Positions 1 to 64,000 of a stretch of 64,000 bases of DNA are shown here, piece after piece. The position numbers were made by a program, and so were the translations under genes. Source of the stretch: Steroidobacteraceae bacterium (GTDB taxonomy: Bacteria; Pseudomonadota; Gammaproteobacteria; Steroidobacterales; Steroidobacteraceae); the NCBI GenBank assembly GCA_045810105.1, contig JBJMWM010000026.1, forward strand, positions 27,808 through 91,807. Reading direction: 5' to 3'. Positions within the stretch are counted from its first letter, which is position 1; each line of letters begins with the position of its first letter. The notes under the pieces were generated by a model. That model was not told where the DNA came from. It made no database searches and was given only the letters and a program-made list of their open reading frames with translations.

Positions 1-492
1 TCGTTGGCCGATCTTGCGGCAAGATCGGGTGTTTCGAAGGCCATGATCAGCAAGATCGAGCGGGGCGAAGCCAGTCCGACCGCCACTTTGCTGGGACGCC
101 TGTCCGGCGCCTTTGGCCTCACGCTGTCGGCTCTCCTGGCACGCGCAGAGCACGGCGGCAGCCGGCTATTACGCGCCGCCGAGCAGCCGGAATGGCAGGA
201 CCCGGCAAGTGGATACGTGCGCCGCCAAGTCTCACCGCAGTCTGATCTGCCGCTCGAGTTGATCCGGGTCGAACTGCCCGCTGGAGCCTCGGTGACGTTT
301 CCAGCGTCCTCGTACACGTTCATCCGGCAGCTGATGTGGGTATTAAAGGGAAAGCTCACCTTCATCGAGGGGGAAACGGTTCACGAGATGGACCCTGGCG
401 ATTGCCTGCTGCTGGGACCTCCGGTGGACTGCACGTTCAAGACCCGCGGACGCGAGCCTTGTGTCTACCTCGTAGTGGTGATGCGGCAATAG
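1..492 (+). CDS. XRE-family HTH transcriptional regulator with C-terminal cupin domain (5' end probably cut by window edge)
   Basis: ORF 4..492 is open to position 1. N-terminal SKAMISKIERGEASPT matches the HTH_3 recognition helix region. The C-terminal half has a cupin-like beta pattern (GDCLLL...). Confidence 0.75.
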   Translation, partial: SLADLAARSGVSKAMISKIERGEASPTATLLGRLSGAFGLTLSALLARAEHGGSRLLRAAEQPEWQDPASGYVRRQVSPQSDLPLELIRVELPAGASVTFPASSYTFIRQLMWVLKGKLTFIEGETVHEMDPGDCLLLGPPVDCTFKTRGREPCVYLVVVMRQ

Positions 493-615
493 CGGCGCTG
501 GCTGAACGTGTCGCGCACCACCGGATGTCATTAAGATGCGTTAAATTCCGACCCGCTGGCCCGCGCGCGTAGCCGACAAACTCGGGCGCCCTTCCCCGGC
601 CGGCCAAAAGGGTGT

Positions 616-2082
616 GTGGTGGCAAAGATTCCGTCGGGTGTGGGACCGCAGTTTCCCCAAGTTGTAGTGCTTTTCGGGGCTACTGGCGACCTGGCCCACC
701 GCAAGCTGTTACCCGGACTCTTTTATCTGGCCAGTACGGGATTCATTCCAGGCTGCAGAATCGTCGGGGTCTCGCTCGATGAGATCAACGCGGACGGCTT
801 CCGCGCAGCGGCGCGCAAAGCACTCGATGAATTCTCGACGCGCAAGGTGCTCGAGCCCGAGTGGCAGGCATTTGCCAATTCACTCGATTACGTGCCGCTA
901 TCCGCGGGACCGGAAGCTCTGAAGGCGGCCGTAGCTCGCGCCGAGGAATCCATCGAAGGCGAGGCCCGGCGTTTGCACTATCTGAGCGTGCCCCCCAGCG
1001 CTGCACTGAATGCTGTGCGGATGCTGGGAGCCGCCGATCTGGTGTCTCGCTCACGGATCATCATGGAAAAGCCGTTCGGCACCGACCTTGCGAGCGCCGT
1101 GTGGCTGAATGCGAAATTGCACGAGGTGTTCGCCGAAGAGCAGATCTTCCGCATCGACCACTTCCTGGGCAAGGAACCGGCGCAGAACATTCTCGCCTTC
1201 CGCTTCGCCAATGGGCTGTTCGAGCCGATCTGGAACCGCAACTTCATCGATCACGTGCAGATCGATGTGCCGGAGACATTGAGCCTGGGCACTCGCGCGG
1301 GGTTCTACGAGGCGACGGGCGCGTTTCGTGACATGGTGGTGACCCACCTGTTTCAGATTCTCGCGTTCATGGCGATGGAGCCACCCACCGCGCTCGAGCC
1401 GGCGCCCATCAGCGAGGAGAAGAACAAGGTTTTTCGCTGCATGCTGCCGATCCAACCCGGCGACGTGGTGCGCGGTCAGTACACCGGGTACCGCTCCGAG
1501 CCCGGAGTGAGCCCGGAATCCGAAACGGAAACCTTCATTGCGTTGAAATGCTCGATCGACAACTGGCGGTGGGCCGGTGTGCCATTCTTTCTTCGCACGG
1601 GCAAGCGTCTGGCCGAAGGACAAAGGATCATTTCGATCGCGTTCCGCGAGCCGCCGAAGAGTATGTTCCCGGCCAACTCGGGTGTCGGTGCGCAAGGGCC
1701 CGACCACCTGACGTTTGACCTGGCCGACGCCTCGAAGATGTCATTGTCCTTCTACGGCAAGCGCCCCGGTCCGGGCATGCGGCTCGACAAGCTGAGTCTG
1801 CAGTTTGCGATGCATGACACGGGTTTCATCGGCGATGTGCTCGAAGCCTACGAGCGGCTCATACTCGACGCGATGCGCGGTGATCACACGTTGTTCAATA
1901 CGGCGGAGGGAATTGAACGCCTCTGGGAAGTTTCTACGCCGCTGCTCGAGTCGCTTCCCCCGGTTCGCTCGTATGCACCGGGCTCGTGGGGTCCCAACGC
2001 CATTCACCAGCTGGTCGCACCACGGGCCTGGCGTCTGCCGTTCGAGCGCGTCTGGCGGGATCCCAACAAGTTGGGGGCCTGA
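616..2082 (+). CDS. zwf: glucose-6-phosphate 1-dehydrogenase
   Basis: 488 aa with a GTG start. NADP-binding GATGDLAHRKLLP and active-site RIDHFLGKE motifs are both present. Confidence 0.95.
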   Translation: MVAKIPSGVGPQFPQVVVLFGATGDLAHRKLLPGLFYLASTGFIPGCRIVGVSLDEINADGFRAAARKALDEFSTRKVLEPEWQAFANSLDYVPLSAGPEALKAAVARAEESIEGEARRLHYLSVPPSAALNAVRMLGAADLVSRSRIIMEKPFGTDLASAVWLNAKLHEVFAEEQIFRIDHFLGKEPAQNILAFRFANGLFEPIWNRNFIDHVQIDVPETLSLGTRAGFYEATGAFRDMVVTHLFQILAFMAMEPPTALEPAPISEEKNKVFRCMLPIQPGDVVRGQYTGYRSEPGVSPESETETFIALKCSIDNWRWAGVPFFLRTGKRLAEGQRIISIAFREPPKSMFPANSGVGAQGPDHLTFDLADASKMSLSFYGKRPGPGMRLDKLSLQFAMHDTGFIGDVLEAYERLILDAMRGDHTLFNTAEGIERLWEVSTPLLESLPPVRSYAPGSWGPNAIHQLVAPRAWRLPFERVWRDPNKLGA

Positions 2083-2158
2083 GGTCCGCCGGCAGCCAGC
2101 CCCCGCCATCACGGGGCCGCGTTCCCACGCGGCCGGCCATGGGGCCAGCCCGCACCAA

Positions 2159-3145
2159 CTACCAGCTGATGCCCGTCACCGGATGCGGTGCGTAAGGCGC
2201 TTCCAATGCCTTCACCTCCTCATCGGTCAGCTTCACATCCAACGCCGCGACCGCATCCTGCAGATGCTCCGGCTTGGTCGCCCCGACGATGGGAGCTGTG
2301 ATCTGTGGCTTGCGCAATAACCAGGCGAGTGCCACCTGGGCGCGTGGAACGTGCCGCCGGGAGGCGATGTTGCCCACCTCGTCGATGATCTGCCGGTCGC
2401 TGTCGGCGAGCTTCGAGAACAGATGCGCCCCGAACTGGTCCTTCTCGGAGCGATTGGTCGCCTCGGCATTAAAGGGGCGTGCCAGCCGTCCCCGCGCGAG
2501 GGGGCTCCACGGTATCACGCCGATGCCTTCCGCGTTGCACAGCGGCAGCATCTCCCGCTCTTCCTCGCGATAGATCAGGTTGACGAAATTCTGCATGGAG
2601 ACAAACCGCGCCCAGCCGTTGCGTCTTGAGATCTCGAGCGACTGGGCGAACTGCCAGGCAAACATGGAGGAAGCGCCGATATAACGTGCTTTGCCTGCTC
2701 TGACTACGTCATTCAACGCCTCGAGCGTCTCCTCGATGGGTGTTGCGGGATCCCAGCGGTGGATCTGATAGAGATCGACATAGTCCGTGCCGAGCCGGCG
2801 CAGGCTCGCATCTATCTCCTGGAATATCGCCTTGCGCGACAGCCCCGCGCCATTCGGTCCCTCGCGCATCCGGCTGTACACCTTGGTAGCCAACACGATC
2901 TCGTCGCGCCGGGCATATTCCTTCAGCGCCCGGCCGGTGATCTCCTCACTCGCGCCGAGCGAATAGACGTTCGCCGTGTCGAAGAAGTTGATTCCGAGCT
3001 CGACGGCCTGCCTGAAGAACGGCAGACTGGCCTTTTCGCCCAAAGACCACGGCTGGTTTTTTATCGCGGGGTTGCCGTAGCTCATGCATCCGAGGCAGAT
3101 GCGGGACACGTCGAGGCCTGTGCGGCCCAGCTTTACGTAGATCAT
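2159..3145 (-). CDS. aldo/keto reductase
   Basis: The ORF runs 2159..3208, but the family-typical N-terminus MIYVKLGRTGLDVSRICLGCMSYG begins at the internal ATG 3145. The protein is AKR-like throughout. Confidence 0.85.
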   Translation of the reverse strand: MIYVKLGRTGLDVSRICLGCMSYGNPAIKNQPWSLGEKASLPFFRQAVELGINFFDTANVYSLGASEEITGRALKEYARRDEIVLATKVYSRMREGPNGAGLSRKAIFQEIDASLRRLGTDYVDLYQIHRWDPATPIEETLEALNDVVRAGKARYIGASSMFAWQFAQSLEISRRNGWARFVSMQNFVNLIYREEEREMLPLCNAEGIGVIPWSPLARGRLARPFNAEATNRSEKDQFGAHLFSKLADSDRQIIDEVGNIASRRHVPRAQVALAWLLRKPQITAPIVGATKPEHLQDAVAALDVKLTDEEVKALEAPYAPHPVTGISW

Positions 3146-3218
3146 GTCGCTCCTGTTGCCCGGGTGTTGCCCGCTCACGTGCGTGTCCAGGGCACCCCTG
3201 ATCCACACATCCTAACCG

Positions 3219-3512
3219 TTATTTGGAAGTGCCGAATCTCTCGATCGAGCGAGCGCGGGCGCGCGCGGCCTCGGTCTCCCGGTCGCGCGGGCCGGCAGTT
3301 GTTACAAGCGAGGCGATGAGGTTGGCAGCCGCGGCGGAAATATCTTCCACAGCGCGATCAAACGCCGCTTGGTTGATTTTCGAGGGCGAATTGAACCCGC
3401 TCAGTTTCCGCACGAATTGCAAGGACGCGTCCGTGATCTCTGCCTTGGTCGCGGGAGGCTCAAAGTTGAATAGGGTCTTGATATTCCTGCACACATCTTC
3501 ACCCCTGGGCAT
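3219..3512 (-). CDS. DUF2277 domain-containing protein
   Basis: CRNIKTLFNFEPPAT...FVRKLSGF is the conserved DUF2277 N-terminus. The true start may be GTG 3494, which would give M-CRNIK. Confidence 0.7.
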   Translation of the reverse strand: MPRGEDVCRNIKTLFNFEPPATKAEITDASLQFVRKLSGFNSPSKINQAAFDRAVEDISAAAANLIASLVTTAGPRDRETEAARARARSIERFGTSK

Positions 3513-3524
3513 GCTGTGAGCAGC

Positions 3525-3800
3525 TTACACCAGGGCGCGGGTGACCACGAAGCGCATGGCCTCGCGCAGGCGCTCGGCGTTCTCCTGCTCCAATTCAGAG
3601 ACGGCAACCGCCGCTTGGCCGTCGCGCAGTTGCGTGAACAAATGGCGAGCCACGCGCACCGCCTCATCGGCTGTGGCACCGTAACCGGTGCATTGGGGAT
3701 AGCCCGGCACCTCAGCCCGAAACGCCTTCCCGTCCCCCATATTGCACGGCGTGACGTGATGCGGCGGCAGACCCAGGTTCAAGGCATCCTCCAACTCCAT
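3525..3800 (-). CDS. hypothetical protein, possible HicB/UPF0150-like fold
   Basis: ORF 3525..3929. The segment AFRAEVPGYPQCTGYGATADEAVRVARHLF resembles the HicB/UPF0150 core. The internal ATG 3800 was chosen because the upstream part is Arg-rich and non-protein-like. The call is weak. Confidence 0.3.
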   Translation of the reverse strand: MELEDALNLGLPPHHVTPCNMGDGKAFRAEVPGYPQCTGYGATADEAVRVARHLFTQLRDGQAAVAVSELEQENAERLREAMRFVVTRALV

Positions 3801-4052
3801 CGCCACGCCCTCGTTTTCGGTATAACCCGCTGTGTTGCAGCAAAAATCAGACCCGCTGGCTGCCTTCCCGCCCCGCCGGCGGCGCCAAGGCTTCCTGGCC
3901 CACCCTGCAACGCTCGCTGCGCACAGCATGCGGCCAGCGGCGCGTCCACTGCAAGCACCCCGAGTGTTTGATCGAGGTTGGGTTAGTTGTGTCAGTCTGT
4001 GAGGCGGGAATCAAAAATGCTGGGTGTCTTACACTTAAGCAGACGAGGCGGT

Positions 4053-4232
4053 ATGAAGCAGAAATCCGTGCGCAAGCCAGGACCAGAGCCCGACACCCCT
4101 GGGCGGCCGAAACCCGAGGGGACCCGGCAGCAGACGCAACCCAATCAAGGCAGCCAAACAGGTAATTCCGAACTCGACTCGAAGGCCAAAGGCCCGCCAG
4201 CCTCAACCCCGCACGTGAGCCACGAGAAGTGA
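4053..4232 (+). CDS. small hydrophilic, Pro/Lys/Gln-rich hypothetical protein (59 aa)
   Basis: ATG 4053 is preceded by a GAGG Shine-Dalgarno. Third-position GC is moderately high. I recognised no family. Confidence 0.25.
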   Translation: MKQKSVRKPGPEPDTPGRPKPEGTRQQTQPNQGSQTGNSELDSKAKGPPASTPHVSHEK

Positions 4233-4251
4233 GCGCGCGCGCCGGTGTGTG

Positions 4252-4788
4252 TCAGGGTGCAAAGGCGGTCACACTCTTGAAGCCGCTGGCGGCCACCCGC
4301 ACGCTCTGCCCGGAATTCACCAGCCAGCCTTGGCTGTGACCCACTTCAGCCGTTCCGCCAGCATCCACGACGATCGCAAAATCCCGTGACGAGTGCAGGT
4401 TCGGATCGCGAAACTCCAGCATGAGAGTGAGCTGCTGGCTGCCGACGTTACGGAAACTGGCCACCATCCCCTGCCCCATCCAGGCCGGCCGGAAGGACAC
4501 CCGCACGGGCAGCTCGGGTTGGGTCGCATCCGCCAGGGCCACCTCGCGGGAGGCCAGGGCGGCATCTTTTTCCTGAACTGCCACCTCGGCGCGGGTCAAC
4601 TGCTCGCGCAGCTCGAGGACCTTGCGCTCCTGGCTCGTGAGCTGGGTCTGCAGGCGCATGCGCTCCTGTGCGAGCCACTGAGCATAAGCGGCCGCCACAC
4701 CTGCGGCCAGGATTGCCAGAACGAGCGCTGCTATGAGAGCTACAGGCCGCTTCGTACCGGCAGAGCCTGCGGGAGTGACGTCATCCAT
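4252..4788 (-). CDS. membrane-anchored coiled-coil hypothetical protein
   Basis: 178 aa. One N-terminal TM helix (VALIAALVLAILAAGVAAAYA) is followed by a heptad-like ERMRLQTQLTSQERKVLELREQL segment and a beta-rich C-terminus. Confidence 0.5.
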   Translation of the reverse strand: MDDVTPAGSAGTKRPVALIAALVLAILAAGVAAAYAQWLAQERMRLQTQLTSQERKVLELREQLTRAEVAVQEKDAALASREVALADATQPELPVRVSFRPAWMGQGMVASFRNVGSQQLTLMLEFRDPNLHSSRDFAIVVDAGGTAEVGHSQGWLVNSGQSVRVAASGFKSVTAFAP

Positions 4789-4807
4789 CGTGGCCCTATG
4801 ATGCCGG

Positions 4808-5653
4808 TCATCTGGCGGCGTCGTCCAAGAGAAATGCCAGGGCCGGGACGCACGGCTGATTCACTTTCAGGCTCAACAATGCGTCCGCCCGGGTACGGCC
4901 GAGATTCACGGCCGCAATGGGCTTAGCTGCATTTGCGGCGGCCTGCGCGAACCGGTAGCCGGAGTACACCATGAGGGACGAGCCGATGACGAGCATGGCA
5001 TCGGCCCGTTGGACAGCCTGCAATGCCGCGGCAACTCGCTCCTGAGGCACGCTCTCGCCGAAGAACACCACGTCGGGCTTCAACACACCTCCGCAGTGCT
5101 CGCAGGCTGGCACTTCAAAGCCCGCAAAATCCAATGCCTCGAGATCGGCATCGCCATCCGGGGCAGCGGGGCCCTCGAGCTGCTCCCAGGCAGGATTGAG
5201 GTGTAACAGGCGCTGCTGCATCTGTGCGCGAAGCGTGCGCCGCTGGCACTCCATGCAGCGGACCTGGTCCAGCCTGCCGTGCAGATCGATTACGGCGGAA
5301 CTGCCCGCTGCTTGATGCAACCCGTCCACATTCTGTGTGACCAACACTTCGACGCGGCCCAGCCGCTCGAGCCGCGCCAAGGCGCGATGCGCATCATTGG
5401 GATGTGCATGACCGAACCGCCGCCAGCCAATCAGGCTGCGCGCCCAATAGCGGCGCCGGGTATGCAGGTCGCCCATGAACGCCTGGAACATGACTGGCCG
5501 GGTGCGTTTCCAGTCACCATTCGCGTCGCGATAGTCGGGAATCCCCGAGGCGGTGCTGCAACCGGCCCCCGTCAGCACGAACAGGCGCGCGTGCCGCTCG
5601 ATGAATTCGCCGAGCGGATTGTCATCCGGCGCGCAGCTCGGATTTGTGCTCAT
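4808..5653 (-). CDS. cobB: NAD-dependent protein deacylase, Sir2 family
   Basis: GAGCSTASGIPDYRD NAD-binding motif, catalytic region QNVDGLH, and Zn ribbon CMEC...CEHC. Confidence 0.9.
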   Translation of the reverse strand: MSTNPSCAPDDNPLGEFIERHARLFVLTGAGCSTASGIPDYRDANGDWKRTRPVMFQAFMGDLHTRRRYWARSLIGWRRFGHAHPNDAHRALARLERLGRVEVLVTQNVDGLHQAAGSSAVIDLHGRLDQVRCMECQRRTLRAQMQQRLLHLNPAWEQLEGPAAPDGDADLEALDFAGFEVPACEHCGGVLKPDVVFFGESVPQERVAAALQAVQRADAMLVIGSSLMVYSGYRFAQAAANAAKPIAAVNLGRTRADALLSLKVNQPCVPALAFLLDDAAR

Positions 5654-5708
5654 ACCGCGACCGAGCGGTTAGCGAGGGAATCCCCAGCGGGGGGGCAACC
5701 CGAGCCGC

Positions 5709-7019
5709 TCAGAACGGATAATTGATCCCCGTGAACACGGCCGTACCATCGCTTCCATACCCGATATCGACATAACCCACCACGGATGGCCGCGCAATGC
5801 CGCGAAAACCGACGCCCGCCACCTTGTGCAGGCCATGGATAGGGAAAGTGGGGCCATTGTGAAACACGTTACCCACATCCACGAACGGTGTAACTTCGAT
5901 TTCGACGTGCGAAATGGCATCGAACTCGAACGCCCTGCGGCGCAACTCAACAGTAGCGGAAAACGAGTTGCGATCGTAGAACCGGCCCTCCCCGAAACCT
6001 CGCAGCGGCTGCTCGCCACCGACGACGGACTGCCCACCCCCCAGGCTGCTGAGCGCCCAGAACGGCAGCCGCTGCGTGCTCGGCAGATAACGCAGCGACA
6101 CGTGACTGGCGAGGAGCGTTTTCGGATTGATCGGCCAGAAGACACGCCCATCTATGCCCGCTTCGCTGTATAACGAATTGTTGAGCAAGCCACTGCGGCT
6201 GGCGACCCCCCCGTAGGCAACCCAGGTCATACCCTGTCGGGGCGCGGTGAAGTTGTCGCGGGTATCATAGATGACCGACAATCGGTTGAGTTGCTCGGTA
6301 CTCGTGCCGAGGCCGCGAACGTGCGGGAAGCGCTGCTCGATGGATGCGACCTTGTCCAACGTGCCGGGCTGGATGTCCACTGTCCGCAAACGCGCTGTGT
6401 ACAGCAACTGCCAGGCATGGGTGAAATTGTAGCCGACCTGGACCTGGAGCAATCCCTGTTTGTTGGTGAAGTTGGTCTCATCACGCTCCGGAGTGCCATT
6501 GCCGATTCCGAAGAAGCGCGGCGAGCCATTGACGTCATAGATGGCGCTACCCGTGAACGACCAGCGCCCCTCGCGCAGCCGTCCCAGCGTGTACTCAGCA
6601 TCGAACTCGCGCTCGACACGCTGCTTGAGTCCCGCCTCCAGGGACCACTGCTTGTCCTCCGAAGGATAATCGAAGATGCGGCCATGAAAGCCAACGCCGA
6701 AGTTGGGGTTATAAAGGATATCCGGGGCGATGATCCGCCGGATACGGTGCTCCTCGTCCGTCAACAGCCACACCGGCAGTATTCCCAGGGTGGTGCCGCT
6801 ATCGGGGTCCTGCGCGATTTCGGGCACCGGAATGAACGGCAGCGTGTTGTACCAGTGCCGCTCCGAAAGATTGGGGCTGGGAGCGGTGGATTTCAGGCCG
6901 CTGGCATCAGGCGCGGGGGTTTGCGCGCCTACATCCGGGGAATCCGCCCAGGAGGGGGTCGCGAACACCAGCGCGGCAGCACAGCCGCAGAACAGATTCA
7001 GACTTGCCGCGCGAAGCAC
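5709..7019 (-). CDS. Omp85/BamA-TamA family outer-membrane beta-barrel (no obvious POTRA domains)
   Basis: Signal peptide MLRAASLNLFCGCAAALVFATPSWA. Surface-antigen barrel pattern (LRGFGEGRFYDRNSFSATVELR). Terminal aromatic residues ...GINYPF. Confidence 0.7.
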   Translation of the reverse strand: MLRAASLNLFCGCAAALVFATPSWADSPDVGAQTPAPDASGLKSTAPSPNLSERHWYNTLPFIPVPEIAQDPDSGTTLGILPVWLLTDEEHRIRRIIAPDILYNPNFGVGFHGRIFDYPSEDKQWSLEAGLKQRVEREFDAEYTLGRLREGRWSFTGSAIYDVNGSPRFFGIGNGTPERDETNFTNKQGLLQVQVGYNFTHAWQLLYTARLRTVDIQPGTLDKVASIEQRFPHVRGLGTSTEQLNRLSVIYDTRDNFTAPRQGMTWVAYGGVASRSGLLNNSLYSEAGIDGRVFWPINPKTLLASHVSLRYLPSTQRLPFWALSSLGGGQSVVGGEQPLRGFGEGRFYDRNSFSATVELRRRAFEFDAISHVEIEVTPFVDVGNVFHNGPTFPIHGLHKVAGVGFRGIARPSVVGYVDIGYGSDGTAVFTGINYPF

Positions 7020-8071
7020 TGCAAAAGCCGGTCGAGGTCAACGGAAGTTACATGACCCATGGTCGAGATCCGAAACAAGCTCTGCGCCAGGTCCCCCTGT
7101 CCCGCATAGATCACAAAGCCTTGCGCCTTCAAGGCGTCATGTAGTTTTGTATAGCTCATGCCAGCTGGCAATTTATAAGATCGCAATACAACCGAGGACT
7201 GCTCGGGCGCGACGACGGGCTCGATCCCGAGCGTGGCCAGCCCGGTCCGAACCTGCTCAGCTAGTGCCGCATAGCGTTGGTAGCGAGCTGCGCGTCCGCC
7301 CTCATCTGCAAACTCGCGGAGCGCTTCGACGAGCGCGTAATAAGCCTGCACCGCTGGCGTGAAGGGCGTATTGCGTTGATCCTGCATGCGCGCCAGTCGG
7401 CCAAGATCGAGGTAATACGTACGGCTCGCCGCCTGCGGCAAGAGCGCACGCCGGACTACCACGAAGGAGGCGCCTGGCACCCCGTGCAGACATTTATTAG
7501 CGGTTGCAGCTACCGCACCCAGGCTGTCTTGCGCGAAATCGATGGGCTCCGCTCCGAAACTGCTCACCGCATCGACGAGTAGGCGCAAGCCTCGGGCCCG
7601 GCACAACTGCATCAAGGGCACAAGATCATTGAGCCGCCCGGTTGTGGTCTCGTGGTGAACGACGGCCACGTGGGTGAACTGCGCGTCCTGCTTCGCGCCA
7701 TCGAGTCGAGCCGCGATGGCATCGAGGTCCAAACCCTGCATCCAGGGAAAGATGACGCGCTCGTGCGCGATCCCATATTGCAAGCAGATCTGGGCTATCC
7801 GCTCGCCATAGACGCCATTCTCGAGGTTGAGCAGCCGGCCGCCGCTCGGAACCAGCGCAGCCGTCATGCTTTCCACCGCCGCAGTGCCGGAGCCGGTCAT
7901 GAGCACGGCAGTCCACAGGTTCGGATCCAGGTCGTACGTGGCGAGCAGCCGCTGGCGTGCCTCATCCTGTACAGCAAAGAATTCGCTTTCACGGTGACAC
8001 AGATCAGGCTGCAACAGGCTCTGGCGTACACGGCCACTGAGCGTGACAGGCCCGGGGTTGAGCAACAGCAT
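6998..8071 (-). CDS. 2-aminoethylphosphonate--pyruvate transaminase (class V aminotransferase, PhnW-like)
   Basis: N-terminus LLLNPGPVTLSGRVRQSL...LCHRESEF is typical of AEP transaminases. ATG 8071 shares one base with the ppd stop codon; TTG 8074 is an alternative start. Confidence 0.8.
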   Translation of the reverse strand: MLLLNPGPVTLSGRVRQSLLQPDLCHRESEFFAVQDEARQRLLATYDLDPNLWTAVLMTGSGTAAVESMTAALVPSGGRLLNLENGVYGERIAQICLQYGIAHERVIFPWMQGLDLDAIAARLDGAKQDAQFTHVAVVHHETTTGRLNDLVPLMQLCRARGLRLLVDAVSSFGAEPIDFAQDSLGAVAATANKCLHGVPGASFVVVRRALLPQAASRTYYLDLGRLARMQDQRNTPFTPAVQAYYALVEALREFADEGGRAARYQRYAALAEQVRTGLATLGIEPVVAPEQSSVVLRSYKLPAGMSYTKLHDALKAQGFVIYAGQGDLAQSLFRISTMGHVTSVDLDRLLQCFARQV

Positions 8072-9279
8072 CAAGGAACTCCGGCTAAAGAGCCGAAGTG
8101 TTGCATCAGACGTGTCTTTACGTCGACTGGAGTTACGGAAGGACGCGGCAGGCCGTCAGGTGTGCCCGCACGAGTCAGCAGGCGTGCAAACCTCGGCCCC
8201 CCGGTTGGTGGTGATTCCAGCCAGGCGCCGATTCGCGCTACATCGTCGGTTTCAAGCGAGGAAGCGTAGCCGCAGGCAGCTGCAATTTCTGCGAACGACA
8301 CGTGTGTCGAAACGGTCGCCTGACCGCCAGTCGAATCATGGACGCCGTTATCCAGCAGCAGGTGCTGAAGATTCGGTGGCCCATAAGCGCCCACCGTTGC
8401 GAATGCGCCCATGCGCATCAGAGCGGCTCCGTCGCCATCCAATGCAATCACACGCACGTCTGGCCGAGCCAGTGCGAGTCCCAGTGCCAATGGCACTACG
8501 CAACCCATCGATCCAACCATGTACAACTGGTTGGGCCGATCATCGATAGCGTAGAGCTCGCGACCGCAAAATCCCGTAGACGCAAGCACGGCCGTCGAGG
8601 CCACTGGCGTGCGCGCGATGACCTCCCGAAGCGCATCCTGCCGAGATGGGCGCGCACTATCGGGCAGCCTGAGAGGTTCCAGCACGACCCGTGCTGCCGG
8701 CGTGCTACCAGAGGGACTCGTCTGCGAACCAGAAGGCTTTCCGACCGCGCTGGCACCTGGTTTGAGGGCGTATGGCGCTACCGTGCCCTTCTGCATTACC
8801 AAGGCGTATGGGCGCCCTGTGTCGTCCATGTAGGCCGTGGCTCTGTCCAGCGCGGGACCGATGGCATCAATCTCGGCAGGAAACAGCTCCCACGGGATCT
8901 CCATGGTTTCGAGCATCTTGGGCGTGATCGGGCCCATGAGAGCGTGTTGGGGTTCATCAGGCACGCCGGGCTGGGCCCGCCAGGTGACGATCAGCAGTTG
9001 AGGCAGGCGGAAGGTCCAGGTAAGCGAAGTCAGCGGACTGACGGCATTACCCAGGCCGGAATTCTGCATCATCGCCACGCCACGCCGGCCGCCACCCGCC
9101 AACGCAACACCCGCAATCAGAGCGACCGCGTCTCCCTCATTCGCCATCGACACATACTTCAGCGACGGATCCTGCAGCACATAGTTGATGAAGGGCGTCA
9201 GATACGAGCATGGGACGCCGGCGTACCACTCGAAGCCCCGCTCACGCGCGGCTTCGACGAAATGCCGCGCTTCAATCAT
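8071..9279 (-). CDS. ppd: phosphonopyruvate decarboxylase (ThDP enzyme)
   Basis: The internal start [33 protein letters not shown] is the family N-terminus. ATG 9279 overlaps the pepM stop (ATGATTGA). A ThDP-binding GDGAALM motif is present. Confidence 0.85.
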
Positions 9280-11011
9280 GGGGCGCTGCGTCCGCCGCGC
9301 TGCCAAAGGGGGTTTGTGCGTGCGCGAAGTCCACCGCCTGGCGGAAATCCTCGAGATCGTTGACACCCCGCCAGTGACCATGGACATACAGCACTTCGAT
9401 CTGCGCTCCGTCCGCAATCAGCGCGTTCATCAACGCCGGCATGTCCAGCGTGTCAAAGTCAGGCCGCTCGCGCAGGCGCGCGAGCACCGCTTTCACCTTC
9501 AGCAGTCCCTCGCGGCTCACCTTGAGCAGGCCAATCCAACGGCCGTTGGCGGTCTCACCCGAATCGCTGCTTTGCGGCTGCTTGGCGCTGACCACCCGCT
9601 TCAACAACACGGGCGTGCCGAACAGCCCACGGTCATCCGCACGCGAGCTGTAGGCAAAGTCACGGACGGTGCGATCGCCCTCCGCGCTCGGCGAAGAGTC
9701 CACGACCACGGAGAAGTCCGCCTTACTCTCGACGAGAGCCCGCAACACATAGCTGCGGAACAACAGGTCGCCGTACGAAATCACCGTTTCAGATTCGAGC
9801 CCGTGCATGGCGCAGGCAAGCGACCCCAGCTCACCGGTCTCGGTGTAACGCTCGTTGACGACCAGTTTGATTCCCGCGGTGTCGATCGCATCGACCCGAT
9901 AGCCACCGACTACGGTAATGTCGTTGACATTCTCCTTCTTAAAGCCGTCCACGAGCCAGCGAAGCAGCGGCTTGCCTGCGATCGGCAACATGACTTTGGG
10001 CCGATCGGCCGTCATCGCATCCAGTCCACGGCCGCGGGTTGCGGCCAGCACCACTGCCGAGCGCGACGCTTCCGATGCGGACAGGTACAAGCGTTCGGCC
10101 GCGGAGTACTCATCGGCATCCTGTAATCGGAAGATCTCGTTGACCGAGGCCACGCGGTCTTCGACGTTCACGAGCGTTTCATTGGTGTGGATTTCCCTGG
10201 CCACGCTCTGCATTGCGGCGGTTGCCGCGCGCACCAGGTGATTTGCCCAGATCACCATGCTGATGCCGGCCTTGCGGAACACATCCGTAGGCGTGCTGTA
10301 GTATTTCGTCGGCACGATCACCAACGGCGCTCTGCCAGCCCACTCGCGCGCGAACGTCACGATCTCATCCGGCTTCGACAGCTTGCTGTGAATCAGGATG
10401 GCATCAGCGCCGGCGCGCCGGTACGCTTCGGCCCGCCGCAGAGCCTCGTCCATGCCCCAACCGGCAATTAACGCCTCGACGCGCGCGACGATGCAGAAGT
10501 TCGGATCGTTCTGCGTGTCCTTGCCAGCCGCAATTTTCCCCGCGAACTCTGCCATCTCTGCCAGGGGCTGGCGCTCACCATTCAGAAAGCTGTTGGTCTT
10601 GGGGAACTGCTTGTCTTCGATGCAGACACCGGCAATACCGCGCTGCTCGAGCTTGCGGACCAGGCGGCGCATGTTGTTGAAGTTCCCGTAGCCGGTATCA
10701 CCATCCAGCAGGATGGGCAGATCACTGGCATCGGCCATGAATTCCAACATGTCCACGACCTGGGTCCAGCTCGCTTCGTTGTTGTCGCGCACGCCGAACT
10801 GCGCCGAAATGGATAGCCCCGAGCCCCAGATTCCCTTGAAGCCCGCTTCGCGCACGATGCGCGCGGACAGGCCGTTGTGCGCCTCCATCAGGAACTCGAG
10901 CTGCTCGCTCAACAGCATCTGCCGTAATCGTTGGCTGCGTGTCCGCAGGACCCCCTCGTTGGCAGCTGAGTGGAGCTCGCGGGTGGCGGATGATCCCATT
11001 GAAGCATTCAT
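9272..11011 (-). CDS. pepM: phosphoenolpyruvate mutase fused to a C-terminal nucleotidyltransferase domain
   Basis: The PepM-diagnostic EDK-x5-NS motif is present as [10 protein letters not shown]. The C-terminal ~250 aa ([11 protein letters not shown]...[12 protein letters not shown]) is an NTP-transferase fold. The start shows an ATGA overlap with the upstream gene. Confidence 0.9.
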
Positions 11012-11775
11012 GGCTGCGATCCTGGCAACGGTGGAAGTTTGGGCAGCACCGTGCGTGCCGCCCGGGAAACATCATTCGGAAAATCGATCTCGATCCAGGG
11101 CAACCCGGTGACATCGGCAATGTCGATGATCTGGCTATGCTCGAGCAGCAAGTCGCGAACGGCCTCCTCATGTGGCATGTTGGCGCGGCCGCGCTCGACA
11201 TAGCCGGCGACGAGCGTCGCGAGCCGGCGTGCGCCCGCGGGGTCGAACCGGAAAAAACCGACCGACTCGCCAATGGTGTCATATTGCAAGCCGGGTGCGA
11301 CCTGTTTACGCAACTCAACCGGCACGCCATCGCGCACGCACACCTTGACCGGCTCATCACCAGGTTCGAATTCGCGGTCGATGAGGATGCGGTTGACGGG
11401 CTTCCGCCCGGCTACCAGCGCTGTCATGATTCCCTCGTGGTACAGCACATCAGCGTCCATGAGCAGCACATCGCCGCCGCGGGTCATGGCCTGCGCGACT
11501 GTGTGAACCGTGAGGACACTTCCGAGCTCGAAGCCCGGGTTCAACACAACCTCAGGCCGCGGCGTCCAGCGCAGGCGATCGAGCTCAGTCTCGACCAGCT
11601 CGTGCCGGAATCCCAAGGCCAGCACGACCTCCTCGACGCCGGCTTGCTTCAAAAGCAACAGGTGCCGCTCGAGCAGCGTCCGCCCGTCGAATTCCAACAG
11701 GCACTTGGGCAGTTGCTGATCATCCGACTGTTGCAGACGCATTCCACGGCCCGCGGCAAGAATGATGGCGCGCAT
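11008..11775 (-). CDS. LicC/PntC-like nucleotidyltransferase (candidate phosphonate cytidylyltransferase)
   Basis: [14 protein letters not shown] glycine-rich NTase motif. A strong AAGGAG Shine-Dalgarno lies upstream of ATG 11775. Confidence 0.8.
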
Positions 11776-11797
11776 TGAGCTCCTTATCGAAGTCGCA

Positions 11798-12784
11798 TTA
11801 TATGGCGAGGCGGCGACGCCAGCCTCGTTCGGACAGGTGCAGGTACAGCAATCCGGGTAGCCCCAGCAGAACCTCGCGCGCCCGCTTCGCCAGCGACAAG
11901 GCGAGCGCAGTCTCGGGCCGCAGTCCTACCAACGGCGCCAGAAGCAGATAACCACCCTCCTGCACGCCCAGGGATCCCGGGATGGCAAAGCCTGCCGCGC
12001 GAATCGCCTGGCCGAGGCTTTCCAACAGCAGCGCATCGCTCCAAGTTACGGGAAAGCGCAACAGCAGCAGGATCAAGTAGACTTCCGCAGTACCGATCAG
12101 CCAGCCGATGAGGCTCAGCAAGAAGCTGGCGGCAACCCGACCCGTGCGGCCGTAGGCATCCTGGACGGCCGAATCGATCGCATCCGCCTGGGTCATGATC
12201 TGCGACCAGTCCCGTTTACCGCCGATGCGTGCGATCGCGCGCATCAGCTTCCCAAACAGCCCGCGCCGCTGCATCAGGTAAAAGCCGGTCAGACAGAATG
12301 CCAGGACGCCGCTGGACAGCAGCAACGCCGTGCGCACCGAGTGTTCGGAGCTCTGGCTGGCGTGGGCACCCAGCAACGCCATGCCCAGCAGCGCAAAAAT
12401 AATCTGCGCAAAAGTCTGAAGGGTCGTACTGACAGTGACGCCAGCGGCAGCATCGCGCATCGACATACCGCGTTGCGCAAGATAACGCACCATCATCACG
12501 GGTCCACCGATGGGCCCCGCGGGCAGAAAACTGTTGGCAGACTCCCCTACCCAGCGCGCGAACAACGTATCACGCAGGGTGCTGCGCACTTTGGTCGTGT
12601 CGAACATCACCCTTATGGAGGCGGCGTCCAGGGCCAAAGGCACGAGGTGCAGCAGAGCGACCAGCGGCAGTCCCCATCCGGCAACGGCCAATGTGGCAAA
12701 CACTGCGGTGAAGCCCTGCGAGATCAGCACGCCGGCGAAGAGCAGCACGCCCGCCGAGAGCAGCCAGATCGCCGCCCGGGTCAT
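11798..12784 (-). CDS. UPF0104 / lysyl-PG-synthase-TM-like (flippase-like) integral membrane protein
   Basis: About 8 TM helices. The internal ATG 12784 forms an ATGA overlap with the stop of the oxygenase gene. The family also contains the hopanoid-associated HpnL. Confidence 0.7.
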   Translation of the reverse strand: MTRAAIWLLSAGVLLFAGVLISQGFTAVFATLAVAGWGLPLVALLHLVPLALDAASIRVMFDTTKVRSTLRDTLFARWVGESANSFLPAGPIGGPVMMVRYLAQRGMSMRDAAAGVTVSTTLQTFAQIIFALLGMALLGAHASQSSEHSVRTALLLSSGVLAFCLTGFYLMQRRGLFGKLMRAIARIGGKRDWSQIMTQADAIDSAVQDAYGRTGRVAASFLLSLIGWLIGTAEVYLILLLLRFPVTWSDALLLESLGQAIRAAGFAIPGSLGVQEGGYLLLAPLVGLRPETALALSLAKRAREVLLGLPGLLYLHLSERGWRRRLAI

Positions 12785-13491
12785 GGGGATCCCTTGCGGC
12801 CGCGGAAGACTTGCCGCAGGCCAAAGTAGGCGACGGCGTCCTTGACATTGGAGATCAGCCGCCACCAGGGGTGCATGCTCTGATCGGTTACATACTCGAA
12901 GGTCAGCGACACGCGTTTTTCGTTCTCACCCAGGGGCGTAATGCGATGGCGTAGTTTGTCACCATCGAAAAACACCAGGCCACCGGGTGGAATCTGCACT
13001 GAGCCGGGTACCACGGCCACGCCACTCTCACGCGTGTGTAACTCGTAGTCGAGGCGGCATGACGATTGGTCGAGCACACCGAGTAGCAGCGTGTAGCGGC
13101 GTCCCGCGTAGTAGGAAGTATCGTAGTGCCAACCGATGTGATCGCCCGGACGCGTGTAGAAATACAGGGCGTAGGCATGCGGATCGTCAGGAGGCGAGAG
13201 CTGCAGGCGTTCCCCGGCCAGCTGCTCCAAAACACTGATCAACACCGGCGATCGATACAACTCGCCTATGAACGGCGCCAGCTGGTCGATCGTGTGGCGG
13301 CTGACACTGCCACCCTGCTTGTGGCCCGGCAGGTAGTTGCGGTTCATTGCGGGCTCAACCGCGGCAACCGCGCGGACGAGTTGCGCCGTGACTTCGGGGG
13401 TGAGGAACTCGGGCAGATACAGGAATGCGCCCTGCCGCACAAACTCGCTGCGCAGGGAGTGCGTGTCGAGCTTGTCCACGCGCGCTTCCAT
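12781..13491 (-). CDS. 2-oxoglutarate/Fe(II)-dependent oxygenase
   Basis: HxD...H facial triad candidates (GWHYDTS and KLRHRITP) plus RVSLTF for 2OG binding. The ORF track extends to 14007, but that part overlaps the CDP-alcohol transferase gene. The ATG 13491 start gives MEARVDKL.... Confidence 0.65.
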   Translation of the reverse strand: MEARVDKLDTHSLRSEFVRQGAFLYLPEFLTPEVTAQLVRAVAAVEPAMNRNYLPGHKQGGSVSRHTIDQLAPFIGELYRSPVLISVLEQLAGERLQLSPPDDPHAYALYFYTRPGDHIGWHYDTSYYAGRRYTLLLGVLDQSSCRLDYELHTRESGVAVVPGSVQIPPGGLVFFDGDKLRHRITPLGENEKRVSLTFEYVTDQSMHPWWRLISNVKDAVAYFGLRQVFRGRKGSP

Positions 13492-13508
13492 CACTCGATG
13501 GACGCTGA

Positions 13509-14189
13509 TCAGGTCGCCCCCGAGGTCCGCCGGGCTTGGACAGGCTGCAGACGATTCAGCACGCGCCGGTAGTCGATCACCACCCAGACAGCGAACAAGG
13601 GAGCGCCTATGGAGGCCGCTATCAGGAACGGTGTCAGACCATTGAAGATCGTCACGAGCGGTAGAAGGTACAGCACGTCTTCGGTTTCGAACCCGGCCAG
13701 CGAGACCTGTTGGCTCGCAGCCTTGCCGGCCAGCCCCTCGATCCGCATGCGCAGGAAGAAGATCAACGCGACCGCGCTGCCGGCCACCAGGCCGAGCACG
13801 GCCGGCGGCATCTGCAGGACGGAGCCAACTCTCGCGGCCACGCCGACACCCATCGCCAGGAACAGCAGGATCGTAACCACGGCATCGCTCGCCAGGTCGT
13901 AGATGTGACCGATACGGCTCGTCTTGCCGCTGATTCGGGCCAGCTCGCCATCGGTATGATCCAGAAAATTTGACAGAACCAGCAGCAGGGCGCCGATGTT
14001 CGTCCATCCGTAGGTACCGGGCAGGAACGCAGCCGCAGCGGCGAGGCCAAAGGCGAGGCGCACGGTCGTCAGATGATTCGGGGTCGCCCGGCTGTCCTTC
14101 AGCGGTGTAACCAGGCGACGCGCCAGCCGTGCGTCCCAGGGCCGTTGCGTCACGGGGACAGAATGAGAAAGTAGCGGTGACTCAGGCAT
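13509..14189 (-). CDS. CDP-alcohol phosphatidyltransferase family protein
   Basis: The signature D-x2-DG-x2-AR-x8-G-x3-D-x3-D is seen as DHTDGELARISGKTSRIGHIYDLASD. The protein is multi-TM. Confidence 0.85.
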   Translation of the reverse strand: MPESPLLSHSVPVTQRPWDARLARRLVTPLKDSRATPNHLTTVRLAFGLAAAAAFLPGTYGWTNIGALLLVLSNFLDHTDGELARISGKTSRIGHIYDLASDAVVTILLFLAMGVGVAARVGSVLQMPPAVLGLVAGSAVALIFFLRMRIEGLAGKAASQQVSLAGFETEDVLYLLPLVTIFNGLTPFLIAASIGAPLFAVWVVIDYRRVLNRLQPVQARRTSGAT

Positions 14190-14269
14190 GATCGACCTAT
14201 TTTACGCTCGTTTTCTGGGGCATCCAACGGAAATGCCTCCCTCAAAAGGCGGACCTGGCGGGCGTGGTT

Positions 14270-15256
14270 TTAAGAGAGCGAACCTTGCTCGCGCAGCCAG
14301 GCAATGGCATCGCGCAACGCTTGCGCGGGTGGGCGCCAGTGGTATCCGAGCTCACGCATTGCCTTGTCACTCGAAAAGAACATGCGCTTACGCGACATGC
14401 GTACGGCTTCAAGTGTGATTCGCCCGGGTCGCCCGGTTACCCGCGCCACGGCTTCAGCTACATAGGCGATGGGGAACACGACTGCCGTTGGCAGGCGAAT
14501 ACGCGGCGGTTTCCTCCCCACGAGCTGCGCAATCTCAAACAGGATTTCCCGCAGCGTCATGTCCTCGCCGCCCAGGATGTACCGCTCGCCGGGCCGGCCG
14601 CGGTGGAAAGCAAGCAGATGGCCGGCGGCAACATCGTCCACATGTACGATGTTGAGTCCAGTATCGACGTAGGCAGGCATTCGCCCGGCAGCCGCGTCGA
14701 GGATCACCTGGCCCGTTGGCGTTGGTTTGACGTCACCCGGCCCTATTGGTGTCGATGGGTTCACGATCACCACGGGCAGTCCCGGCAGAACCGTTTCCCG
14801 CACCATCTGCTCGGCAAGAAATTTCGAGCGCTTGTAGTGACCGATCATGTCGGCTACGCCCACCGGCGTATCTTCGTTGCCGGGCGAGCCGTCAGCAGGA
14901 ATGCCAACGGTCGCGACACTGCTGGTGTAGACAACACGCCGCACGCCGGCTTGCCTGGCCGCTTCGAGAATATTGCGGGTCCCCTCGACATTCGTTTGGT
15001 ATAGCTGGCTCGGATCCGGCGCGCCCAGCCTGTAATCAGCCGCGACGTGAAACAGCGCCTCGCATCCTGACAGCGCGCGCTCCAGTGATGGTCTGTCAGC
15101 CAGGTTACCCTCGCTGACTTCCACGGGCAGAGCCTGAATGTTGCGCCGGTCCGACCCCGGGCGAGCAAGCGCCCTGACCTGCCATCCTTCCTGTACGAGC
15201 GCACGCGCAACGGCTGCCCCGACAAACCCAGTGGCGCCCGTCACTAAAGCTCTCAT
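14270..15256 (-). CDS. hpnA: hopanoid-associated NAD-dependent sugar epimerase/dehydratase family protein
   Basis: MRALVTGATGFVGAAV Rossmann motif. ATGA overlap with the hpnG stop. Sits in a hopanoid gene context. Confidence 0.8.
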   Translation of the reverse strand: MRALVTGATGFVGAAVARALVQEGWQVRALARPGSDRRNIQALPVEVSEGNLADRPSLERALSGCEALFHVAADYRLGAPDPSQLYQTNVEGTRNILEAARQAGVRRVVYTSSVATVGIPADGSPGNEDTPVGVADMIGHYKRSKFLAEQMVRETVLPGLPVVIVNPSTPIGPGDVKPTPTGQVILDAAAGRMPAYVDTGLNIVHVDDVAAGHLLAFHRGRPGERYILGGEDMTLREILFEIAQLVGRKPPRIRLPTAVVFPIAYVAEAVARVTGRPGRITLEAVRMSRKRMFFSSDKAMRELGYHWRPPAQALRDAIAWLREQGSLS

Positions 15257-16068
15257 GGCAAGCGGGTGTCGGCTGCCGTGGAAAATTCGTAGCGCGTCAA
15301 CGAGCCCGTGCGTGCAATTGCAGCCAGAGAGCGATTGGCCGCTCTGTAGCGACGGGCCAACCGGATCAGTGGAGCCAACTCATTGGGCGCGAGCGCCAGC
15401 GCGCCGATCAAACGCCAGACCTGCAGATGTCCCTCACTATCCGCGGCCGCCGTCACCGCACGCGGCAGGACATCTGCCGCGCAATCGACGATCACGCGCA
15501 CGGCGATGAACGGTAGTTGGTGTTTTGTGGCAACTTCGCCCACCGCCAGGCTTTCCATATCCACGGCCGCGGCACCGGTGGCCTGGAACAATCCAGCCTT
15601 GTCCGCGACCGTACCGATGGCGCGGGAGGTTGTCAGCAGCTTACCGCTACGGACGGGTGCAAGCGCCGCGACCGCACGGCTCAGCCGCTCCCGCCAGGCT
15701 GTGGCAGTGTTTAAGCGCTGTCCGTCCGACCCGATCACCTCTGTCGGCAGAAGAATGGCGCCGGCGCTCAGAGTTGGATCGAGCCCTCCAGCCATGCCCC
15801 AGCTCGCCAGCGCGCTGGCACCAGCGTCGACGAGGGCGCGGGACCCGGCGGCAGCGGCCGCGTTGCCCATCCCGGTTACGGCAACGAGCGTGCCGTCGGC
15901 AAGCGTCGCCAGCGCAGGCTTGTTCAAACGTACGGTTGGCCCCAGGTGCCGCGCTTCCGAGGCCAGCGCGCATACGATCCCAACTACGACGTTCAGTGCC
16001 AATGCGCGGCTCCGGGCCGCACCAGGTTGCGATAGGCGGACAGTGCCCAGAGCGGAAAGTACGCGCAA
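15253..16068 (-). CDS. hpnG: hopanoid-associated phosphorylase / adenosylhopane nucleosidase
   Basis: PNP/UDP-1 family features (VGIVCALASEA..., GMGNAAAA). The start is uncertain: ATG 16068 overlaps shc by 76 nt, whereas TTG 16002 overlaps it by only 10 nt. Confidence 0.7.
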   Translation of the reverse strand: MRVLSALGTVRLSQPGAARSRALALNVVVGIVCALASEARHLGPTVRLNKPALATLADGTLVAVTGMGNAAAAAGSRALVDAGASALASWGMAGGLDPTLSAGAILLPTEVIGSDGQRLNTATAWRERLSRAVAALAPVRSGKLLTTSRAIGTVADKAGLFQATGAAAVDMESLAVGEVATKHQLPFIAVRVIVDCAADVLPRAVTAAADSEGHLQVWRLIGALALAPNELAPLIRLARRYRAANRSLAAIARTGSLTRYEFSTAADTRLP

Positions 16069-18005
16069 TAGCCGTGATACTTCAGATAAAACACTCTCGG
16101 GAAACCCGGCGCGGTGAAATGCGGATCAGTCCACAGCCCATCCGCCTGTTGGGCACGCAGCAGGTATTCGATGCCGCAGCGCACGGCAACCGAGCTCGCC
16201 TGCCCGCTGGCCATCAGGGCCAGCAGTGCCCAAGCGGTTTGGTGCGGGGTGCTCTGCGTCTGCTCGTTCAGGTGCTGCTTGCAGTGGTATCCGTCGTTGC
16301 TCTCGCCCCAGCCACCGTCAGGATTCTGCCTGCCGACGAGCCAGGTCACGGCGCGGCGGACCGCCTCGTCATCCGGACCGATGCCAGCCAGCCCAAACGC
16401 GGACAACACCGACCACGTTCCGTAGATGTAGTTGGTACCCCAACGGCCGAACCACGGACCTTCAGCCATCTGCTCCTTGCGCAGAAAGTCAATCGCGCGC
16501 CGCAGCGGTTCCCGGTCCTGCGGCCGGGCGACCAGCGACATCGCCGCCACGACGCGCGCCGTCACATCACTCGTCGGCGGATCCAACAGCGCGCCGTGAT
16601 CCGCGAACGGAATCAGGTTGAGGTTGTAGTGTGTGTTGTCGACATCGAATGCCGCAAACCCCCCATTGCTGCTCTGCATTCCCGCGAGCCAGTCCAGCGC
16701 CCGCTCGATGCTGGCCGAATAGCGGGCGCGGTCGTTGGCGCGGTGCATCGCCCAGACGATGACGGCCGTATCGTCCAGGTCGGGGTAGTGGCCGTTGGCA
16801 AATTGGAACGGCCAGCCACCGCTCTTGAGATTCGGGCGGCTGACCTGCCAGTCGCCCGGCTCTTCCACCAGCTGTTTGCTCTTGAGCCAGCCGAGCGCGG
16901 CATCGGTCGCGACAGCCGCCGCTGTACCACCAGCTTCCTGAAGTGCAAGGCCCGCGAGCGCGGTGTCCCAGACTGGGGATACGCACGGCTGACAGTAGGC
17001 ACTGTTGTCGTGCACCACGAGCAATTTCTTCAGCGCCCGTTTGGCCGTGACGACCCGCGGGTCATCGCTGGGATAACCGAGCAATATCATCGCTTCCAGA
17101 GCGTTGACCATGGCGGGGAAGATTGCGCCCAGGCCATCTTCGCCGTTCAGGCGCGCCAGGAACCAGGCTTCGGCCCGGCGGGTCGCGGCCGCGCGCATGC
17201 GCTTCGGAATCAAAACATCCAACCGCCGGAAGACCCGATCGACCAGCAGGAATGCCGAGGCGAGCAGCCGCTCACGCCGGCTCGAGCGTTCCGGTCCCAA
17301 GCGAAAATACGTGTGCTCGCTCTCGGGAGGCGTCACGAACAGCTCGCGGACATCCACATTCCGCGGATTTTTGGCCCGTGGTTTGTAGGTGCACAGTATG
17401 AACAGCGGCACCATCACCGTGCGCGACCAGTACGACACCTTGTCGAGATGAAATGGAAACCAGCGCGGCATCAGCATGATTTCGACCGGCATGTACGGCA
17501 CGGCGCGCCACGGCACCTGGCCGAAGAGCGCGAGCGCGATCCGGGTGAACACGTTGGCCCGCGCAGCGCCGCCCCGCTCGAGAATGGCTTTGCGTGCCCG
17601 CACCATGTGCGGCGCGTCCGTACTGTCACCGGCAAGCTTCAAGGCGTAGTACGCCTTGACGGTGCAACTGATGTCGAGCTCGCCTCCGTAGTACAGCGGC
17701 CAACCACCGTGCTCGGCCTGGTGAGCGCGCAAATACACCGCGATCTTCGCTTCCAGCGACGAATCGATTTCGTCGAGGTAATGCATCATCATGATGTATT
17801 CGGCCGGAATGGTGCAGTCCGCTTCCAACTCGAACACCCAATAGCCGGACTCGCCCTGGCGCTCGAGCAGCCCATCGCGGGCGGCGTCGATGCCGCGGTT
17901 CAGTGACAGGTGCCCGGCGTGGCGCTCGAGCTTCTGCGCCAGCTGCTGCTGCCGGGTGTTATGTTTGTTGGTGGCGGCCTCTACGGCGCGGGAATTACGA
18001 CTCAA
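15993..18005 (-). CDS. shc: squalene-hopene cyclase
   Basis: 670 aa. Catalytic DxDDTA is seen as DLDDTAV, with multiple QW repeats. The TTG start forms a TTGA overlap with the sqs stop. Confidence 0.95.
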   Translation of the reverse strand: MSRNSRAVEAATNKHNTRQQQLAQKLERHAGHLSLNRGIDAARDGLLERQGESGYWVFELEADCTIPAEYIMMMHYLDEIDSSLEAKIAVYLRAHQAEHGGWPLYYGGELDISCTVKAYYALKLAGDSTDAPHMVRARKAILERGGAARANVFTRIALALFGQVPWRAVPYMPVEIMLMPRWFPFHLDKVSYWSRTVMVPLFILCTYKPRAKNPRNVDVRELFVTPPESEHTYFRLGPERSSRRERLLASAFLLVDRVFRRLDVLIPKRMRAAATRRAEAWFLARLNGEDGLGAIFPAMVNALEAMILLGYPSDDPRVVTAKRALKKLLVVHDNSAYCQPCVSPVWDTALAGLALQEAGGTAAAVATDAALGWLKSKQLVEEPGDWQVSRPNLKSGGWPFQFANGHYPDLDDTAVIVWAMHRANDRARYSASIERALDWLAGMQSSNGGFAAFDVDNTHYNLNLIPFADHGALLDPPTSDVTARVVAAMSLVARPQDREPLRRAIDFLRKEQMAEGPWFGRWGTNYIYGTWSVLSAFGLAGIGPDDEAVRRAVTWLVGRQNPDGGWGESNDGYHCKQHLNEQTQSTPHQTAWALLALMASGQASSVAVRCGIEYLLRAQQADGLWTDPHFTAPGFPRVFYLKYHGYCAYFPLWALSAYRNLVRPGAAHWH

Positions 18006-19174
18006 AGCGCGGATCTCCCTTCGGAGCGGCGTGCTCCCCGTTCGTGCGGTACCGACCGCACGGCATGGCTGTACTCAGGCGCGGGAGCGGCCGCGGTTAG
18101 TGCCGGCCTGGATGCGCGGCGCACGGTTCCGGCAGGCGCGAGCGGTACCCCGCGGGCGGCAATGTCGAACAGGCGCTTGAGCATCCAGTTGTTACGTACG
18201 GTCATGTTGGTTGAGATTCGGGTCATGGCCACGGCCGACCGCGGGATCTTCACCTGGCGGCCGCTGGTGAAGCCGGGCGTCGCGGCAATCTTGCGCAGGG
18301 TGAGGATTGCCATGCCGATGGCCCAGAGGCAGAAACGGCGGATGCCCGCTTCCGTACCCGGGATGAGCAATGTGAAGGACAGCGCATTGCGCAGGTGCGC
18401 GTGGGCCACCCCGACCAACTCGCGCATGGCCGCATCGAAGCGTCCATCGGCGCGTGCCGGCGTGAGCTGGCCCAGATCGATGCCATGGCGGGTGAAGACT
18501 TCCTGCGGCAGCCAGCAAGCTCCCCGGCCGCGGTCCTCCCACACATCCTTCAGGATGTTGGTCATCTGCAGCCCCTGGGCGAATGACACATCGAGCTCGT
18601 GCAGGCCGGCGCGTTGCTGGGCGATCTGCGGTGAGTATCCGCAGAACAGCTCCGTGAGCATCTGGCCCACGACCCCGGCGACGTAGTAACAGTAGTCGTC
18701 CATGTCCGTCTGGCGCGGCACTCCCCGCAGGCTGGCAGTCTGCTGGAACTGGTGCATGCCGCCGCACATCACCTCGACGCAGCGTTGAATCGCGAACTGT
18801 TGTTGTGCCTCCAGCCGGTTGGTCACGCGGACCACCCGCTCCATGTTGGCCACCAGGTCGGCTTCGGCCTTCAGAGTCTGATTGGAGAGCTGCGGACCTA
18901 AGTCCTGGGCCAGGGCAGCGGCCGGTTCTTTGCCATACAGCATTGCCACGAAGCGCTGCAGGAAATGCAGGCTGGCGGCCGGCGTCAGCGCGGGTTCGTC
19001 TTCGATGGTATCGGCAATCCGACACAGCAGGTAGGCGTTGGTGACGGAAGTGCGCAATGCCGGGGGCAGCTGCGGGATGGTCAACGCGAAGGTGCGCGAC
19101 ACGTCCGGCAGGATATGCTCCTGGTAAGCCTCATCCGACAGGCTGGAATCCGTCTGTACAGCGTCTGGCGACAT
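18002..19174 (-). CDS. sqs: squalene synthase (farnesyl-diphosphate farnesyltransferase, single-enzyme type)
   Basis: 390 aa. VSRTFALTIPQLPPALR...YLLCRIADTIEDE is the SQS_PSY family signature. Confidence 0.85.
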   Translation of the reverse strand: MSPDAVQTDSSLSDEAYQEHILPDVSRTFALTIPQLPPALRTSVTNAYLLCRIADTIEDEPALTPAASLHFLQRFVAMLYGKEPAAALAQDLGPQLSNQTLKAEADLVANMERVVRVTNRLEAQQQFAIQRCVEVMCGGMHQFQQTASLRGVPRQTDMDDYCYYVAGVVGQMLTELFCGYSPQIAQQRAGLHELDVSFAQGLQMTNILKDVWEDRGRGACWLPQEVFTRHGIDLGQLTPARADGRFDAAMRELVGVAHAHLRNALSFTLLIPGTEAGIRRFCLWAIGMAILTLRKIAATPGFTSGRQVKIPRSAVAMTRISTNMTVRNNWMLKRLFDIAARGVPLAPAGTVRRASRPALTAAAPAPEYSHAVRSVPHERGARRSEGRSAL

Positions 19175-19445
19175 CGCTCGAACAAAACCTCCGACTTCGA
19201 CTGACCCACGCGAGACGCGCGGATGCGGCTCGAAATGCCCCAGCGCATACGCACAGCGCGTATGCGCACCCTCAGGGGCGCGACTTTACCATGCAATCAA
19301 TCAGTTAAGGTCTAGCCACTTAGAGGCAAGGGGCGTACCAACGTTCGCGGCCGGGCCACCCTCTTCCGGCGCGAAGCGCCGCTACTCTTCGCGGGTCGCC
19401 CCTGGGCGATCCCGCCAAGGCGTGGGGCGCAGCCCCTGAAAAGGG

Positions 19446-20390
19446 TCAATAATGCCGCGAAAGCAGCCAGTCAGCCAAAGAGCGCAATAGGTCGGCACGT
19501 GAGCCCAGCGGGGCGAGCGCATCGATTGCCTGGGCATGCAGCAGCCGCACCCGCTCCTGGGATGCCTCGATGCCGATGACTGAAGGGTGGGTCGGCTTCG
19601 AGCGCTCGCTATCCGCGCCAGTCGCCTTACCCAAGGTGGACACGTCGCCGAGCACGTCCAACAAGTCATCCTGGATCTGAAACGCCAGCCCTATGGGACT
19701 CGCAAAACCGGCGAGCGCCTCCTGCAACCGAGAATCGAGGGACGGCGCACAGGCGGCGGCCATCATCAGGCTGACGCGGATGAGCGCGCCGGTCTTACGC
19801 GAATGCATCTCTTCCACTTGTGTCAGGTCCAGTTGCTTGCCCTGGACCGCCAGGTCTATGGCCTGACCACCCGCCATGCCGAACGAGCCGCTCGCTTCCG
19901 CCAGCAACTCCACGAGCCGCAGGCGAATGGCCGGCGATGCCGGCAGGGCCGGATCCCGTGTCAACACGTGGAACGCCAGCGTCTGCAGGGCATCGCCTAC
20001 CAGAACCGCCGTCGCCTCATCGAAAGCTTTGTGACAGGTTGGACGCCCGCGACGAAGGTCGTCATTGTCCATTGCCGGTAAGTCATCGTGCACGAGTGAG
20101 TAGACATGTATGAGTTCGATAGCGCAGGCGGCGCCTTCGACCTCCTCCTCGGAACGGCCTATCGCACGAGCTGCAGCGAACAGCAACGCCGGCCGGATAC
20201 GCTTGCCACCGCCAAGTACGGTGTAGCGCATCGCCTCATGTAGACGGGCCGGCACGACCTCCGGGCCCGGAAGCCGCGCGGCTAATGCCGACTCCATGCG
20301 CGCCTGCCACGATTCCAGCTGGGCGCGAAACGCTTCGCGCCCGGCCGAATCGCTCACAGGGGCCTGTCGAGCCCCGACAGCGGCGCTCAC
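19446..20390 (-). CDS. ispA: farnesyl-diphosphate synthase (polyprenyl synthetase)
   Basis: Both Asp-rich motifs are present (LVHDDLPAMDNDDLRRG and FQIQDDLLD). GTG 20390 has a GGAAGG Shine-Dalgarno 6 nt upstream. The longer ORF to 20471 would overlap hpnH. Confidence 0.85.
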   Translation of the reverse strand: MSAAVGARQAPVSDSAGREAFRAQLESWQARMESALAARLPGPEVVPARLHEAMRYTVLGGGKRIRPALLFAAARAIGRSEEEVEGAACAIELIHVYSLVHDDLPAMDNDDLRRGRPTCHKAFDEATAVLVGDALQTLAFHVLTRDPALPASPAIRLRLVELLAEASGSFGMAGGQAIDLAVQGKQLDLTQVEEMHSRKTGALIRVSLMMAAACAPSLDSRLQEALAGFASPIGLAFQIQDDLLDVLGDVSTLGKATGADSERSKPTHPSVIGIEASQERVRLLHAQAIDALAPLGSRADLLRSLADWLLSRHY

Positions 20391-20424
20391 GCCCACCCTT
20401 CCCGGAGGCCAGTATTTGCCAGGA

Positions 20425-21609
20425 TCATTGCTGTCTGGAGGGATGCCCGCCTTCGGGCTCACGGTTGGCACGCTTCACATCGGCAACGGCAACGGTGGCC
20501 ACCGTGCCACCGCGCGCAGGCCGGTCGCCATCGCTATAAAGAATGGGCAGATCGGCAGCCATCTGACCCGACACCCGGGCTCCCAGGACCGCCGTCTTGA
20601 GCAATTTCAGCGGATGACTGAATGCGTCATCCACGGCGGTACCCTCGAATCCACAGTGAGCCATGCAGTTGTCGCAGGCAGGGTTGCGGCCCACACCATA
20701 CTTCTCCCAATCGGTGTCTTCCATGAGGGACTTGAAAGTCGGGGCATAGCCTTCGTCGGTCAAGAGGTAACAGGGCCGCTGCCAACCGAACAAGTTGTAG
20801 GTAGGCGTGCTCCATGGGGTGCACTGGTAAGCCTGGTTGCCGGCCAAAAAGTCCAGAAACAGCGCCGAGTGGTTGAAGGACCAGCGGGTGCGCGCTCTAC
20901 CTTTCGGCGAGCTTGCACTGCGGCCGCGCTTGAAGATTTCCCTGAACAGCCGCTTGCTCGCGCTACGGCCGAGGAATACATCCTGGCGCGGCGCATGGTG
21001 ATAGCTGTAGCCGGGCGAGACCATGATTCCTTCAATGCCGAGCGCCATCGCTTCATCAAAGAAAGCGGCCACCTCGTCAGGGTTCTCACCGCTGAAGAGT
21101 GTGCAGTTGATGGTCACGCGGAAGCCCTTGCTGCGCGCCAGACGGATCGCAGCCACCGCCTTGTCGAACACGCCTTCCTGGCAGACGGACTCGTCGTGGC
21201 GCTCGCGGCTGCCATCGAGGTGAATCGAGAACGTGAGGTATGGCGAAGGGGTGTATTCGTCGATGTGCTTGGGCAACAGGATTGCGTTGGTGCACAGGTA
21301 GACGAATTTCTTGCGCGCGACGATGCCCGCGACGATCTGCGGCATCTCCTTGTGGATCAGCGGCTCGCCGCCTGGGATGGACACCATGGGCGTGTCACAT
21401 TCATCCACTGCACGCAGTGCGTCTTCGACGCTCACCCGCTTCTGCAGGGTTTCCTTGGGGTAGTCAATCTTGCCGCACCCGGCACAGGCGAGATTGCACT
21501 GAAATAACGGCTCGAGCATCAATACCAGCGGATAACGCTTGATGCCGCGCAGCTTCTTGCCGGCGATGTATCGACCGACCTTGTATGCCTGTAAAAGCGG
21601 AACGCCCAA
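20425..21609 (-). CDS. hpnH: adenosyl-hopene transferase, radical SAM
   Basis: [20 protein letters not shown] contains the CxxxCxxC cluster in the HpnH-typical N-terminal context. TTG start with a GGAGAG Shine-Dalgarno. Confidence 0.9.
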
Positions 21610-21621
21610 CTTGTAACTCTC

Positions 21622-22188
21622 CTATTGCTGAGCAGAAAGCACGGCGCGGTGATCCCGCCAGATGCGCTCCCACTCCATCACAAACCACGGTGTGAACCGC
21701 CCTGCCTCGCTGCCGGCGAGCTGCGCCTGCAGGTCCTCGGGACTGATCCAACGCCACGCGAGAATCTCGCGTGGATCGATCCTGACAGGATCTGAGCAGC
21801 GGCCGACGAACACGGAGCACAGCTCCTGCTCGGCGCCCGCCGCATCGAACTGCGCCTGGTACTGAAACTTGAACAGGAAGTGCAGCGGACAGCGCAATCC
21901 CAGCTCTTCATACAGCCGCCGGTGGATCGCAGTCTCCATGCTCTCCGCGCGCCGCGGATGGCTGCAGCAGCTGTTGGACCAGTACAGCGGCCACAGCCGC
22001 TTTGCGGCTGCACGCTGTTGCAGCAGCAACTCGCCCGCAGCGTTGAAGATGAGCAACGAGAACGCGCGATGCAGAACGCCGCGGCCCTGATGACACTGCG
22101 CCTTGTCGAGGTGCCCGACTTCCCGGTCGGCTTCGTCCACCAGGATCAGCGACTCGGAATCGGCCGCGCTGCCCCGAACTTCATCCAT
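21622..22188 (-). CDS. idi: isopentenyl-diphosphate delta-isomerase, type 1 (Nudix)
   Basis: [11 protein letters not shown]...[25 protein letters not shown]...RRLYEELG matches type 1 IDI, including the catalytic Cys and Glu regions. Start is ATG 22188; TTG 22194 is an alternative. Confidence 0.9.
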
Positions 22189-22202
22189 CGTCAAGACAAC
22201 TC

Positions 22203-22241
22203 CCAGGCAAAAACGCCTAGCCAGGCAAAGCGCCTAGTATA
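22203..22241 (-). promoter_or_regulatory. tandem operator-like repeats overlapping a -10-like TATACT upstream of idi
   Basis: The plus strand reads CCAGGCAAAAACGCCTAG then CCAGGCAAAGCGCCTAG back to back. Each unit is an imperfect inverted repeat (CCAGGC / GCCTAG). A TATACT lies on the minus strand at 22241..22236. No good -35 was seen. Confidence 0.3.
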
Positions 22242-22413
22242 CATCCGCACATCATAGCGGCCTGTCGGCCATTCGCCACAGCAATCTTCTGAGTGGGACG
22301 GCCTGTCCGCTGCGTACTGTCCAGGCCTGCCGCGCTGCTGGCAAGGGCCACCCGGGCATTGCCTGAGGAGCCAAAGGGATAGACCCGGCTCCCCTTTTGG
22401 CTGGGGATCACCC

Positions 22414-22755
22414 CTACGCCGGCACTTTGAACGCGAACGCGAACACGGCCGCCCCGATGAGCAGACAGAACGCAACAATGTAGTTCCAGGCGACTTTCTC
22501 CTGGAGGAAAAGCACCGCGAAGACCAGGAAGACGGCCAGTGTGATGACCTCCTGGATGATCTTCAGTTGAAAGCCCGTGAAGTGGCCGTAGCCCCAGCGG
22601 TTTGCCGGTACCGCCAGGCAGTACTCGATCAGGGCGATACCCCAGGACACCAGGACCGCCTTCCACAGCGGCCATGCGTGGCCATATTTCAGATGGCCAT
22701 ACCACGCGAAGGTCATGAAGACGTTCGAGAAGATCAACAGCACCGGGGTGCTCAC
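22414..22755 (-). CDS. DUF486 (DMT-superfamily-like) small membrane protein
   Basis: FMTFAWYGHLK...IQEVITL is conserved DUF486 sequence. GTG 22755 forms a GTGA overlap with the dmeF stop. The ORF-track extension to 22899 lies inside dmeF. Confidence 0.75.
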   Translation of the reverse strand: MSTPVLLIFSNVFMTFAWYGHLKYGHAWPLWKAVLVSWGIALIEYCLAVPANRWGYGHFTGFQLKIIQEVITLAVFLVFAVLFLQEKVAWNYIVAFCLLIGAAVFAFAFKVPA

Positions 22756-23804
22756 GAAGTGCCGCCCCTGTTCACCTCGACGGTAACGTGTGAGAGACAT
22801 TCGAATGAGCTGAGACGGCCCCGGTAGAACAGCGCATCGCGCTGCTGGCTCGTCGCAATCGCGAGCACGGCCGCCAGATGGCCCGGCCCCAGCCGCCACA
22901 GATGCAGATCGACAACACGGTCGCCATCGGCCTCGAGAGTTCGCCTGAGCTTCTCGCGCGTCAGCTCATCGGGACACACATCCAGAAGGATGCCGGCCGT
23001 GTCGCGAATCAAGGTGATGGACCAGTTGACGATTACCACGGCTCCGATGATGCCCGCGAGGGGGTCCATCCATAGCCAGCCATACAGCTTGGCCAGCAAC
23101 AGACCTGTGATCGCCAGAACCGATACGAAAGTATCGGCGAGCACGTGCACATAAGCCGATCGGATGCTGTTGTCGCGCGTGGTCGCATGGGCTGCGGGAT
23201 GGCCAGGACCCTGGCCGGAATCGTCACGGTCGGCCGGCTGCACGTGGTCGTGATCGTGCGCATGAGCTTGTGCATGAGCATGGGCGTGCGCGTGATCATG
23301 CCCACCGTGGCTGGGACCGTGGTGCTCGCCTCCACTGAGCAGCCACGCGCTCACGATATTCACCGCGAGGCCGGCGATGGCGATCGGAATGGCTTCGCGG
23401 AACTCGATACTCACAGGCGCGAAAAACCGCACCACTGCCTCATAGCCGATCAGGAGCGCAATCAGTGCCAGGACAATGGCACTGGTAAATCCCGCCAGAT
23501 CGCCCAACTTGCCGGTGCCGAACACGAAGCGGTTATCGGTGGCATGGCGGCGCGCGTAGGTATAGGCCAGAGCGGCGATCAACATTGCCCCCGCGTGAGT
23601 GGACATGTGCAAGCCATCTGCGACCAGGGCAAGCGAGCCAAACACGCTGCCGCCAACTATCTCCACGAGCATCATCAGGCCGCACAGGATGATGACGGCC
23701 CAGGTCTTGCGCTCGTTCTTCTCGTGCCCGGCTCCCAGGAACACATGGCTGTGCGGCAGCGCGATGGCTGAATCGTTGTGCCGTTCCATCCGCGAATGCC
23801 TCAT
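22752..23804 (-). CDS. dmeF: cation diffusion facilitator transporter with His-rich loop (DmeF-like Ni/Co efflux)
   Basis: Six-TM CDF architecture. His-rich loop GGEHHGPSHGGHDHAHAHAHAQAHAHDHDH. ATGA overlap with the dmeR stop. Confidence 0.85.
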   Translation of the reverse strand: MRHSRMERHNDSAIALPHSHVFLGAGHEKNERKTWAVIILCGLMMLVEIVGGSVFGSLALVADGLHMSTHAGAMLIAALAYTYARRHATDNRFVFGTGKLGDLAGFTSAIVLALIALLIGYEAVVRFFAPVSIEFREAIPIAIAGLAVNIVSAWLLSGGEHHGPSHGGHDHAHAHAHAQAHAHDHDHVQPADRDDSGQGPGHPAAHATTRDNSIRSAYVHVLADTFVSVLAITGLLLAKLYGWLWMDPLAGIIGAVVIVNWSITLIRDTAGILLDVCPDELTREKLRRTLEADGDRVVDLHLWRLGPGHLAAVLAIATSQQRDALFYRGRLSSFECLSHVTVEVNRGGTS

Positions 23805-24064
23805 TTGAAGTAGCTGTGGACCACGTCCAGGAGCTGTTCGCTCGCTTCCTTGTTGGCCGGCGTATTCGCGAAATGCGAGGTGATGTGTTCTTCGAGCAGT
23901 TCCGCGAGCAGCCCATTCACGGCGCCCCGGCAGCTGGTGATCTGCTGCATTACATCAGCGCAGTCCGCCTCGGCCTCCAACGCACGCTCAACAGCCTCGA
24001 GCTGCCCTTTGATGCGCCGGACCCGGTTCAAAAGCTTGGTTTTTCCTTTCAGGGTGTGGGTCAC
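23801..24064 (-). CDS. dmeR: RcnR/DmeR-type metal-sensing transcriptional repressor (CsoR/RcnR family)
   Basis: 87 aa with a GTG start. Counting residues gives His3, Cys35, His60 and His64, which is the RcnR Ni/Co fingerprint. Confidence 0.85.
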   Translation of the reverse strand: MTHTLKGKTKLLNRVRRIKGQLEAVERALEAEADCADVMQQITSCRGAVNGLLAELLEEHITSHFANTPANKEASEQLLDVVHSYFK

Positions 24065-24109
24065 AGGGATCTCTCGTGGTGCGGGACACGCATGGGTTGT
24101 AGCATGGGC

Positions 24110-24131
24110 ATACTATAGGGGGGTATAGTAT
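24110..24131. promoter_or_regulatory. type-1 CsoR/RcnR-family operator
   Basis: ATACTATA-GGGGGG-TATAGTAT is a perfect 8-bp inverted repeat flanking a G6 tract. It lies 46 bp upstream of the dmeR start codon, in the divergent region shared with the GFA gene. Confidence 0.75.
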
Positions 24132-24173
24132 CACACGGGCCAACTGGCGCGCCCAGCGCAGTCGGAGATGTTA

Positions 24174-24662
24174 ATGAGCAATGGCAGAAGCTTTCCGCTG
24201 GCGGGTGGCTGCACGTGCCGCGCAGTCCGCTACCTGATGACGAGTGCACCGCTGTTCGTGCATTGCTGCCATTGCAGGTGGTGTCAGCGCGAATCGGGGT
24301 CGGCATTCGCCCAGAATGCGATGATCGAGGCCGATCGGGTCGTGCTTCAAAGTGGCGCACCCGAGCTGGTGAACACGCCGTCCAACAGCGGCAAGGGGCA
24401 AAGAATTTTCAGATGTCCCGCCTGTCGTGTCGCCGTATGGAGTAACTATGCTGGGGCGGGCGATGCCATCCGGTTCGTTCGCGTTGGTACCCTTGATGAG
24501 CCGGACCTGCTTCCCCCGGACATACACATTTTTACCTCCAGCAAACAACCGTGGGTCATTCTGCCCGCCGACCGGCCCGCGGTTCCCGAATACTACGATC
24601 GGAGGAAATACTGGCCTGCGGACAGTCTTGCGCGCCGGCAGGCGCTCCTTGGTGGACATTGA
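24174..24662 (+). CDS. GFA (glutathione-dependent formaldehyde-activating / CENP-V) family zinc protein
   Basis: GGCTCRAVRY...HCCHCRWCQRESGSAF...FRCPACR is the Cys pattern of the GFA domain. ATG 24174 has a GGAG 6 nt upstream; ATG 24168 is an alternative. Confidence 0.8.
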   Translation: MSNGRSFPLAGGCTCRAVRYLMTSAPLFVHCCHCRWCQRESGSAFAQNAMIEADRVVLQSGAPELVNTPSNSGKGQRIFRCPACRVAVWSNYAGAGDAIRFVRVGTLDEPDLLPPDIHIFTSSKQPWVILPADRPAVPEYYDRRKYWPADSLARRQALLGGH

Positions 24663-24690
24663 GATGCCGTGGCCCGGCAATCTCCAGCAG

Positions 24691-27201
24691 TCATTGCTGC
24701 GGATCGGACGCGGTAAATGGTGAGCAGCAGGGCGTGCCAATGGCATGCAACTCCATGATCTCGGCGCGCGTCCCGTCCGGATCGAGCAGGTTGAGCTGCC
24801 ACTTGGCGTCGCGGCCGATTTTGGGCGTGTTCGACTGACCGGTGAGGCGATCCTCGTTCCACAGCAGTGTGTAGGCGGTTTGCGCGTTGGGCACTCCCAG
24901 CGAAAAATGGTCGAGCACGCCCAGATCGGCGCGGGTCATCGTCGGGGGAATGCCGCGGCCGTCCGGTGTACCCACGATCATGTACTCGAGCCAGTCCGTG
25001 CCATCCGGCACCTGCTGGGAGATCCAGCTTGGCGTATCGTTCGTCATGCCGCCGAACCAATAGGGCCTGAAGCCCAGCAGCGCGCGGAAGAAGCTATCCT
25101 CCAGCGCACGGTTGTGCACGATGAACCCGACATGGATGATGTGGTTGGATAGTGAGTTGGCCGGCACGTCCGCTGTTTTCGCCGGTGGCTGCACGAATTC
25201 GATCTTGTTGCCTTCGGGGTCGATGACAGCGAACCAGCGGCTGCCATCGCTGCCCTGTTGCACCTTTGCGGGCACGGTGACTTTCCGGGCCGCCAGGTAG
25301 TTGCGAAGTGCCTGCGCATCTGGCGTGGTGAAGGCCACATGGTCCAGCCGGTTGATGGAAGTGGGTCCGGACGGTGTTGGCAGCACTTCGACGAATTGGG
25401 TCGCCGCGAAGTGATAGCGCACGCCGTTGGGGCTTTCCGGATCGTCACGCTTGATCCCGCCGAGGTCGTGAACATAGAAGCGCTCCGTCCTGGGAGGGTC
25501 CGTCGTATACACGGCAATGTGAGAGATTCCGGTGATCGGTGGGCGCGCGGAAACGGCTGCGGCGCGCGCACCGGCCTTAGGCGCGCCGCTCGCACTGCGC
25601 GGCCTCCCCCGATCTTGTTCGATACCCGCTGTCGCATCATCCGAGGCCGCGGGTAACATCTGATAGCTCACAAACGCCAGGTGAGTGGCGTCGCCCCAAC
25701 TGTACATTGAAAGGCTTCCCCGATTACCCCGGAAGCTGGCGATCGTCCGAATCAATCCATCCGCGGCACCGATGACCTTGAGAGACGTAGAGCCGATATC
25801 GGGACCGTCTGTGGTTGTGTGTCCGGCCGGCTCGCTGAGGAAGGCGACGGCTTTGCCGTCGGGTGACACATGCGGCGATGAGTTGAGATTGTCATCATCT
25901 GTAATCTGCTCCGCAGCTGAGCCATCCGGTTGCATGCGCCAGATCTGCAGTCCTCCAGAGCGCCAGGAATCGAAATAGATGAACCTGCCGTCTGGAGAAT
26001 AGTCGGGCCCGTCATTGCGGGTGTCGTTTGTCAGGCGAGTTTCGGCTCCGCCTTCCACGGGAATGGTGAAGATGTCCGCCTTGCCTGCACTGCCACGCGT
26101 GAATGCAATGGTCCGGCTGTCCGGTGCCCAGGCATGGAAATAACTGGACGTCGCACCGTTCGTCACCTTGCGCGGTGTGCCGCCACCCGCCGCAGGCAAA
26201 ACATAGACGTCGTGCAGGCCACCCGGCGCCCGGGCGCAACTCACCGCCAGCAGTTTGCCATCGGGTGACAGGCCAAAGTTTCCCGAGCAACCGATCAGCC
26301 CGCCCGTGTCTATCAGCTGCGGCGTACCCCCGGCCGGCGGGTCGAGATAGGGAATCTTCTGAATATGGCCGCCTTCATGCACATAGATGCTCTTGCCGTC
26401 CGGCGCCCAGTTCGCAGACTGCACATACGCTTTGACCGAGCGGACGACCATGGCGCGGCGGAATTGGTCGTTGATCGAAATCGTCTGCACGGTGCTGTAC
26501 AGAGAGGGTTGCAAAGTCTTCGCAGCGGCTGGCAGAGGCTCCAGGCTGACCCCGGAAAACTCAACCACATCGGTCGTCTTTGCATCGTGAGAGACGGCGC
26601 CCAGGCCAATGTAGAACGGCTCCTTGAGATGCAGTGTGACCGAGGCGCCGACGTGTTGTAGGGGCTCACCCTTGCGCGACAGAAACAGTGTGAAACTATC
26701 ACCGTGCTTTTCGATGCGGATCGTCCTGGGCGCATCGATGTTCAGCTCGACGTCCTCCGAGTTGGCGCCGCGCTCGCGACGAAACTGCAGTGCAGTGAGG
26801 CCCGAGCCATGCCAGGCGGCGCCGACGTACTCGGCGCCCGCATCGAGTGTCTGGCGAAACATCAGGATGCCCTTGCGATGCGGGTCAGGATCGTGATTAT
26901 AGGTATGCGCCGGGAAGGCAACGCTGGCCGTCAACACCATATCGCCGGACGCCTTCTTCCACAGGTAGTGGAAGTTGTCTACGTGATACCAGGTATTGGC
27001 GCCCGCCGCCGTGAGAGTGTAGACACCCGTCGCAGCACTGAAATTGGCTGTGCCGGCAGGAGTGACGCTACCAACATCGCTCTGCTCTTCGAACAGCCCC
27101 AACGAGCTCGCTCGCTCCCCGGCCTGCAGCCAGGCCCAGGCCGCGAGGCCCAGCATCAACAACCCCGCCGAGACCATCCGTCCTTTCGAATACGCCCGCA
27201 T
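24691..27201 (-). CDS. secreted multidomain protein: N-terminal jelly-roll-like domain, TolB-like PD40 beta-propeller, two C-terminal VOC/glyoxalase domains
   Basis: Signal peptide present. Repeated PD40 motifs (SPDGKLLAVS, APDSRTIAFT, SPDGRFIYFDS, SPDGKAVAFLS). VOC-like ISHIAVYTTD...FYVHDLGG, LDHVAFTTPD and IIHVGFIVHN segments. Confidence 0.75.
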   Translation of the reverse strand: MRAYSKGRMVSAGLLMLGLAAWAWLQAGERASSLGLFEEQSDVGSVTPAGTANFSAATGVYTLTAAGANTWYHVDNFHYLWKKASGDMVLTASVAFPAHTYNHDPDPHRKGILMFRQTLDAGAEYVGAAWHGSGLTALQFRRERGANSEDVELNIDAPRTIRIEKHGDSFTLFLSRKGEPLQHVGASVTLHLKEPFYIGLGAVSHDAKTTDVVEFSGVSLEPLPAAAKTLQPSLYSTVQTISINDQFRRAMVVRSVKAYVQSANWAPDGKSIYVHEGGHIQKIPYLDPPAGGTPQLIDTGGLIGCSGNFGLSPDGKLLAVSCARAPGGLHDVYVLPAAGGGTPRKVTNGATSSYFHAWAPDSRTIAFTRGSAGKADIFTIPVEGGAETRLTNDTRNDGPDYSPDGRFIYFDSWRSGGLQIWRMQPDGSAAEQITDDDNLNSSPHVSPDGKAVAFLSEPAGHTTTDGPDIGSTSLKVIGAADGLIRTIASFRGNRGSLSMYSWGDATHLAFVSYQMLPAASDDATAGIEQDRGRPRSASGAPKAGARAAAVSARPPITGISHIAVYTTDPPRTERFYVHDLGGIKRDDPESPNGVRYHFAATQFVEVLPTPSGPTSINRLDHVAFTTPDAQALRNYLAARKVTVPAKVQQGSDGSRWFAVIDPEGNKIEFVQPPAKTADVPANSLSNHIIHVGFIVHNRALEDSFFRALLGFRPYWFGGMTNDTPSWISQQVPDGTDWLEYMIVGTPDGRGIPPTMTRADLGVLDHFSLGVPNAQTAYTLLWNEDRLTGQSNTPKIGRDAKWQLNLLDPDGTRAEIMELHAIGTPCCSPFTASDPQQ

Positions 27202-27260
27202 TGTGCCCCCTCCAGCTTCTTGGTCCGACTAACTTCCCTTGATGTAGCGGCTCGCGAATG

Positions 27261-29390
27261 TCAGAACTGTCGGCCAGTTGGGTCCGGCGAGACGACAGAC
27301 AACTCGAAAGGTCCGGCCGGTAATCCCGAACTGTCGAACAACGTGCAGACCGGGCTATCGCCCCAGCAATACCGAACCCGCGCCGGCGGCGCGCCGCCGT
27401 CCGGAACTGACAGCAAAACCCGCGAGCCCTCGACCTGTGCCTCGGCGAATTGGCAGCGGCCTTGCAAGTCCCCGCACAGCTCAAAGCCAATAGGGCTTGC
27501 GTGGCTGTAGCTGACCAGGCCCTGCTCGACGCCAGCGAACTCGACGGCTATCCCGTCAGCGCTGCGGGTTGCACTGACCGCGGCGGGTCCGGATGGCGAG
27601 ACTGGCTCACCAAAGACTACATGCCGTGCCGCCTGGGCCAGGCGCTTGCCGACGTCCTGCTTGTTGGTTGGATGCAGGTTGTGGGGATCGCCCACATCGA
27701 TGGTGACCGCGAGTCCCGCATGAGGATCATTCGCGACAGCCAGCCGCTCGGCTTCGCGCACGTCGGCCCAGCCCGACTCAGCAGGCGTAATCGACGGTGG
27801 CCCGAAATTCGGCAGCTGCACAATCAGAAACGGCAGATCCGCGCCGAACTGGCGGCGCCAATCGGCCATCAGGCCCTCGAGCAGCGAGCGATAGGTCTGC
27901 GCTTCGCTGGTGTTGGATTCGCCCTGATACCACAGTACGCCACGCAGGCCGTACGAGCCGAGCGGCGCAACCATTCCGTTGTAGATCGTGCTCAGACCAC
28001 CCACGGATTCCCACGGAGTCCGCGGCGAACTGCCGATCGTCGAAGGCACGATCCGGTATTGCCAGAGGCCGTTCAACGGGATCGACCCTCCTCCCGTCAA
28101 GTGCAACGCCCGCTTGCCGCCATCTCCCAGTAATCCCCCCGGTCCCCAGGTAGTAAGTACATTGATTACCAGAACGTTGTCGCCGGCATGTAGCAGACCA
28201 GGCGGGACGGCATACGTGCGCTCGCTTTCGTACCCGAAGGTGTTGCCTAGCGCGTGGCCGTTAACCCACGTCTCATCGACCTGATTGATCGCACCTAATG
28301 ACAACGTGGCAGCTGACTTGGCCTGCGCGGCGGTCAGGCTGATGCGGGTCCGATACCACACGAGACCGGTGAAACTCTCGAGCTCGGCCACGCCCCAGTG
28401 GCGCCAATCACCGAGCCCCGCAGGCGCCGTCCGCCACTCACCTGCCGCTCCCGCCGGCCGCGTGCTCCACGGTTCAGCACCGCGGCGATCGTGCGATTTG
28501 TCGCGCCACCACTGCTCCCACTGCTGCGCAAACCCACTCTGGGCTGCGGCTGGGTCGCGTGCATACAAATTCAGCAGGTCCAACGCTGAGTCATAACCTC
28601 CATGTGCCCGCAGCGCCGGTGCGCTCATGAACGGACGGATGTTCGCGCCACCCCATGCGGATTGTACGAGGCCGATTGGAACCTGAGCGCGCTGGGTCGC
28701 CTGCAGCGCGCGGGCAAAGAAGAAGCACACAGCCGACCAGTCGGCTACGGTTTCGGGCGCCGCGATCTTCCACGTCACGGGTTTGCGGAACGTCGGCAAT
28801 GACGTTGGACTGGTGTCGTGAGCGACACTGAGGAGACGAATTGTGTTGTTGGCCGCGCCTCGGATCTCGGCATCCGAGTCACCGGAGCGCAGCACCGACA
28901 TCTCCATGTTCGATTGGCCCGAACACAGGAATACATCGCCCAGCAAAACATCGCTCGCGGACTGCCGCCTTCCGGAACTGTCCTGGGCCGCGAGCACGAA
29001 GGGTCCGCCAGCTTCCATGGCCGGCAAGACCGCGTGCCAGTGTCCGGCAGCGTCAGCTGGTGCGTGCGCGGAGGAAATGGCCTGCCCGGTCGGCGTGGCT
29101 TGCAGCGAAAGCGTCACCATTTCACCGGCGGTAGCTTCGCCCCACACGGCTATCGGCTTGTCGCGCTGCAACACTGCATGATCCCGAAACAGCTCATCAA
29201 GAAGGGCTGGCGGCGCGGTCACAACGGCCTGTGCAACTGACACGGAAGTGCGCACCACGGCGCCGACGAGCGCGGCCAACAAAACAAGCCCCCCGTACCA
29301 TCCGGCCGGTTTGCCCGCAAGTCGCCAGTGGGGCTTGGCAAACCGCCGCAACCGCCACCGCCGGTCAGTCAAGAGCCACTCTGTTTGCAT
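27261..29390 (-). CDS. SASA-family (sialate O-acetylesterase-like) carbohydrate esterase
   Basis: The SGNH-like block FLCSGQSNME is typical of the SASA/DUF303 family. An N-terminal signal anchor is present. Start is ATG 29390; TTG 29411 is an alternative. Confidence 0.8.
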   Translation of the reverse strand: MQTEWLLTDRRWRLRRFAKPHWRLAGKPAGWYGGLVLLAALVGAVVRTSVSVAQAVVTAPPALLDELFRDHAVLQRDKPIAVWGEATAGEMVTLSLQATPTGQAISSAHAPADAAGHWHAVLPAMEAGGPFVLAAQDSSGRRQSASDVLLGDVFLCSGQSNMEMSVLRSGDSDAEIRGAANNTIRLLSVAHDTSPTSLPTFRKPVTWKIAAPETVADWSAVCFFFARALQATQRAQVPIGLVQSAWGGANIRPFMSAPALRAHGGYDSALDLLNLYARDPAAAQSGFAQQWEQWWRDKSHDRRGAEPWSTRPAGAAGEWRTAPAGLGDWRHWGVAELESFTGLVWYRTRISLTAAQAKSAATLSLGAINQVDETWVNGHALGNTFGYESERTYAVPPGLLHAGDNVLVINVLTTWGPGGLLGDGGKRALHLTGGGSIPLNGLWQYRIVPSTIGSSPRTPWESVGGLSTIYNGMVAPLGSYGLRGVLWYQGESNTSEAQTYRSLLEGLMADWRRQFGADLPFLIVQLPNFGPPSITPAESGWADVREAERLAVANDPHAGLAVTIDVGDPHNLHPTNKQDVGKRLAQAARHVVFGEPVSPSGPAAVSATRSADGIAVEFAGVEQGLVSYSHASPIGFELCGDLQGRCQFAEAQVEGSRVLLSVPDGGAPPARVRYCWGDSPVCTLFDSSGLPAGPFELSVVSPDPTGRQF

Positions 29391-29432
29391 CTTCCAGGTC
29401 CGGTGTTGCAAGGCCCGTCTTAGGCGATGTAG

Positions 29433-29462
29433 TTGCCACGCGAGCGGCAGTATGCATATACT
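29433..29462 (+). promoter_or_regulatory. candidate sigma-70 promoter P1 (TTGCCA-18 bp-TATACT)
   Basis: Hexamers lie at 29433-29438 and 29457-29462. A near-identical module recurs about 493 bp downstream (P2). Confidence 0.45.
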
Positions 29463-29473
29463 CGAAGCACAAA

Positions 29474-29485
29474 GGTAGCGCTACC
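29474..29485. promoter_or_regulatory. LacI-family-type operator O1 (GGTAGCGCTACC)
   Basis: Perfect 12-bp palindrome with a central CG, extended as AAAGGTAGCGCTACCATTT. It lies 12 bp downstream of the P1 -10 and about 90 bp upstream of the divergent esterase start. Confidence 0.6.
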
Positions 29486-29799
29486 ATTTGGACCCGACGC
29501 GGTATCATCCGCTGCATTATCGGGGTTCGTCCAGCTTGTTGGTCAGCGATGGCCAGTTTTGGGGGACGTTTGAAGGGGGATCTAACATTTTGTTCCGGCA
29601 GGCATTTGCCCTACGCGCGCTGCAGGCAGCGGCACGCGGATCCGGCCGGTGCCTTCCCGAACCACACCTCGCTCAGCGGCTTCGCCGTCACCGGAGCACG
29701 CAGGTGGACTTCAATTCCGGCTATGACATCAACAGCCATTTCGGTAGGCGCTTACCCTCGGCGTCGACGCGAAGTTGTAGCCTGCGGAAGTCCCGTGCA

Positions 29800-29833
29800 G
29801 GGCCGCCCCCATTGCGTGGCGGCCCTTTTTTAT
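29800..29833 (+). terminator. rho-independent terminator with no upstream plus-strand gene
   Basis: GGGCCGCC-(10 nt loop)-GGCGGCCC followed by TTTTTTAT. The orientation only works on the plus strand. Confidence 0.7.
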
Positions 29834-29925
29834 CAACCACCGTCCCGTGCGTCGCACCGGCTTGCTCCCCACGTCCATGGGGCAGCCGCAGATGTTGCAA
29901 TCGCGCCGCAAAGCCGCAATTGCAG

Positions 29926-29955
29926 TTGCTACGGGGTTGGACGTGTGCATATACT
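29926..29955 (+). promoter_or_regulatory. candidate sigma-70 promoter P2 (TTGCTA-18 bp-TATACT) for the TonB-dependent receptor operon
   Basis: Hexamers lie at 29926-29931 and 29950-29955. The module is homologous to P1 over about 57 bp, including the operator. Confidence 0.45.
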
Positions 29956-29967
29956 CGGGCCCACCAA

Positions 29968-29981
29968 GATAGCGCTACCAT
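29968..29981. promoter_or_regulatory. LacI-family-type operator O2 (GATAGCGCTACCAT)
   Basis: It shares the TAGCGCTACCAT core with O1 and sits at the same spacing from the -10 hexamer. Confidence 0.55.
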
Positions 29982-30030
29982 TACCGCAGGGGGACTTCCC
30001 TTGCCAGCATGAGGGCGCTATCTTCCGTGT

Positions 30031-30046
30031 ATGACAGCGCTGACAT
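30031..30046. promoter_or_regulatory. possible additional LacI-type site (ATGACAGCGCTGACAT)
   Basis: 14 of 16 positions are palindromic around a central CAGCGCTG. It lies in the receptor leader. Confidence 0.3.
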
Positions 30047-30202
30047 CCGGGGCGCTGCGGGTCGGGCTCGGGCGCGATGCCTTAGCGAGCGGGAGACGAT
30101 AGTGAGGGGGTTAAACGTTTTCTTCAGTAGTGGACCGTACCCGTCACGGGAGCGGACCTGCTGTTGCTTGTTTGCAACATTCTACGGTTGGGGGGATTTC
30201 GA

Positions 30203-33193
30203 ATGAGCCGAAAAACACGGCGAAATGCGTTCCGTAAGGCAGCCAGGACTTCATGTGCGACGGCCGACAAGGCCACCTACGCCAAGTTAGGTCTTTCAGG
30301 CTTCACGTTGAGCTCCATGGCCATCGGCAGCACGGTGTTTGCCGCGGACGCGGCGGACGTTCCAGCCGCAACTACCGCCAAATCATCCGAGCCGCAGGAA
30401 CTGCAGGAAGTGGTGGTCACGGGTATCCGGGCCTCCCTGCAGCGCTCGCTCGACATCAAACAGAAGGCGATCGGCGTCGTGGACGCGGTCTCGGCCGAGG
30501 ACATCGGTCAGTTCCCCGATGCCTCGATCGGTGAAGCCCTGTCGCGTATCCCCGGTGTCACGGTGAACCGCGGCTCCATCAACCAGATGGCCGGCGCCGG
30601 TGCACCCACAGCCACGGGCGCCACGACCGGAATTACCGTGCGCGGCTTCGGTACGCAGTTCAACGAAATCCTGACCGAGGGCCGGCAAGTCGCCTCGGGC
30701 AACGGACAGAACTTCGACTTCTCGGCGTTGGGCGCCGAATACGTCGGTGAGCTCGACATTCACAAGACTCCCGACTACAGCCTCTCCGCTGGCGCGGTCG
30801 GCGCGACGATCAACATCAAGTCGCCGAAGCCTTTCGATAAGCCCGGGATGCAGGCGCGCGCCTTCGCGGCCGCCAACGACAGTCAAAAGGATGGTGGCGT
30901 CAAGCCCGCCTTCGGTGCTCTGTTCAGCGATACCTTCTTCGACGATACGTTCGGTATCCTGGTCGCCGGCGACTATACGAAAAAAGAGGTCGTCGGCCAC
31001 CATTTCGATATCGTGGGTTGGAAAGGAGCGTACCTGGATCCCTGCCAGATGCTTGGCGGGCCGCAACCTTGCCAAAAGGACGCCAAGGGCAACTATATTA
31101 CGAAGCCCAACTCCTTCCCGAGCTGGTATATCCAGGACGAGGCCATGTACCTCGAGCGTACCGAGTCGACGCGCCGGGACGGGCGGGTGGCTCTGCAGTG
31201 GCGCCCCTCGGACACTGTCCTGATCACTTTCGACGACAACTATTCGTCTGACAGCCAGGTGACCCACCGCTGGCAGTACAGCACTTGGTTCGGATGCTTC
31301 CCGTCCAACTGCATGAACGTCCAGCAGGACTCCAACGGCACGATCACTGACTTCACCAACGCCAATGCGCCGACGGACTTCAACGCCAACATCGACCGGA
31401 CTTACATCACAACCAACACTCCAGGGCTCAATGTGGTCTGGGACGTCAATGACCACTTGACCGGGTTGCTGGATGTCAGTCAGTCCACGGCTCACTTGAA
31501 TCCGCGCCACACATGGTCGGCGTTCGATATCGACGTCGGCTACGGTAACGGTACGAACAACTATACCGGCGGCGTCCACGTCACCGGCGACCCCAAGACG
31601 CTGCCCTATTGGACCGCGTACGGCCCCAACACGGTCGCGGGGACCGCAAATGCCTACTCGCCGAACGTCCTCGGGCAGAACCCCTATATCATCGGCTCGC
31701 ACGTGGTTCCGATAGGGGTCCAGTACAACACCGACAAGATCAATCAGATCAAGCTCGAGGGGACCTGGCACACCGCAGACACAACGGTGAGTTTCGGAGC
31801 CCACATCCTCCAGGACGTCTGGGACTCGAGCAGCGGGAACACATTGACCAACGGCGAATGGCAGCTGTGGTCGGGATACGGACCGGCCTCGGGCAACGAC
31901 GCTGGCGTCGCCCTGCCGCAGAAGTTATTCACGCCCATATCGCTCCCGAACTTCATTCCCGGCTTCAACGGCGGCAAGCTGCCGCCCGGGGTGAACCTGT
32001 ACAACCCGTTCGACGTGCTCAACTATCTGATCACTCAACCCATCAATCCGAAATACGCACCGAACAAGGGTTATCCAAACTATGCGGGCGGCTACCCGGT
32101 GGTACCGCAGGCCCCTGGCAATGTGCAACACGTGGATCGCAAGAACTACGCCCCATTCATCACCGCGGACCACACCTTCCCCCTCGGGGACATGAGCTTC
32201 AACGCCAGAGTTGGCTTCCGGTATCAGAAGACGAACGTATACATCGCGGGGCTGACGCAGCCGCTGGTCAGCCTGACAGTGCCACAGGGTGACCTCACGG
32301 CCTATAATTTCAATCTTGGCGATGCTGTTCCCGTCTCGGCCAAGAACTCCTATGGCTATTTCCTGCCGTCTCTGGATCTCAATCTCCTGGTCCGGCCGAA
32401 CCTGAAAGTGCGACTCGATTACTCGCGCACCGAGAGTCCGCCAAACAACCAGCAGCTCATCCCGACACTCAATTACGGTGGGCGCGTGAGCGCACTCACA
32501 GCGCAGGGCAACGACCCATACCTGCTGCCCTATCTGTCGCAAAACTTCGACCTGGGTGCCGAGTGGTACTACGCTTCGAACGACTACGTATCTGTAGACG
32601 GCTTCTTCAAGCATGTCACTCAGTTCCCAGTCTCGACCGTGACACCCATCAGTGTGCCGGGCGTACTCGACAAGGACGGTAATCTGGCGGTCTTCCAGGA
32701 GAGCACCATTACCAACGGTGGATCCGCCAACGTGACAGGCGTAGAGTTGACCTGGCAGCAGATGTTGCCGTACGGTTTCGGATTCCAGGTGAACGGAACC
32801 TATGTACACAGCAACGCCAGTTTCGACCCCTACAAGCTGCAGGCCAACCAGTTCGCCGTCCCGGGAATCGGCCACTCGGCGAACCTCATCGCCTTCTATC
32901 AGAACTACGGGTTCCAGGCGCGTCTGGCGCTGCAGTGGCAGGGCGAGCAGCTGCTGCAGATCGGTCAGGAGCAGAACGGCGGCACGTTCCCGAACGAGCC
33001 CACGTACCTGAAGGCCAACACCGAGTTGGATTTCAGCACTCAGTACGACATCAGTGAGCACTTCAACGTGTTCTTCGAGGCAATCAACCTTACGGATAAC
33101 GTGTACCACACCCGTGGCCGCTTCGATAACCAGACGCTGAACGTGGTGGACTATGGCCGCTCGTTCACGATAGGAGCTCGCGCTAAGTTCTAA
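30203..33193 (+). CDS. TonB-dependent receptor (carbohydrate-scavenging type)
   Basis: Signal peptide, then QEVVVTGIRASLQRSLDIKQKAIGVVDAVSAEDIGQFPDASIGEALSRIPGV (plug/TonB-box region). The C-terminal barrel ends ...IGARAKF. ATG 30203 has a G-rich Shine-Dalgarno. Confidence 0.9.
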   Translation: MSRKTRRNAFRKAARTSCATADKATYAKLGLSGFTLSSMAIGSTVFAADAADVPAATTAKSSEPQELQEVVVTGIRASLQRSLDIKQKAIGVVDAVSAEDIGQFPDASIGEALSRIPGVTVNRGSINQMAGAGAPTATGATTGITVRGFGTQFNEILTEGRQVASGNGQNFDFSALGAEYVGELDIHKTPDYSLSAGAVGATINIKSPKPFDKPGMQARAFAAANDSQKDGGVKPAFGALFSDTFFDDTFGILVAGDYTKKEVVGHHFDIVGWKGAYLDPCQMLGGPQPCQKDAKGNYITKPNSFPSWYIQDEAMYLERTESTRRDGRVALQWRPSDTVLITFDDNYSSDSQVTHRWQYSTWFGCFPSNCMNVQQDSNGTITDFTNANAPTDFNANIDRTYITTNTPGLNVVWDVNDHLTGLLDVSQSTAHLNPRHTWSAFDIDVGYGNGTNNYTGGVHVTGDPKTLPYWTAYGPNTVAGTANAYSPNVLGQNPYIIGSHVVPIGVQYNTDKINQIKLEGTWHTADTTVSFGAHILQDVWDSSSGNTLTNGEWQLWSGYGPASGNDAGVALPQKLFTPISLPNFIPGFNGGKLPPGVNLYNPFDVLNYLITQPINPKYAPNKGYPNYAGGYPVVPQAPGNVQHVDRKNYAPFITADHTFPLGDMSFNARVGFRYQKTNVYIAGLTQPLVSLTVPQGDLTAYNFNLGDAVPVSAKNSYGYFLPSLDLNLLVRPNLKVRLDYSRTESPPNNQQLIPTLNYGGRVSALTAQGNDPYLLPYLSQNFDLGAEWYYASNDYVSVDGFFKHVTQFPVSTVTPISVPGVLDKDGNLAVFQESTITNGGSANVTGVELTWQQMLPYGFGFQVNGTYVHSNASFDPYKLQANQFAVPGIGHSANLIAFYQNYGFQARLALQWQGEQLLQIGQEQNGGTFPNEPTYLKANTELDFSTQYDISEHFNVFFEAINLTDNVYHTRGRFDNQTLNVVDYGRSFTIGARAKF

Positions 33194-33195
33194 AC

Positions 33196-34743
33196 GTGGT
33201 ACAGCCGCTCAAAACGGTCGTCATCGTCGGTGGAGGAACCGCCGGGTGGCTCACCGCAGGGCTCATCGCCGCCCGCCATCAGGCTCGGATGAAGGCGGGC
33301 GGCCTCTCTGTAACGCTGATTGAGTCACCGGACATCAAGATCATCGGCGTTGGGGAGGGTACGTGGCCGACGATGCGCGCATCCTTGGAGGGGATGGGCG
33401 TATCGGAAACTGCACTCTTCCGCGAGTGCGACGCGGCGTTCAAACAGGGAGGCAAATTCGCTGGCTGGACCACGGGGGCGGCGGATGATGCGTACTATCA
33501 TCCCTTGATGCTTCCGCAGGGATTCAGTCAGCTCAATCTCGTGCCGCATTGGATGCAGGAAGCGCGAAGCCGAAGCTTCTGCGACTTCGTTACACCGCAG
33601 GGTAAGCTGTGCGATGACGGGCTGGCTCCCAAGCTGATCACGAGCCCGGAATACCGGGCGCTCGCGAATTACTCCTATCATCTGGATGCAGGCAAATTCG
33701 CGCCCTTTCTCGCCACGCACTGTACGCAGAAGCTCGGTGTCCGCCATGTCCTGGCTGATGTCGTGCAGGTCAATCAGAGCGAGTCTGGCGATATCGAGAG
33801 CGTGCTCACGCCGCAGGCCGGTGAGATCTCGGGCGACTTGTTCATCGACTGCAGCGGCTTCTCCGCGCTGCTCATTGGCAAGACGCTCGGTGTCGGCTTC
33901 AAAGATTGTGGCGACATCCTCTTCTGCGATACGGCGCTCGCGGCCCAGGTTCCGTATGCGACGCCCGATGAGCCCATGGCATCTCAGACCCTCTCCACTG
34001 CACAGGAAGCCGGCTGGATCTGGGATATCTCTCTACCGACGCGACGCGGGGTCGGTTACGTGTATTCGAGCCGCCACTCGAGCGAGGCAGCTGCGCGTGA
34101 GACTTTGCAACGCTACATTGGACCGCAACATCGCGACCTGCCCGCTCGTAAAATCCCGATCCGTTCCGGCCATAGACAGACCTTCTGGAAAAACAACTGC
34201 ATCGCGGTCGGACTCGCAGGTGGTTTCCTCGAGCCGCTGGAGTCTTCCGCGATCGTATTGGTAGAGCTGTCGGCGAAGTTGATCGCCGAGCAGCTGCCCG
34301 CCAACCGGGAGATCATGGACATCGTGGCGCGGCGCTTCAATGACGTGACGATGTACCGGTGGGGCCGGATCATCGATTTCCTGAAGCTCCATTACGTTCT
34401 CACGCGGCGCACCGATACCGCGTTCTGGCGCGAAAATGTTGACCGTGCGAGCATTCCGGAACGGCTCCAGGAGCTGTTGAAGCTCTGGAAGTACCACCCG
34501 CCGTGGTTTTTCGATGAATTCGACCGGCTGGAAGAGGTTTTTCCGGCCGCCAGCTATCAATACGTGCTCTACGGAATGGGATTCGAGAGTGAGGCGCGGC
34601 CGCAGGATACAATCGATACCGAGCTGCTCGCAGCGCGGCTGCGGCAGGAGAATGAGCGGCAGACCTTCGAATTGCGCTCGCGGCTGCCCAGGAACCGCGA
34701 GCTGCTGAATAAGATCTACGAGTACGGGCTGCAGCCCGTTTGA
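33196..34743 (+). CDS. flavin-dependent tryptophan-halogenase-family protein 1
   Basis: GGGTAGW FAD motif, GVGEGT, and Lys in AAFKQGGKF (aligns with the PrnA Lys79 region). The WxWxIP-like motif is GWIWDIS (Pro replaced by Ser). GFLEPLESS is present. GTG start lies 2 nt after the receptor stop. Confidence 0.85.
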   Translation: MVQPLKTVVIVGGGTAGWLTAGLIAARHQARMKAGGLSVTLIESPDIKIIGVGEGTWPTMRASLEGMGVSETALFRECDAAFKQGGKFAGWTTGAADDAYYHPLMLPQGFSQLNLVPHWMQEARSRSFCDFVTPQGKLCDDGLAPKLITSPEYRALANYSYHLDAGKFAPFLATHCTQKLGVRHVLADVVQVNQSESGDIESVLTPQAGEISGDLFIDCSGFSALLIGKTLGVGFKDCGDILFCDTALAAQVPYATPDEPMASQTLSTAQEAGWIWDISLPTRRGVGYVYSSRHSSEAAARETLQRYIGPQHRDLPARKIPIRSGHRQTFWKNNCIAVGLAGGFLEPLESSAIVLVELSAKLIAEQLPANREIMDIVARRFNDVTMYRWGRIIDFLKLHYVLTRRTDTAFWRENVDRASIPERLQELLKLWKYHPPWFFDEFDRLEEVFPAASYQYVLYGMGFESEARPQDTIDTELLAARLRQENERQTFELRSRLPRNRELLNKIYEYGLQPV

Positions 34744-34757
34744 CCAGTTACGGGTCA

Positions 34758-34791
34758 CGACCCGTACGACCCGTACGACCCGTACGACCCG
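34758..34791. repeat. 9-bp tandem repeat CGACCCGTA x 3.8
   Basis: Read directly from the sequence. It lies between the halogenase stop (34743) and the sapC ATG (34800). It is in frame with TTG 34740, giving (RPV)n. Confidence 0.85.
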
Positions 34792-34799
34792 AGTGCACC

Positions 34800-35540
34800 A
34801 TGACGCAGATCGTTCCCCTCAACAAAAACACCCACCGCTCCTTGAAAGTCGACGGGCGCTCTTCGGCTGCCTACGGTGACAATCGGCGCTTCGTGCAGGT
34901 GATCGTCAAGGAATTTCCACAACTGCTGGTCCACTACCCGATTCTGTTCTCGAAGGACCCGAAGACGGGCCACTTCTACTGTGGCGCGATGCTGGGTTTT
35001 GACGAGGCCGAGAATCTTTTCCTCGACGAGTGGGCGGATCGCGATGTCTACCGTCCGCTCATGCTGCAGCGCGGTCCCTTCTACGCAAATGGCCCGGACC
35101 TCGCGATCGATCTCGACGATCCGCGGGTAGGCGTGGAAGGCGGTAAGACTCTCTTCACCGACCAGGGGGAGCCGAGCCGCTACCTGCAGAGCATCATCTG
35201 GGCCTTCCAGGATCTGAGCCCCGGCGTCGAAATGACGAAACTGTTCATCGAGCGGCTCCTGGAGCTGAAGCTCATCGAGCCCGTCGATGTCGAGGTGGAG
35301 TGTGACGATGGCACGATCCGCAGGTGTATCGGCCTCTACACGATCAACCAGGACGAGTTGATGAGGCTGCCCGATGCAGCCGTCGTGGAGCTTTTCAGGC
35401 GCGGATATCTGCGCCTGATCCATCACATGATCGCCTCGCTCAAGCAGGTTCGGGTGATGGCGCGGAAGAAGAACTCGCGGCTCCTGAGGGCAACCGAGGC
35501 TCTGGCGCGAACGCACGCGCCGGCGGCGGCCATCGGCTGA
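34800..35540 (+). CDS. SapC family protein
   Basis: MTQIVPLNKNTHRSLKV...FPQLLVHYPILFSKDPKTGHFYCGAMLGF is the SapC N-terminal pattern. The alternative TTG 34740 forms a TTGA overlap with the halogenase stop. Confidence 0.8.
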   Translation: MTQIVPLNKNTHRSLKVDGRSSAAYGDNRRFVQVIVKEFPQLLVHYPILFSKDPKTGHFYCGAMLGFDEAENLFLDEWADRDVYRPLMLQRGPFYANGPDLAIDLDDPRVGVEGGKTLFTDQGEPSRYLQSIIWAFQDLSPGVEMTKLFIERLLELKLIEPVDVEVECDDGTIRRCIGLYTINQDELMRLPDAAVVELFRRGYLRLIHHMIASLKQVRVMARKKNSRLLRATEALARTHAPAAAIG

Positions 35541-35569
35541 CGTCAGACGAACGCTCCGCGAGCCTCTGC

Positions 35570-36586
35570 ATGCCTCACGCACTCACTGAGATCGCCGCCC
35601 GCGATCTGGATGCGGCGCTTTTCCTGCAACAGGTCGTGCAGGCGTGTCGGCCGGTGGTCATCCGTGGATTGATTGACAACTGGCCGATCGTAAGCGCAGC
35701 GCGCGGCTCGCCGCGGGGGTTGAAGGACTATCTTGCGGCGTTCGACAACGGGGGGAATGTCGAAGTATTCTTCGGGGATCCCGAGATCCGTGGCCAGTAT
35801 TACTACAACCCCGGGCTGGACGGATTCAACTTCGAGCGGCGCATGATGAAGTTCATGGAGGCCATGGATTGCATCCTGGAAGCGCTGGATCATCCGGGTA
35901 CGCGGTCGGTTTATGTTGGCTCCGTACCTACCGGCGATTGCCTGCCGGGTTTCGCCGCCGGCAATCCCGTGCCCTTCGCCGCTTCCGCAGCTGGCGCGCG
36001 GATCTGGCTCGGAACTGCCTCGAACGTCTCGAGCCACTACGATACTTTCGATAACCTCGCCTGTGTCGTTGCCGGGCGGCGCCGATTCACGCTCTACGCT
36101 CCCGAGCTCATCAGCAGCCTCTATATAGGCCCCCTCGACAACACCATGTCCGGACCGCCGGTCAGCCTGGCCGCTTCGGCATCGGCGGGCAGCAGCGACA
36201 AGTTCCCGCTGTTCGAGCAGATCCGTGACCAGGCGCTGCGGGTGGAGCTCGAGGCCGGGGACGCCCTGTACCTGCCGAAGCTGTGGTGGCATCAAGTTGA
36301 GTCGCTCGCTGACTTCAACGGGCTCGTCAACTACTGGTGGGATGCATTCAGCGCCGGCCCGGATGCTCCTTACACCGCCCTCCTCCTCAGCATGATCACC
36401 ATTGCAGAGCGGCCGCCTGCCGAGCGGCGGGCATGGAAGGCTTTCTTCGATCACTATGTTTTTCGTACTGCCGGCCATCCGCTTGCGCATCTGCCTCCCG
36501 AGCACCATGGGCTGCTTGGGCCCCTCAAACCAGACAACTACTCGAAAATCCGCGCGCGCATCCTGCGTATGTTGAGGGCGCTGTAG
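35570..36586 (+). CDS. cupin-like JmjC-type (Cupin_8) 2OG oxygenase family protein
   Basis: HxD is seen in SSHYDTFDN and the distal His in LWWHQVESL. The ORF-track extension upstream overlaps sapC, so ATG 35570 was chosen. Confidence 0.8.
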   Translation: MPHALTEIAARDLDAALFLQQVVQACRPVVIRGLIDNWPIVSAARGSPRGLKDYLAAFDNGGNVEVFFGDPEIRGQYYYNPGLDGFNFERRMMKFMEAMDCILEALDHPGTRSVYVGSVPTGDCLPGFAAGNPVPFAASAAGARIWLGTASNVSSHYDTFDNLACVVAGRRRFTLYAPELISSLYIGPLDNTMSGPPVSLAASASAGSSDKFPLFEQIRDQALRVELEAGDALYLPKLWWHQVESLADFNGLVNYWWDAFSAGPDAPYTALLLSMITIAERPPAERRAWKAFFDHYVFRTAGHPLAHLPPEHHGLLGPLKPDNYSKIRARILRMLRAL

Positions 36587-36605
36587 GCTAAGGACGAGCC
36601 ACGTC

Positions 36606-38819
36606 ATGTTGACAGGTCAGATGTTCGAGGCTGCCATGCTCCACCACCGCGGTGGACGTCTGAGGGAGGCCGAGCGTCTCTATCGGCTAATCCTGGAGGC
36701 AGACTCCAACCATGCCGAGGCATTGCACATGCTCGGCGTGCTCGCTTATCAGACCGGTCAACAGCAACTCGCAATCGAGATGATCAGCCGCGCGATCGCC
36801 CGGAACGGGCAGATGCCCGCCTTTCACAACAACCTGGGCAATGTATACGCAGCTGCCGGCAATTGGCAGGATGCGGAAACCTCGTTCCGACGGGCCTTGG
36901 ATCGAAAGCCGGATTACGCCGAGGCTCACTACAACCTGGGGAATGCCCTGCAGGCCCAGAACAATCTCGAGGCTGCGGCAGCCGCGTATCAGCACGCTCT
37001 GCGGCTTCGGCCAAACCATGCCGAGACCTGCCTCAACCTCAGCAACGTTCTGCAAGCGCAGGGCAAGTTGGAGGAAGCGCTCGAAGCCTCTCAGCGGGCG
37101 ATTGCCTTGAAGCCGGATCTGGCCGCCGCGCACAATAATCTGGGCAACATCCTGGCAGCGCAGAACCGCTTCGAAGCTGCGGTGGCTGCATACTCCCGAG
37201 CGCTCACCCTGAGGCCCAACCTCGCGGAAGCGCATCACAATCGGGGGCTCGCCCTGTTGAACGCGGGACGGGCAGACGAAGCGGCGGTGTCGTGCCGGCA
37301 AGCCGTGTCGCATAAGCCGGATTACATCGCAGCCTACATCACTCTCGGGCATGCCCTGACACAGAGCGCAGATACTGAAGAAGCTTTACGGTGCTATCAA
37401 CGCGCCATCACTCTCGATCCAAACTGTGGGGAGGCCATGTGGGGGTGTGCGGTTGCGCCAATTCCGATCGTCTGTGGCAGCGTCGTTGAGAGCAAGGCGG
37501 CAGCGGAAACATTTGGTCGCCACCTGGACACATTGGTGCAGTGGAGTGGCGCGCACCCGGGAAAACTCGGCGAAGCCGTCGGCCGGGTTCAGCCGTTCTA
37601 TCTCGCATACCGGCCATCCGATGCGACGGCCGTCCTGTCCCGCTACGGGGACCTGGCAAGTACCGAAGGCACCGCCTATTGGAAGCCGCCGGCAGTAGCC
37701 GATCGAGGGTCTCGACCGGATCGGGACCGCATCCGCATAGCGGTAGTGAGTGGGCACGTGAGGCAGCGCCATCCTGTCTGGGAAATCATACTGCGTGGGC
37801 TGATTGCGCACCTGGATCCACAGCAATTCGAGGTGGTTCTGTATCACACGGGTGCGGCTGTCGATGAGGAGACCAACTGGGCCCGCGGGCAAGTCGCACG
37901 CTTCGTGCAGGGCCCCAAACCAGTGAAGGTTTGGCTGGCCGAGATCGTCCACGGGCAACCCGATGTGATCTTTTATCCCGAGCTGGGAATGGATCCAAAC
38001 ACCGGTACCCTGGCCGCTTTGCGGCTGGCCCCTCTGCAGATCGCAGGCTGGGGACACCCGATCACGACCGGGCTACCGAGCATCGACTGGTTTCTGTCTG
38101 CCGAGCTCCTCGAGAGTCCGCAGGCTGAGCAACACTACCGAGAGAGACTCGTACGCTTGCCCGGAACGGGCGTGTACACCGAATTTCGCGCACAGCAGAC
38201 CGAGAGTTGGGATGGCCCCGAGCGGCGCAAAGACTTTGTCCGCTTCGCGTTGTGCCAGCAGCCTGCCAAATTCGATCCGGGGGACGATGTGCTCCTCGCG
38301 CGCCTTGCGAAGGCTGTCGGAGCCGCTGAATTCTGGCTGGCGACACCGAGGAACATGCCATGGACCGCTGCGAAGCTCCGCGAGCGGCTTTCGCTCGCTT
38401 TCCGAGCTGAGGGCCTCGATCCGGAGGCGTACCTGCATACAACACCCTGGTTGCCCCGCCAGCAGTTCCTGAGCTTCCTCGAGGAAATGGACATTTATCT
38501 GGATTGCCCCGCTTTCTCCGGCTACACGACAGCCTGGCAGGCGCTCCATTGCGGTCTGCCGATCGTTACACTCGAGGGGCAGTACCTTCGTCAACGGCTC
38601 TCAGCAGGTTTGTTGAGGCAGGTCGGGACAACCGACGGCATCGCTTCCTCCCGCGAGCAGTACTCAGCGACGGCGATTGGTTGGGCGAACGAATGTCGGG
38701 ACGCCGAGCGCTGGGCTGCGCGCCGCGCCGAGCTTCGTCGCGCAGCGGCACGGGCCGACGGAAACGCTGCCGCGATCCGCGTGTTCGAGCAGCGACTACG
38801 GGAAGCGTTTCAGCGCTAA
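36606..38819 (+). CDS. TPR-repeat protein with C-terminal SPINDLY/OGT-like (GT41) glycosyltransferase domain
   Basis: About seven TPR units (AEAHYNLGNALQAQ, AETCLNLSNVLQAQ, AAAHNNLGNILAAQ ...). The C-terminal RIRIAVVSGHVRQRHPVWEIILRGLIAHLDPQQFEVVLY is typical of the GT41 catalytic half. Confidence 0.8.
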   Translation: MLTGQMFEAAMLHHRGGRLREAERLYRLILEADSNHAEALHMLGVLAYQTGQQQLAIEMISRAIARNGQMPAFHNNLGNVYAAAGNWQDAETSFRRALDRKPDYAEAHYNLGNALQAQNNLEAAAAAYQHALRLRPNHAETCLNLSNVLQAQGKLEEALEASQRAIALKPDLAAAHNNLGNILAAQNRFEAAVAAYSRALTLRPNLAEAHHNRGLALLNAGRADEAAVSCRQAVSHKPDYIAAYITLGHALTQSADTEEALRCYQRAITLDPNCGEAMWGCAVAPIPIVCGSVVESKAAAETFGRHLDTLVQWSGAHPGKLGEAVGRVQPFYLAYRPSDATAVLSRYGDLASTEGTAYWKPPAVADRGSRPDRDRIRIAVVSGHVRQRHPVWEIILRGLIAHLDPQQFEVVLYHTGAAVDEETNWARGQVARFVQGPKPVKVWLAEIVHGQPDVIFYPELGMDPNTGTLAALRLAPLQIAGWGHPITTGLPSIDWFLSAELLESPQAEQHYRERLVRLPGTGVYTEFRAQQTESWDGPERRKDFVRFALCQQPAKFDPGDDVLLARLAKAVGAAEFWLATPRNMPWTAAKLRERLSLAFRAEGLDPEAYLHTTPWLPRQQFLSFLEEMDIYLDCPAFSGYTTAWQALHCGLPIVTLEGQYLRQRLSAGLLRQVGTTDGIASSREQYSATAIGWANECRDAERWAARRAELRRAAARADGNAAAIRVFEQRLREAFQR

Positions 38820-38854
38820 CAGTCCGTCGGACTTGCGCATGCGCCGCCGGCGCA

Positions 38855-38882
38855 GCCGGCAAAAACCACGCTTTTTGCCGGC
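38855..38882. other. perfect 11-bp-stem hairpin GCCGGCAAAAA-(6)-TTTTTGCCGGC
   Basis: Read directly from the convergent intergenic region. No flanking T-run was seen, so a terminator function is uncertain. Confidence 0.4.
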
Positions 38883-38901
38883 GACCTACGAAGTGATGTC
38901 C

Positions 38902-38926
38902 GAAAAACGGCTGCAAGCCGTTTTTC
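38902..38926. terminator. bidirectional intrinsic terminator GAAAAACGGCT-gca-AGCCGTTTTTC
   Basis: A GC core stem is flanked by A5 on one side and T5 on the other. It lies between the convergent TPR-GT41 and halogenase-2 genes. Confidence 0.65.
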
Positions 38927-38933
38927 TAATCGA

Positions 38934-40463
38934 CTAGAGTGCAGGAAGCCCATGCGGTTCTTGAGGTGCTGCGCAGTGCTGGGCTATGAAAGCCTCATGC
39001 AATGGCATGTCGGCAGCACACTTGGCAACGACGTCTCGTATATTGTCGAGCGCTCTCTGACCCCGTTCGAAGGTCAACGCGTCAGCCCTCGGGTCGTAGC
39101 CTTCGGGGCGCACATCCTGACCTACGAACAGGTACAGCCAGCTCTGCACGTTGAATAGCTCGTTCTCATCGCGCACGATGCGGCCGTAGCTGCGGAAGAG
39201 ATCCAGGCGCTCCCTGAGGCTGTCGGGCAGCTCCATGTTGCGGCAGTAGCGCCAGAACTCGCCCTCGCGCTCCGTCTTGTTGTAGTGGACTATCAGGAAA
39301 TCGCGGATGCGCTCGTACTCGAAGGCAAGCTGCCGGTTGTAACGATCGATGTCCGGTTGACTGAACCGGCGGTCCGGAAAGAATTGCCAAAGCAGCGCGA
39401 TGCCGCGCTGGATCAGGTAAATACCACTCGATTCGAGCGGCTCGAGAAATCCCGCGGCAAGCCCGATCGCGACGCAGTTCTTGTTCCAGCTCAGCCGCCG
39501 CCGTCCCGTCGTAAATCGCAGCGGCAGTGGATCGCGCAACGCGCGGCCCTCGAGGCTCGACATCAGCTTCTGCTGCGCCTCATCGTCCTGGACGAAGCTA
39601 CTGCAATACACATACCCGTTACCCACCCGGTGCTGCAGAGGAATTCGCCATTGCCAGCCGACATCACGCGCAGTAGCGAGGGTGTGCGAGGAAAACGGGC
39701 CAGTCCGTTCGCATGGGACCGCTACAGCACGGTCACACGGCAACCACCGCGTCCAGTCCTCGTATCCGGTCTTCAGCGCCCCTTCGATCAGGACACCGCG
39801 GAAGCCGGTACAGTCGACAAAGAGATCAGCCTCGATCTGCTCGCCACTCTCGAGCGTGAGTGACGCGATGAAGCCGTCCTCGGGCCTGAGGGTAACGCCT
39901 TGGAGTTTGCCCTCCGTCCGGATAACGCCGCGCGCTTCTGCGTAGGTCCGCAGGTAAGCCGTCAAGAGCGAGGCGTCCAGATGCAAGGCATAGGTGATGG
40001 TCTCAACGGGCGACTTCGGGACTTTGATCGGTCGCATGAAGCGTCCCTGACGAGCCGCCACGGCCTGCAACGAATACTCTTCGAGCGGGCTCGCCCGGCC
40101 GCGCTCGCGGTGTTTGAACCAGTAGGCAGAGAATTCCACTCCCCCCTGAGGCAAACCCGTTGGGCCGAAGGGGTGGATGTAGGAGTGCCCGGGCCGCGTC
40201 CAATCCTTGAATTCGATGCCGAGCTTGAAGCTTGCCTGGGTCTTGCGGATCAGCTCATTCTCGTCGATGCCGAGCAGCCTGATGGCATCGATGATAGGCG
40301 GGATCGTTGCCTCACCCACCCCGATGGTACCAATTTCGGCCGACTCGATCAGACGGATGCCGCATTCCGTGCCCTCGAGGAATTTGGCCAGTATGGCAGC
40401 CGTCATCCACCCGGCTGTGCCCCCGCCGACGATGGCGATGCTGCGGATTCGATCGAGGGGCAC
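38934..40463 (-). CDS. flavin-dependent tryptophan-halogenase-family protein 2
   Basis: GGGTAGW, GVGEATIP, Lys in ASFKLGIEF, canonical WxWxIP as GWQWRIPL, and GFLEPLESS. GTG start. Confidence 0.85.
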   Translation of the reverse strand: MPLDRIRSIAIVGGGTAGWMTAAILAKFLEGTECGIRLIESAEIGTIGVGEATIPPIIDAIRLLGIDENELIRKTQASFKLGIEFKDWTRPGHSYIHPFGPTGLPQGGVEFSAYWFKHRERGRASPLEEYSLQAVAARQGRFMRPIKVPKSPVETITYALHLDASLLTAYLRTYAEARGVIRTEGKLQGVTLRPEDGFIASLTLESGEQIEADLFVDCTGFRGVLIEGALKTGYEDWTRWLPCDRAVAVPCERTGPFSSHTLATARDVGWQWRIPLQHRVGNGYVYCSSFVQDDEAQQKLMSSLEGRALRDPLPLRFTTGRRRLSWNKNCVAIGLAAGFLEPLESSGIYLIQRGIALLWQFFPDRRFSQPDIDRYNRQLAFEYERIRDFLIVHYNKTEREGEFWRYCRNMELPDSLRERLDLFRSYGRIVRDENELFNVQSWLYLFVGQDVRPEGYDPRADALTFERGQRALDNIRDVVAKCAADMPLHEAFIAQHCAAPQEPHGLPAL

Positions 40464-40481
40464 GGCCGGAAGACCGGGACG

Positions 40482-41798
40482 TCAGTAACGGCAGTGCCGC
40501 GCGATCAGGCTCTCGGCCAACTCCTGTTTACCGGAACGCGGCGCAGGATCGAGCCCCTTGTCGGTAGCCAGATCCGCCAGGCTGGCAAGATTCAGCTCCC
40601 CGCCCAGGATTCGCTTACCGAGCTCGCCACTCCAACCCTGATAGCGCTCCTGCTTCAGCCGCTGCAATGCGCCGTCCGTGACGATATCGGCCGCTGCCAG
40701 CAAGGCCCGTGAGATCGTATCGATACCGCCGATGTGAGCGAGGTACAGGTCGGCGGGATCCACGGACTGGCGGCGCAGCTTGGCATCGAAGTTGAATCCG
40801 CCGGTGGTGAAGCCCTGGTCCTCGACCAGCTGCACCAGCGCGGGCGCCAGCTCCTGCGCATTGTTGGGGAACTGGTCCGTGTCCCAGCCATTGCGCGGAT
40901 CGCCGCGGTTGATGTCGATTGAGCCGAAGATGCCGTAGGCGCGCGCCGCGGCGATCTCATGCTCGAAATCCAGGCCCGCAAGTGTTGCGTGGTTGACCTC
41001 GATGTTGACCTTTACCTCCTTCGTCAGCCCATAGCGCTGCAGGAAGGCAAACACGGCGGCCACGTCATGATCGTACTGGTGCTTGGTGGGCTCGAAGGGC
41101 TTCGGCTCGATGAGAATGGTGCCTTTGAAGCCGATCTTGTGTTTGTGCTCCACCACCAGCGAGAGAAACCGGCCGTATTGATCCAGCTCGCGGCGCAGGT
41201 CGGTATTCAACAGCGAGTCGTAGCCTTCGCGGCCGCCCCACAACACGTAGTTCTGGCCACCCAGGCGGTGCGTGGCCTCCAGGCAGCAGCGCACTTGCGC
41301 CGCGGCCCAGGCGTAGACCTCCGGATCGGGGCTGGTGGCAGCGCCGCCGGCATAGCGCGGGTGACTGAACAGGTTGGCCGTACCCCACAGGAGCTTCACC
41401 CCGGTAGCGGCCATCTTCTGCGCCATGCCCGCTTCGATCGTCTTCAGGTTCCTGTCGTGCTCTTTGAGCGTGGCCGCGGTGGCCATGGCATCCACATCAT
41501 GGAAGGTGAAATATGGCACCCCGAGGCGCTTGAAGAAGTCGAACGCGGCTTCGAGCTTGCTGTCCGCCATGGCCTGGGTGACCGGTGTGCCGATCCAGGG
41601 CCGGTTCAGCGTTCCGCCGCCAAAGATATCCGCACCCGGCCAGTTGAAGGAGTGCCAGTAGCACACGGCGACTTTCAGCCACTCCTCCATGCGCTTGCCA
41701 AGGACCACGCGGTCCTTGTCATACACACGGTACGCAAACTCGTTCTTCGTGCTGGGTCCTTCGAAGCGAACGGGCTCAACACTTGAAAACAAACTCAT
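40482..41798 (-). CDS. xylA: xylose isomerase
   Basis: 438 aa. FEGPSTKNEFAYRVYDKDRVVLGKRMEEWLKVAVCYWHSF and FHD/WGGREGY motifs. Confidence 0.95.
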   Translation of the reverse strand: MSLFSSVEPVRFEGPSTKNEFAYRVYDKDRVVLGKRMEEWLKVAVCYWHSFNWPGADIFGGGTLNRPWIGTPVTQAMADSKLEAAFDFFKRLGVPYFTFHDVDAMATAATLKEHDRNLKTIEAGMAQKMAATGVKLLWGTANLFSHPRYAGGAATSPDPEVYAWAAAQVRCCLEATHRLGGQNYVLWGGREGYDSLLNTDLRRELDQYGRFLSLVVEHKHKIGFKGTILIEPKPFEPTKHQYDHDVAAVFAFLQRYGLTKEVKVNIEVNHATLAGLDFEHEIAAARAYGIFGSIDINRGDPRNGWDTDQFPNNAQELAPALVQLVEDQGFTTGGFNFDAKLRRQSVDPADLYLAHIGGIDTISRALLAAADIVTDGALQRLKQERYQGWSGELGKRILGGELNLASLADLATDKGLDPAPRSGKQELAESLIARHCRY

Positions 41799-43255
41799 GC
41801 TGAATACTCCACGAAAGTGTGCTTGAGATCCTGATACAGCCGCACGAAAGTGCGGCGGCGGTTAGCCAACAGCGATGCCAGTGCGGCGTCCGGTTGGACC
41901 ACTCGTCCGATGGGTGGCGCTGCACATACGTCCTGCGTGCTGGCACCACCAAGGGCGAGACGCGCAAGCCGGGCGGCGCCCAGTGCCGCTCCCACTTCGC
42001 CCCCCACCCGGTAGGTCAATGGCCGATTGAGTGCGGCTGCGAGTAGTTCGCCCCAATACGGCAGGCGCGCGCCGCCCCCCGTAACACTGATCTCCCCGAT
42101 CGTCCCTCCCTTTTCCAACAGCACGTCGAGACCGTCGGCGAACGCAAGGGCAACACCTTCCAGGACCGCGGATGTAAGATCCGCGGCTTCGGTGTCCGCG
42201 CGGATGCCGAAGAAGACTCCACGGGCATCCGGGTCATTGTGCGGCGTGCGCTCGCCCGAGAGATACGGCAGAAAGATGGGGGAATGGCGGCTGACGCCCC
42301 GGGCTTTGGCACGCTCAACGAGACGCGGGAGATCCTGTTCGCCTGTCAGTTGCGCAACCCAATCCAGTACGCTCGCAGCACTCAACATGACCGACATCTG
42401 GTGCCAGGTGTTGGGGAGGCAATGGCAAAAGGCGTGGGCGGCCCGCTCGGGATTGGGACGGAAACTGTCTGTCACCACAAACAGCACGCCGGAGGTACCC
42501 AGCGACAGGAATGCCTGGCCGGCTGACACCACACCCAAACCCACCGCGCTGGCGGCATTGTCGCCGCCGCCACCCGCTACTACGACTCGCGGCAGCTGTA
42601 GCTGCTCCGCCGCGGCAGCCGTGATCGAACCAGTGCCTCCTGTGCCCTCCACCAAACCTGGCATATGCGCCCGAGTCAGGCCCGTTGCCTCGAGCAACGC
42701 ATCCGACCAGTCGCGTTTGCCCACATTCAACCAAGCCGTTCCGGAGGCGTCGGACATGTCGCTGACCTTCTCGCCGGTCAGCTTAAGCCGTATATAGTCC
42801 TTCGGTAGCAACACGCTGGCCGTGCGCCGAAATGTTTCCGGTTCGTGGTTCGATACCCACAACAACTTCGGCGCAGTGAACCCCGGCATGATGATGTTGC
42901 CGGTAATGGCGCGCGCCGCGGGCACGCGGCGTTCGAGCTCCAGGCACTCGTGTGCCGACCGCCCGTCATTCCAGAGTATGGCCGGGCGCAACGGCCGGTC
43001 TTTGTCGTCCAGAAGGGTCGCCCCGTGCATCTGCCCGCTCAGGCCCACGGCTCGGACCGCTGCGCGCGGACCGCTCGGCAAAGCTCTCACAGCGTTGACC
43101 GTTGCCTGCCACCACGCCTCCGGGTCCTGTTCGCAGAACCCCGGCTGAGGCCGGCTTACGACAAGAGCATCGGACGCCTGCCCCACGATGACGCCGCTGT
43201 CGTCCACCAACACGGCTTTCACGCTCGAGGTGCCGATATCTATTCCCAGGTACAC
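41795..43255 (-). CDS. xylB: xylulokinase
   Basis: FGGY kinase N-terminus YLGIDIGTSSVKAVL. ATGA overlap with the xylA start. GTG start. Confidence 0.9.
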   Translation of the reverse strand: MYLGIDIGTSSVKAVLVDDSGVIVGQASDALVVSRPQPGFCEQDPEAWWQATVNAVRALPSGPRAAVRAVGLSGQMHGATLLDDKDRPLRPAILWNDGRSAHECLELERRVPAARAITGNIIMPGFTAPKLLWVSNHEPETFRRTASVLLPKDYIRLKLTGEKVSDMSDASGTAWLNVGKRDWSDALLEATGLTRAHMPGLVEGTGGTGSITAAAAEQLQLPRVVVAGGGGDNAASAVGLGVVSAGQAFLSLGTSGVLFVVTDSFRPNPERAAHAFCHCLPNTWHQMSVMLSAASVLDWVAQLTGEQDLPRLVERAKARGVSRHSPIFLPYLSGERTPHNDPDARGVFFGIRADTEAADLTSAVLEGVALAFADGLDVLLEKGGTIGEISVTGGGARLPYWGELLAAALNRPLTYRVGGEVGAALGAARLARLALGGASTQDVCAAPPIGRVVQPDAALASLLANRRRTFVRLYQDLKHTFVEYSA

Positions 43256-43535
43256 CTGACTTGCTCCAAACGTAGACTGCTCTCAAATTGCGAATCGCCC
43301 GCCGGGGGACTATCTGCGGCTTGCCGCCGGGTCACGGCTGGGCGCACCTGGATGGCGGGACGAGTGGCCGTGGCGCCGACCCACTGTTAACCGCGTCGCC
43401 TGGGTTGTGCAGGCGCACAACGCCCACCGCCGTTTCAGGGCGTCATGCCAACGGCCGGCGAGGTGTTGTTTTCGTACCTGGCCCCCCTTTGCCAAACGTC
43501 TCGGTGCCGGCACCAGCCAGTGCACCACAATGACG

Positions 43536-43565
43536 ATGGTAGCGCTATCACGAAGCGGGCGTCAA
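43536..43565 (-). promoter_or_regulatory. candidate xylBA promoter (TTGACG-18 bp-TACCAT on minus strand) with overlapping LacI-type operator TGGTAGCGCTATCA (43537-43550)
   Basis: The operator shares the TAGCGCTA core with O1 and O2. It overlaps the -10 hexamer. It lies about 280 bp upstream of the xylB start. Confidence 0.5.
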
Positions 43566-43635
43566 TTCGGGGCAGCACCTAATTTTGGCCCGCACACCCG
43601 GGGAATTACGCGCTTGCGGGGCCTGGGGGCCGCGG

Positions 43636-44673
43636 TCAGAGGGCGGCCGAAGAGTCCCGCTTGACGAGGGTGAAATTCATGAAGTGCTGCAGGGGTTCGA
43701 GCGTCTCGCCGAGGCGGCGGCGCCGGATCTCCTCCAGGAGCAGCTCCACGGCCTTGCGGGCCATTGCGGCCACCGGCTGGCGTATGGTCGTCAATGCGGG
43801 CCAGATGGTCGTGGCGAGCGGCGTGTCATCAAAACCCGCGATGGTCAGGTCTTTTGGCACGTCCAGGCGTACGCGATGAGCGGCGGCAATCGCCGCGGCG
43901 GCCATGTCATCGTTGCTTGCGAATATAGCCGTCGGTTTGCGTGCCGAGCTGAGCATCTGGTCCGCTGCTACCAGGCCCGAGTGATAGCTGAATGATCCTT
44001 GCTTCACCCACTCGGGGTGCACCGGCACGCCAGCCTCGCGCAGTGCCAGCTCGAAACCGGCGCGCCGTTGGGCACTGACAGTCTGGTTTGCAGCGCCCAC
44101 TATGAGGCCGATGTCGCGGTGGCCGAGGGACAGGAGATAACGAGTCATGGCCGCGGCCGCTTCCAGGTCATCGATACGCACCGACAGCCCCGATTCCTCC
44201 GCGCGTCCGGTAGCCACCGCGACGAAGGGGATCTTGGCAGCGCGCAGGGCCTCGAGCGCGATGTTGGAATCTGACAACGGCGGCGGCAGAATGACACCAC
44301 CGACGCCATCACCCAGGAGCCGCTCAATTGCCGTGCGCTCGTTGCGGGCGCCGCACTTTTCCAGCACGAGCTGACATCCGGCACGGCTGGATTGCTCGAG
44401 AACACCGACCAGCAGCTCGTTCAGGTAAGCCGCGCTGGGGTTGTTGTACAGAAGCCCGATATGAACCGTGGCTGCCCTGGCGAGGTTGCGGGCGGCGACG
44501 TTGGGCGAGTAGCCCAGTTCCTTGATGGCGGCCTGCACCCGTTGGCGCATGTGCTCTTGTACGTGGGCGTCGCCGCTGAGGGCACGCGATACGGTCATTG
44601 GCGAGACACCGGCGTGTTTCGCGACTTCATGCATCGTCACTGCGTTTCGGCGCCTGCGGGGCGTTCTTTTCAC
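43636..44673 (-). CDS. LacI-family transcriptional regulator (XylR-like by context)
   Basis: VTMHEVAKHAGVSPMTVSRAL HTH and a periplasmic-binding-protein-like sugar domain. Only the C-terminal 345 codons of ORF 43636..46122 are protein-like. Start is GTG 44673; GTG 44640 and ATG 44634 are alternatives. Confidence 0.85.
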   Translation of the reverse strand: MKRTPRRRRNAVTMHEVAKHAGVSPMTVSRALSGDAHVQEHMRQRVQAAIKELGYSPNVAARNLARAATVHIGLLYNNPSAAYLNELLVGVLEQSSRAGCQLVLEKCGARNERTAIERLLGDGVGGVILPPPLSDSNIALEALRAAKIPFVAVATGRAEESGLSVRIDDLEAAAAMTRYLLSLGHRDIGLIVGAANQTVSAQRRAGFELALREAGVPVHPEWVKQGSFSYHSGLVAADQMLSSARKPTAIFASNDDMAAAAIAAAHRVRLDVPKDLTIAGFDDTPLATTIWPALTTIRQPVAAMARKAVELLLEEIRRRRLGETLEPLQHFMNFTLVKRDSSAAL

Positions 44674-44802
44674 TTCTGACCTCAGCGCTGTTCGATGCCG
44701 CCCATTGTAGCAAGCGCGCGCGTCCACTCCGGCGCCTGGATTTGAACTTTGTAGCAGACAGCCGCACACTGCGCAGCCTGCCGCATTAGACTTAAGTGGA
44801 CG

Positions 44803-45906
44803 ATGGATATGGCCACACGTCGCAAGTTCGTCATGCAAGCTGCCGCCCTCGCCGCGGCGCCTTTCATCAGCACCACGGTGACCCGCGCGCTGGCCGCCGC
44901 GTCCAAAAAGAAACTGGGCTTCGCCCTGTGCGGTCTGGGCAGTCTGAGCACCGGGCAGATTGCCCCGGCGCTGCAGAAAACGGCCAATTGCCGCCTGGCC
45001 GGCATCATCACCGGCACGCCCGCGAAGGCGGTCCAATGGAAAGCGCAGTACAACATTCCCGCTCGGAACATCTACAACTACGAGAGCATGCATCGCATTG
45101 CCGACAACCCGGACATCGATGTCGTGTACGTGGTGACACCCAATGGCTTGCATCTGGACCATGCGCTCCTCGCCGCGAAGGCAGGCAAGCACGTGTTCTG
45201 CGAAAAGCCGATGGAGATCTCCGTGGCGCGCTGTCAACAGATGATCGATGCTGTCAAAGCAGCCGATCGGGTACTCGGGATCGGGTACCGGTGCCAGTTT
45301 GAGCCACACCACCTGGAGTGCATGCGGATTGCGCGCGAGCGCGAGTTTGGCGCAGTCAAAGTAATCGATGCGCACTTTGGCTACAACAGCCCTCCAGGGG
45401 TATGGCGCTTGAACCGCGCGCTCGCCGGCGGGGGCCCGTTGATGGACGTGGGGATCTATGCCTTGCAGGCAACCAGGTATCTGACCGGCGAGGAGCCCGC
45501 GTGGGTCTCGGCCACGACGACCCAGGGCGATCGCGCGCGCTTCGCGGAAGTCGAGGAGTCGGTACTCTGGGAAACGAAGTTTCCCGGGGGCGCAGTCAGT
45601 CACTGCAGCAGCAGCTACAACGCCGCCGGAGTCGGTTACTTTCGCGTACTCGCGGAGCGCGGTTGGTTTGGTTTGGATCCCGCGTTCAACTATGGCGGGC
45701 TGCACGGCATGCGTAGTGATGGTAAAGCGATTGAATTTGCGGCCACTGACCAGTTCGCCGTCGAGATGGATGACTTTGCCCGCTGCATCCTGGAAAAAAC
45801 ACCCACGCGGGTACCTGGAGAAGAAGGCCTGCGTGATGTGAAGCTCATGATGGCCATTTACGAGTCGGCGCGGACGGGCAAGCCCGTGGAGTTGCGCAGC
45901 GCCTGA
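44803..45906 (+). CDS. Gfo/Idh/MocA family oxidoreductase with twin-arginine signal peptide
   Basis: Tat motif TRRKFVMQAAALAAAP. Rossmann GFALCGLGSLSTGQIAPAL. EKP motif FCEKPM. Confidence 0.85.
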   Translation: MDMATRRKFVMQAAALAAAPFISTTVTRALAAASKKKLGFALCGLGSLSTGQIAPALQKTANCRLAGIITGTPAKAVQWKAQYNIPARNIYNYESMHRIADNPDIDVVYVVTPNGLHLDHALLAAKAGKHVFCEKPMEISVARCQQMIDAVKAADRVLGIGYRCQFEPHHLECMRIAREREFGAVKVIDAHFGYNSPPGVWRLNRALAGGGPLMDVGIYALQATRYLTGEEPAWVSATTTQGDRARFAEVEESVLWETKFPGGAVSHCSSSYNAAGVGYFRVLAERGWFGLDPAFNYGGLHGMRSDGKAIEFAATDQFAVEMDDFARCILEKTPTRVPGEEGLRDVKLMMAIYESARTGKPVELRSA

Positions 45907-45945
45907 GAGCGGGCCTGCGAGGGCGGGCCTCGTGGCACTGGCGCC

Positions 45946-46091
45946 GCACTGCTGGCCTCGCACTGCTGGTCTCGCACTGCTGGTCTCGCACCGCTGGCCC
46001 GCACCGCTGGCCCGCACCGCTGGCCCGCACCGCTGGCCCGCACCGCTGGCCCGCATCGCTGGCCCGCACCGCTGGCCCGCATCGCTGGCCC
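45946..46091. repeat. tandem repeat: 3 x 14 bp (GCACTGCTGGYCTC) then 8 x 13 bp (GCAYCGCTGGCCC)
   Basis: Unit boundaries were counted directly. The unit length is not a multiple of 3. It is intergenic, between the oxidoreductase stop (45906) and the kinase-like gene start (46200). Confidence 0.9.
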
Positions 46092-46199
46092 CGCGGCGTG
46101 GCCTCGCCGCCCTCCCTTTCATCTGCGGCCACTGCGCCTTATCCAGTGATATCTTTGCGTGTTCTTGCGGGCTTGGATCAGGGGACGGCGGTGGTGGCG

Positions 46200-47891
46200 A
46201 TGACTGAGGTGTGGACTCGATGGGAAGGTCAGGTGGTCAACGGAATTTATCCGTTGCGCCGCTTTCTGAATGCGTCCGACCACAGTTCGGTATTTCTCAC
46301 CGAATCCACGACCGAAGGCTTTCTCAACGCAGCGATCAAGCTCGTCCCGGCCGACCCGGAGCTTACCGCGGTGCAGCTGTGGCACTGGAAGACGGCCGCC
46401 ACCTTCTCGCATCCACATCTCATCCGGCTCCTCGATGCGGGCCAGTGCGAAATCGAAGGGCGACCGCTGCTGTTCGTTGTAATGGAATATGCTGAAGAGA
46501 GCCTCTCCCAGATTCTTCCCTATCGTGCCCTGGAGGCGGGCGAGGTGCGGGAATTGTTGGTCCCCACGCTCGATGCGCTCGCTTTTCTGCATCGCGAGAA
46601 CTGGGTGCAGGGTCAGCTCAAGCCGTCGAACTTTCTGGTCGTCAACGATCAACTGAAGCTCGCGAGCGACACCATCCGCCCTGTGGGAGTTGCCATAGAG
46701 AGAGGTGCTCGCCGCTCTGTGTACGATTCTCCCGAAACGGAACGCGGCAAGGTATCCGCCGCCGCGGACGTCTGGGCTCTCGGCGTAACCTTGATAGAGG
46801 CGCTCACTCAGTATCCTCCAGCGGGACTCGAGTCCGGCGCCCCTTCCCTGCCGCCGAATCTGCCATCAGAATTAGCGGATACGCTGCAGCGTTGTTTGAG
46901 CCCCGACCCAGCCGATCGGCCAACAATTGCCGATCTGCAGGCACGGACAAGGCCGACACCTGCCGTGCAAGACGGCAACCTGGCCTCATCGGCGCAACCG
47001 GCCACACCAGGCCGGCCGGAGTCAGCAGGCCGTGCAGAGTCAACTGCCCGAGCGCAGGCATCAGCCGGCGCGGAGCCAACGACCCGAGCGCAGGCATCAA
47101 CCCGCGCGGAGCCAACGACCCGGGTGGAGGCATTACCCCGCGCGGAGCCAACGGTTCGAGTCGAGACACCCCGCGCGGCGGCATCGGCCCGAGCGGCGCC
47201 ACTGGGATCGGAGCCTCAACCGGAATCCGCCAGACGTGCGACGGCGCATGCCTATTCGCCTTCTTTCGAGCCAGCCAAGCGCAGCTTTGCAACGCCGACC
47301 AATGCAGCAGCCTTGCTCGTCGTGCTGTTGGCTGCATGGGGCGCTACACGCCTGTTTCACGGGCATTCCAAAAGCCAGCGATCCGCTGATGGGACTTCGT
47401 TCCAGCAGAGTGCCGCGCCCGCTTCCTCCGACCAGCCGCCGCCCGCGCCTGCTGCCGCGCCCCCATCGGAACCGTCCACAATGCAACAGCCCGCACCGCG
47501 ATCATCAGCATCGTCGGCGCAGCGCTCAGCCTCCCAACCCGCCGTGCCGCACCATGCTCCCGAATCCGCCGCGCAACGCCGGCACTCGGCGGCGAATACC
47601 TCCTCGGCGGTAGTTCACGAGGAGATTCCCGAAGTTCCGCAAAGCGCACGCGAAACTATTCGCGGCCGCGTCAAGGTGGCGGTGCGGGTGACTGTGGACA
47701 GATCGGGCAATGTCGTCCGCGATAAGTTCGAAAATGCCGGGCCGAGCAGGTACTTCAGCCGCCTGGCGAGCGAAGCGGCCCGCAAATGGAAGTTCACATC
47801 CGCGGATAACGAGGGCTCGCGGGAGTGGCTGTTGCGGTTTGAATTCGGGCGGGACGGCACTACCGTGCACGCAGTCCGGGCGCGGTCCTAG
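46200..47891 (+). CDS. Ser/Thr-kinase-fold pseudokinase with Ala/Pro-rich repeat linker, TM helix and TonB_C-like C-terminal domain
   Basis: The kinase fold is recognisable (AAIKLV Lys, SPE, DVWALGVTL, DPADRP). HRD is replaced by QGQ (WVQGQLKPSN), DFG by ASD, and there is no Gly-rich loop. The C-terminus PQSARETIRGRVKVAVRVTVDRSGNV...ARKWKF is TonB_C-like. Confidence 0.75.
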   Translation: MTEVWTRWEGQVVNGIYPLRRFLNASDHSSVFLTESTTEGFLNAAIKLVPADPELTAVQLWHWKTAATFSHPHLIRLLDAGQCEIEGRPLLFVVMEYAEESLSQILPYRALEAGEVRELLVPTLDALAFLHRENWVQGQLKPSNFLVVNDQLKLASDTIRPVGVAIERGARRSVYDSPETERGKVSAAADVWALGVTLIEALTQYPPAGLESGAPSLPPNLPSELADTLQRCLSPDPADRPTIADLQARTRPTPAVQDGNLASSAQPATPGRPESAGRAESTARAQASAGAEPTTRAQASTRAEPTTRVEALPRAEPTVRVETPRAAASARAAPLGSEPQPESARRATAHAYSPSFEPAKRSFATPTNAAALLVVLLAAWGATRLFHGHSKSQRSADGTSFQQSAAPASSDQPPPAPAAAPPSEPSTMQQPAPRSSASSAQRSASQPAVPHHAPESAAQRRHSAANTSSAVVHEEIPEVPQSARETIRGRVKVAVRVTVDRSGNVVRDKFENAGPSRYFSRLASEAARKWKFTSADNEGSREWLLRFEFGRDGTTVHAVRARS

Positions 47892-47959
47892 CACTGCGCG
47901 GGAAGCGAATCGCGCTGCATCGCTACCGCAACTTCCACGCGGCTCAGCGACACCTGCTG

Positions 47960-49171
47960 CTAGCGCGGCCTGGTGATCGCAGCGGGCAAGATCCAGCGGC
48001 CAACGCACAGCCCGCCGATCGCCGCCAGGGTCGAGCCTATCAACACTGCCAGCTTCGCCGTCGCGAGCAACTCATTGGTAAACGCCAGGTTGCAAACAAA
48101 CAGCGACATCGTAAAGCCGATTCCGCCCAGACAACCAACAACCGCAAAGCGCCGCAGATCTACACCTGCAGGCAGCGCGCACCAGCCGAGCTTTATCCCT
48201 ATGGCCGCCGCCAGAATGATTCCAATGGGCTTACCGATCACCAGGCCTGCGGCGATTCCAGCGGCGAGCCGCACGGCCGTCGGCAGATCCGACGTGAGCG
48301 CATGAAGAGCCACGCCAGCGTTGGCCAGCGCAAACAGCGGCATGATCCCGAATTCTACCCAGGGACGAATAGCATCTTCCGCATGTACCGCGGAGCCACC
48401 GGGAATCAGTAATCCCAGTATCACGCCAGTCAATGCCGGGTGGATGCCGGCGTGTAGCAACCCTATCCAGATTGCCACGCCCGGCAGCGCATAAAGCACT
48501 ACCCAACGCGAGCCGATGACTCGAAGCAGCAGGCCCGCCCCGATTCCAGCGCCAGCAATGCCGAGCCCGCCAATGCCGATGCCGTCGGCATAGAAGAACG
48601 CGATCACCAGGATGGCCACGATGTCATCGATGACCGCAATGGCGAGCAACAGAGCGCGCAACGCGGGGTGAGCGCGCCGGCGTAAAAATGAGAACACCGC
48701 AATCGCGAAAGCAATATCGGTGGCGGTCGGAATGGCCCAGCCGCGGCGCACGGACGCATCCGGATTGAGAGCCAGGTAGATCAACGCTGGCAAAATGACC
48801 CCGCCGAGTGCCGACACCAAAGGCAATGCCGCCAACCTGACCGAGCGCAGGTCCCCTGCAATGAACTCCCGGTGAATCTCGAGCCCGACGGCCAGGAAGA
48901 AGACCGCCATCAAGCCCTCGTTGACCCAGAAGTGCAGCGACCCTGAAATGCAGAGCGCGCCCGTGCCCAGGGTGAGCGGCAACGCCCACAGGCGCTGATA
49001 TTCGGGTTCCCAGGAGGAATTAGCCCAGAGCAACGCGGCAATGGTCGCTGCGAGCAGCAGCAGACTACTGCCGGCTTCCGACCGGAAAACGAGCTCGGAC
49101 AACCGTGATGGCGGTGCTGATCGTTGGGACAAAGTCAATCCACAGCTACAGTTCCAGGAGCGCGTTCGCAA
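47960..49171 (-). CDS. nhaA: Na+/H+ antiporter NhaA
   Basis: FFLAVGLEIHRE, AIAVIDDIVAIL and other NhaA signature segments. The start codon is uncertain, with several in-frame TTG candidates between 49171 and about 49100. Confidence 0.85.
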   Translation of the reverse strand: MRTRSWNCSCGLTLSQRSAPPSRLSELVFRSEAGSSLLLLAATIAALLWANSSWEPEYQRLWALPLTLGTGALCISGSLHFWVNEGLMAVFFLAVGLEIHREFIAGDLRSVRLAALPLVSALGGVILPALIYLALNPDASVRRGWAIPTATDIAFAIAVFSFLRRRAHPALRALLLAIAVIDDIVAILVIAFFYADGIGIGGLGIAGAGIGAGLLLRVIGSRWVVLYALPGVAIWIGLLHAGIHPALTGVILGLLIPGGSAVHAEDAIRPWVEFGIMPLFALANAGVALHALTSDLPTAVRLAAGIAAGLVIGKPIGIILAAAIGIKLGWCALPAGVDLRRFAVVGCLGGIGFTMSLFVCNLAFTNELLATAKLAVLIGSTLAAIGGLCVGRWILPAAITRPR

Positions 49172-49321
49172 CAGTCGTGCGACGCTGCAATCCCAACGCG
49201 CGGCGAATGAATTCGTCGCTCAGGGAACGTAGACGGTGGCGTCAGGCCTGTCAATCTCGAGGGACTGGTCCTCAGCGTTGACCAGCCCCTCCGGGGCCGT
49301 GAACATCAAGTCAGGCAGTGC

Positions 49322-49882
49322 TCACTCATCGCGCACGCCGAAGCTGAATCCACGCCGAATCTCCCCGCGGATCTCGCCGGCTGGAAAAGCAGTCGTGTGC
49401 ACGTTCGCGTAGGTCGTATCGCTCTCCAGGGCATCCACGATCGCCTGGAAATCCCCTGCGGTCACGCCCTGCATCGCGGGTCCCACCACGTTGCCGGCAC
49501 TCAGCGTCCCACTTACTGTCCCACTGTTTGCCGGGCAGGGTTGGGTCCCCGCTGGCGACGTGGCCGGATTGTTCGAGCAGAAGAACACCATGACGCCCCC
49601 GGCCATGTGTATCTTGCCGAAATGGATGTGCGCCTGGGTGACTCCGGAAGCCAGCCCGGAATACTTGAGGACGAACGCCAGCGTTTGATCCGCACGGTTG
49701 AGCCGTAACTCGAGCGTAGCCCGGCCATCCGACAGAATGGCTCCGGTCTGCGCATTGAGTCCACCTACTTCGTTGAAACCCGAAAAGACGGCGTGAAACT
49801 CTTCGCCATGAGGCGCGGCCAGCACGGCCGGCGAAACAGACAGTCCGGACAGGATCGCTCCCAGCAACATCGCACGATACAT
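49322..49882 (-). CDS. CHRD domain-containing secreted protein
   Basis: Signal peptide MYRAMLLGAILSGLSVSPAVLAA. CHRD-like AHIHFGKIHMAGGVMVFFC and HTTAFPAGEIRGEI. ATG 49882 has an AAGGAG Shine-Dalgarno. Confidence 0.75.
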   Translation of the reverse strand: MYRAMLLGAILSGLSVSPAVLAAPHGEEFHAVFSGFNEVGGLNAQTGAILSDGRATLELRLNRADQTLAFVLKYSGLASGVTQAHIHFGKIHMAGGVMVFFCSNNPATSPAGTQPCPANSGTVSGTLSAGNVVGPAMQGVTAGDFQAIVDALESDTTYANVHTTAFPAGEIRGEIRRGFSFGVRDE

Positions 49883-49926
49883 GACTCGCTCCTTTTGCGC
49901 GGGCACTGCCCGCTCACCCTCGCTCC

Positions 49927-49967
49927 CGGGCAACCCGCCCGGGTTGCCCGTGCGGACATGTCCGCAC
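49927..49967. promoter_or_regulatory. two abutting perfect palindromes (CGGGCAACCCG-cc-CGGGTTGCCCG and GTGCGGACATGTCCGCAC)
   Basis: Read directly from the sequence, 45-85 bp upstream of the CHRD start codon. Their function (operator, REP-like element or terminator) is unknown. Confidence 0.35.
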
Positions 49968-50132
49968 CCTTATCATTCAGGTGTATGTGCCGCAGAAAGC
50001 TCCGGAGTGTATACGCGGGATGGAGAAGATTTGGTGCTTCCTGAACACGGTGCCCGTTCCCGGCGTTCCCGGCGTTCCCCGGGGCGAATCGCTACAACAC
50101 TGGCTGTCACCCAGCAGACTGCGGGCAGCAAG

Positions 50133-51377
50133 TCAGGGAAGAGCGTGCAGTGTCGTATTGAATAGAAAGCGGCTGCTGAATTGTGTTTGCTCACCAGCCT
50201 TCTTGCCGGCCACGGGTTGCAGCCGCGCGGAGAGCGGCTTTTTCCATTTCCAGGCGAGCGCTGCCACATCCCCGAAGATGCGCGCCATCTGCTCGACACT
50301 GATGTCCCCCGGATAAGGCACAGTATCCAGGCCCGTTCCACAGACCGCGGAGTAAGCCAGCAGATCGTCCGTGTTGATGGCGCCCTCGGCCCAACGTTGT
50401 GCCAACAGTTTGTCCTCCATGACAGGTACCATCAGCCCTGAATAACCAACCTGCTTGACCGGAACGGCCCTGACGGCCGATGTGATGATCAATGCCGCGG
50501 TCAGCGTGCCGCTCGACCCGAACGCGGCGCCGGTGTAGGTCTCGATCGCCGCGCCGATCGACACGTCACCGAGAGGAGCCGGAGTCGGATCTACCCCCAT
50601 GAATGTCCACCCGTTCGCAGCCGCAATCCGCTGGCCTATTGCCTCTGCTGCCTTGGCGTGGACAGTCAACTGGCGCGTGAGCTCCGCGACTGATCCTGAA
50701 AAATCACCGCGGGTACGCGCAAACACTTCCTGGACGACGTTGGCAGCTTCGAAGCCGATTGAGAATTGCCGCCCCGCGCCCGTATGGTAGGCGCCGGGAT
50801 AAAAGGGGCCATAGGGTTTCAACATCGCGGTAGCCGTGAAGCCGAAATTACCCTGACTATGCGGACTGTGCTCAGTCACGTAATGCACGAGTGCCGCACT
50901 CTCGCGGATCACTTTCCAGTGAATGCCGTCATCATCCGCAATGATGGTATTGGCTTGCAGATTGGGCAGCGTCGAGAGCGCCTTCTCGAGCAGCCGCATG
51001 CTGCGCGGATCATCCGTGTCACGCATCATGGCGGGCCCCAGGCTGGGAATGAAGCCCTCCTTCGATCCCAGATCATCCAAACTCTTCAGATAGGCGAGCG
51101 CCTGTGTTTCCGACTGGCCGCTGATCAACTCGGGCAGCGGTTGCGTCACGACGCGGAGCGTTTCCACCTCATAACCCTGCTTCTCGAACTCTCCCTTCAC
51201 AGCACGCAATACCACCAGGGCTGCGGCAATTTCGTGCTGCCCAGGGGCTGGCTCGAGCCGCACGAATGCCGTGATCGCCCGAACCTTAGGCCGGGTGTAG
51301 CTCTGTGCCTGTACGGTGACGCTCAGCGCGGTAGCAACCAACACCAAGAATAGTTTTCGTCGAAGACTGCGGATCAT
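50133..51377 (-). CDS. DUF711 (UPF0210) family protein with predicted signal peptide
   Basis: The internal ATG 51377 gives MIRSLRRKLFLVLVATALSVTVQAQS followed by DUF711-like sequence (KVRAITAFV...GYSGLMVPVMED...CGTGLDTVP). The upstream part of the ORF is antisense to DUF167 and non-protein-like. Confidence 0.75.
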   Translation of the reverse strand: MIRSLRRKLFLVLVATALSVTVQAQSYTRPKVRAITAFVRLEPAPGQHEIAAALVVLRAVKGEFEKQGYEVETLRVVTQPLPELISGQSETQALAYLKSLDDLGSKEGFIPSLGPAMMRDTDDPRSMRLLEKALSTLPNLQANTIIADDDGIHWKVIRESAALVHYVTEHSPHSQGNFGFTATAMLKPYGPFYPGAYHTGAGRQFSIGFEAANVVQEVFARTRGDFSGSVAELTRQLTVHAKAAEAIGQRIAAANGWTFMGVDPTPAPLGDVSIGAAIETYTGAAFGSSGTLTAALIITSAVRAVPVKQVGYSGLMVPVMEDKLLAQRWAEGAINTDDLLAYSAVCGTGLDTVPYPGDISVEQMARIFGDVAALAWKWKKPLSARLQPVAGKKAGEQTQFSSRFLFNTTLHALP

Positions 51378-51527
51378 GGACCCCCCCGGATCTGCCAGCT
51401 TCTGCCAGGGCATCATCGCATGTGCGCGCGGGATTGACACCCGCGGATGGCTGTTTTCGTGCTCACACCCAGGTGCCCGCGCTGATTTCGGGTCAATATA
51501 GGTGGGTGCTGAACCCGTACCCTGAGC

Positions 51528-51815
51528 GTGAGTCCCCTTGCCGTGCCACCCGTTCGTCTCGATGTCTACATTCAGCCGCGCGCCTCCAGAACCGAACTTG
51601 CTGGAATGCATGCGGGTGTGATCAAGATCCGTGTTGCAGCGCCTCCCGTGGAGAATGCCGCCAATCGCGCGTTGATCGATTTCGTTGCGGAGCGCCTCGG
51701 GGTTGCGAAACGCTCCGTGCGCGTCGTATCCGGAAACACGAGCCGCCGCAAGATTCTGGAAATCGACGGTGTCACGGCCGAGGTACTGGCGGCGGCACTG
51801 CGCTCGGGAGGCTGA
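51528..51815 (+). CDS. DUF167 (YggU/UPF0235) family protein
   Basis: LDVYIQPRASRTELAG...IKIRVAAPPVENAANRALIDFVAERLGV...V.SGNTSRRKILEI is the conserved YggU pattern. GTG start. Confidence 0.75.
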   Translation: MSPLAVPPVRLDVYIQPRASRTELAGMHAGVIKIRVAAPPVENAANRALIDFVAERLGVAKRSVRVVSGNTSRRKILEIDGVTAEVLAAALRSGG

Positions 51816-51907
51816 TTCCGCGAGGCTTTTCGACCGGACTGTGACCCCCCTCAACGCTGCCAACCTCACGATCGGTACCATCGGGCGTTAAGTTAATAGC
51901 GCCGAAA

Positions 51908-52579
51908 GTGGACGGTCACATGAGTGTCGAAGGTTCTGCTCTCCCAGTCGCGACACTGCGGGCCTCGGCCGGTTCCCGGGAGCGGGCCGCTATCTATTGG
52001 CCGGTCGGACTGTTCTTCGTGTCAGGCATGGCCGCGCTCCTCTACCAAGTGTGCTGGCAACGGCTGCTATTCCAATCGGTGGGTGTCGATCTGCAGTCGG
52101 TCACGATCATCGTGTCGACATTCATGTTCGGCCTGGGCCTGGGCGCCCTCGCGGGCGGTGAGCTGGCGGATTGCTACCCCGAGCGTACGCTCGCGCTTTT
52201 TGCGCTCATCGAGCTCGTCACCGGGGCATTCGGAGCTGCCAGCCCCTGGCTGCTGCGCGCGGTCGGCGCTGCCACCGTTCATTGCTCCGTTGCCGTCATT
52301 TCACTCGTGAACTTCGGCCTGCTACTGATCCCGACGACACTCATGGGCGCCACCCTGCCAATTCTCGTAACGCATGTGGTCCGGACCTTCCGCAACCTCG
52401 GTGTCTCGGTGGGCGTGCTCTACTTCTCCAATACTCTCGGAGCTGCGCTCGGAGCCTTTCTCACGGGCTTTCTGGTTTTGTACTACTGCGGTCTCACGGC
52501 GACGATCTGGATTGCGGCCGCACTGAATGTTGCGGTGAGCGTGCTCGTGTGGCTCACGATGCGAGGTGAACGTGTTTAG
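51908..52579 (+). CDS. membrane protein homologous to the N-terminal transmembrane half of fused MFS/spermidine-synthase proteins
   Basis: About 7 TM helices. LFFVSGMAALLYQVCWQRLLFQSVG...FMFGLGLGALAGGELAD motif. Start is GTG 51908 or ATG 51920. Confidence 0.65.
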   Translation: MDGHMSVEGSALPVATLRASAGSRERAAIYWPVGLFFVSGMAALLYQVCWQRLLFQSVGVDLQSVTIIVSTFMFGLGLGALAGGELADCYPERTLALFALIELVTGAFGAASPWLLRAVGAATVHCSVAVISLVNFGLLLIPTTLMGATLPILVTHVVRTFRNLGVSVGVLYFSNTLGAALGAFLTGFLVLYYCGLTATIWIAAALNVAVSVLVWLTMRGERV

Positions 52580-54125
52580 TTTTGCCTGGTGGCTGTCATT
52601 CGTCATCGGGTTTCTCAGCCTGAGCATCGAGATCGTCTGGGTACGAATCATCGGGTTCGGTTATGAAACATTGCCACCCGCGTTTTCCTTCGTCCTGGCC
52701 TGCTACCTCGTAGGAATTGCGTTCGGCGCCGCGCTGGGCAAACGACTCTGCGAGCGCAGCGAGAATCTGTACGGCGCCGCGGCGGTGATGTTGAGCCTGT
52801 CGGCGCTGGTTGACGTGCTGAGTCCCACGTACGTCAGCGGAATCGTCGCAACGAACTCAGGCCTCCTGTCGTTTCCCGCGGTGGCAATAATCTGCACGGC
52901 CGCGCTGAAAAGCACGCTGTTCCCCATCGTTCACCATCTTGGATCGGTTGCGACGGGACCGCGCGTAGGGCGCTCGGTTTCGCGGATCTATTTCGGCAAC
53001 ATCATGGGCGCGACACTGGGGCCCCTGGTGACCGGTTTTCTCGCATTCGACTATCTGAGCACCGATGAGTGCCTGGGTGTCGCCGCAGCGATCGCTCTGC
53101 TGGCGGCGGCGGCGTGTGTCCTTAAGAGCTCACGTCATCTGCTGATAGGGGTGCCATTGGCCGCCTCCATAATCGCGAGCGCCGTCGCCATGAGATCCAT
53201 CGGGCCTGGCGCCGGCTCGCTCACAACCATGGCGGCCGGCGGCAGCTCGATAAATGGCTACATGGCCAACAGCCATGGAATTATCCATACCGCACTCACC
53301 ACCCAGGGAGAATTCATTTTCGGAGGAAACGTCTACGACGGGATCGCAACCACCAATGTCGATACGAATCCGAATGGGCTCGACCGGGTATACCTGCTTG
53401 CGCTGGTTCACCCGCATGTCAAGCGAGTGCTGTCGGTAGGGCTGTCCGGCGGCGCCTGGATACGCGCCTTGCAAGGGTTTCCCGAGATCGAGACAATTGA
53501 TGTCATCGAGATCAACCCAGCCTACGTCGAGCTGGCCAGGCGCTATCCGCAGCTTGCGGGTTTTCTAAAGGATCCGCGCGTTCACATTCACATTGACGAC
53601 GGCCGCCGCTGGTTGCGGCGCAATCCCACTCTCAGGTTCGACGCCATCGTTCAGAACACGACCTACCATTGGCGTGCCAACGCAGGCAATCTCCTGTCCC
53701 GGGAGTACTTCCTGGAGTGCCGGCAGCACCTGAGCCCCGGAGGGGTCATCCTCGGCAACACCACCGGGTCCTATGATGTTTTCACGACCGTCCAGTCGGT
53801 GTTTCCCGCTGCCTATCGGTACACCAACTTCATGTTCGCATCGGATCATCCCCTGGTGAAGGATATGGCGCGGCTCTGGCAGGTTCGCCGCCCGGACGGC
53901 AAAATGTTCCAGCCCGGCGTGGCGAAGGAAGCTTCGGTGATCGGCCGGCTGGCCAGCGTGCCCATGGAGCCAGCGGCACAGTTCCTGGCGAGCCACAAAA
54001 CGACCGGCGAGATCATCACCGATGACAACCTGTTGACCGAATACCGTCACGGCCGGCGCTTCGGACCCGCGCTCCTGCAAGCCCTGCTGCCCCCAACGCC
54101 GAAGGACTTTCCGTTCATCGATTGA
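52566..54125 (+). CDS. membrane-anchored spermidine-synthase-like (PABS/SAM-MTase fold) protein
   Basis: The N-terminal TM repeat (LSIEIVWVRIIGFGYE...VGIAFGAALGKRL) is paralogous to the preceding ORF. The C-terminal VLSVGLSGGAWIRAL...IDVIEINPAYVELARRY is a SpeE-like domain. The GTG start overlaps the previous ORF by 14 nt. Confidence 0.75.
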   Translation: MNVFSFAWWLSFVIGFLSLSIEIVWVRIIGFGYETLPPAFSFVLACYLVGIAFGAALGKRLCERSENLYGAAAVMLSLSALVDVLSPTYVSGIVATNSGLLSFPAVAIICTAALKSTLFPIVHHLGSVATGPRVGRSVSRIYFGNIMGATLGPLVTGFLAFDYLSTDECLGVAAAIALLAAAACVLKSSRHLLIGVPLAASIIASAVAMRSIGPGAGSLTTMAAGGSSINGYMANSHGIIHTALTTQGEFIFGGNVYDGIATTNVDTNPNGLDRVYLLALVHPHVKRVLSVGLSGGAWIRALQGFPEIETIDVIEINPAYVELARRYPQLAGFLKDPRVHIHIDDGRRWLRRNPTLRFDAIVQNTTYHWRANAGNLLSREYFLECRQHLSPGGVILGNTTGSYDVFTTVQSVFPAAYRYTNFMFASDHPLVKDMARLWQVRRPDGKMFQPGVAKEASVIGRLASVPMEPAAQFLASHKTTGEIITDDNLLTEYRHGRRFGPALLQALLPPTPKDFPFID

Positions 54126-54152
54126 GGGCTCCTGATTCAGGTACGACTGTGC

Positions 54153-56213
54153 CTACGCGCGCCCCGTAACAGGTCGTCCGGTTGCCCTCGAACGCACGGT
54201 TGCTTCAGCGAGATAGTCATCCGCAGACCCGTGGGCTCGTCGCTCCACGACCCACGTCTCGACGTGGGGATCGCTTGCGCCAGCGCGTCGCGCAGCCGCG
54301 AGCGCGTGTTCACGAGAGACGCGCCTCGCCTCCTGGATCGCTTCGTCTGCGTCCGAGTAGTCTCTGCTGCCTACGGGATCGTGGACGCGAAAGACTTTGA
54401 AGGTCGTCTGGTTGACGAGAACCTCGCATGTTTCGGACACCACCCCGGCGACCGCGCCCACTGCATTACACACGGCTGCGTGTTCGGGCACGAAGAGTTG
54501 AGCTCCCAGGCGGCGTGCAACTTCGGGATAATACGCGCCAACGGGAGCGCCGATCGCGACCAGCGATGTCGCAAGCCTGATTCGGGCGTCGATGAGCCGC
54601 GAGAATGAACGTCCATCAACAAGATCGTCGATCAGCCTGGCCAGCGGTCCCCAGCGTCCGTTCGTCGCTTCGACGCCCGGATCGTGGGCAAGGGCACTTT
54701 CGAGAATGACACGAGTTGCCTCTCGAACCACGTGCTGATACGTCCGCTCGCAGAACCCCTCTGGCGTATCCCGCTCTTTGCGGGCTCTGGAATTACGCTC
54801 TTCCGTCGTCAGTACCGCAGCGCCAAGGCGGGCCGCCTCCACACTCCAGCCCTGCTGTCGTCCGAGCACGTGCATCGCGTCGCTCGGCGTGAATGCTGCA
54901 ATGGTCGCAAGTCCACGGTCGACCAATCGTCGCAGCGCTTCGATTCCCGGCCCCGTGCGCGCGACCTCTTCGAGACTCCGCGGAAATTCGGCGAGGGCGT
55001 CCCAAACTCTTCGCTCGAGACGTTCAAGCTGAGCGCCGGCATCGCGTCCGGGATTACGGTAAGCAAACTGCCCAGCGAAGGCGGGAGGGCGCTCCGAATT
55101 TGCAAGCTTGCGCAGCTCAATCAGTACGTCGGGAAAGTGCTCTGCCAGTAGACTCAGCGGCATAGCCTTCCGCGGACCCACCGCCAGGCGCTGGTTGCGG
55201 TCAAAGTAGACCTCGCTATCACCGCCGAGCCCGCAGGTGCGAACGTCGACTGCCTCAACCATCGTACGCCAGCCCCCGATAACAGCGCCTTCGGCGCGAA
55301 TGACGGGGCGCCCGCCGGCGACGATCGCAACGTCGGTCGTCGTTCCGCCCATATCCGCAACCGCGAAGTCCTCGAATCCGCTCAGGAACCCTGCACCCAC
55401 AACGCTTGCCGCTGGACCTGACAACACTGTCTCGACCGGGTATTCCAGGGCGACTTGGGACCTCATCAAAGTTCCGTCGCCCTTCACAATCATCAACGGA
55501 GCCGAAATCGCCTCCCGTTCGAGCACCTGGCCCAGAGCACCGAGCAGATGACGGATCTGCGGTGTCAGGCGCGCGTTGAGAGCGGCCGTCAGTGCCCGCT
55601 GTGGCGCGTCGAGGTTGGAACTCAACTCGTGGCTGCAGGTGACCGGTTTCGCGGCGCCAGACCGAACCCGATCGCGCACCCGGCGCTCGTGCGCAGGATT
55701 GCGCACCGAAAACAACCCAGCCACCGCAAAGGCCTCGACTGCCGACCCGAACTCCAGCACCGCGGCGTCAACAGCCGACTCGTCGAGCGGCTCCAACTCT
55801 TCGCCAGTGGCGTCGTGTCCGCCCCCCACGCGTACAACGACGCATCCGTCCATGCGTTTGAGACCGGAGCGTTCGACCATATTTTCATCGAAGCCCAGCA
55901 GAATTACGCAGATAGGGCTGAAGCGGTTCTCGACGACAGCGTTGGTCGCAAGCGTTGTGGACACTGATACAAGTGAAATGTGCTGCCGCCCGACACCTTC
56001 GGGAAGACCCGCAAGTACAGCGCGGATCGCGTTGCCCAGACCGATCGATAGATCCCAGGCGGTCGTCGGTGCCTTCGCGCTCGCTACGATGCGGCGGCCA
56101 TCAAGCGCGACGGCGTCTGTGTAGGTACCGCCCGTGTCCAGACCGATCCGGATCTCAGCCGCCGAACCCGTCCGCGTGCCCTCTGTATTCGCTACGTTGG
56201 AGACTCGTTCCAT
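54153..56213 (-). CDS. hydantoinase/oxoprolinase (HyuA-type) family protein
   Basis: IRIGLDTGGTYTDAVALDG ATPase motif and DMGGTTTDVA second phosphate motif. The internal ATG 56213 was chosen. Confidence 0.8.
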   Translation of the reverse strand: MERVSNVANTEGTRTGSAAEIRIGLDTGGTYTDAVALDGRRIVASAKAPTTAWDLSIGLGNAIRAVLAGLPEGVGRQHISLVSVSTTLATNAVVENRFSPICVILLGFDENMVERSGLKRMDGCVVVRVGGGHDATGEELEPLDESAVDAAVLEFGSAVEAFAVAGLFSVRNPAHERRVRDRVRSGAAKPVTCSHELSSNLDAPQRALTAALNARLTPQIRHLLGALGQVLEREAISAPLMIVKGDGTLMRSQVALEYPVETVLSGPAASVVGAGFLSGFEDFAVADMGGTTTDVAIVAGGRPVIRAEGAVIGGWRTMVEAVDVRTCGLGGDSEVYFDRNQRLAVGPRKAMPLSLLAEHFPDVLIELRKLANSERPPAFAGQFAYRNPGRDAGAQLERLERRVWDALAEFPRSLEEVARTGPGIEALRRLVDRGLATIAAFTPSDAMHVLGRQQGWSVEAARLGAAVLTTEERNSRARKERDTPEGFCERTYQHVVREATRVILESALAHDPGVEATNGRWGPLARLIDDLVDGRSFSRLIDARIRLATSLVAIGAPVGAYYPEVARRLGAQLFVPEHAAVCNAVGAVAGVVSETCEVLVNQTTFKVFRVHDPVGSRDYSDADEAIQEARRVSREHALAAARRAGASDPHVETWVVERRAHGSADDYLAEATVRSRATGRPVTGRA

Positions 56214-56310
56214 CACAATTGATACCTGGCCGATGACATTGCTGGGCAGCGGATGCGTCTTGTGGAACACTTCGCCTGCCGAGGGTATTTATACTGCAAG
56301 AGGCAATGCT

Positions 56311-56664
56311 ATGACGTACGCGCTTTTGGTGGTCGAGCCACCGGGACAACGAAGCACACGCTCGGATGCTGAAGGTCAGGAGGTTTACGGGCGCATGGTG
56401 CGCTTCAGCGAGGACTTAAAGCGACGAGGCCTGCTCACCGTGAGTCAATCGCTGAAGACTGGCGCTTCGGACGCTCGGGTTAAGTTGCGCGGAAACTCGG
56501 TGGTCATTACTGACGGCCCGTTTACCGAGGTCAATGAGGTAATCGGCGGATTCTTCCTGCTCACCTGCGAGACGCGTGAGCAGGCCCTTGAGATCGCGCG
56601 TGAGTGTCCGGCGGCACAGTGGGCGACTATAGAAGTGCGCGAATTGGGCCCCTGCTTCGCGTAA
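56311..56664 (+). CDS. YciI/DGPF family protein
   Basis: 117 aa. ITDGPFTEVNEVIGGFFLLTCETREQALEIARECP is the DGPF-domain hallmark. Confidence 0.8.
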   Translation: MTYALLVVEPPGQRSTRSDAEGQEVYGRMVRFSEDLKRRGLLTVSQSLKTGASDARVKLRGNSVVITDGPFTEVNEVIGGFFLLTCETREQALEIARECPAAQWATIEVRELGPCFA

Positions 56665-56710
56665 TCGGGCGGCCCCGCCTGAAGCGGATGCGGGCGGTTC
56701 GCGCTGCCGG

Positions 56711-57349
56711 TCAGGATCCCCGCGAGCCCATCCGAGACATCGACGGATCCGTCCCAGCCCGCAGCAATTTGACCACCGACTGCGCGGAGGGTAGCTCGTT
56801 GGTTCGCCACATGAGGCACGCGTGGCGATCGATGATTTGAACCTGGGTGGCATGCGAGGTGAACGAATCGGCTCGCGTACCGAAGAATTGCAGCAGCTGC
56901 GGGAGTCTCATCGCTTCGGGCACCGCGGCGACCCAGCCCTGCCGCGCCCCGAAACGTTCGAGCCATGCCCGCAACTGCGCCGCCGTGTCCTGAGCTGGAT
57001 CGATGCTCAACGAGAGCAGCTGCGCTCCTTCTTGCACATGCTCTGGAAAGAGACGCTGGACACGCTGAAAGATCGCTGCCTGCATGGGACAGGTCGTGGT
57101 GCAATGTGTGAAGACAAGCTGAAGTGCCGTCACCTTCTGACTGAGCAGCTCACGTAGACTAACGCGCCTGCCATCAGCCAGTTGCAATCGTGCATCTGGT
57201 ACGGTCACAGGAGGCACGATCGGTCCGTCATGCACGTTCGCCTGCTCCAAGGCGAACACCGCGCAGGGGAAACTGGCCGCGGCAGGTAGGCACACAAGGC
57301 TCCGCAACACAGCGCGCCGCTCCTGTTGTGGGTGGCGCTTCGGCGTCAT
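56711..57349 (-). CDS. SCO1/SenC family copper chaperone (thioredoxin fold)
   Basis: CxxxC copper site FTHCTTTCPMQ. ATG 57349 forms an ATGA overlap with the stop of the cytochrome c gene. Confidence 0.8.
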   Translation of the reverse strand: MTPKRHPQQERRAVLRSLVCLPAAASFPCAVFALEQANVHDGPIVPPVTVPDARLQLADGRRVSLRELLSQKVTALQLVFTHCTTTCPMQAAIFQRVQRLFPEHVQEGAQLLSLSIDPAQDTAAQLRAWLERFGARQGWVAAVPEAMRLPQLLQFFGTRADSFTSHATQVQIIDRHACLMWRTNELPSAQSVVKLLRAGTDPSMSRMGSRGS

Positions 57350-57804
57350 TGGGCCCGCTCCGTAAGAAATCTCCAGAGGGCATTGCATTCCTCGTCACTC
57401 AACTCGTATCGCGGCATCTCCACGTTGATCACGATGTACGCCGGGTCGACCCCCGCGCGCAGTAGGGAGCAAAACCGCTCACGGTCGTAGTGCGAGTTCG
57501 GGCCGCCGCGGCGTTGATGATTTGTCAGCAGCCATTGCGCGCTCAGGCGCGGGGCATTCGAATAAGGGACCGGGGCGGAGTCCCCGTACGGGTGGCAGTT
57601 CGAGCATCGCGCCGCATCGCTCGGAAGCTCGTCCGATTGCGTATACAGCCGGCCGTGTAATGGCGCAGGGCCGAGGAAAAGGCGGCTGCCGAGGCCGGTG
57701 CTACACTCACCTCTACACGGCTCAGACCGACCAATCGGCGTCCCGGCGCTCAAGAGCAGAGTCAGGACTGTAAACAACCCCGCACGATTGCCTCGAAGCC
57801 ACAT
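57346..57804 (-). CDS. monohaem c-type cytochrome, secreted
   Basis: Signal peptide. Single CxxCH site (CSNCH). The start lies 7 nt after the stop of the galactose-oxidase-like gene. Confidence 0.65.
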   Translation of the reverse strand: MWLRGNRAGLFTVLTLLLSAGTPIGRSEPCRGECSTGLGSRLFLGPAPLHGRLYTQSDELPSDAARCSNCHPYGDSAPVPYSNAPRLSAQWLLTNHQRRGGPNSHYDRERFCSLLRAGVDPAYIVINVEMPRYELSDEECNALWRFLTERAQ

Positions 57805-57811
57805 GACAGGC

Positions 57812-60247
57812 TCAAGGGACCCGAACTGTCACACCAACGCTCGGTACTCCCTTGGCATCGAGCGCAAACAGCATGTAGTAGCCCGGCAGCGCAATACCCG
57901 GATCGGCCGGTATAGTCAACGTGTACGTCGTGGCACTCGCTGCTGAAATGCTCAACGGGACCCGCCGCTGATCATTATTCACCGTATGAGTTGTTGCCGA
58001 TAGTCGCAGCAGGGCAAATTCTGTGACGACATTCTGTGTTGTTATGCTGATGCTGCTGCCGCGCTGCGCGGTGGGAGGGGCGGAACTGATGACTGGCCGC
58101 ACGGCTGCGCTGCCATCGGCGTTGAACAAATACGGCGGGCTGAGGATTTGGGCGTCCAGGTGGTTGTTCGGGCAGCCGACGCCGCACTGACCACCACCAC
58201 CCACGAAGACCCGCGCGTCCGGCAACAAAATGGCCGTGCTGTGATAGGTGCGTGGAACCTGCATCGGTACCAACATGTTGAACTGCTGTGTCCGCGGATT
58301 CCATATCTCAGGAACCAACACTCCATCCGTGTCGGTAAAGGGCTGCGGCAAGGTTTGCCCGCCGACGATCACTACTTCACCGTCGGGTAGTACGACCGCA
58401 TTGGCGAAAGCCCGCCGGTAGGTCATTCCGTTTAGCTGAGTAAGCTTGACGGGCTGCTTCGGACCTGCGGTGATATCAATGATGTAAGCCGAATTCGTGG
58501 CATAGGTGGGTGTGCTGGCATCCTGATTGTAGGAGCGCGAACCGCCCACCTTGAGGATCTTGCCGATGTCGTACAGCACCGCGTTGCCGTTGATGCTGAA
58601 CGGGTCCGAGCCCCGATTACCGGCGGATGTAATGGTGCCGGCGCCGGCTGTCGTGATCCAATTCATCTGGGCACTCGGACCTGCGTGGAAAACGGCGCCG
58701 TTGCTGGTAGCGAAGAGCCAGAGGTGGTTGTCACCACGATAAACCCCCTGGGGATCCGGTCCGATCACGTTGGTTTCCGGCACGCCGCTCAACACCGCCC
58801 AGCCAGTGGCCGATTTCCAGATCTCGGCCGTCTTGTTACCCCTGCCCCCGCTCCAGGACCCTCCCAGCGTGAACACGTCGCCAGTGGATAGCAGCGTGTC
58901 GCCCTCATAACCGCGCGGAATATTCATGCTCGCCGCGCTGGACCAAGCGTCTGCGATGGGGTCATACAGAGAAGTCTTGGGACTGCTCGAGCCGCCGTTG
59001 ATCAGGATCGTGCCGTTCGGCAGTACGGCCGTTCCCGGGCAGAACAGATCGGCACCGGTGACGGTCACCAGCACCTTGGTTGAAGTTCCGCTTGCCGGAT
59101 CGAAGCTTCCCGTGTAGGTCTGCCCGGCCGCGGTGTTGATATCGCTTTCGAAGGAGTACGGCGCGTAAGCCGACCACATCAGCAGCTTGCCACTGGGCAG
59201 ATTGGCAACGCCGATCGGGTTGACCGGCAAGGCAATCACGTCTGTCCACGTGGAGTTCAGAGTGGTGGCAACCGCCGACGGCGTGAACAGATCGAATTGA
59301 TCGTTGAGCGTCGTCGCCGGTTGACAGGGGTACTGGATGATCGGGGCGCCCGGGCTTTGCGAGTTTTTCGCGATGTTGACGCACTGCCCGCTGCTCGCCG
59401 AAATGATGTGATAGCTCGTGCCCACAGGCACGAGCTGCCATTGATCACTCGTGCCCGCTGATCCCTGACAGGTACTCTGAATGAGCTGTGTAGCCTGGAT
59501 GGTGGAGGCGCCGGGGACATTCAGGCATAGGCCGCTGAGCTTCGAGACTAAGTGGTAGTTGGAGCCGATGCGGCTCAGGACCCAGGTCTTATCGCTCTTG
59601 TCATCGCACACGGCCTGGACGAGGACGGCCGAGGGACTCTGGCTCGCATTACTGACAGCAACGCACTGCCCGCTGCTCAACGCGACAATCTCAGTGCTCG
59701 ACGGTTGGATCTGAGCCGCTATGCCGGGCATCTGCACGATCATCTGATCGTTGAGCACCGCGCTGCCCTGACAGGCCCACTCAACCACCCGCGCCCCGCT
59801 TGCCGCAGAGTTGCCTGAGATACTCACGCACAGTCCCGTCGCCACGGAAACCAGGTGAAAGCCGACGGCCTCGACAATCAGCTGCCATTGATCATTGAGC
59901 GCTGCGGGCTGGCATGGATACTGGATGAGCTGCGTGCCGGGCGTGCCGGAGCTGTGGGGTACATTCAGGCACATGCCGCTGTTCTGGGCAATGACGTGGT
60001 AGCCGGATCCCACTCGCACGAATGTCCAGACCGAACTGCTCTGGCCAGCGCAGGGAGTCTGCACGATGAGCGCGCCAGAGGTGGGGCTCGAATTCGCAAC
60101 GCTGACGCACATGCCACTGTTGGCGGCGACAATTGTCGAGGTGACACTTTGCGCGTGGGCGGGATGCGTCGCGCTGAAGCCCGCCAATACTAACGTTAGG
60201 GCGATGAGGATATCGCGCCAGAGCGGCTTGGGATCGCTGCGGATCAT
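57812..60247 (-). CDS. galactose-oxidase-type copper radical oxidase with two N-terminal ricin-B (beta-trefoil) lectin domains
   Basis: Signal peptide, then six QxW-type subrepeats (for example NSGMCLNV...NDQWQL). The catalytic part retains FCPG (crosslink Cys), RGY, GGSWSGG, RTYHS (Tyr-His ligands) and NNHLDAQ (His ligand). The C-terminal domain is ATHTVNNDQRRVPL...LPGYYMLFALDAKGVPSVGVTVRV. Confidence 0.85.
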   Translation of the reverse strand: MIRSDPKPLWRDILIALTLVLAGFSATHPAHAQSVTSTIVAANSGMCVSVANSSPTSGALIVQTPCAGQSSSVWTFVRVGSGYHVIAQNSGMCLNVPHSSGTPGTQLIQYPCQPAALNDQWQLIVEAVGFHLVSVATGLCVSISGNSAASGARVVEWACQGSAVLNDQMIVQMPGIAAQIQPSSTEIVALSSGQCVAVSNASQSPSAVLVQAVCDDKSDKTWVLSRIGSNYHLVSKLSGLCLNVPGASTIQATQLIQSTCQGSAGTSDQWQLVPVGTSYHIISASSGQCVNIAKNSQSPGAPIIQYPCQPATTLNDQFDLFTPSAVATTLNSTWTDVIALPVNPIGVANLPSGKLLMWSAYAPYSFESDINTAAGQTYTGSFDPASGTSTKVLVTVTGADLFCPGTAVLPNGTILINGGSSSPKTSLYDPIADAWSSAASMNIPRGYEGDTLLSTGDVFTLGGSWSGGRGNKTAEIWKSATGWAVLSGVPETNVIGPDPQGVYRGDNHLWLFATSNGAVFHAGPSAQMNWITTAGAGTITSAGNRGSDPFSINGNAVLYDIGKILKVGGSRSYNQDASTPTYATNSAYIIDITAGPKQPVKLTQLNGMTYRRAFANAVVLPDGEVVIVGGQTLPQPFTDTDGVLVPEIWNPRTQQFNMLVPMQVPRTYHSTAILLPDARVFVGGGGQCGVGCPNNHLDAQILSPPYLFNADGSAAVRPVISSAPPTAQRGSSISITTQNVVTEFALLRLSATTHTVNNDQRRVPLSISAASATTYTLTIPADPGIALPGYYMLFALDAKGVPSVGVTVRVP

Positions 60248-60573
60248 CTGATCCTCGCGAGTCTGCCTGTAATTTTGGAGTCAGAACTTAGCACGGAATG
60301 GCGTCCGCGCCAAACCCGCGCGCCGGCAGTCGGTCGTTGCGGTTGCAATCGATTCCCCGCGGCTCGGACGTGGGGCCCGCCGGCGCGCCCAGGCAGCTTG
60401 ACGGTCGGTTCGGGCTCGGTTCGGGCTCGGGGCACTCTTCGTCTATGACTCAGCATAGTGCCGATATACCACCTGGGCCATACGTATCATACGTAATCGC
60501 CGCGGGCCCGGATCGGCCTACACTGCGTAGCAGACCCTTGATAGCACGAGGCAGGTCTGCGGACCACGGGACA

Positions 60574-61368
60574 ATGAATACCGGCTCGACCGCTCACTCA
60601 CCCCGCCCCGATCCCGAGCAACTTCCGTTCGTCGCGCCATGTCACTGTATCGGGCCCTGGACCCCATTCCAATGGCTCCAACTCGGGTGGCAGGACATGA
60701 TTGCTGCATCACGAGAGAGCTTGTTCTACGGCCTGCTGTTCGCATTGCTTGGGGCCCTGCTCGCGGTGCTGACCTGGCGGCTTGGACTCCTGGCGCTGTA
60801 TGTCGGCCTCGCGAGTGGCTTTGTGTTCATCGGCCCCTTTCTCGCAATGGGCCTGTATTCGATCAGTTACCAGCGCGAACACGCCCACGACCCGACCCTC
60901 CTGTTCAGCCTTCAAGAAGGTCGAGCACACCTGCACGAAACGCTGGTGTTAGGGGTGTGCCTGCTCATTGTGCTGCTCGTGTGGGGACGGGCAGTTATGA
61001 TAATGAGCGTTTTTCTCCCGAGCGATGCGGTTCCCGCTTGGCATGCGCTCATTCCCTATCTGAGTATCGGGACCCTCGTAGGCGCGTTTTTCTGCGCGGT
61101 TGTGTTTGCCGCAACCGCCTTCTCACTGCCGATGCTCCTCGACCGTCGCGTCGACACCATTACCGCGGTAGTAACCAGCATTAACGCAACACTGCGGAAC
61201 AAACTCGCGATGCTCGTCTGGGCGTCAATCATAGTGACGGCCGTGCTGATCGGGTTCGCGACGATGTTTTTGGGTTTCATCGTAATTATGCCCCTCCTCG
61301 GTCATGCAACTTGGCATGCCTATCGTGGGACCATCGACGCCACCCCCTGGCCGGCAACCCATCCGTAA
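60574..61368 (+). CDS. DUF2189 family integral membrane protein
   Basis: The internal ATG 60574 gives a protein with about 5 TM helices. The conserved WLQLGWQDM...GFVFIGPFLAMGLY pattern is present. Confidence 0.7.
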   Translation: MNTGSTAHSPRPDPEQLPFVAPCHCIGPWTPFQWLQLGWQDMIAASRESLFYGLLFALLGALLAVLTWRLGLLALYVGLASGFVFIGPFLAMGLYSISYQREHAHDPTLLFSLQEGRAHLHETLVLGVCLLIVLLVWGRAVMIMSVFLPSDAVPAWHALIPYLSIGTLVGAFFCAVVFAATAFSLPMLLDRRVDTITAVVTSINATLRNKLAMLVWASIIVTAVLIGFATMFLGFIVIMPLLGHATWHAYRGTIDATPWPATHP

Positions 61369-61550
61369 AACGGCTGTCGTCGCCGGGCGTAATCGAACTG
61401 CCTCTACATTCGCCCTGCCCTGCCTGGATCGATGTGCGGTACCCCCTCGCAACACAGGCTTTGAGCGGTTATCCTCGGGCTTCATCCGCGCAATACCTGG
61501 TAGCAACTCGCTGAACCACGGGCATGAGAATTTGTGTTGGGCCAGAGACG

Positions 61551-61841
61551 ATGATGAACAGCAAGAGCAAATCCGACCCGCTGCATGAAATTCCGGCAGA
61601 TTTGTCCGAGGCCCTCGGCTCGCAAGCCACCACGCAGGCCGCCTGGAAGGATCTGACGCCGCTGGCGCGGAACGAATGGATCTGTTGGGTCATTTCGGCC
61701 AAACAGGCAGCGACGCGCAGCCGCCGGATCCAACGCGCGGTCGAGGAGCTCCAGGCGGGCAAGCGCCGCCCCTGTTGCTGGCCCGGCTGTCCGCATCGCC
61801 GGCCGAGCGCAAAGAAGTGGTTCGAGAGGCGAGCGCGCTGA
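61551..61841 (+). CDS. YdeI/OmpD-associated family protein
   Basis: IPADLSEALGSQATTQAAWKDLTPLARNEWICWVISAKQAATRSRRIQRAVEEL matches the YdeI C-terminal domain pattern. Confidence 0.65.
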   Translation: MMNSKSKSDPLHEIPADLSEALGSQATTQAAWKDLTPLARNEWICWVISAKQAATRSRRIQRAVEELQAGKRRPCCWPGCPHRRPSAKKWFERRAR

Positions 61842-61877
61842 CCACACCGAGGATAAAGCGGTTTGCGCCAAACGGCG

Positions 61878-63662
61878 TCACATCGAGGGCTGCCGTTTCG
61901 GCTTGAGCAACCCAAACTTCCGCAAACGATATTCCAACGCGGCCCGGCTCAACCCTACCGCACGCGCTGCGGCGGAAACGTTGCCTCGATGACGCTCCAG
62001 TGCGTCAGCCAACAGCCGCCGCTCGACTTCCGGTAGCGTCGGTTGCGTGTTCGCCGTGGGGGTGGGCGTGGCTCCGAGGCTGCGCCTGAGGGTGCCGGAC
62101 GGGCTGATTTCCATTGAACGTGCTTCCAGTTTCTCTCCATGCCGAAACATGTGCGTGACATCGATCAAGTCACCGGGCTCAGCAAAGACAACGCCGCGTT
62201 CAATGAGGTTCTGCATCTCGCGCACGTTGCCCGGGTAGTCATAGCTCAACAACGCCTCGATGGCACGGCGCGTAAAACCGCTCCGGGCGACTCGATGCTG
62301 GCGCGAATACAAGCGCAGGAAATGATCCATCAGCAACGGAATATCGTCCCGACGCTCGCGCAGGGGCGGCAAATCGATGGGAAATACGTTCAAGCGGAAA
62401 AACAGATCTTCGCGAAAGCGTCCGGCCGCAACTTCCTTGCGCAAATCCACATTGGTCGCGACGACGACGCGTACATCGACTTTCGTGGTGCGCGTGCTGC
62501 CAATACGCTCGATCTCGCGCTCCTGCAGCACTCGCAGCAACTTGCCCTGAGACACCGGGCTCAATGATGCGATTTCATCCAGAAACAGAGTGCCGCCCTG
62601 AGCGCGCTCGAAACGGCCAGCGCGCGAATGAGTTGCCCCTGTAAACGCGCCCTTCTCCACTCCAAATAGCTCGGCCTCCATCAAACTGTCCGGAATAGCG
62701 GCGCAATTGACGGCGATGAACGGCCGCGCACGGCGCGGACTCATTTCATGGAGCGTGTGCGCAAATAGTTCCTTACCGACGCCCGATTCCCCCGCCAGCA
62801 ACACTGTCGCGTCGGTCCGTGAGACACGTTCCAGCATGTGGCGTGCAGTGATGAAGCTGCCCGAGACGCCCACCACGTGATCCGATGCGAGATCATTGTC
62901 ATCGTTAGTGAGTTCCTTCACCTGGGGCACCGCAGCGCGCGGTGGCGGCTTGAGAGCCTGCAAATCGAACTTGTCGGCAGCATCGCCCCAAGCGTCGACA
63001 GGCTGCCCTATGCAACGGCAATACGGCGCCCCCATGGCGCGACACTCCACCTCGCGGAACAGAATGAGTTTGCCGAACAACCAGCTCGTGTAACCCGTCG
63101 GATATGCAATCTGCAGCCAGCACATGGGTTGATTGGCAACGGCATGTAACATCAGATGTTCGTCTGCTTCACTCGAGTCCCGCCACAGGAACTCGCCATA
63201 GTAGTGACCGGAATCTACGTCGTATTCGAACCGCACGGTCTCTGCTTTGACATAGCCCTCGATGGTGTGAATGCGCGGACCAGCACCCAGGTAGTGCGTG
63301 AGGTCCTTATCCGGCCATCGCTTGCGAATCAGCTGCGCGTCGCGTGCGCCTTGCGCGTAACCCACGCGAGAAAATACGCCGCGGGCCCGCTCCAGTCCGA
63401 CCAGGTCGATGAGCTCCTGGCGCAGCCGGCTCAGCGTGGCCGTCTGCATCAACACTATGCGTTGGTCGTTGAGCCAGGCCCGCCCATCTCCCGGCGAGAA
63501 ATAGATGCACTCTGCCAATTCCTCCAGAGTCGGCGTTGCCTGTTCTGCGAGCTCTTCGCTGCGGCCCCTATTGAGCATGCGTCCCGACTGCCGCGAGGCT
63601 TCTGCCAACGAGATCCGGTTGGGCATGGCCCCGGACGAGGCTTTTGGTTCCCTTGGTTTCAT
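61878..63662 (-). CDS. sigma-54-dependent transcriptional activator of the XylR/DmpR type (XylR_N + V4R sensor, AAA+, Fis HTH)
   Basis: AAA+ motifs [17 protein letters not shown] and Walker B LFLDEI. The N-terminal sensor [27 protein letters not shown]...[17 protein letters not shown] is XylR/DmpR-like. C-terminal [27 protein letters not shown] 63662. Confidence 0.9.
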
Positions 63663-63788
63663 CAAATGAGTATATCAGCTCAGATGCTTCATCAAGTCAT
63701 GAAATCGAGGCGACCACAGACAGCCCCGCCCAAGATGTAACTCATTGTTCTTGCGCATTGTTGTATTGGCATCCGCAATTTAGCTATT

Positions 63789-63804
63789 TGGCATAGCTAT
63801 TGCT
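63789..63804 (+). promoter_or_regulatory. sigma-54 (-24/-12) promoter TGGCAT-N5-TTGCT
   Basis: The GG and GC dinucleotides have the exact canonical spacing. It lies 76 bp upstream of ATG 63880 and is divergent from the sigma-54 activator gene. Confidence 0.65.
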
Positions 63805-63879
63805 CCGTTTTTAGGCGCGCCGCATGAAAAACACATAGCCGGCGCCGCTGAACAAACCGGAATATTGAGGGGGACCCGA

Positions 63880-64000
63880 ATGAAAGTCTTGCATCGATTG
63901 CGTGACCGCCGTGTAGCTACGTTCTGCGGATGCACGTTGCTGAGCATGCCCGTAACGGCAACCTTCGCTGCCGACGATGAAGCGCCGACGCTCCAGGAAG
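63880..64000 (+). CDS. probable TonB-dependent receptor, 5' fragment (runs off window)
   Basis: A GAGGGGGA Shine-Dalgarno precedes the ATG. MKVLHRLRDRRVATFCGCTLLSMPVTATFAADDEAPTLQE looks like a signal peptide followed by the start of the LQEV... TonB-box region. Only 40 codons are visible. Confidence 0.45.
   Translation, partial: MKVLHRLRDRRVATFCGCTLLSMPVTATFAADDEAPTLQE

Follow-up and report, generated by a model that had tools for sequence, protein, structure and literature searches.

The eight phosphonate genes at positions 5709–14189 of the window, the 64,000-nucleotide stretch of Steroidobacteraceae DNA analysed here, form the head-group half, or tail, of one long operon for hopanoids, sterol-like lipids of bacteria. 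All eight co-directional minus-strand ORFs were recovered by ORF checking, and profile-HMM annotation of each agreed with the preliminary description. The octet had also been called self-contained. Instead, it is the 3′ part of an array of 15 same-strand genes (idi-hpnH-fps-sqs-shc-hpnG-hpnA-cdpOH-2OG-hpnL-ntp2-pepM::pntC-ppd-aept-omp85), with a spacing of only 80 nt between hpnA and the transferase gene. Start and stop codons overlap at five of the seven octet junctions, in line with the overlap described for most: 2OG/hpnL (ATGA), ntp2/pepM, pepM/ppd (by 8 nt, from the ppd ATG at 9279), ppd/aept and aept/omp85. At the other two the genes are 17 and 22 nt apart. Octet gene families were called by Pfam and NCBIfam profiles against curated cut-offs. 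The genes, in order of transcription, are:

21625–22187, minus: idi, isopentenyl-diphosphate isomerase; tblastn, 69% identity to L014:1822-2568 (outside the finding proper)
20425–21609, minus: hpnH, adenosyl-hopene transferase (radical SAM); TIGR03470, 529.7 bits (cut-off 225)
19446–20471, minus: fps, farnesyl-diphosphate synthase; NF045485, 351.5 bits (cut-off 275)
18002–19174, minus: sqs, squalene synthase-like; TIGR01559 (109 bits) and HpnD/HpnC as top matches, all under cut-offs
15993–18005, minus: shc, squalene-hopene cyclase; TIGR01507, 820 bits (cut-off 431)
15253–16068, minus: hpnG, hopanoid-associated phosphorylase/nucleosidase; TIGR03468, 188.3 bits (cut-off 187.1)
14270–15256, minus: hpnA, hopanoid-associated SDR "sugar epimerase"; TIGR03466, 503 bits (cut-off 368)
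13509–14189, minus: CDP-alcohol-family phosphotransferase; PF01066 CDP-OH_P_transf, 46.9 bits (cut-off 22)
12781–13491, minus: Fe(II)/2OG oxygenase, HalD/BesD fold; PF23169, 46.6 bits (cut-off 26)
11798–12784, minus: HpnL-family membrane protein; PF03706 LPG_synthase_TM; TIGR03476, 311.7 bits (cut-off 195.65)
11008–11775, minus: ntp2, stand-alone PntC/LicC-type cytidylyltransferase; PF12804 NTP_transf_3
9272–11011, minus: pepM::pntC, PEP mutase plus second PntC/LicC-type nucleotidyltransferase; TIGR02320, 399.6 bits (cut-off 319.55), and C-terminal PF12804
8071–9279, minus: ppd, phosphonopyruvate decarboxylase; TIGR03297, 437 bits (cut-off 312.5)
6998–8071, minus: aept, 2-aminoethylphosphonate (AEP) aminotransferase, biosynthetic AepZ type; PhnW-AepZ TIGR03301, 391.2 bits (cut-off 360.8)
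5709–7019, minus: omp85, Omp85-family outer-membrane barrel; PF01103, 58.6 bits (cut-off 24)

The octet profile scores are far past chance level, and PepM, Ppd, the AEP transaminase and the membrane protein all exceed curated cut-offs. Among the hopanoid genes, hpnG passes its threshold only narrowly, and the runner-up profile for hpnA is the sterol demethylase SdmB (249 bits). The array probably begins with idi, whose L014 counterpart scores 171.6 bits with NF002995 (cut-off 127). The start codon of fps is uncertain, with an alternative ATG at 20297, and the transferase gene has an alternative GTG start at 14153.

The genes for AEP synthesis and activation bear out the chemistry predicted in the preliminary description. 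Placement as a true PepM is upheld by the TIGR02320 score; the translation contains the EDKx5NS motif, and the pepM::pntC product is 77–78% identical to Burkholderia homologues. The PepM–Ppd–transaminase route to AEP is likewise backed by family profiles above their cut-offs. For the predicted cytidylyl activation to CMP-AEP, the ntp2 product has as its top PDB match Tde1415 PntC (6PD1; aligned residues 2–247, E = 3e-7), a characterised AEP cytidylyltransferase, and the alignment is full-length. The C-terminal nucleotidyltransferase domain of PepM has LicC (1JYK) as its top PDB match (E = 2e-10).

The transferase translation contains DHTDGELARISGKTSRIGHIYDLASD, matching the CDP-alcohol signature Dx2DGx2ARx8Gx3Dx3D as described earlier, and D77, D80, A84, R85, G94 and D98 are unchanged in the 30 family members compared. 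In a profile search the nearest solved structures are the archaeal AF2299 and IPCT-DIPPS, then the eukaryotic CHPT1/CEPT1, all of which share the signature motif and take soluble CDP-alcohol donors. This agrees with the earlier proposal of transfer by a CDP-alcohol-family enzyme, and we count it in favour of a hopanoid acceptor. In the IPCT-DIPPS system, too, a cytidylyltransferase is paired with the transferase, in some cases fused. The window enzyme differs in that its scores lie far under the equivalog cut-offs (51.8 versus 180 bits, 34 versus 580) and in the P–C bond of its expected donor, a CMP-phosphonate. We propose that it would act as a CMP-AEP:lipid-alcohol phosphonotransferase.

Its top NCBIfam matches, archaetidylinositol-phosphate and phosphatidylinositol-phosphate synthases, use CDP-lipid donors and are all far under cut-offs. 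They would suit the reverse polarity, in which the 2OG enzyme makes 1-hydroxy-AEP, whose hydroxyl, as the "alcohol", accepts a lipid-phosphoryl group, phosphatidyl for example, from a CDP-activated lipid donor, by analogy to PssA, PIPS and AIPS with serine or inositol phosphate. The hydroxylase is invariably in the module, as this scheme would have it. However, it leaves two conserved soluble PntC/LicC-type cytidylyltransferases without a role, one of them the full-length match to a proven AEP cytidylyltransferase. In one relative (P0153) the transferase is itself fused to such a cytidylyltransferase, an arrangement like that of IPCT-DIPPS, in which it is the soluble head group that carries the CDP, and PIPS ranks below AF2299, DIPPS and CHPT1 in the profile search. 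We therefore regard reverse polarity as highly improbable.

The oxygenase gene starts at the ATG at 13491; the listed 408-aa ORF extends too far. H122, D124 and H182 are unchanged in 32 orthologues, and H122-Y-D124 aligns with H-W-G of BesD. A halogenase identity was rejected, D124 standing where BesD has G, and the residues identify the HalD/BesD-fold protein as a predicted hydroxylase. In locus L090 a PhyH-type enzyme stands in for the BesD-type oxygenase, and its sole NCBIfam match is the phosphonate hydroxylase PhnY*, which points to head-group hydroxylation. We propose the AEP head group as the probable substrate.

The membrane protein had been described as UPF0104 flippase-like. It does match PF03706 (formerly UPF0104) and TIGR00374 "flippase-like" (53 bits, cut-off 43.2), but its membership of the HpnL family (TIGR03476) had been missed. 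HpnL is a hopanoid-associated protein of unknown function (10.1101/2025.07.29.667474). The other TIGR03476 branch, only about 27–35% identical to the branch found with the transferase, adjoins hpnI/hpnJ/hpnK in Paraburkholderia graminis and Methylobacterium bullatum. There, within hopanoid clusters, it likewise accompanies enzymes for side-chain polar groups, the glucosamine and cyclitol ether of bacteriohopanetetrol, and this kinship argues for a hopanoid acceptor; the window has a CDP-alcohol-family transferase and CMP-phosphonate donor in place of a glycosyltransferase. A second parallel is MprF, in which a lysyl-phosphatidylglycerol synthase and a PF03706 flippase form one protein: here too an enzyme that adds a head group goes together with a PF03706 membrane domain, and in relatives the two are fused. 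The catalytic partner is unrelated, however; an aminoacyl-tRNA-dependent domain is lacking, and the score with the MprF model is only 16 bits (cut-off 600).

The octet is not new in kind. The preliminary description rightly recognised a predicted cluster type with few characterised members, but missed the named family: the Group 1 phosphonolipid clusters (Yu et al. 2013), or Burkholderiales_CDP-OH gene-cluster families, the commonest PepM neighbourhood in RefSeq, with no product characterised (Li & Horsman 2022, PMC8942020). The name phosphonolipid is thus itself a prediction. The seven-gene core and its order are identical (CDP-OH transferase, 2OG oxygenase, PF03706 protein, PntC, Ppm::PntC, Ppd, AEPT), and the Burkholderia cenocepacia proteins are 60–86% identical to those of the window. 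The window differs in its source, a Steroidobacteraceae metagenome-assembled genome (MAG) rather than Burkholderiales, and in what flanks the core, which here is the direct continuation of a hopanoid operon and has an Omp85 gene downstream.

The published prediction for this family (PMC8942020; PMC5987646) has the same chemistry with diacylglycerol or a related glycerolipid as acceptor, giving a phosphonate analogue of phosphatidylethanolamine. HpnL would then be a generic flippase, and the hopanoid neighbours would reflect co-regulated envelope remodelling with no shared product. CHPT1/CEPT1, among the nearest solved relatives, do transfer a CDP-alcohol head group to diacylglycerol. Most related loci have no hopanoid gene nearby: of 62 species-level loci whose upstream flank is long enough, only 10 have hopanoid genes within 10 kb, which counts against a hopanoid acceptor, and none were found within 18 kb of the cluster in B. 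cenocepacia or Cupriavidus sp. P-10. Transferase::HpnL fusions also recur (at least 24 clusters), and the three contexts read contained no hopanoid or AEP genes; one has a sulfotransferase, one an ABC-2 protein with PqiA/MlaD, and one nothing lipid-related. These fusions count against a hopanoid-specific reading and suggest that the transferase/HpnL pair is a general unit. On the other hand, no such glycerolipid has been found in Burkholderia despite how common the cluster is (PMC8942020), and the HpnL-family partner with its HpnI/J/K-associated sister branch is left unexplained. We consider a diacylglycerol acceptor a serious possibility, though on balance doubtful.

Nor does a glycerolipid acceptor account for two features of the related loci. 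In Roseomonas and L090 the AEP genes interrupt hopanoid clusters, and the transferase is repeatedly fused to HpnN, the hopanoid exporter. Across Alpha-, Beta- and Gammaproteobacteria the module is found within hopanoid clusters or next to them, with differing gene orders. It is collinear with hopanoid genes in nine Steroidobacteraceae-type species loci and divergent in another (L024). In Mycetohabitans rhizoxinica, dxs, hpnN, hpnM, ispH, hpnH, hpnA and hpnB come after the core; in Roseomonas marmotae the AEP genes sit between fps/hpnN and ispH-hpnH-hpnG-shc-hpnEDCBA; MAG loci L090–L092 are further cases. Clustering at 90% identity places the natural HpnN fusions in four diverged clusters. One such protein, P0290, scores 960 bits with TIGR03480 (cut-off 752), and that of L090 is flanked by PepM::PntC, Ppd, AEPT, hpnA, hpnH, HpnM and MlaA. 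In PLSDB, 13 of 14 replicons with a close transferase homologue also carry shc, found in only 50 of 72,556 records, counts dominated by a few related lineages. In the supplement of a published survey, uncommented in the paper, shc presence in Gammaproteobacteria correlates with Ppd (r = 0.385) and PepM (r = 0.334), and CDP-alcohol phosphatidyltransferases near shc (1409) are about as numerous as hpnG (1398) and hpnN (1333) (10.1101/2025.07.29.667474).

A soluble polyol or glycan precursor as acceptor would yield a soluble phosphonate resembling DIP, or else a surface phosphonoglycan. AF2299 and DIPPS are the nearest solved homologues, the DIPPS product is soluble, and many PepM::PntC clusters decorate glycans (PMC6697681). 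In those PntC/LicC pathways, as in the window, Ppm is fused to a PF12804 nucleotidyltransferase with a second PntC nearby, and activation yields CMP-AEP as donor (Rice et al. 2019, PMC6697681). However, in them LicD-type transferases attach the group to glycans, whereas the window has a CDP-alcohol phosphotransferase-family enzyme, and profile annotation of the array found no glycosyltransferase, LicD-type transferase or polysaccharide export gene. Instead, the constant partners are the flippase-like membrane protein and the outer-membrane barrel, joined through fusions by a lipid RND exporter. Such an acceptor is very unlikely. The barrel protein also matches NF047779 (117.6 bits, under the cut-off of 200). 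Homologues of omp85 occur in the locus of most gammaproteobacterial relatives, several of which lack AEP genes, and were not found in the Burkholderiaceae loci compared; omp85 is an accessory gene of Steroidobacteraceae-type loci.

The acceptor had been called unreadable from the sequence, which is not entirely so, as the genomic surroundings favour a hopanoid. In the window, idi, hpnH, fps, sqs, shc, hpnG and hpnA run directly into the module on the same strand, and the arrangements in other hopanoid clusters, the HpnN fusions and the shc co-occurrence in PLSDB and the published survey point the same way. No phosphorus-containing hopanoid is known to have been reported, and a literature search found none, which counts against this reading. 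We favour it tentatively, at somewhat short of even confidence: the upstream genes would supply the acceptor, a bacteriohopanepolyol (an extended hopanoid), and the product would not be a glycerophosphonolipid but a hopanoid capped with AEP or hydroxy-AEP.

In the proposed pathway, PepM, Ppd and the transaminase would make AEP, as family membership supports, and the BesD-fold hydroxylase would probably convert it to hydroxy-AEP. By homology to the characterised enzyme, the PntC-type cytidylyltransferases would form the CMP-phosphonate, from which the CDP-alcohol-family membrane enzyme would move the phosphonyl group to a membrane-lipid hydroxyl at the cytoplasmic face. The HpnL-family protein may flip or escort the product to the outer leaflet, following the MprF-like logic of synthase plus flippase, and its delivery to the outer membrane would fall to the Omp85-like protein and to HpnN, whose gene lies elsewhere. 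Across the family, the four-gene module has no AEP genes nearby in 17 of 69 loci, so AEP may not be the sole head group. In the Steroidobacteraceae bacterium, where the phosphonate genes are the tail of a hopanoid operon, the product may be a phosphonate-capped hopanoid.

All eight minus-strand reading frames reported in the preliminary description between 5709 and 14189 were found and identified by Pfam and NCBIfam profiles, and both motifs quoted there occur in the translations, that of the PEP mutase (PepM, or Ppm) and DHTDGELARISGKTSRIGHIYDLASD of the transferase. The oxygenase reading frame was over-extended at 408 aa and has its true start at the ATG at 13491. Genes overlap at five of the seven junctions. 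The set had been regarded as a self-contained operon for synthesis, activation and transfer of 2-aminoethylphosphonate (AEP). It is instead the downstream part of an array of 15 genes spanning about 16.5 kb (5709–22187) that begins with hopanoid genes, in the order given below.

Genes of the array, with profile scores and curated cut-offs
upstream, minus strand: idi
upstream, minus strand: hpnH, 530 bits (cut-off 225)
upstream, minus strand: farnesyl-diphosphate synthase gene
upstream, minus strand: squalene-synthase-like gene
upstream, minus strand: shc, squalene-hopene cyclase, 820 bits (cut-off 431)
upstream, minus strand: hpnG, 188.3 bits (cut-off 187.1, marginal)
14270–15256, minus strand: hpnA, 503 bits (cut-off 368)
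13509–14189, minus strand: CDP-alcohol phosphotransferase, PF01066
12781–13491, minus strand: HalD/BesD-fold Fe(II)/2OG oxygenase, PF23169
11798–12784, minus strand: PF03706 membrane protein (HpnL), TIGR03476
11008–11775, minus strand: PF12804 nucleotidyltransferase (ntp2, the stand-alone cytidylyltransferase), Pfam
9272–11011, minus strand: PEP mutase fused to a second PF12804 domain, TIGR02320, 399.6 bits (cut-off 319.55)
8071–9279, minus strand: phosphonopyruvate decarboxylase (Ppd), TIGR03297, 437 bits (cut-off 312.5)
6998–8071, minus strand: AEP aminotransferase (AEPT), TIGR03301, 391 bits (cut-off 360.8)
5709–7019, minus strand: Omp85 barrel, PF01103

With shc, hpnH and, marginally, hpnG above their curated cut-offs, the window, from a Steroidobacteraceae MAG, contains a hopanoid biosynthesis cluster; hpnN, hpnB and hpnI/J/K were not found within its 64 kb. 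The gap between hpnA and the transferase gene is only 80 nt and contains a weak hairpin. A scan for regulatory sites returned 1 promoter-like site (3.5 expected) and 16 terminator-like sites (12.1 expected), and Rfam gave no match at gathering thresholds anywhere in the window. For hpnA the runner-up profile match is SdmB (249 bits), a bacterial sterol C-4 demethylase reductase, and hpnA directly adjoins the phosphonate module both here and in the MAG locus L090. In the remainder of the window, genes for carbohydrate utilisation and transport show no evident link to the array. The region 30164–40463 has a TonB-dependent receptor gene between two 'tryptophan halogenase'-family genes (33196–34743 and 38934–40463), with sugar kinase and xylose-isomerase-like TIM-barrel (AP_endonuc_2) genes beyond them and a LacI-type regulator gene downstream at 43636–46122, and appears to serve carbohydrate utilisation, with no relation to the phosphonate array.

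The PEP mutase assignment holds at the level of the curated equivalog. The protein falls below the cut-offs of the paralogous models for phosphonopyruvate hydrolase (250.6 versus 374.4) and methylisocitrate lyase (152.6 versus 354.4), its translation carries the motif that defines the enzyme in PMC6697681, and the fusion protein is 77–78% identical to Burkholderia homologues. At the family level, the steps from PEP to AEP are shown. About cytidylyl transfer there are two candidate domains. The stand-alone enzyme ntp2 aligns over its full length (residues 2–247, E = 3e-7) with Tde1415 (6PD1), a characterised AEP cytidylyltransferase. Asp107 of ntp2 lies opposite the amine-contacting Glu104 of Tde-PntC, and the region around Glu196, which also contacts the amine, aligns poorly. 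The domain fused to PepM is closest to LicC; one third of Ppm enzymes bear a nucleotidyltransferase fusion (Rice et al., PMC6697681). Homology to the characterised enzyme suggests that the phosphonate would be activated with CMP.

The cluster belongs to an already known, predicted family. All seven components of the Group 1 phosphonolipid or Burkholderiales_CDP-OH core are present (Ppm::PntC, Ppd, AEPT, 2OG oxygenase, second PntC, CDP-OH transferase and PF03706 protein), and Burkholderia cenocepacia has them in the same order, as does Cupriavidus sp. P-10. Li and Horsman (PMC8942020) equate "Burkholderiales_CDP-OH", which accounts for 318 of 882 Ppm neighbourhoods, with what Yu et al. 2013 named "Group 1 phosphonolipids"; their core is exactly the one just listed, in which two genes are termed "phospholipid biosynthesis" genes, and the predicted product is a 1-hydroxy-AEP lipid, no example of which had been characterised. 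This agrees with the earlier remark that such clusters are predicted and few of them characterised, and our literature searches found no later characterisation of a Group 1 product; a Burkholderia 'flavophos' preprint concerns a different cluster. The same cluster occurs in a lichen Nostoc, where the membrane gene was labelled hpnL and the hopanoid link was not drawn (PMC5987646), and a "terpene-phosphonate" is raised as a possibility in a single sentence of a survey of Acetobacteraceae (PMC8776678). The searches found no description of the embedding in a hopanoid operon or of the wider hopanoid linkage, a context that Yu et al. 2013 could mention, and no paper on a phosphorus-containing hopanoid.

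The transferase matches the CDP-alcohol signature Dx2DGx2ARx8Gx3Dx3D. Across 30 relatives, residues D77, D80, A84, R85, G94 and D98 are invariant and D102 almost invariant. Compared with solved structures, the family profile ranks AF2299 and IPCT-DIPPS at the top, CHPT1/CEPT1 next and PIPS after them; AF2299, IPCT-DIPPS and CHPT1/CEPT1 use soluble CDP-alcohol donors. Archaetidylinositol-phosphate and phosphatidylinositol-phosphate synthases were rejected (NF040950, 51.8 bits versus 180; NF045883, 33.9 versus 170), as were the JGI name 'archaetidylinositol phosphate synthase' and a pgsA identity, with scores far under the cut-offs. A CDP-activated ribosylhopane donor was also set aside, because both cytidylyltransferases are of the soluble LicC/PntC type. 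The transferase family and its membrane partners point to transfer of the head group to a lipid alcohol.

Halogenases of the oxygenase's fold are recognised by a Gly or Ala replacing the carboxylate of the HxD/E...H facial triad. In the window oxygenase, H122-Y-D124 stands where BesD has H-W-G, and H182 completes the triad. Because Asp124 is present and the H122/D124...H182 triad is invariant in 32 orthologues, a HalD/BesD radical halogenase is ruled out and the residues assign the protein as a hydroxylase-type enzyme with a BesD fold. The NCBI name 'HalD/BesD family halogenase' for Pandoraea orthologues of 12781–13491 is thus probably wrong. Some Pandoraea annotations also call transferase and oxygenase as a single protein of about 473 aa, a possible natural fusion that may be an annotation variant.

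The membrane protein had been described as a UPF0104 flippase-like protein. The PF03706 protein is indeed present, and what had been missed is its identity as HpnL: it scores 311.7 bits on TIGR03476 (curated subfamily cut-off 195.65), and shc, hpnH, hpnG and hpnA lie 1.5–9 kb upstream on the same strand. A second TIGR03476 branch keeps company with hpnI/hpnJ/hpnK in Paraburkholderia and Methylobacterium. PDB sequence searches gave nothing useful for HpnL and no match at all for the Omp85 protein. A recent study gives HpnL function as unknown, and phosphonates are absent from its main text (10.1101/2025.07.29.667474). The membrane partnership with the transferase, together with natural fusions of the two, suggests that HpnL flips the lipid product. 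The pair would then resemble MprF in adding a head group and flipping the lipid.

Transferase::HpnL proteins form at least 24 clusters. Fusions with HpnN make up four clusters, which are diverged (P0290 reaches 960 bits on TIGR03480), and P0153 joins the transferase to an ntp2-type cytidylyltransferase; the aminotransferase::transferase fusion P0326 is not specifically HpnO-like. Three transferase::HpnL contexts were examined, and what they contain is either a sulfotransferase, an ABC-2 protein and PqiA/MlaD or nothing lipid-related. None of the three had hopanoid or AEP genes, which makes the transferase–HpnL pair a general unit. On metagenome contigs L095 (10001–12972) and L096 (10001–12894), a Sulfotransfer_3 gene and a gene for an ABC-2 permease come after the fusion, with PqiA/MlaD lipid-transport genes nearby and an APS kinase gene in L095 alone, a hint that the same pair makes an unrelated lipid that may be sulfated. 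Metagenome contig L093 (8957–12073, plus strand) encodes an HpnL-family protein (315 bits) and, after it, a fusion of a class-III aminotransferase with a CDP-OH transferase; an AMP-binding enzyme, a carrier protein and a lipid A-type acyltransferase are encoded upstream. This is another uncharacterised lipid cluster based on the transferase–HpnL pair.

Species-representative genomes were scanned with the motif DH[TA]DGE[LF]AR, the scan being driven by a 9-sequence alignment, as a broad 30-sequence alignment was too diverse; at least 555 stretches encoded a relative and 80 loci were kept. The set of four genes for transferase, oxygenase, HpnL and ntp2 is almost invariant in these loci. AEP genes come next in most loci and are absent within 8–10 kb in 17 of 69. 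Loci lacking PepM, Ppd and AEPT at this range include L006, L024, L029, L038, L046, L053, L054, L056, L058, L059, L063, L070–L072, L075–L077 and L079, several from cultured Paraburkholderia species and often with omp85; either their AEP genes lie elsewhere in the genome or they use another head group, such as phosphoethanolamine. A Rieske oxygenase gene lies immediately 5' of the transferase gene in 26 of the 80 loci (for example L059, 8808–10025, plus strand), or else borders the adjoining hopanoid cluster; further copies are in L008 and L020 (5' of idi-hpnH) and L024 (after omp85), and there is none in the window. Its best NCBIfam match is the sterol 4-methyl oxidase SdmA (149 bits versus a cut-off of 600), and its neighbours in the PDB, DdmC and KshA among them, are generic Rieske monooxygenases; we treat it as a lead rather than as evidence.

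Hopanoid genes occur within 10 kb in 10 of 62 loci, nine collinear as in the window and one (L024) divergent and without AEP genes. Other arrangements also join the two gene sets. On pBRH01 of Mycetohabitans rhizoxinica, dxs, hpnN, hpnM, ispH, hpnH, hpnA and hpnB come after the core, with shc just past these. Roseomonas marmotae has ntp2, aepX, aepY, hpnL, AEPT and the transferase gene flanked by fps/hpnN on one side and ispH-hpnH-hpnG-shc-hpnE-D-C-B-A on the other, with no annotated oxygenase. MAG loci L090–L092 run from hpnH, ispH, hpnA, a polyprenyl synthase, ntp2 and a PhyH-type oxygenase to PepM::PntC, Ppd, AEPT, a transferase::HpnN fusion, an HpnL-like protein, HpnM and MlaA. In L090 (4895–5908, minus strand; GCA_029936035.1) the PhyH-family protein stands in place of the BesD-fold oxygenase, and its single NCBIfam match is the phosphonate hydroxylase PhnY* (131 bits versus a cut-off of 500). 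This looks like non-orthologous replacement, and the swap supports hydroxylation of the phosphonate head group.

Co-occurrence bears on the acceptor as well. Of 14 PLSDB replicons that encode a close transferase, 13 also have shc, a gene found in only 50 of 72,556 records; these counts come from few independent lineages. According to the supplement of 10.1101/2025.07.29.667474, shc correlates in Gammaproteobacteria with Ppd (r = 0.385) and PepM (r = 0.334), and in its overview of families near shc a CDP-alcohol transferase family (1409) is about as frequent as hpnG (1398) and hpnN (1333). Gene context thus leads us to favour bacteriohopanepolyol as the acceptor, at a confidence just short of even. 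Against it, most related loci, that of Burkholderia cenocepacia included, lack a nearby hopanoid gene, and transferase::HpnL fusions occur in non-hopanoid contexts; a diacylglycerol-type lipid, also judged from gene context, is a serious contender, though we hold it somewhat less probable. Reverse polarity or a non-lipid acceptor takes the remaining probability.

The bacteriohopanepolyol reading extends, more tentatively, to the family: the commonest bacterial PepM cluster may make a phosphonate-capped hopanoid, AEP or hydroxy-AEP esterified to bacteriohopanepolyol, with HpnL proteins as flippase partners of hopanoid head-group enzymes. The calculated [M+H]+ values of such products are 654.4857 for BHT-AEP and 670.4806 for BHT-hydroxyAEP, and in 31P NMR the signals of phosphonates lie far downfield from those of phosphodiesters. 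Two fields have treated the same genes unconnected. Phosphonate research has its commonest PepM neighbourhood and a predicted glycerophosphonolipid that was never found; hopanoid research has HpnL conserved near shc and a CDP-alcohol transferase family near shc left unlabelled. A phosphono-hopanoid would explain the absence of the predicted lipid from past data. Standard bacteriohopanepolyol work-up, by acetylation or periodate cleavage, would probably mask such a compound. The hypothesis is directly testable in genetically tractable Burkholderia. If true, it would provide a new lipid class and a function for HpnL, and a phosphorus-containing hopanoid that should resist phospholipases and phosphatases, bearing on the reading of hopanoid biomarkers and on outer-membrane robustness in Burkholderia, soil Steroidobacteraceae and symbionts such as Mycetohabitans.

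Follow-up and report, generated by a model that had tools for sequence, protein, structure and literature searches.

Phosphonate head-group genes of the kind examined here have a described counterpart in a seven-gene core known as 'Burkholderiales_CDP-OH / Group 1 phosphonolipid', the product of which is uncharacterised (PMC8942020). This cassette is the commonest bacterial aminoethylphosphonate 'lipid head-group' cassette and is still without a product. The idea of a phosphonate-terpene is itself not new, as 'phosphonate-terpene' or 'phosphonoterpene' has been mentioned briefly for Nitrosococcus, Acetobacteraceae and Pandoraea (PMC7285500, PMC8776678, PMC8942020, PMC5987411), with the product identified in none of these papers; the accessible literature holds only such passing remarks and reports no phosphorus-containing hopanoid. 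Across 3662 shc loci, published supplementary tables count 1409 occurrences of a CDP-alcohol phosphatidyltransferase at a distance of up to 20 ORFs (hpnG, 1398), and they give a correlation of r = 0.43 between PEP mutase and SHC in GTDB Gammaproteobacteria; these figures agree with a hopanoid link but were left undiscussed in the source paper.

The window analysed here is a 64,000-nt stretch of contig JBJMWM010000026.1 (GCA_045810105.1) from a Steroidobacteraceae bacterium, a soil gammaproteobacterium, and all coordinates are positions in it. Its genes run idi-hpnH-ispA, sqs-shc-hpnG-hpnA, an 80-bp gap and then the phosphonate genes, all on the minus strand, confirming in content and order the proposal of the initial annotation that the phosphonate genes lie directly downstream of the hopanoid operon. 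The type 1 IPP isomerase gene idi (21622–22194; Pfam NUDIX, 2e-19), whose position is kept in loci L001, L005 and L010, is followed by hpnH for adenosylhopane synthase (20425–21609; radical SAM plus DUF3463; TIGR03470, 529.7 bits against a cutoff of 225) and by an ispA-like farnesyl-diphosphate (FPP) synthase gene of uncertain start codon (19446–20471; Pfam polyprenyl_synt, 1e-57). After a 271-bp intergenic gap (19175–19445) come sqs, encoding a single-enzyme squalene synthase (18002–19174; Pfam SQS_PSY, 8e-58; top NCBIfam match squal_synth TIGR01559, with a score under its cutoff), the squalene-hopene cyclase gene shc (15993–18005; Pfam SQHop_cyclase_N, 1e-127, and _C, 1e-131), hpnG for a hopanoid-associated nucleoside phosphorylase (15253–16002; TIGR03468, 188.3 bits against 187.1) and hpnA for a hopanoid-associated SDR (14270–15256; TIGR03466, 503 bits against 368). 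The top solved matches of HpnA were 3wj7, whose deposition calls it only a 'putative oxidoreductase', and the NDP-sugar epimerase 2x4g, followed by cinnamoyl-CoA and dihydroflavonol reductases. Translational coupling of the sqs-shc-hpnG-hpnA block, as previously suggested, is borne out by junctions read directly from the sequence, namely a TTGA overlap at sqs/shc, an ATGA overlap at hpnG/hpnA and a short shc/hpnG overlap, the latter provided that TTG 16002 is used, which is the likely hpnG start in an ORF reaching 16068. On these family assignments, idi, FPP synthase, sqs and shc are predicted to lead to diploptene, and HpnH and HpnG to extend its side chain.

Gene for gene and in the same order, the phosphonate block corresponds to the seven-gene core. 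It opens, as initially annotated, with a CDP-alcohol (CDP-OH) phosphotransferase of a distinct subfamily (13509–14189, alternative start GTG 14153; Pfam PF01066), which carries the motif DhtDGelARisgktsriGhiyDlasD and a subfamily signature. Its nearest solved structures are AF2299, CHPT1 and IPCT-DIPPS, and its top NCBIfam matches are archaetidylinositol-phosphate and PIP synthases. The second gene encodes a HalD/BesD-like 2OG/Fe(II) oxygenase (12781–13491; Pfam HalD, 1.6e-11; BesD 6nie) with an HxD triad of the hydroxylase type (HYD), and is colinear in 74 loci; a 408-aa ORF spanning 12781–14007 was rejected as an artefact, the oxygenase beginning at ATG 13491. The third product (11798–12784, start ATG 12784), a UPF0104/LPG_synthase_TM protein that had been placed in the same family as HpnL, scores as HpnL itself (TIGR03476, 311.7 bits against 195.65), so that by profile it can be taken as a bona fide HpnL. 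There follow a stand-alone PntC/LicC/IPCT-like cytidylyltransferase (NTase; 11008–11775; Pfam NTP_transf_3), whose best solved relative is the Treponema denticola PntC-AEPT fusion 6pd1 (full-length alignment, 3e-7), a PEP mutase with the PepM motif fused to a cytidylyltransferase domain (9272–11011; TIGR02320, 400 bits; NTP_transf_3 at residues 319–437), phosphonopyruvate decarboxylase (Ppd; 8071–9279; Pfam TPP_enzyme_N and _C), whose start ATG 9279 overlaps the pepM stop, and a class V AEP-pyruvate transaminase (AEPT; 6998–8074; Pfam Aminotran_5), the gene for which is colinear in 40 loci. From these assignments PepM, Ppd and the transaminase are predicted to supply 2-aminoethylphosphonate (AEP). 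The unit reaches past 11798, the bound given initially, to 6998 and probably further to 5709. The gene lying there, for an Omp85-family outer-membrane barrel that carries a signal peptide (5709–7019; Pfam Omp85; NF047779, 118 bits), has a 22-nt overlap with the end of the AEPT gene, is translationally coupled and probably closes the operon. This gene was found 3' of AEPT in 15 loci, which were solely Steroidobacteraceae and other gammaproteobacterial MAG loci, and was not seen after AEPT in the Burkholderiaceae loci compared.

The gap between hpnA and the CDP-OH gene, put at about 80 bp in the initial annotation, measures exactly 80 bp (14190–14269) and contains the weak GGCAT...ATGCC inverted repeat without a T-run that had been noticed there (14237–14219). 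This 'hairpin' is a degenerate copy of a palindrome that covers the −35 region of a promoter-like element consisting of TTGGAT (14227–14222), a 17-nt spacer and the −10 hexamer TAAAAT (14204–14199). In 10 loci the element is kept 5' of the CDP-OH gene independently of the identity of the upstream gene, and its consensus, ATTTCAyTTTGATGACA-N16-18-GCGTAAAAT, is found a single time in each locus, always upstream of the CDP-OH gene. A terminator scan gave a single weak site in the gap (14250–14235; six pairs including G-T, three of them G-C); across the region terminator-like sites were not in excess (16 versus 12.7 ± 3.0 in shuffles), and the predicted folding of the gap was not stronger than that of shuffled sequence (z = +1.15). 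Read-through from hpnA, which had been considered plausible, is therefore unnecessary to a link between the two gene sets, and the presence of an own promoter-like element suggests that the cassette is coupled to the hpn genes by co-location, perhaps with partial read-through, rather than by obligate co-transcription.

Comparison with other genomes gave a positive answer as to whether pepM and the CDP-OH transferase also occur beside shc or hpnH elsewhere. Adjoining hpn clusters or lying within them, the pair was found in about nine different gene orders across Alpha-, Beta- and Gammaproteobacteria, and of 39 metagenome loci, each 6 kb or longer and retrieved solely by similarity of the CDP-OH transferase, 21 have hpn genes adjoining the transferase gene; the adjacency exceeds chance. 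The two gene sets are interleaved in Salinisphaera aquimarina and on two contigs from metagenomes (SQS-SHC, hpnG, hpnN, CDP-OH, hpnA, hpnT, 2OG, hpnL, NTase, pepM, ppd, aept, hpnH). Roseomonas marmotae carries hpnL between ppd and aept and the entire set between hpnN and ispH-hpnH-shc, while in Mycetohabitans rhizoxinica aept and dxs are followed by hpnN, hpnM, ispH, hpnH, hpnA and shc. Phosphonate genes also abut hpn genes in Ralstonia and probably do so in Pandoraea and Pararobbsia. Further cases are the metagenome loci L109, L112, L159, L143, L144 and L168, and L020, where the orientation is divergent. Furthermore, orthologues of the NTase, CDP-OH, hpnA and hpnL genes are present inside complete hpn clusters lacking pepM, where the NTase and CDP-OH proteins are 36–48% identical to those of the window; hpnA lies directly downstream of the CDP-OH subfamily gene in 16 loci, and hpnL occurs on its own next to hpnN/hpnM in Nitrosococcus oceani and Methylobacterium bullatum. 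The NTase/CDP-OH/HpnL trio appears to be a module of hopanoid clusters, with pepM-ppd-aept as an optional extra for supply. Of the 80 nearest genome loci, about 70 had no hpn gene within 10 kb of the cassette; they belong to Burkholderia, Paraburkholderia, Caballeronia, Cupriavidus and several gammaproteobacterial sister MAGs that carry the labels Steroidobacteraceae, Gammaproteobacteria or Pseudomonadota. HpnL and CDP-OH proteins of the same subfamilies were also found with a sulfotransferase and an ABC-2 permease with hpn genes absent nearby, so hopanoid loci are not the only setting of the pair. The initial interpretation is accordingly upheld in part: a functional link is favoured by synteny across lineages, but this synteny is missing from most of the closest relatives.

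Because the cassette and the hpn set are adjacent or nested in numerous unrelated bacteria, a role in decorating hopanoids, or in acting together with them, is probable for the cassette. That the two lipid operons are functionally unlinked chance neighbours in the lineage of the window would agree with the independent promoter-like element and with the missing adjacency in sister MAGs and most Burkholderiaceae; it is very unlikely given that the adjacency recurs in so many orders in three proteobacterial classes, some of them interleaved, that more than half of the loci retrieved by CDP-OH similarity alone are hpn-linked and that the membrane protein of the cassette scores as HpnL. Association of genes alone cannot name the acceptor lipid, and an ordinary Kennedy-type phosphonolipid is a less likely but serious candidate for the product, for which CMP-(hydroxy)AEP would be used to modify diacylglycerol or another glycerolipid or sphingoid, HpnL would flip the product and hopanoids would be unattached partners through co-regulation, co-export or envelope pairing. 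Precedents exist in AEP glycerolipids, ceramide-AEP and bacterial CDP-choline:DAG phosphotransferases. Such a lipid has also been predicted in print as the product of the seven-gene core (PMC8942020), and it fits the mostly hpn-distant loci of Burkholderiaceae, the cassette's own promoter-like element and the occurrence of HpnL and CDP-OH subfamilies without hpn neighbours. However, the predicted phosphonolipid has not been found in Burkholderia despite its prevalence (PMC8942020), and a Kennedy-type route leaves unexplained the interleaving with hpnN, hpnA, hpnT and hpnH in several unrelated orders, the pepM-less NTase, CDP-OH, hpnA and hpnL operons integral to hpn clusters, and the lone HpnL by hpnN/hpnM.

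Two further schemes assign the transferase other substrates. With its polarity reversed, CDP-diacylglycerol would be the donor and the hydroxyl of 1-hydroxy-AEP the acceptor, yielding phosphatidyl-(1-hydroxy-2-aminoethylphosphonate), much as PGP and PIP synthases use glycerol-3-phosphate and inositol-1-phosphate as acceptors. The best curated matches of the enzyme indeed pair a lipid-CDP donor with an acceptor that is a phosphorylated alcohol, and a role is provided for the hydroxylase within the conserved four-gene cassette; we nevertheless consider this scheme improbable, as both PntC-like cytidylyltransferases are left without a role, hpn-embedded versions keep NTase and CDP-OH without the HalD-like hydroxylase and pepM, and the hopanoid linkage is not accounted for. 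Alternatively, HpnG, being of a phosphorylase family from which a sugar-1-phosphate is expected as product (PMC13459092), would yield phosphoribosylhopane, which the free NTase would convert to CDP-ribosylhopane; HpnA, annotated as of the nucleotide-sugar epimerase type, would modify the nucleotide-linked pentose, and the CDP-OH enzyme would couple phosphoribosylhopane to an alcohol such as 1-hydroxy-AEP. The adjacency of the NTase, CDP-OH and HpnA genes in many hpn clusters speaks for this route, yet phosphoribohopane has never been observed, the NTase resembles enzymes using small phosph(on)ates, and apart from the second-best match 2x4g the nearest solved relatives of HpnA are carbonyl reductases of hydrophobic substrates, making it highly improbable.

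We tentatively favour, with a probability of roughly 0.45, the reading that the stretch is a hopanoid gene cluster together with its head-group module, the likeliest product being a (hydroxy)AEP-bearing hopanoid flipped by HpnL. The HalD-like enzyme would hydroxylate AEP, probably at C1, and the PntC-like cytidylyltransferases, one PepM-fused and one free, would form CMP-(hydroxy)AEP. From CMP the small CDP-OH phosphotransferase would pass the phosphonyl head group to a hydroxyl of an extended hopanoid, presumably bacteriohopanetetrol or ribosylhopane, which the neighbouring carbonyl-reductase-like HpnA may help to make. HpnL would then flip this zwitterionic lipid across the inner membrane to its outer leaflet, and in the lineage of the window the operon-encoded Omp85-like barrel may assist at the outer membrane. 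The presence of two cytidylyltransferases is surplus to the needs of this model and counts against it. A further point against is that characterised small six-helix CDP-OH transferases mostly use a CDP-bearing lipid as donor and have a soluble acceptor.

Compared with known systems, the CDP-OH enzyme is nearest to AF2299, CHPT1 and DIPPS, whose donors are soluble CDP-alcohols, and the free NTase is nearest to the AEP cytidylyltransferase PntC, LicC and IPCT. The AlphaFold model of HpnL (pLDDT 89) found MprF as its best three Foldseek matches in the PDB (7duw, 7f47 and 9goe; probability 1.00, TMq about 0.5), and its predicted fold thus resembles the transmembrane domain of the MprF flippase.

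Profile searches of the window, which has a G+C content of 62%, placed on the minus strand, in order of transcription, idi (21622-22194), hpnH (20425-21609; TIGR03470, 530 bits versus a cutoff of 225), an FPP synthase gene (19446-20471), the gene of a single-enzyme squalene synthase, sqs (18002-19174), shc (15993-18005; both SQHop_cyclase domains, PF13249 with 423 bits and PF13243 with 438 bits), hpnG (15253-16002; TIGR03468, borderline with 188.3 bits versus 187.1) and hpnA (14270-15256; TIGR03466, 503 bits versus 368). On the same strand follow the genes for a CDP-alcohol phosphotransferase (CDP-OH transferase, 13509-14189; PF01066, 46.9 bits versus a gathering threshold of 22), a HalD/BesD-like 2-oxoglutarate (2OG) oxygenase (12781-13491), the UPF0104 protein HpnL (11798-12784), a free NTP_transf_3 nucleotidyltransferase (NTase, 11008-11775), a PEP mutase-nucleotidyltransferase fusion (PepM-NTase, 9272-11011; NTP_transf_3 at residues 319-437), phosphonopyruvate decarboxylase (Ppd, 8071-9279), a class-V aminotransferase taken as AEP transaminase (AEPT, 6998-8074) and an Omp85-family barrel with a signal peptide (5709-7019). 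The translational coupling proposed in the initial annotation for the hpn block could be read directly from the sequence as TTGA at sqs/shc, a short overlap at shc/hpnG and ATGA at hpnG/hpnA. The phosphonate genes are tightly coupled as well, with ATGA at the 2OG/HpnL and NTase/PepM junctions, ATGATTGA at PepM/Ppd, TGATG at Ppd/AEPT and a 22 nt overlap between the AEPT and Omp85 genes.

PepM carries the EDKxxxxxNS motif at residue 132 and is fused to a PF12804 NTase, and the CDP-OH transferase has the full motif D(x)2DG(x)2AR(x)7-12G(x)3D(x)3D at residue 77. As the HalD/BesD-like protein has an HxD triad, it is of the hydroxylase type, and identification as a halogenase was dropped. A 408-aa open reading frame at 12781-14007 was likewise rejected as a gene, its first 172 codons overlapping the CDP-OH gene in another frame and its homologues starting with MEARV. 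By tblastn, no match to HpnN, HpnM, HpnT, MlaA or HpnB was obtained in the 64-kb window, nor were hpnI, hpnJ, hpnK, hpnN or hpnM genes found in it; since hpnN and hpnM often lie elsewhere in genomes, their absence does not exclude membership of an hpn cluster. The 271-bp ispA/sqs intergenic region (19175-19445, minus strand) contains, some 90 nt ahead of the sqs start, a strong 10-bp inverted repeat, GCGCATACGC and GCGTATGCGC separated by GCTGT, without an Rfam match. As Rfam gave zero matches across the whole window, including this region and the 80 bp separating hpnA from the CDP-OH gene, an RNA element such as a riboswitch was discarded for either gap.

The gap downstream of hpnA is exactly 80 bp long and, as the initial annotation had noted, holds a GGCAT...ATGCC repeat (14237-14219) with no T-run after it. 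A terminator scan flagged a single weak stem in the gap (14250-14235), such sites being no commoner in the region than in shuffled sequences, and RNA folding of the gap was no better than that of shuffled sequence, so that no convincing terminator was found between the two genes by scan or shuffle comparison. Alignment of the region upstream of the CDP-OH gene in ten gammaproteobacterial MAG loci with differing upstream genes revealed a conserved element in which 16-18 nt separate ATTTCAyTTTGATGACA from a downstream GCGTAAAAT; the two form a -35/-10-like pair whose -35 is covered by a palindrome. In the window the element reads TTGGAT (14227-14222), a 17-nt spacer and TAAAAT (14204-14199, minus strand). 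As TAAAAT ends only 9 nt before the CDP-OH ATG, either the transcript, predicted to begin near 14192, would have almost no leader or the GTG at 14153 would be the start of translation. The palindrome has a TGTCAT-N4-ATGACA-like core in L002, L003, L005, L008, L010, L031, L068 and L069 (comparison loci fetched by similarity from genome and metagenome collections) and is degenerate in L001 and in the window (14199-14237 region), where it corresponds to the hairpin of the initial annotation. The element is probably a promoter plus an operator for some regulator, and its conservation makes it very probable that the cassette has its own promoter. Because each locus has a single copy of the 17-mer, which precedes the CDP-OH gene and neither sqs nor hpnH, an operator common to hpn genes and cassette was dismissed. 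Read-through from hpnA, which had been considered plausible, is possible given the want of a convincing terminator, but the promoter-like element deprives it of its place as the main argument for a link, and co-transcription of hpn genes and cassette is neither needed nor shown.

In order to place the phosphonate block, the genome collection was scanned with an HpnL alignment, yielding 80 loci with 52-78% identity from Steroidobacteraceae and other gammaproteobacterial MAGs, Burkholderia, Paraburkholderia, Caballeronia, Cupriavidus, Pandoraea and Ralstonia. In a tblastn matrix of these loci, the CDP-OH, 2OG, HpnL and NTase genes were colinear wherever flanking sequence was available, and PepM-NTase, Ppd and AEPT came directly next in about half. 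The window has all seven in the order seen in some 40 Burkholderiaceae and MAG loci. By gene content and order, the block is the seven-gene ‘Burkholderiales_CDP-OH’ core, or ‘Group 1 phosphonolipid’ cluster (Yu et al., 2013; Li and Horsman, 2022, PMC8942020), which comprises a Ppm-NTase fusion, Ppd, AEPT, 2OG oxygenase, a second PntC-like NTase, a CDP-OH transferase and a PF03706 membrane protein, and whose order and 52-78% identity in Burkholderia, Caballeronia, Cupriavidus and Pandoraea match the window. In the survey of RefSeq Ppm neighbourhoods by Li and Horsman, 36% belong to this cluster, from which, the authors state, no phosphonolipid has been characterized. In contrast to the published Group 1 family, the core in the window stands head-to-tail behind sqs-shc-hpnG-hpnA and is followed by the coupled Omp85-like gene. 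In 15 MAG loci, from Steroidobacteraceae and other Gammaproteobacteria, but not in Burkholderiaceae, an Omp85 gene lies 3' of AEPT; the barrel may be an outer-membrane partner of the lipid product.

Some loci departed from this arrangement. About 28-30 Paraburkholderia loci, including L007, carry CDP-OH, 2OG, HpnL and NTase without pepM, ppd or aept within 10 kb, and are flanked by genes for PhoX, a porin, an MFS transporter, gamma-glutamyltranspeptidase, PPK2 and a PHO4-type phosphate transporter, which hints at phosphate-linked regulation or at AEP being supplied from elsewhere in the genome. In L085 (5764-10966, from an 8.8-Mb genome), an HpnL-family gene comes straight after pepM-NTase, ppd and aept, a GT2 glycosyltransferase gene adjoins and no CDP-OH transferase is encoded within 10 kb, another wiring of the HpnL family to AEP.

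Of the 80 closest loci, L001, L005 and L010 have hpn genes beside the cassette in the order of the window, and L020 has them in divergent orientation; in Ralstonia pickettii, hpnH, ispH, hpnA and hpnB lie 2-6 kb upstream of the cassette, and adjacency is probable in Pandoraea and Pararobbsia, where an HpnN-like MMPL gene and ispH stand just downstream. It was not found in sister MAGs such as L008, L031, L069 and L074 or in most Burkholderiaceae, and strict synteny with hpn genes among the closest relatives therefore failed. Most of the closest 80 loci are not adjacent to hpn genes, and the link became clear only from more distant relatives of HpnL and the CDP-OH transferase. Salinisphaera aquimarina has on one strand SQS-SHC, hpnG, hpnN, CDP-OH, hpnA, hpnT (DUF2147), 2OG, hpnL, NTase, pepM-NTase, ppd, aept, hpnH, GT2 and hpnM, and the same order recurs in two metagenome contigs. 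In the alphaproteobacterium Roseomonas marmotae, the AEP genes have hpnS/hpnN on one side and ispH-hpnH-hpnG-shc-hpnEDC-hpnB-hpnA on the other, and hpnL separates ppd from aept. In Mycetohabitans rhizoxinica, dxs comes after the seven-gene core and before hpnN, hpnM, ispH, hpnH, hpnA, hpnB, shc and hpnD. The co-occurrence of pepM and a CDP-OH transferase beside shc/hpnH in other genomes, which the initial annotation had suggested looking for, is thus found in these three species and in metagenome loci, and at the level of gene order these distant relatives settle the comparative test for the hpn link. SQS and SHC are fused in Salinisphaera-type clusters (1001-1016 aa; L082 404-3409, L089 3576-6614, L090 3534-6584), and a 350-aa protein without a Pfam match lies between hpnT and the 2OG oxygenase gene in L089 (12262-13314) and L090 (12191-13243), though not in the S. 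aquimarina version of the interleaved cluster.

A metagenome scan for the CDP-OH subfamily, with the signature PWDARLAR, DHxDGELAR and GFExEDxLY, gave 39 loci of at least 6 kb. Hpn genes adjoin the transferase gene in 21, six of which also carry pepM, in three further gene orders; of the remainder, eight are the bare seven-gene core, six an HpnL-sulfotransferase-ABC-2-CDP-OH operon without hpn genes and four were not classed. Operons of HpnL, Sulfotransfer_3, ABC-2 permease and CDP-OH genes, often adjoining PhoD and free of hpn genes, were seen in L083, L086, L097, L113, L118, L127, L134 and L141, some of them marine (TARA) and one in an 8.1-Mb genome; their content suggests a sulfated head-group lipid made with the same transferase/flippase pair. 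Complete hpn clusters without pepM (L084, L087, L088, L091 and others) keep hpnN, NTase, CDP-OH, hpnA, hpnL, ispH and hpnH. Identity to the window is 36-48% for NTase and CDP-OH, 57-68% for hpnA and hpnH and 34-44% for HpnL, and as the values for NTase and CDP-OH are in proportion to the others, these two look orthologous to those of the window. In 16 loci hpnA is directly downstream of a CDP-OH gene of this subfamily, the reverse of the order in the window. HpnL without the rest of the cassette lies by hpnN/hpnM in Nitrosococcus oceani and Methylobacterium bullatum. In L088, whose order is hpnN, NTase, CDP-OH, hpnA, hpnL, CDP-OH2, ispH, hpnH, a second CDP-alcohol phosphatidyltransferase gene (12662-13261) comes right after hpnL. 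A PhyH-family 2OG oxygenase is encoded at the edge of or inside hpn clusters with NTase/CDP-OH, both with and without pepM (L084 3453-4253, L087 20307-end, L109, L112, L159), and may substitute for the HalD-like hydroxylase.

The kinship of the UPF0104 protein, encoded 1.4 kb from hpnA, to HpnL was borne out by a TIGR03476 score of 311.7 bits, above the cutoff of 195.65 and covering model positions 2-318 of 318. HpnL proteins of the compared loci scored 316-421 bits, those of non-hpn contexts included, and family members away from hpn genes, in Burkholderia-type and sulfotransferase-type loci, scored equally. Two recent hopanoid surveys (2025-26) give HpnL function as unknown. As a sequence-only PDB search with HpnL gave no match, a fold search was needed; with the AlphaFold model (pLDDT 89), the top three PDB matches were MprF structures (probability 1.00, TMq ∼0.5), which supports a predicted lipid-flippase-like role. 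HpnL, a member of Pfam LPG_synthase_TM, resembles the MprF transmembrane (flippase) domain in its predicted fold but, unlike MprF, lacks a synthase domain, is only 14-17% identical and would have a substrate other than lysyl-phosphatidylglycerol.

The free NTase best matched the Treponema denticola PntC-AEPT fusion (6pd1; E = 3e-7, ∼25% identity over 246 residues) and aligns full-length with Tde-PntC; it is also close to LicC and the IPCT half of IPCT/DIPPS, and no curated model passed. The CDP-OH transferase is closest to AF2299, CHPT1, DIPPS and AIP/PIP synthases, all distant matches. For HpnA the closest solved structures are 3wj7 (‘putative oxidoreductase’) and 2x4g (NDP-sugar epimerase), then cinnamoyl-CoA and dihydroflavonol reductases, and in NCBIfam it neighbours SdmB and OleD, which act on lipids; the reductase for conversion of ribosylhopane into bacteriohopanetetrol (BHT) is not yet identified according to the literature.

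A functional link between the phosphonate block and hopanoids is the reading that we favour, with a probability of about 0.8. In the simplest scheme that uses every part, AEP would be made, hydroxylated and then CMP-activated, the CDP-OH transferase would pass the phosphonyl group to a hopanoid polyol and HpnL would flip the resulting lipid, the steps after AEP being inferred. That the product is a covalent phosphono-hopanoid has, in our estimate, slightly less than an even chance. The transferase might instead use diacylglycerol, the cassette and hpn genes being merely co-located; the many closest loci away from hpn genes suit such a product, and the interleaving of AEP and hpn genes in S. 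aquimarina and R. marmotae speaks for the functional link. The polarity could also be reversed, with CDP-diacylglycerol as donor and 1-hydroxy-AEP as acceptor, a direction to be set against the likeness of the free NTase to PntC and LicC. Alternatively, the hypothetical phosphoribosylhopane of HpnG, a gene product encoded just ahead of hpnA in the window, could be the activated partner, although this compound has never been observed.

Extending the functional link, we tentatively propose, at somewhat lower odds than the covalent product, that NTase, this CDP-OH subfamily and HpnL form a general unrecognized system of hopanoid head-group phosphotransfer, with (hydroxy)aminoethylphosphonyl hopanoids as Group 1 products and HpnL as flippase. 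If true, the trio would yield a hidden class of phospho- and phosphono-bacteriohopanepolyols, including the orphan Group 1 phosphonolipids (about one-third of RefSeq PEP-mutase neighbourhoods, in Burkholderia and relatives); HpnL would be the flippase of phosphono-hopanoids and HpnA may supply the polyol acceptor. Were the link chemical, it would answer what the most abundant bacterial phosphonate gene-cluster family, prevalent in Burkholderia pathogens, makes, a product never isolated; it would explain what HpnL and perhaps also HpnA do, two proteins listed with unknown function in the 2025-26 surveys, imply phosphorus-bearing hopanoids as a new biomarker class and newly connect the cycle of phosphonates (reduced phosphorus) with the membrane lipids of soil and marine bacteria. 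Even with a separate lipid product, the recurrent interleaving shows a phosphonolipid coordinated with the synthesis and export of hopanoids. Cultured organisms suited to testing the link are Mycetohabitans rhizoxinica, Roseomonas marmotae, Salinisphaera aquimarina and Burkholderia.

Published data hold traces of the association. In a 2026 hopanoid-microsynteny preprint, the surroundings of 3662 shc loci, up to 20 ORFs away, contain CDP-alcohol phosphatidyltransferase 1409 times (Table S8; on the same scale hpnG 1398, hpnN 1333 and hpnL 379), and PEP mutase and Ppd correlate with SHC in GTDB Gammaproteobacteria (Table S7; r = 0.43 and 0.38); the counts are not de-replicated by strain, and the main text is silent on both findings. 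‘Phosphonate-terpene’ hybrids have been noted in passing, as antiSMASH calls or neighbourhood maps, for Nitrosococcus, Acetobacteraceae and Pandoraea and by Li and Horsman (PMC8942020), and no report of a characterized phospho- or phosphono-hopanoid, or of a hopanoid with a C-P head group, was found in the searchable literature. The cluster family is already known, its product is not. What appears to be new is the recognition of the Group 1 membrane protein as HpnL, the NTase/CDP-OH/HpnL trio as a recurrent hpn-cluster module with or without pepM, and the interleaving of AEP with hpn genes in several classes of Proteobacteria; the published description of Group 1 (PMC8942020) mentions neither the HpnL identity nor the recurrence of the trio in hpn clusters.

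Among known systems, the IPCT/DIPPS of hyperthermophiles (CTP:inositol-1-phosphate cytidylyltransferase/CDP-inositol transferase) pairs an activating with a transferring enzyme in like manner, the free NTase and the CDP-OH transferase scoring 60 and 34 bits to its halves; in the window, however, the polypeptides are separate, the scores are far under the 580-bit curated cutoff and the gene neighbourhood is one of phosphonate and hopanoid genes instead of compatible-solute synthesis. Kennedy-type transfer (LicC/PntC with CHPT1/CEPT1; T. denticola PntC) follows the same logic, in which CTP and an aminoalkyl-phosph(on)ate give a CMP conjugate that is transferred to a lipid hydroxyl. Compared with the 10-helix eukaryotic Kennedy enzymes, the transferase of the window is minimal (∼200-226 aa) and nearer to AF2299, DIPPS and AIP synthase, and it is proposed to use a hopanoid polyol, not diacylglycerol, as acceptor. 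In the pathways to composite bacteriohopanepolyols (HpnI/HpnK/HpnJ for BHT-glucosamine and the cyclitol ether, HpnO for aminotriol), accessory genes lie in the hpn cluster, as here, and once HpnH and HpnG have acted, a polar group is attached to the C35 side chain, with export presumably by HpnN/HpnM. The step proposed for the window would differ from these in that it involves neither glycosylation nor transamination; instead, a CDP-alcohol phosphotransferase would transfer the phosphonyl group of a CMP-activated donor.

Follow-up and report, generated by a model that had tools for sequence, protein, structure and literature searches.

The locus described here comes from a Steroidobacteraceae bacterium and lies within a stretch of 64,000 nucleotides, referred to below as the window. 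It consists of an intact gene for a TonB-dependent receptor (TBDT), a divergently oriented esterase gene and, between the two, a pair of promoter–operator modules (P1 and P2) separated by a spacer that contains a hairpin; xylose genes are found farther along. The features, apart from the interior of the spacer, are these:

27261–29390, minus strand: SASA-type carbohydrate esterase gene (Pfam SASA PF03629, 3.7e-22), with its ATG at 29390
29402–29411, plus strand: conserved motif GGTGTTGCAA, 5' of the P1 -35 element, seen in alignments
29428–29488, plus strand: module P1, with -35 TTGCCA (29433–29438), -10 TATACT (29457–29462) and predicted xyl-box AGGTAGCGCTACCA (29473–29486)
29800–29831, plus strand: hairpin GGGCCGCC-10 nt-GGCGGCCC plus T6 (stem 29800–29807 / 29818–29825, T6 29826–29831), in a post-stop position
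29921–29982, plus strand: module P2, with -35 TTGCTA (29926–29931), -10 TATACT (29950–29955) and predicted xyl-box GATAGCGCTACC (29968–29979)
29983–30202, plus strand: 5' leader of TBDT1, with family-conserved motifs at 30030–30046, 30102–30112 and 30163–30178
30203–33193, plus strand: TBDT1, the intact receptor gene (Pfam Plug and barrel; TIGR01782, 504 bits)
40482–43255, minus strand: xylB-xylA (xylB TIGR01312, 547 bits; xylA TIGR02630, 616 bits)
43538–43549, minus strand: third predicted xyl-box GATAGCGCTACC, between xylR and xylB-xylA
43636–44640, minus strand: xylR (LacI and Peripla_BP domains), adjoining xylB and xylA

TBDT1 belongs to the TonB-Xanth-Caul subfamily. Directly 3' of it come genes encoding a tryptophan-halogenase-like protein, SapC and proteins of the cupin-8 and TPR types, and a second halogenase-like gene is also among the neighbours; with the esterase gene and TBDT1 itself, this set fits a xylan-type TBDT locus. 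Exact-protein look-ups of the window TBDT and halogenase returned no record. The esterase gene, whose start codon is 38 nt from the P1 module and ~85–95 nt from the P1 xyl-box, is syntenic with its counterparts in six related loci (L003, L004, L025, L080, L083 and L088). All genes between 22752 and 29390 are on the minus strand, and the statement of an earlier note on this DNA that no plus-strand gene lies upstream of P1 is thus correct.

That note had also described two homologous modules, each made of a promoter with an 18-bp spacer and a LacI-type palindrome, and had linked them to xylose or xylan; all three points were borne out. A repeat search found the copies at 29428–29464 and 29921–29957 to be 76% identical at an offset of 493 nt, and those at 29468–29488 and 29962–29982 to be 90% identical at an offset of 494 nt, and alignments extended both modules ~25 nt further upstream than first described, to include a common GRTGTTGCAA motif (29402–29411 in P1, 29891–29900 in P2). 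In a promoter scan, the sigma-70-like elements TTGCCA-18-TATACT (P1, 29433–29462) and TTGCTA-18-TATACT (P2, 29926–29955) were the sole matches, each on the plus strand, within the 1.8 kb covered, against 0.4 in shuffled sequence; P1 agrees with the consensus at 10/12 positions and is closer to it than P2. The palindromes, GGTAGCGCTACC at 29474–29485 in P1 and GATAGCGCTACC at 29968–29979 in P2, conform to the 14-bp pattern TGGTAGCGCTA(A/C)CA as AGGTAGCGCTACCA (29473–29486) and AGATAGCGCTACCA (29967–29980), and so does the third box at 43538–43549. The xyl-box published for Xanthomonas XylR is TGGTAGCGCTAACA, and the core of the window palindrome, GGTAGCGCTACC, equals the published core (PMC10380989). 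The regulator encoded at 43636–44640 matches generic LacI models only, while xylB (xylulokinase) and xylA (xylose isomerase) both exceed the NCBIfam equivalog cut-offs. Taken together, the palindromes of P1 and P2 are, by sequence, xyl-boxes, the predicted operators of a LacI-family XylR, and P2 is, on the same sequence grounds, the working promoter–operator of the intact TBDT operon.

The number of such palindromes in the window is not significant (4 at ≤2 mismatches, against 2.3 expected), and the significance of the modules comes instead from relatives. A genome scan with the receptor protein yielded 76 loci, of which the top ~40 are from Steroidobacteraceae and the closest shows 84% amino-acid identity. 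The module stands 5' of ~35 TBDT orthologues and paralogues in the form -35 / 17–18 nt / (T/C)ATACT / 11–13 nt / GGTAGCGCTACCAT, where the -35 reads TTGaca or TTGcta, and a xyl-box precedes the TBDT gene in ~35/39 Steroidobacteraceae loci; the module is usually placed 144–150 nt, or 185–240 nt, ahead of the MSRKTRRNA start. A profile of module, leader and 5' coding sequence (CDS) from 24 related loci matched P1 over 29428–29599 at E 5.1e-11 and P2 through the receptor start codon at E 6.6e-50. RNAalifold applied to 17 TBDT leaders gave no consensus structure.

The same comparison bears on how the pair arose. The earlier note spoke of a duplicated module, and the homology holds, whereas a recent local duplication does not: P2 is nearest (81–83%) to the modules that occur singly in the syntenic loci L003, L004 and L025, and P1, at 75% identity to P2, stands no nearer to it than to the modules of other paralogues. 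The pair is therefore not a recent local duplication; as far as sequence relationships tell, P1 and P2 belong to one family of modules, each member of which goes with a paralogous TBDT gene. That P2 and TBDT1 were recently duplicated in tandem was likewise ruled out, because the 3' end of the receptor remnant described below and its hairpin are of a different TBDT subtype and P1 shows no special closeness to P2.

The hairpin between the modules, an 8-bp GC stem (8–9 bp) with a T6 tract, was present as the earlier note had described it, with a folding energy of -19.7 kcal/mol (z -2.5). It was missed by the terminator scan only because its loop of 10 nt exceeds the limit of 8 nt. A GC stem-loop followed by a U tract is found at 29800–29831, so by sequence the hairpin resembles an intrinsic terminator; the T6 and the -19.7 kcal/mol predict efficient termination. 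It had been described as an orphan, and it is not one: the same stem, at the same offset after the TBDT stop codon, occurs in 12 related loci (L009, L011, L012, L014, L016, L017, L026, L027, L029–L031 and L033). There the receptor stop is followed by 20–30 nt and then by GGGGCCGCC-loop-GGCGGCCCC-T4–9, as in the window. In these loci the hairpin sits between the TBDT gene and co-oriented halogenase and SapC genes, and it must therefore permit read-through. TBDT1 belongs to another subtype, in which the halogenase gene begins immediately behind the stop codon, which indicates that the gene that left the hairpin in the spacer was a different paralogue.

An RNA running from P1 to this hairpin had been put forward in the earlier note as a dedicated small RNA (sRNA) or a riboswitch-type leader. 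An Rfam scan at permissive E-values gave only RcsR1 (15.8 bits against a gathering threshold of 60, E 2.8), mainly on the terminator hairpin, in agreement with the note, which had called for such a scan and had itself recognised no known RNA. The minimum free energy of the predicted P1–hairpin transcript shows no excess over shuffles (z -0.92), and no conserved or structured non-coding RNA emerged from the comparison with relatives, in which the body is 48–67% identical with indels of 50–100 nt. A protein-coding role fares no better. A small protein gene between the modules (in the open reading frames 29231–30034, 29488–30012 or 29721–29981) could appeal to the existence of these frames and to the annotation of similar ones by gene callers in L080 (211 aa) and L083 (232 aa), but long spurious frames are expected in high-GC DNA, the frames cross promoter, operator and hairpin, indels leave them without conservation, and no Pfam match was obtained either for those in the window or for those in L080 and L083. 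We regard this reading as hardly credible; the earlier note, too, had favoured a non-coding explanation over the first two of these frames.

What the spacer does contain is receptor-gene sequence. Its predicted parts, all of which would derive from one lost TBDT gene, are as follows:

29489–29574, plus strand: leader remnant, with a Shine-Dalgarno(SD)-like TTGGGGGACGTTTGAA at 29559–29574; the leader profile reaches 29599
29575–29689, plus strand: decayed first codons and the junction of a large (~2.7 kb) deletion, as placed by alignment with the L080 relic
29690–29780, plus strand: 3' coding remnant, consisting of STQVDFNSGYDINSHF, a ~102-nt deletion, a 1-nt loss, ALTLGVDAKL and TAG at 29778–29780

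An nhmmer profile of TBDT 3' ends, built from 34 other loci and run on the whole window, found the end of the intact gene at E 3e-67 and, as the next match, 29696–29744 at E 8.9e-7. Its top sub-threshold match, 29744–29780, lies in collinear order, with 91 nt lost on balance, and its end coincides exactly with the stop codon. A full-length DNA profile run on the spacer recovered only 29696–29745 (profile positions 2654–2703 of 2826). By blastn, 29690–29742 matches ~10 related receptor genes, always at the same place, 130–180 nt before the stop, and by tblastn the relic matches residues 952–967 of TBDT1; a TBDT protein HMM run on six-frame translations picked up only a 17-residue piece with a weak score. 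In translation the remnant reads STQVDFNSGYDINSHF and, after a 1-nt shift, ALTLGVDAKL followed by TAG, resembling the intact receptor C-terminus ...NTELDFSTQYDISEHF...YGRSFTIGARAKF*. Alignment to relatives places the ~102-nt deletion between two ATTTC repeats (junction 29738–29742), with 1 base lost in addition. The frame is thus broken: ~30 of ~990 codons are left, there is a frameshift at 29742–29744 and no start codon remains. The earlier note had named a decayed gene remnant with detectable protein homology as the finding that would overturn its RNA, and this is what the window and, more strongly, its relatives revealed.

The 5' part of the relic is less readily seen from the window itself. 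The segment at 29559–29574 resembles the SD region of TBDT1 (30188–30203) and aligns with the L080 relic, and direct alignment of the sequences downstream of P1 and P2 was not significant (36/300 shuffles were as good), so this part of the relic cannot be explained from the window alone. In the window, 29575–29689 showed no significant homology to anything, profile searches included; it is the most indel-rich stretch, with 48–61% identity to L080 and L083 and 58–106 gap columns.

Relatives supplied the missing pieces. They were gathered by a metagenome scan with a 20-mer spanning the internal deletion junction, and by protein search and contig look-up. The 20-mer scan returned three contigs, 89–98% identical, all with the order P1–relic–hairpin–P2. 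L080–82 and L083–84 are more distant: their receptors are 89% and 86% identical to TBDT1, respectively. In both L080 and L083 the layout is esterase, P1, relic, hairpin, P2, TBDT, and the two xyl-boxes are 524 nt (L080) and 626 nt (L083) apart, compared with 494 nt in the window. The spacers of L080 and L083 match the last ~170 nt of the full-length TBDT DNA profile at E 8e-29 and 2e-30, respectively. The L080 relic has a complete C-terminus in one frame (~60 last codons, ...VDFNSSYDINSHFNVCFAAINLT..STHGRFKEQVLDRVDFGRRFTLGVDAKL*), and at its other end the SD survives, as do a start codon altered by mutation and ~22 N-terminal codons (E 1.7e-27 with the leader and 5' CDS profile, which the relic matches up to model position 379); the C-terminus of the L083 relic is internally degraded. 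An intact form of the lost receptor would be expected to end in ...GRRFTLGVDAKL*. In the middle of the relic, alignment shows the lineages to differ by indels of 50–100 nt, a different set in each, which points to a remnant decaying stepwise.

Four syntenic loci, L003, L004, L025 and L088, carry just one module and nothing of the relic (receptor identity 59–79% for L088, L003 and L004, 48% for L025), and L001, the closest species of the genome collection, has a different upstream gene. An intact copy of the lost gene, here called TBDT-X, between esterase and TBDT was not found in L001, L003, L004, L025, L085, L087 or L088, so its former presence there is inferred.

All these observations can be integrated if 29428–29831 is the fossil of a second xyl-box-controlled receptor gene, TBDT-X, that formerly stood between the esterase and the receptor operon, an interpretation that we hold with high confidence. 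What the locus shows, on this evidence, is the ordinary decay of a gene rather than a new regulatory RNA. A deletion of ~2.7 kb would have removed nearly the whole TBDT-X coding sequence, leaving behind the P1 promoter with its XylR operator, part of the leader with the ribosome-binding site and a few 5' codons and, from the other end of the gene, its last ~60 codons and stop codon, followed by the hairpin terminator that belonged to it. Later and smaller deletions, specific to each lineage, would then have eroded the stump, here through the ~102-nt slippage deletion and the loss of 1 nt.

The divergence among lineages allows the parts of the relic to be compared with a neutral proxy, the third-codon-position divergence of Hal1, which amounts to 9% for L080 and 16% for L083. 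Between the window and L080 / L083, the 3' coding part of the relic is 91% / 88% identical, about neutral, the leader 67% / 54% and the middle 48% / 61% with many gaps. The P1 -35, -10 and 14-bp xyl-box are identical at 26/26 positions in both L080 and L083 (xyl-box 14/14), and the hairpin at 26/26 and 25/26 positions, respectively; the T tract reads TTTTC in L080 and TTTAT in L083. Conservation of the spacer in relatives, which the earlier note had proposed as a check on its RNA, thus speaks against it, the predicted body being full of lineage-specific indels. From these alignments, the RNA body is decaying and the promoter–operator core is maintained. Conservation of the hairpin and of the P1 hexamers exceeds that of the relic around them, which could hint at a retained function at the RNA level or in termination.

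Three readings of this pattern were weighed. The conservation of P1 core and hairpin at 9–16% neutral divergence might reflect a dedicated XylR-regulated sRNA gene, in which P1 drives a ~365-nt trans-acting RNA and selection acts on that RNA. The strength of the P1 promoter, above that of P2 in its agreement with the consensus, and the strong hairpin with T6 point the same way, as does the lack of differences from the L078 contig (97% identical) over 29690–29835, although the comparison with L078 is shallow and mosaic (a central block 2–3% divergent, flanks 12–20%), too much so to show constraint. Against this, the body of the RNA consists of TBDT coding and leader sequence, its 50–100-nt deletions differ between lineages, L080 and L083 have degraded T tracts, and neither an Rfam family nor excess folding was detected; we consider such a gene very unlikely.

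The weakened T tracts of L080 and L083 could be read differently, as part of a tandem promoter arrangement in which P1 transcripts read through a leaky hairpin and the relic, as a long leader subject to attenuation, contributes xylose-inducible transcription to the receptor operon. The required read-through in the 12 loci with the hairpin, and the invariance of the P1 -35 and -10 and not of the xyl-box alone, are in keeping with this, but invariance of 12 hexamer positions is weakly significant at such divergence, P2 alone suffices in most relatives, and the T6 hairpin of the window, at its folding energy, predicts efficient termination. This arrangement, which is compatible with the relic origin, seems to us possible but doubtful.

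In a third reading, P1 owes its survival solely to the divergent esterase gene, for which it would provide the XylR operator and perhaps also the promoter region, and its promoter activity on the plus strand is incidental. Acetyl-esterases belong to the xylan regulons of Xanthomonas. The esterase ATG lies within the short distances given above, the xyl-box is conserved at 14/14 positions, and in L003, L004, L025 and L088 one module serves the esterase–TBDT intergenic region. On the other side, the promoter scan gave no convincing minus-strand promoter for the esterase; the best candidate from a relaxed search of that strand is not conserved in the closest strains and is disrupted in L078, and the conservation extends to the plus-strand hexamers, which the reading does not require. 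This possibility, also compatible with a relic origin, stands for us in even balance.

With TBDT-X as a decayed gene, the present behaviour of the locus can be pictured as follows. Each xyl-box begins ~5 nt downstream of the predicted transcription start and is centred near +11, so placed that XylR bound to both boxes would block P1 and P2 when xylose or xylo-oligosaccharides are lacking. With inducer, P2 would drive the receptor operon, and P1, whose core elements are still perfect, would most likely still fire and yield a non-functional relic RNA of ~365 nt that stops at the hairpin, a fraction of the transcripts continuing through P2 into the receptor gene. A xylose-inducible P1-to-hairpin transcript of ~365 nt is, on the sequence, a reasonable prediction. 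The P1 xyl-box probably also holds the divergent esterase gene under XylR control, and this would explain why P1 is kept while the rest decays.

The locus adds an instance to two familiar categories, the xyl-box regulon and gene decay. It resembles the XylR regulon of Xanthomonas and Caulobacter in its 14-bp palindrome with core GGTAGCGCTACC (published Xanthomonas box TGGTAGCGCTAACA; PMC10380989), in the LacI-type gene that adjoins xylB-xylA, in boxes 5' of TBDT, esterase and xylAB, and in a TonB-dependent transporter as the centre of xylan loci, the window TBDT being of the TonB-Xanth-Caul subfamily. It differs in that the box is fixed just 3' of the conserved -10 (T/C)ATACT within an ~85-nt module shared by many TBDT paralogues, and in its Steroidobacteraceae host, known here from metagenome-assembled genomes only; XylR binding and induction are predictions in this host. 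The XylR xyl-box regulon would thereby extend, with a very regular promoter–operator module, to uncultured soil Steroidobacteraceae. Like other bacterial pseudogenes that arose by internal deletion, the relic shows a frameshift, a direct-repeat deletion, stepwise lineage-specific erosion and a near-neutral coding remnant. Unlike the typical case, its promoter–operator is fully preserved; the probable reason is that the divergent gene uses this element as well, or that it continues to feed the operon on its 3' side. The hairpin recalls intercistronic attenuators 3' of receptor genes, with GC stem and T run 20–30 nt after the TBDT stop in 12 loci, but in the window the gene before it is gone and what follows it is another promoter.

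The stepwise decay of a paralogous receptor gene is thus documented in three lineages, and what appeared to be an orphan sRNA locus is explained, which calls for caution when sRNAs are predicted from intergenic promoter–terminator pairs. In exaptation models for enterobacterial sRNAs, such RNAs are born from gene remnants. The relic shares with them a promoter and an intrinsic terminator that bracket former-gene DNA, and a predicted regulated RNA of a few hundred nt; it differs in that the RNA body lacks conservation and its indel pattern argues against function. That the relic has been exapted as a xylose-inducible RNA, acting in trans as a decoy for a factor or sRNA by which translation of the paralogous receptor mRNAs is controlled, or in cis as a second, attenuated xyl-box promoter by which receptor induction is tuned, appears improbable to us. 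On this reading, the RNA would contain the initial portion of the conserved TBDT leader along with two SD-like, G-rich motifs at 29559–29582. Such a case would show an sRNA or leader at the moment of its birth out of a deleted gene and, if expressed and functional, would neatly illustrate how a gene stump can give rise to an sRNA, although nothing here requires that.

The two promoter and xyl-box modules upstream of the TonB-dependent receptor gene, P1 and P2, share an additional element, GRTGTTGCAA, which is found at 29402-29411 in P1 and 29891-29900 in P2, that is, 22-26 nt 5' of the -35 hexamer. This motif is also conserved upstream of the -35 in five related loci (L003, L004, L025, L080 and L083), and the module must therefore be considered to span about 85 nt, and not the roughly 57 bp attributed to it in the earlier note. 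Its reverse complement, TTGCAAC, could represent either a -35 hexamer for divergent transcription or a site recognised by a different factor. As for the xyl-box (the predicted XylR operator) of xylB, it overlaps a putative -10 (TTGACG-N17-...TACCAT; window 43530-43575, minus strand), whereas in the receptor modules the -10 precedes the box.

The leader of the intact receptor gene carries a second palindrome, TATGACAGCGCTGACAT, at 30030-30046, roughly 60 nt beyond the xyl-box in the downstream direction. The same palindrome is present in related locus L001 (9824-9840), as well as in L080 and L083, and is unchanged in a species whose receptor shows only 84% identity; it may constitute a second LacI-type operator. 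At 30013-30024 the xyl-box is partially repeated in inverted orientation (GGGCGCTATCTT); this copy, reported as an inverted repeat of 27 nt whose complementarity is 70%, could pair with the xyl-box in the mRNA leader. Receptor leaders have in common, before the Shine-Dalgarno sequence, the elements GTGAGGGGGWT and GTTGC-N6-GCAAC (window 30102-30112 and 30163-30178, respectively; L003-L044). These leaders yielded no Rfam match, and RNAalifold gave no consensus structure for them.

A hairpin of the form GGGGCCGCC..GGCGGCCCC-Tn is conserved between the receptor and halogenase genes in one receptor subtype, being located 20-60 nt past the receptor stop codon in twelve related loci (L009, L011, L012, L014, L016, L017, L026, L027, L029, L030, L031 and L033), where it probably acts as an attenuator between cistrons. 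The intact gene of the window belongs to the other subtype, which is devoid of this hairpin. In two long-read MAGs (L036 and L044), tblastn found the receptor orthologues broken into many frameshifted pieces, which are either pseudogenes or the product of assembly indel errors.

Comparison of window 28551-42790 with the 97%-identical contig L078, and of 25650-30282 with the related contig L077, revealed a mosaic pattern of divergence: about 2-3% over 29300-40500, a block comprising the receptor, halogenase, SapC, cupin and TPR genes, versus 12-20% in the genes on either side, those for the esterase and xylB. Such a mosaic suggests that the block was recently recombined or transferred between strains.

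The window also contains tandem repeats:
34757-34791: 9-nt repeat ACGACCCGT, 3.9 perfect copies, at the 5' end of the SapC gene
45938-46091: 13-nt repeat CTGGCCCGCACCG, 11.5 copies with 92% matches, in the interval that separates a Ser/Thr kinase gene from the xylR region
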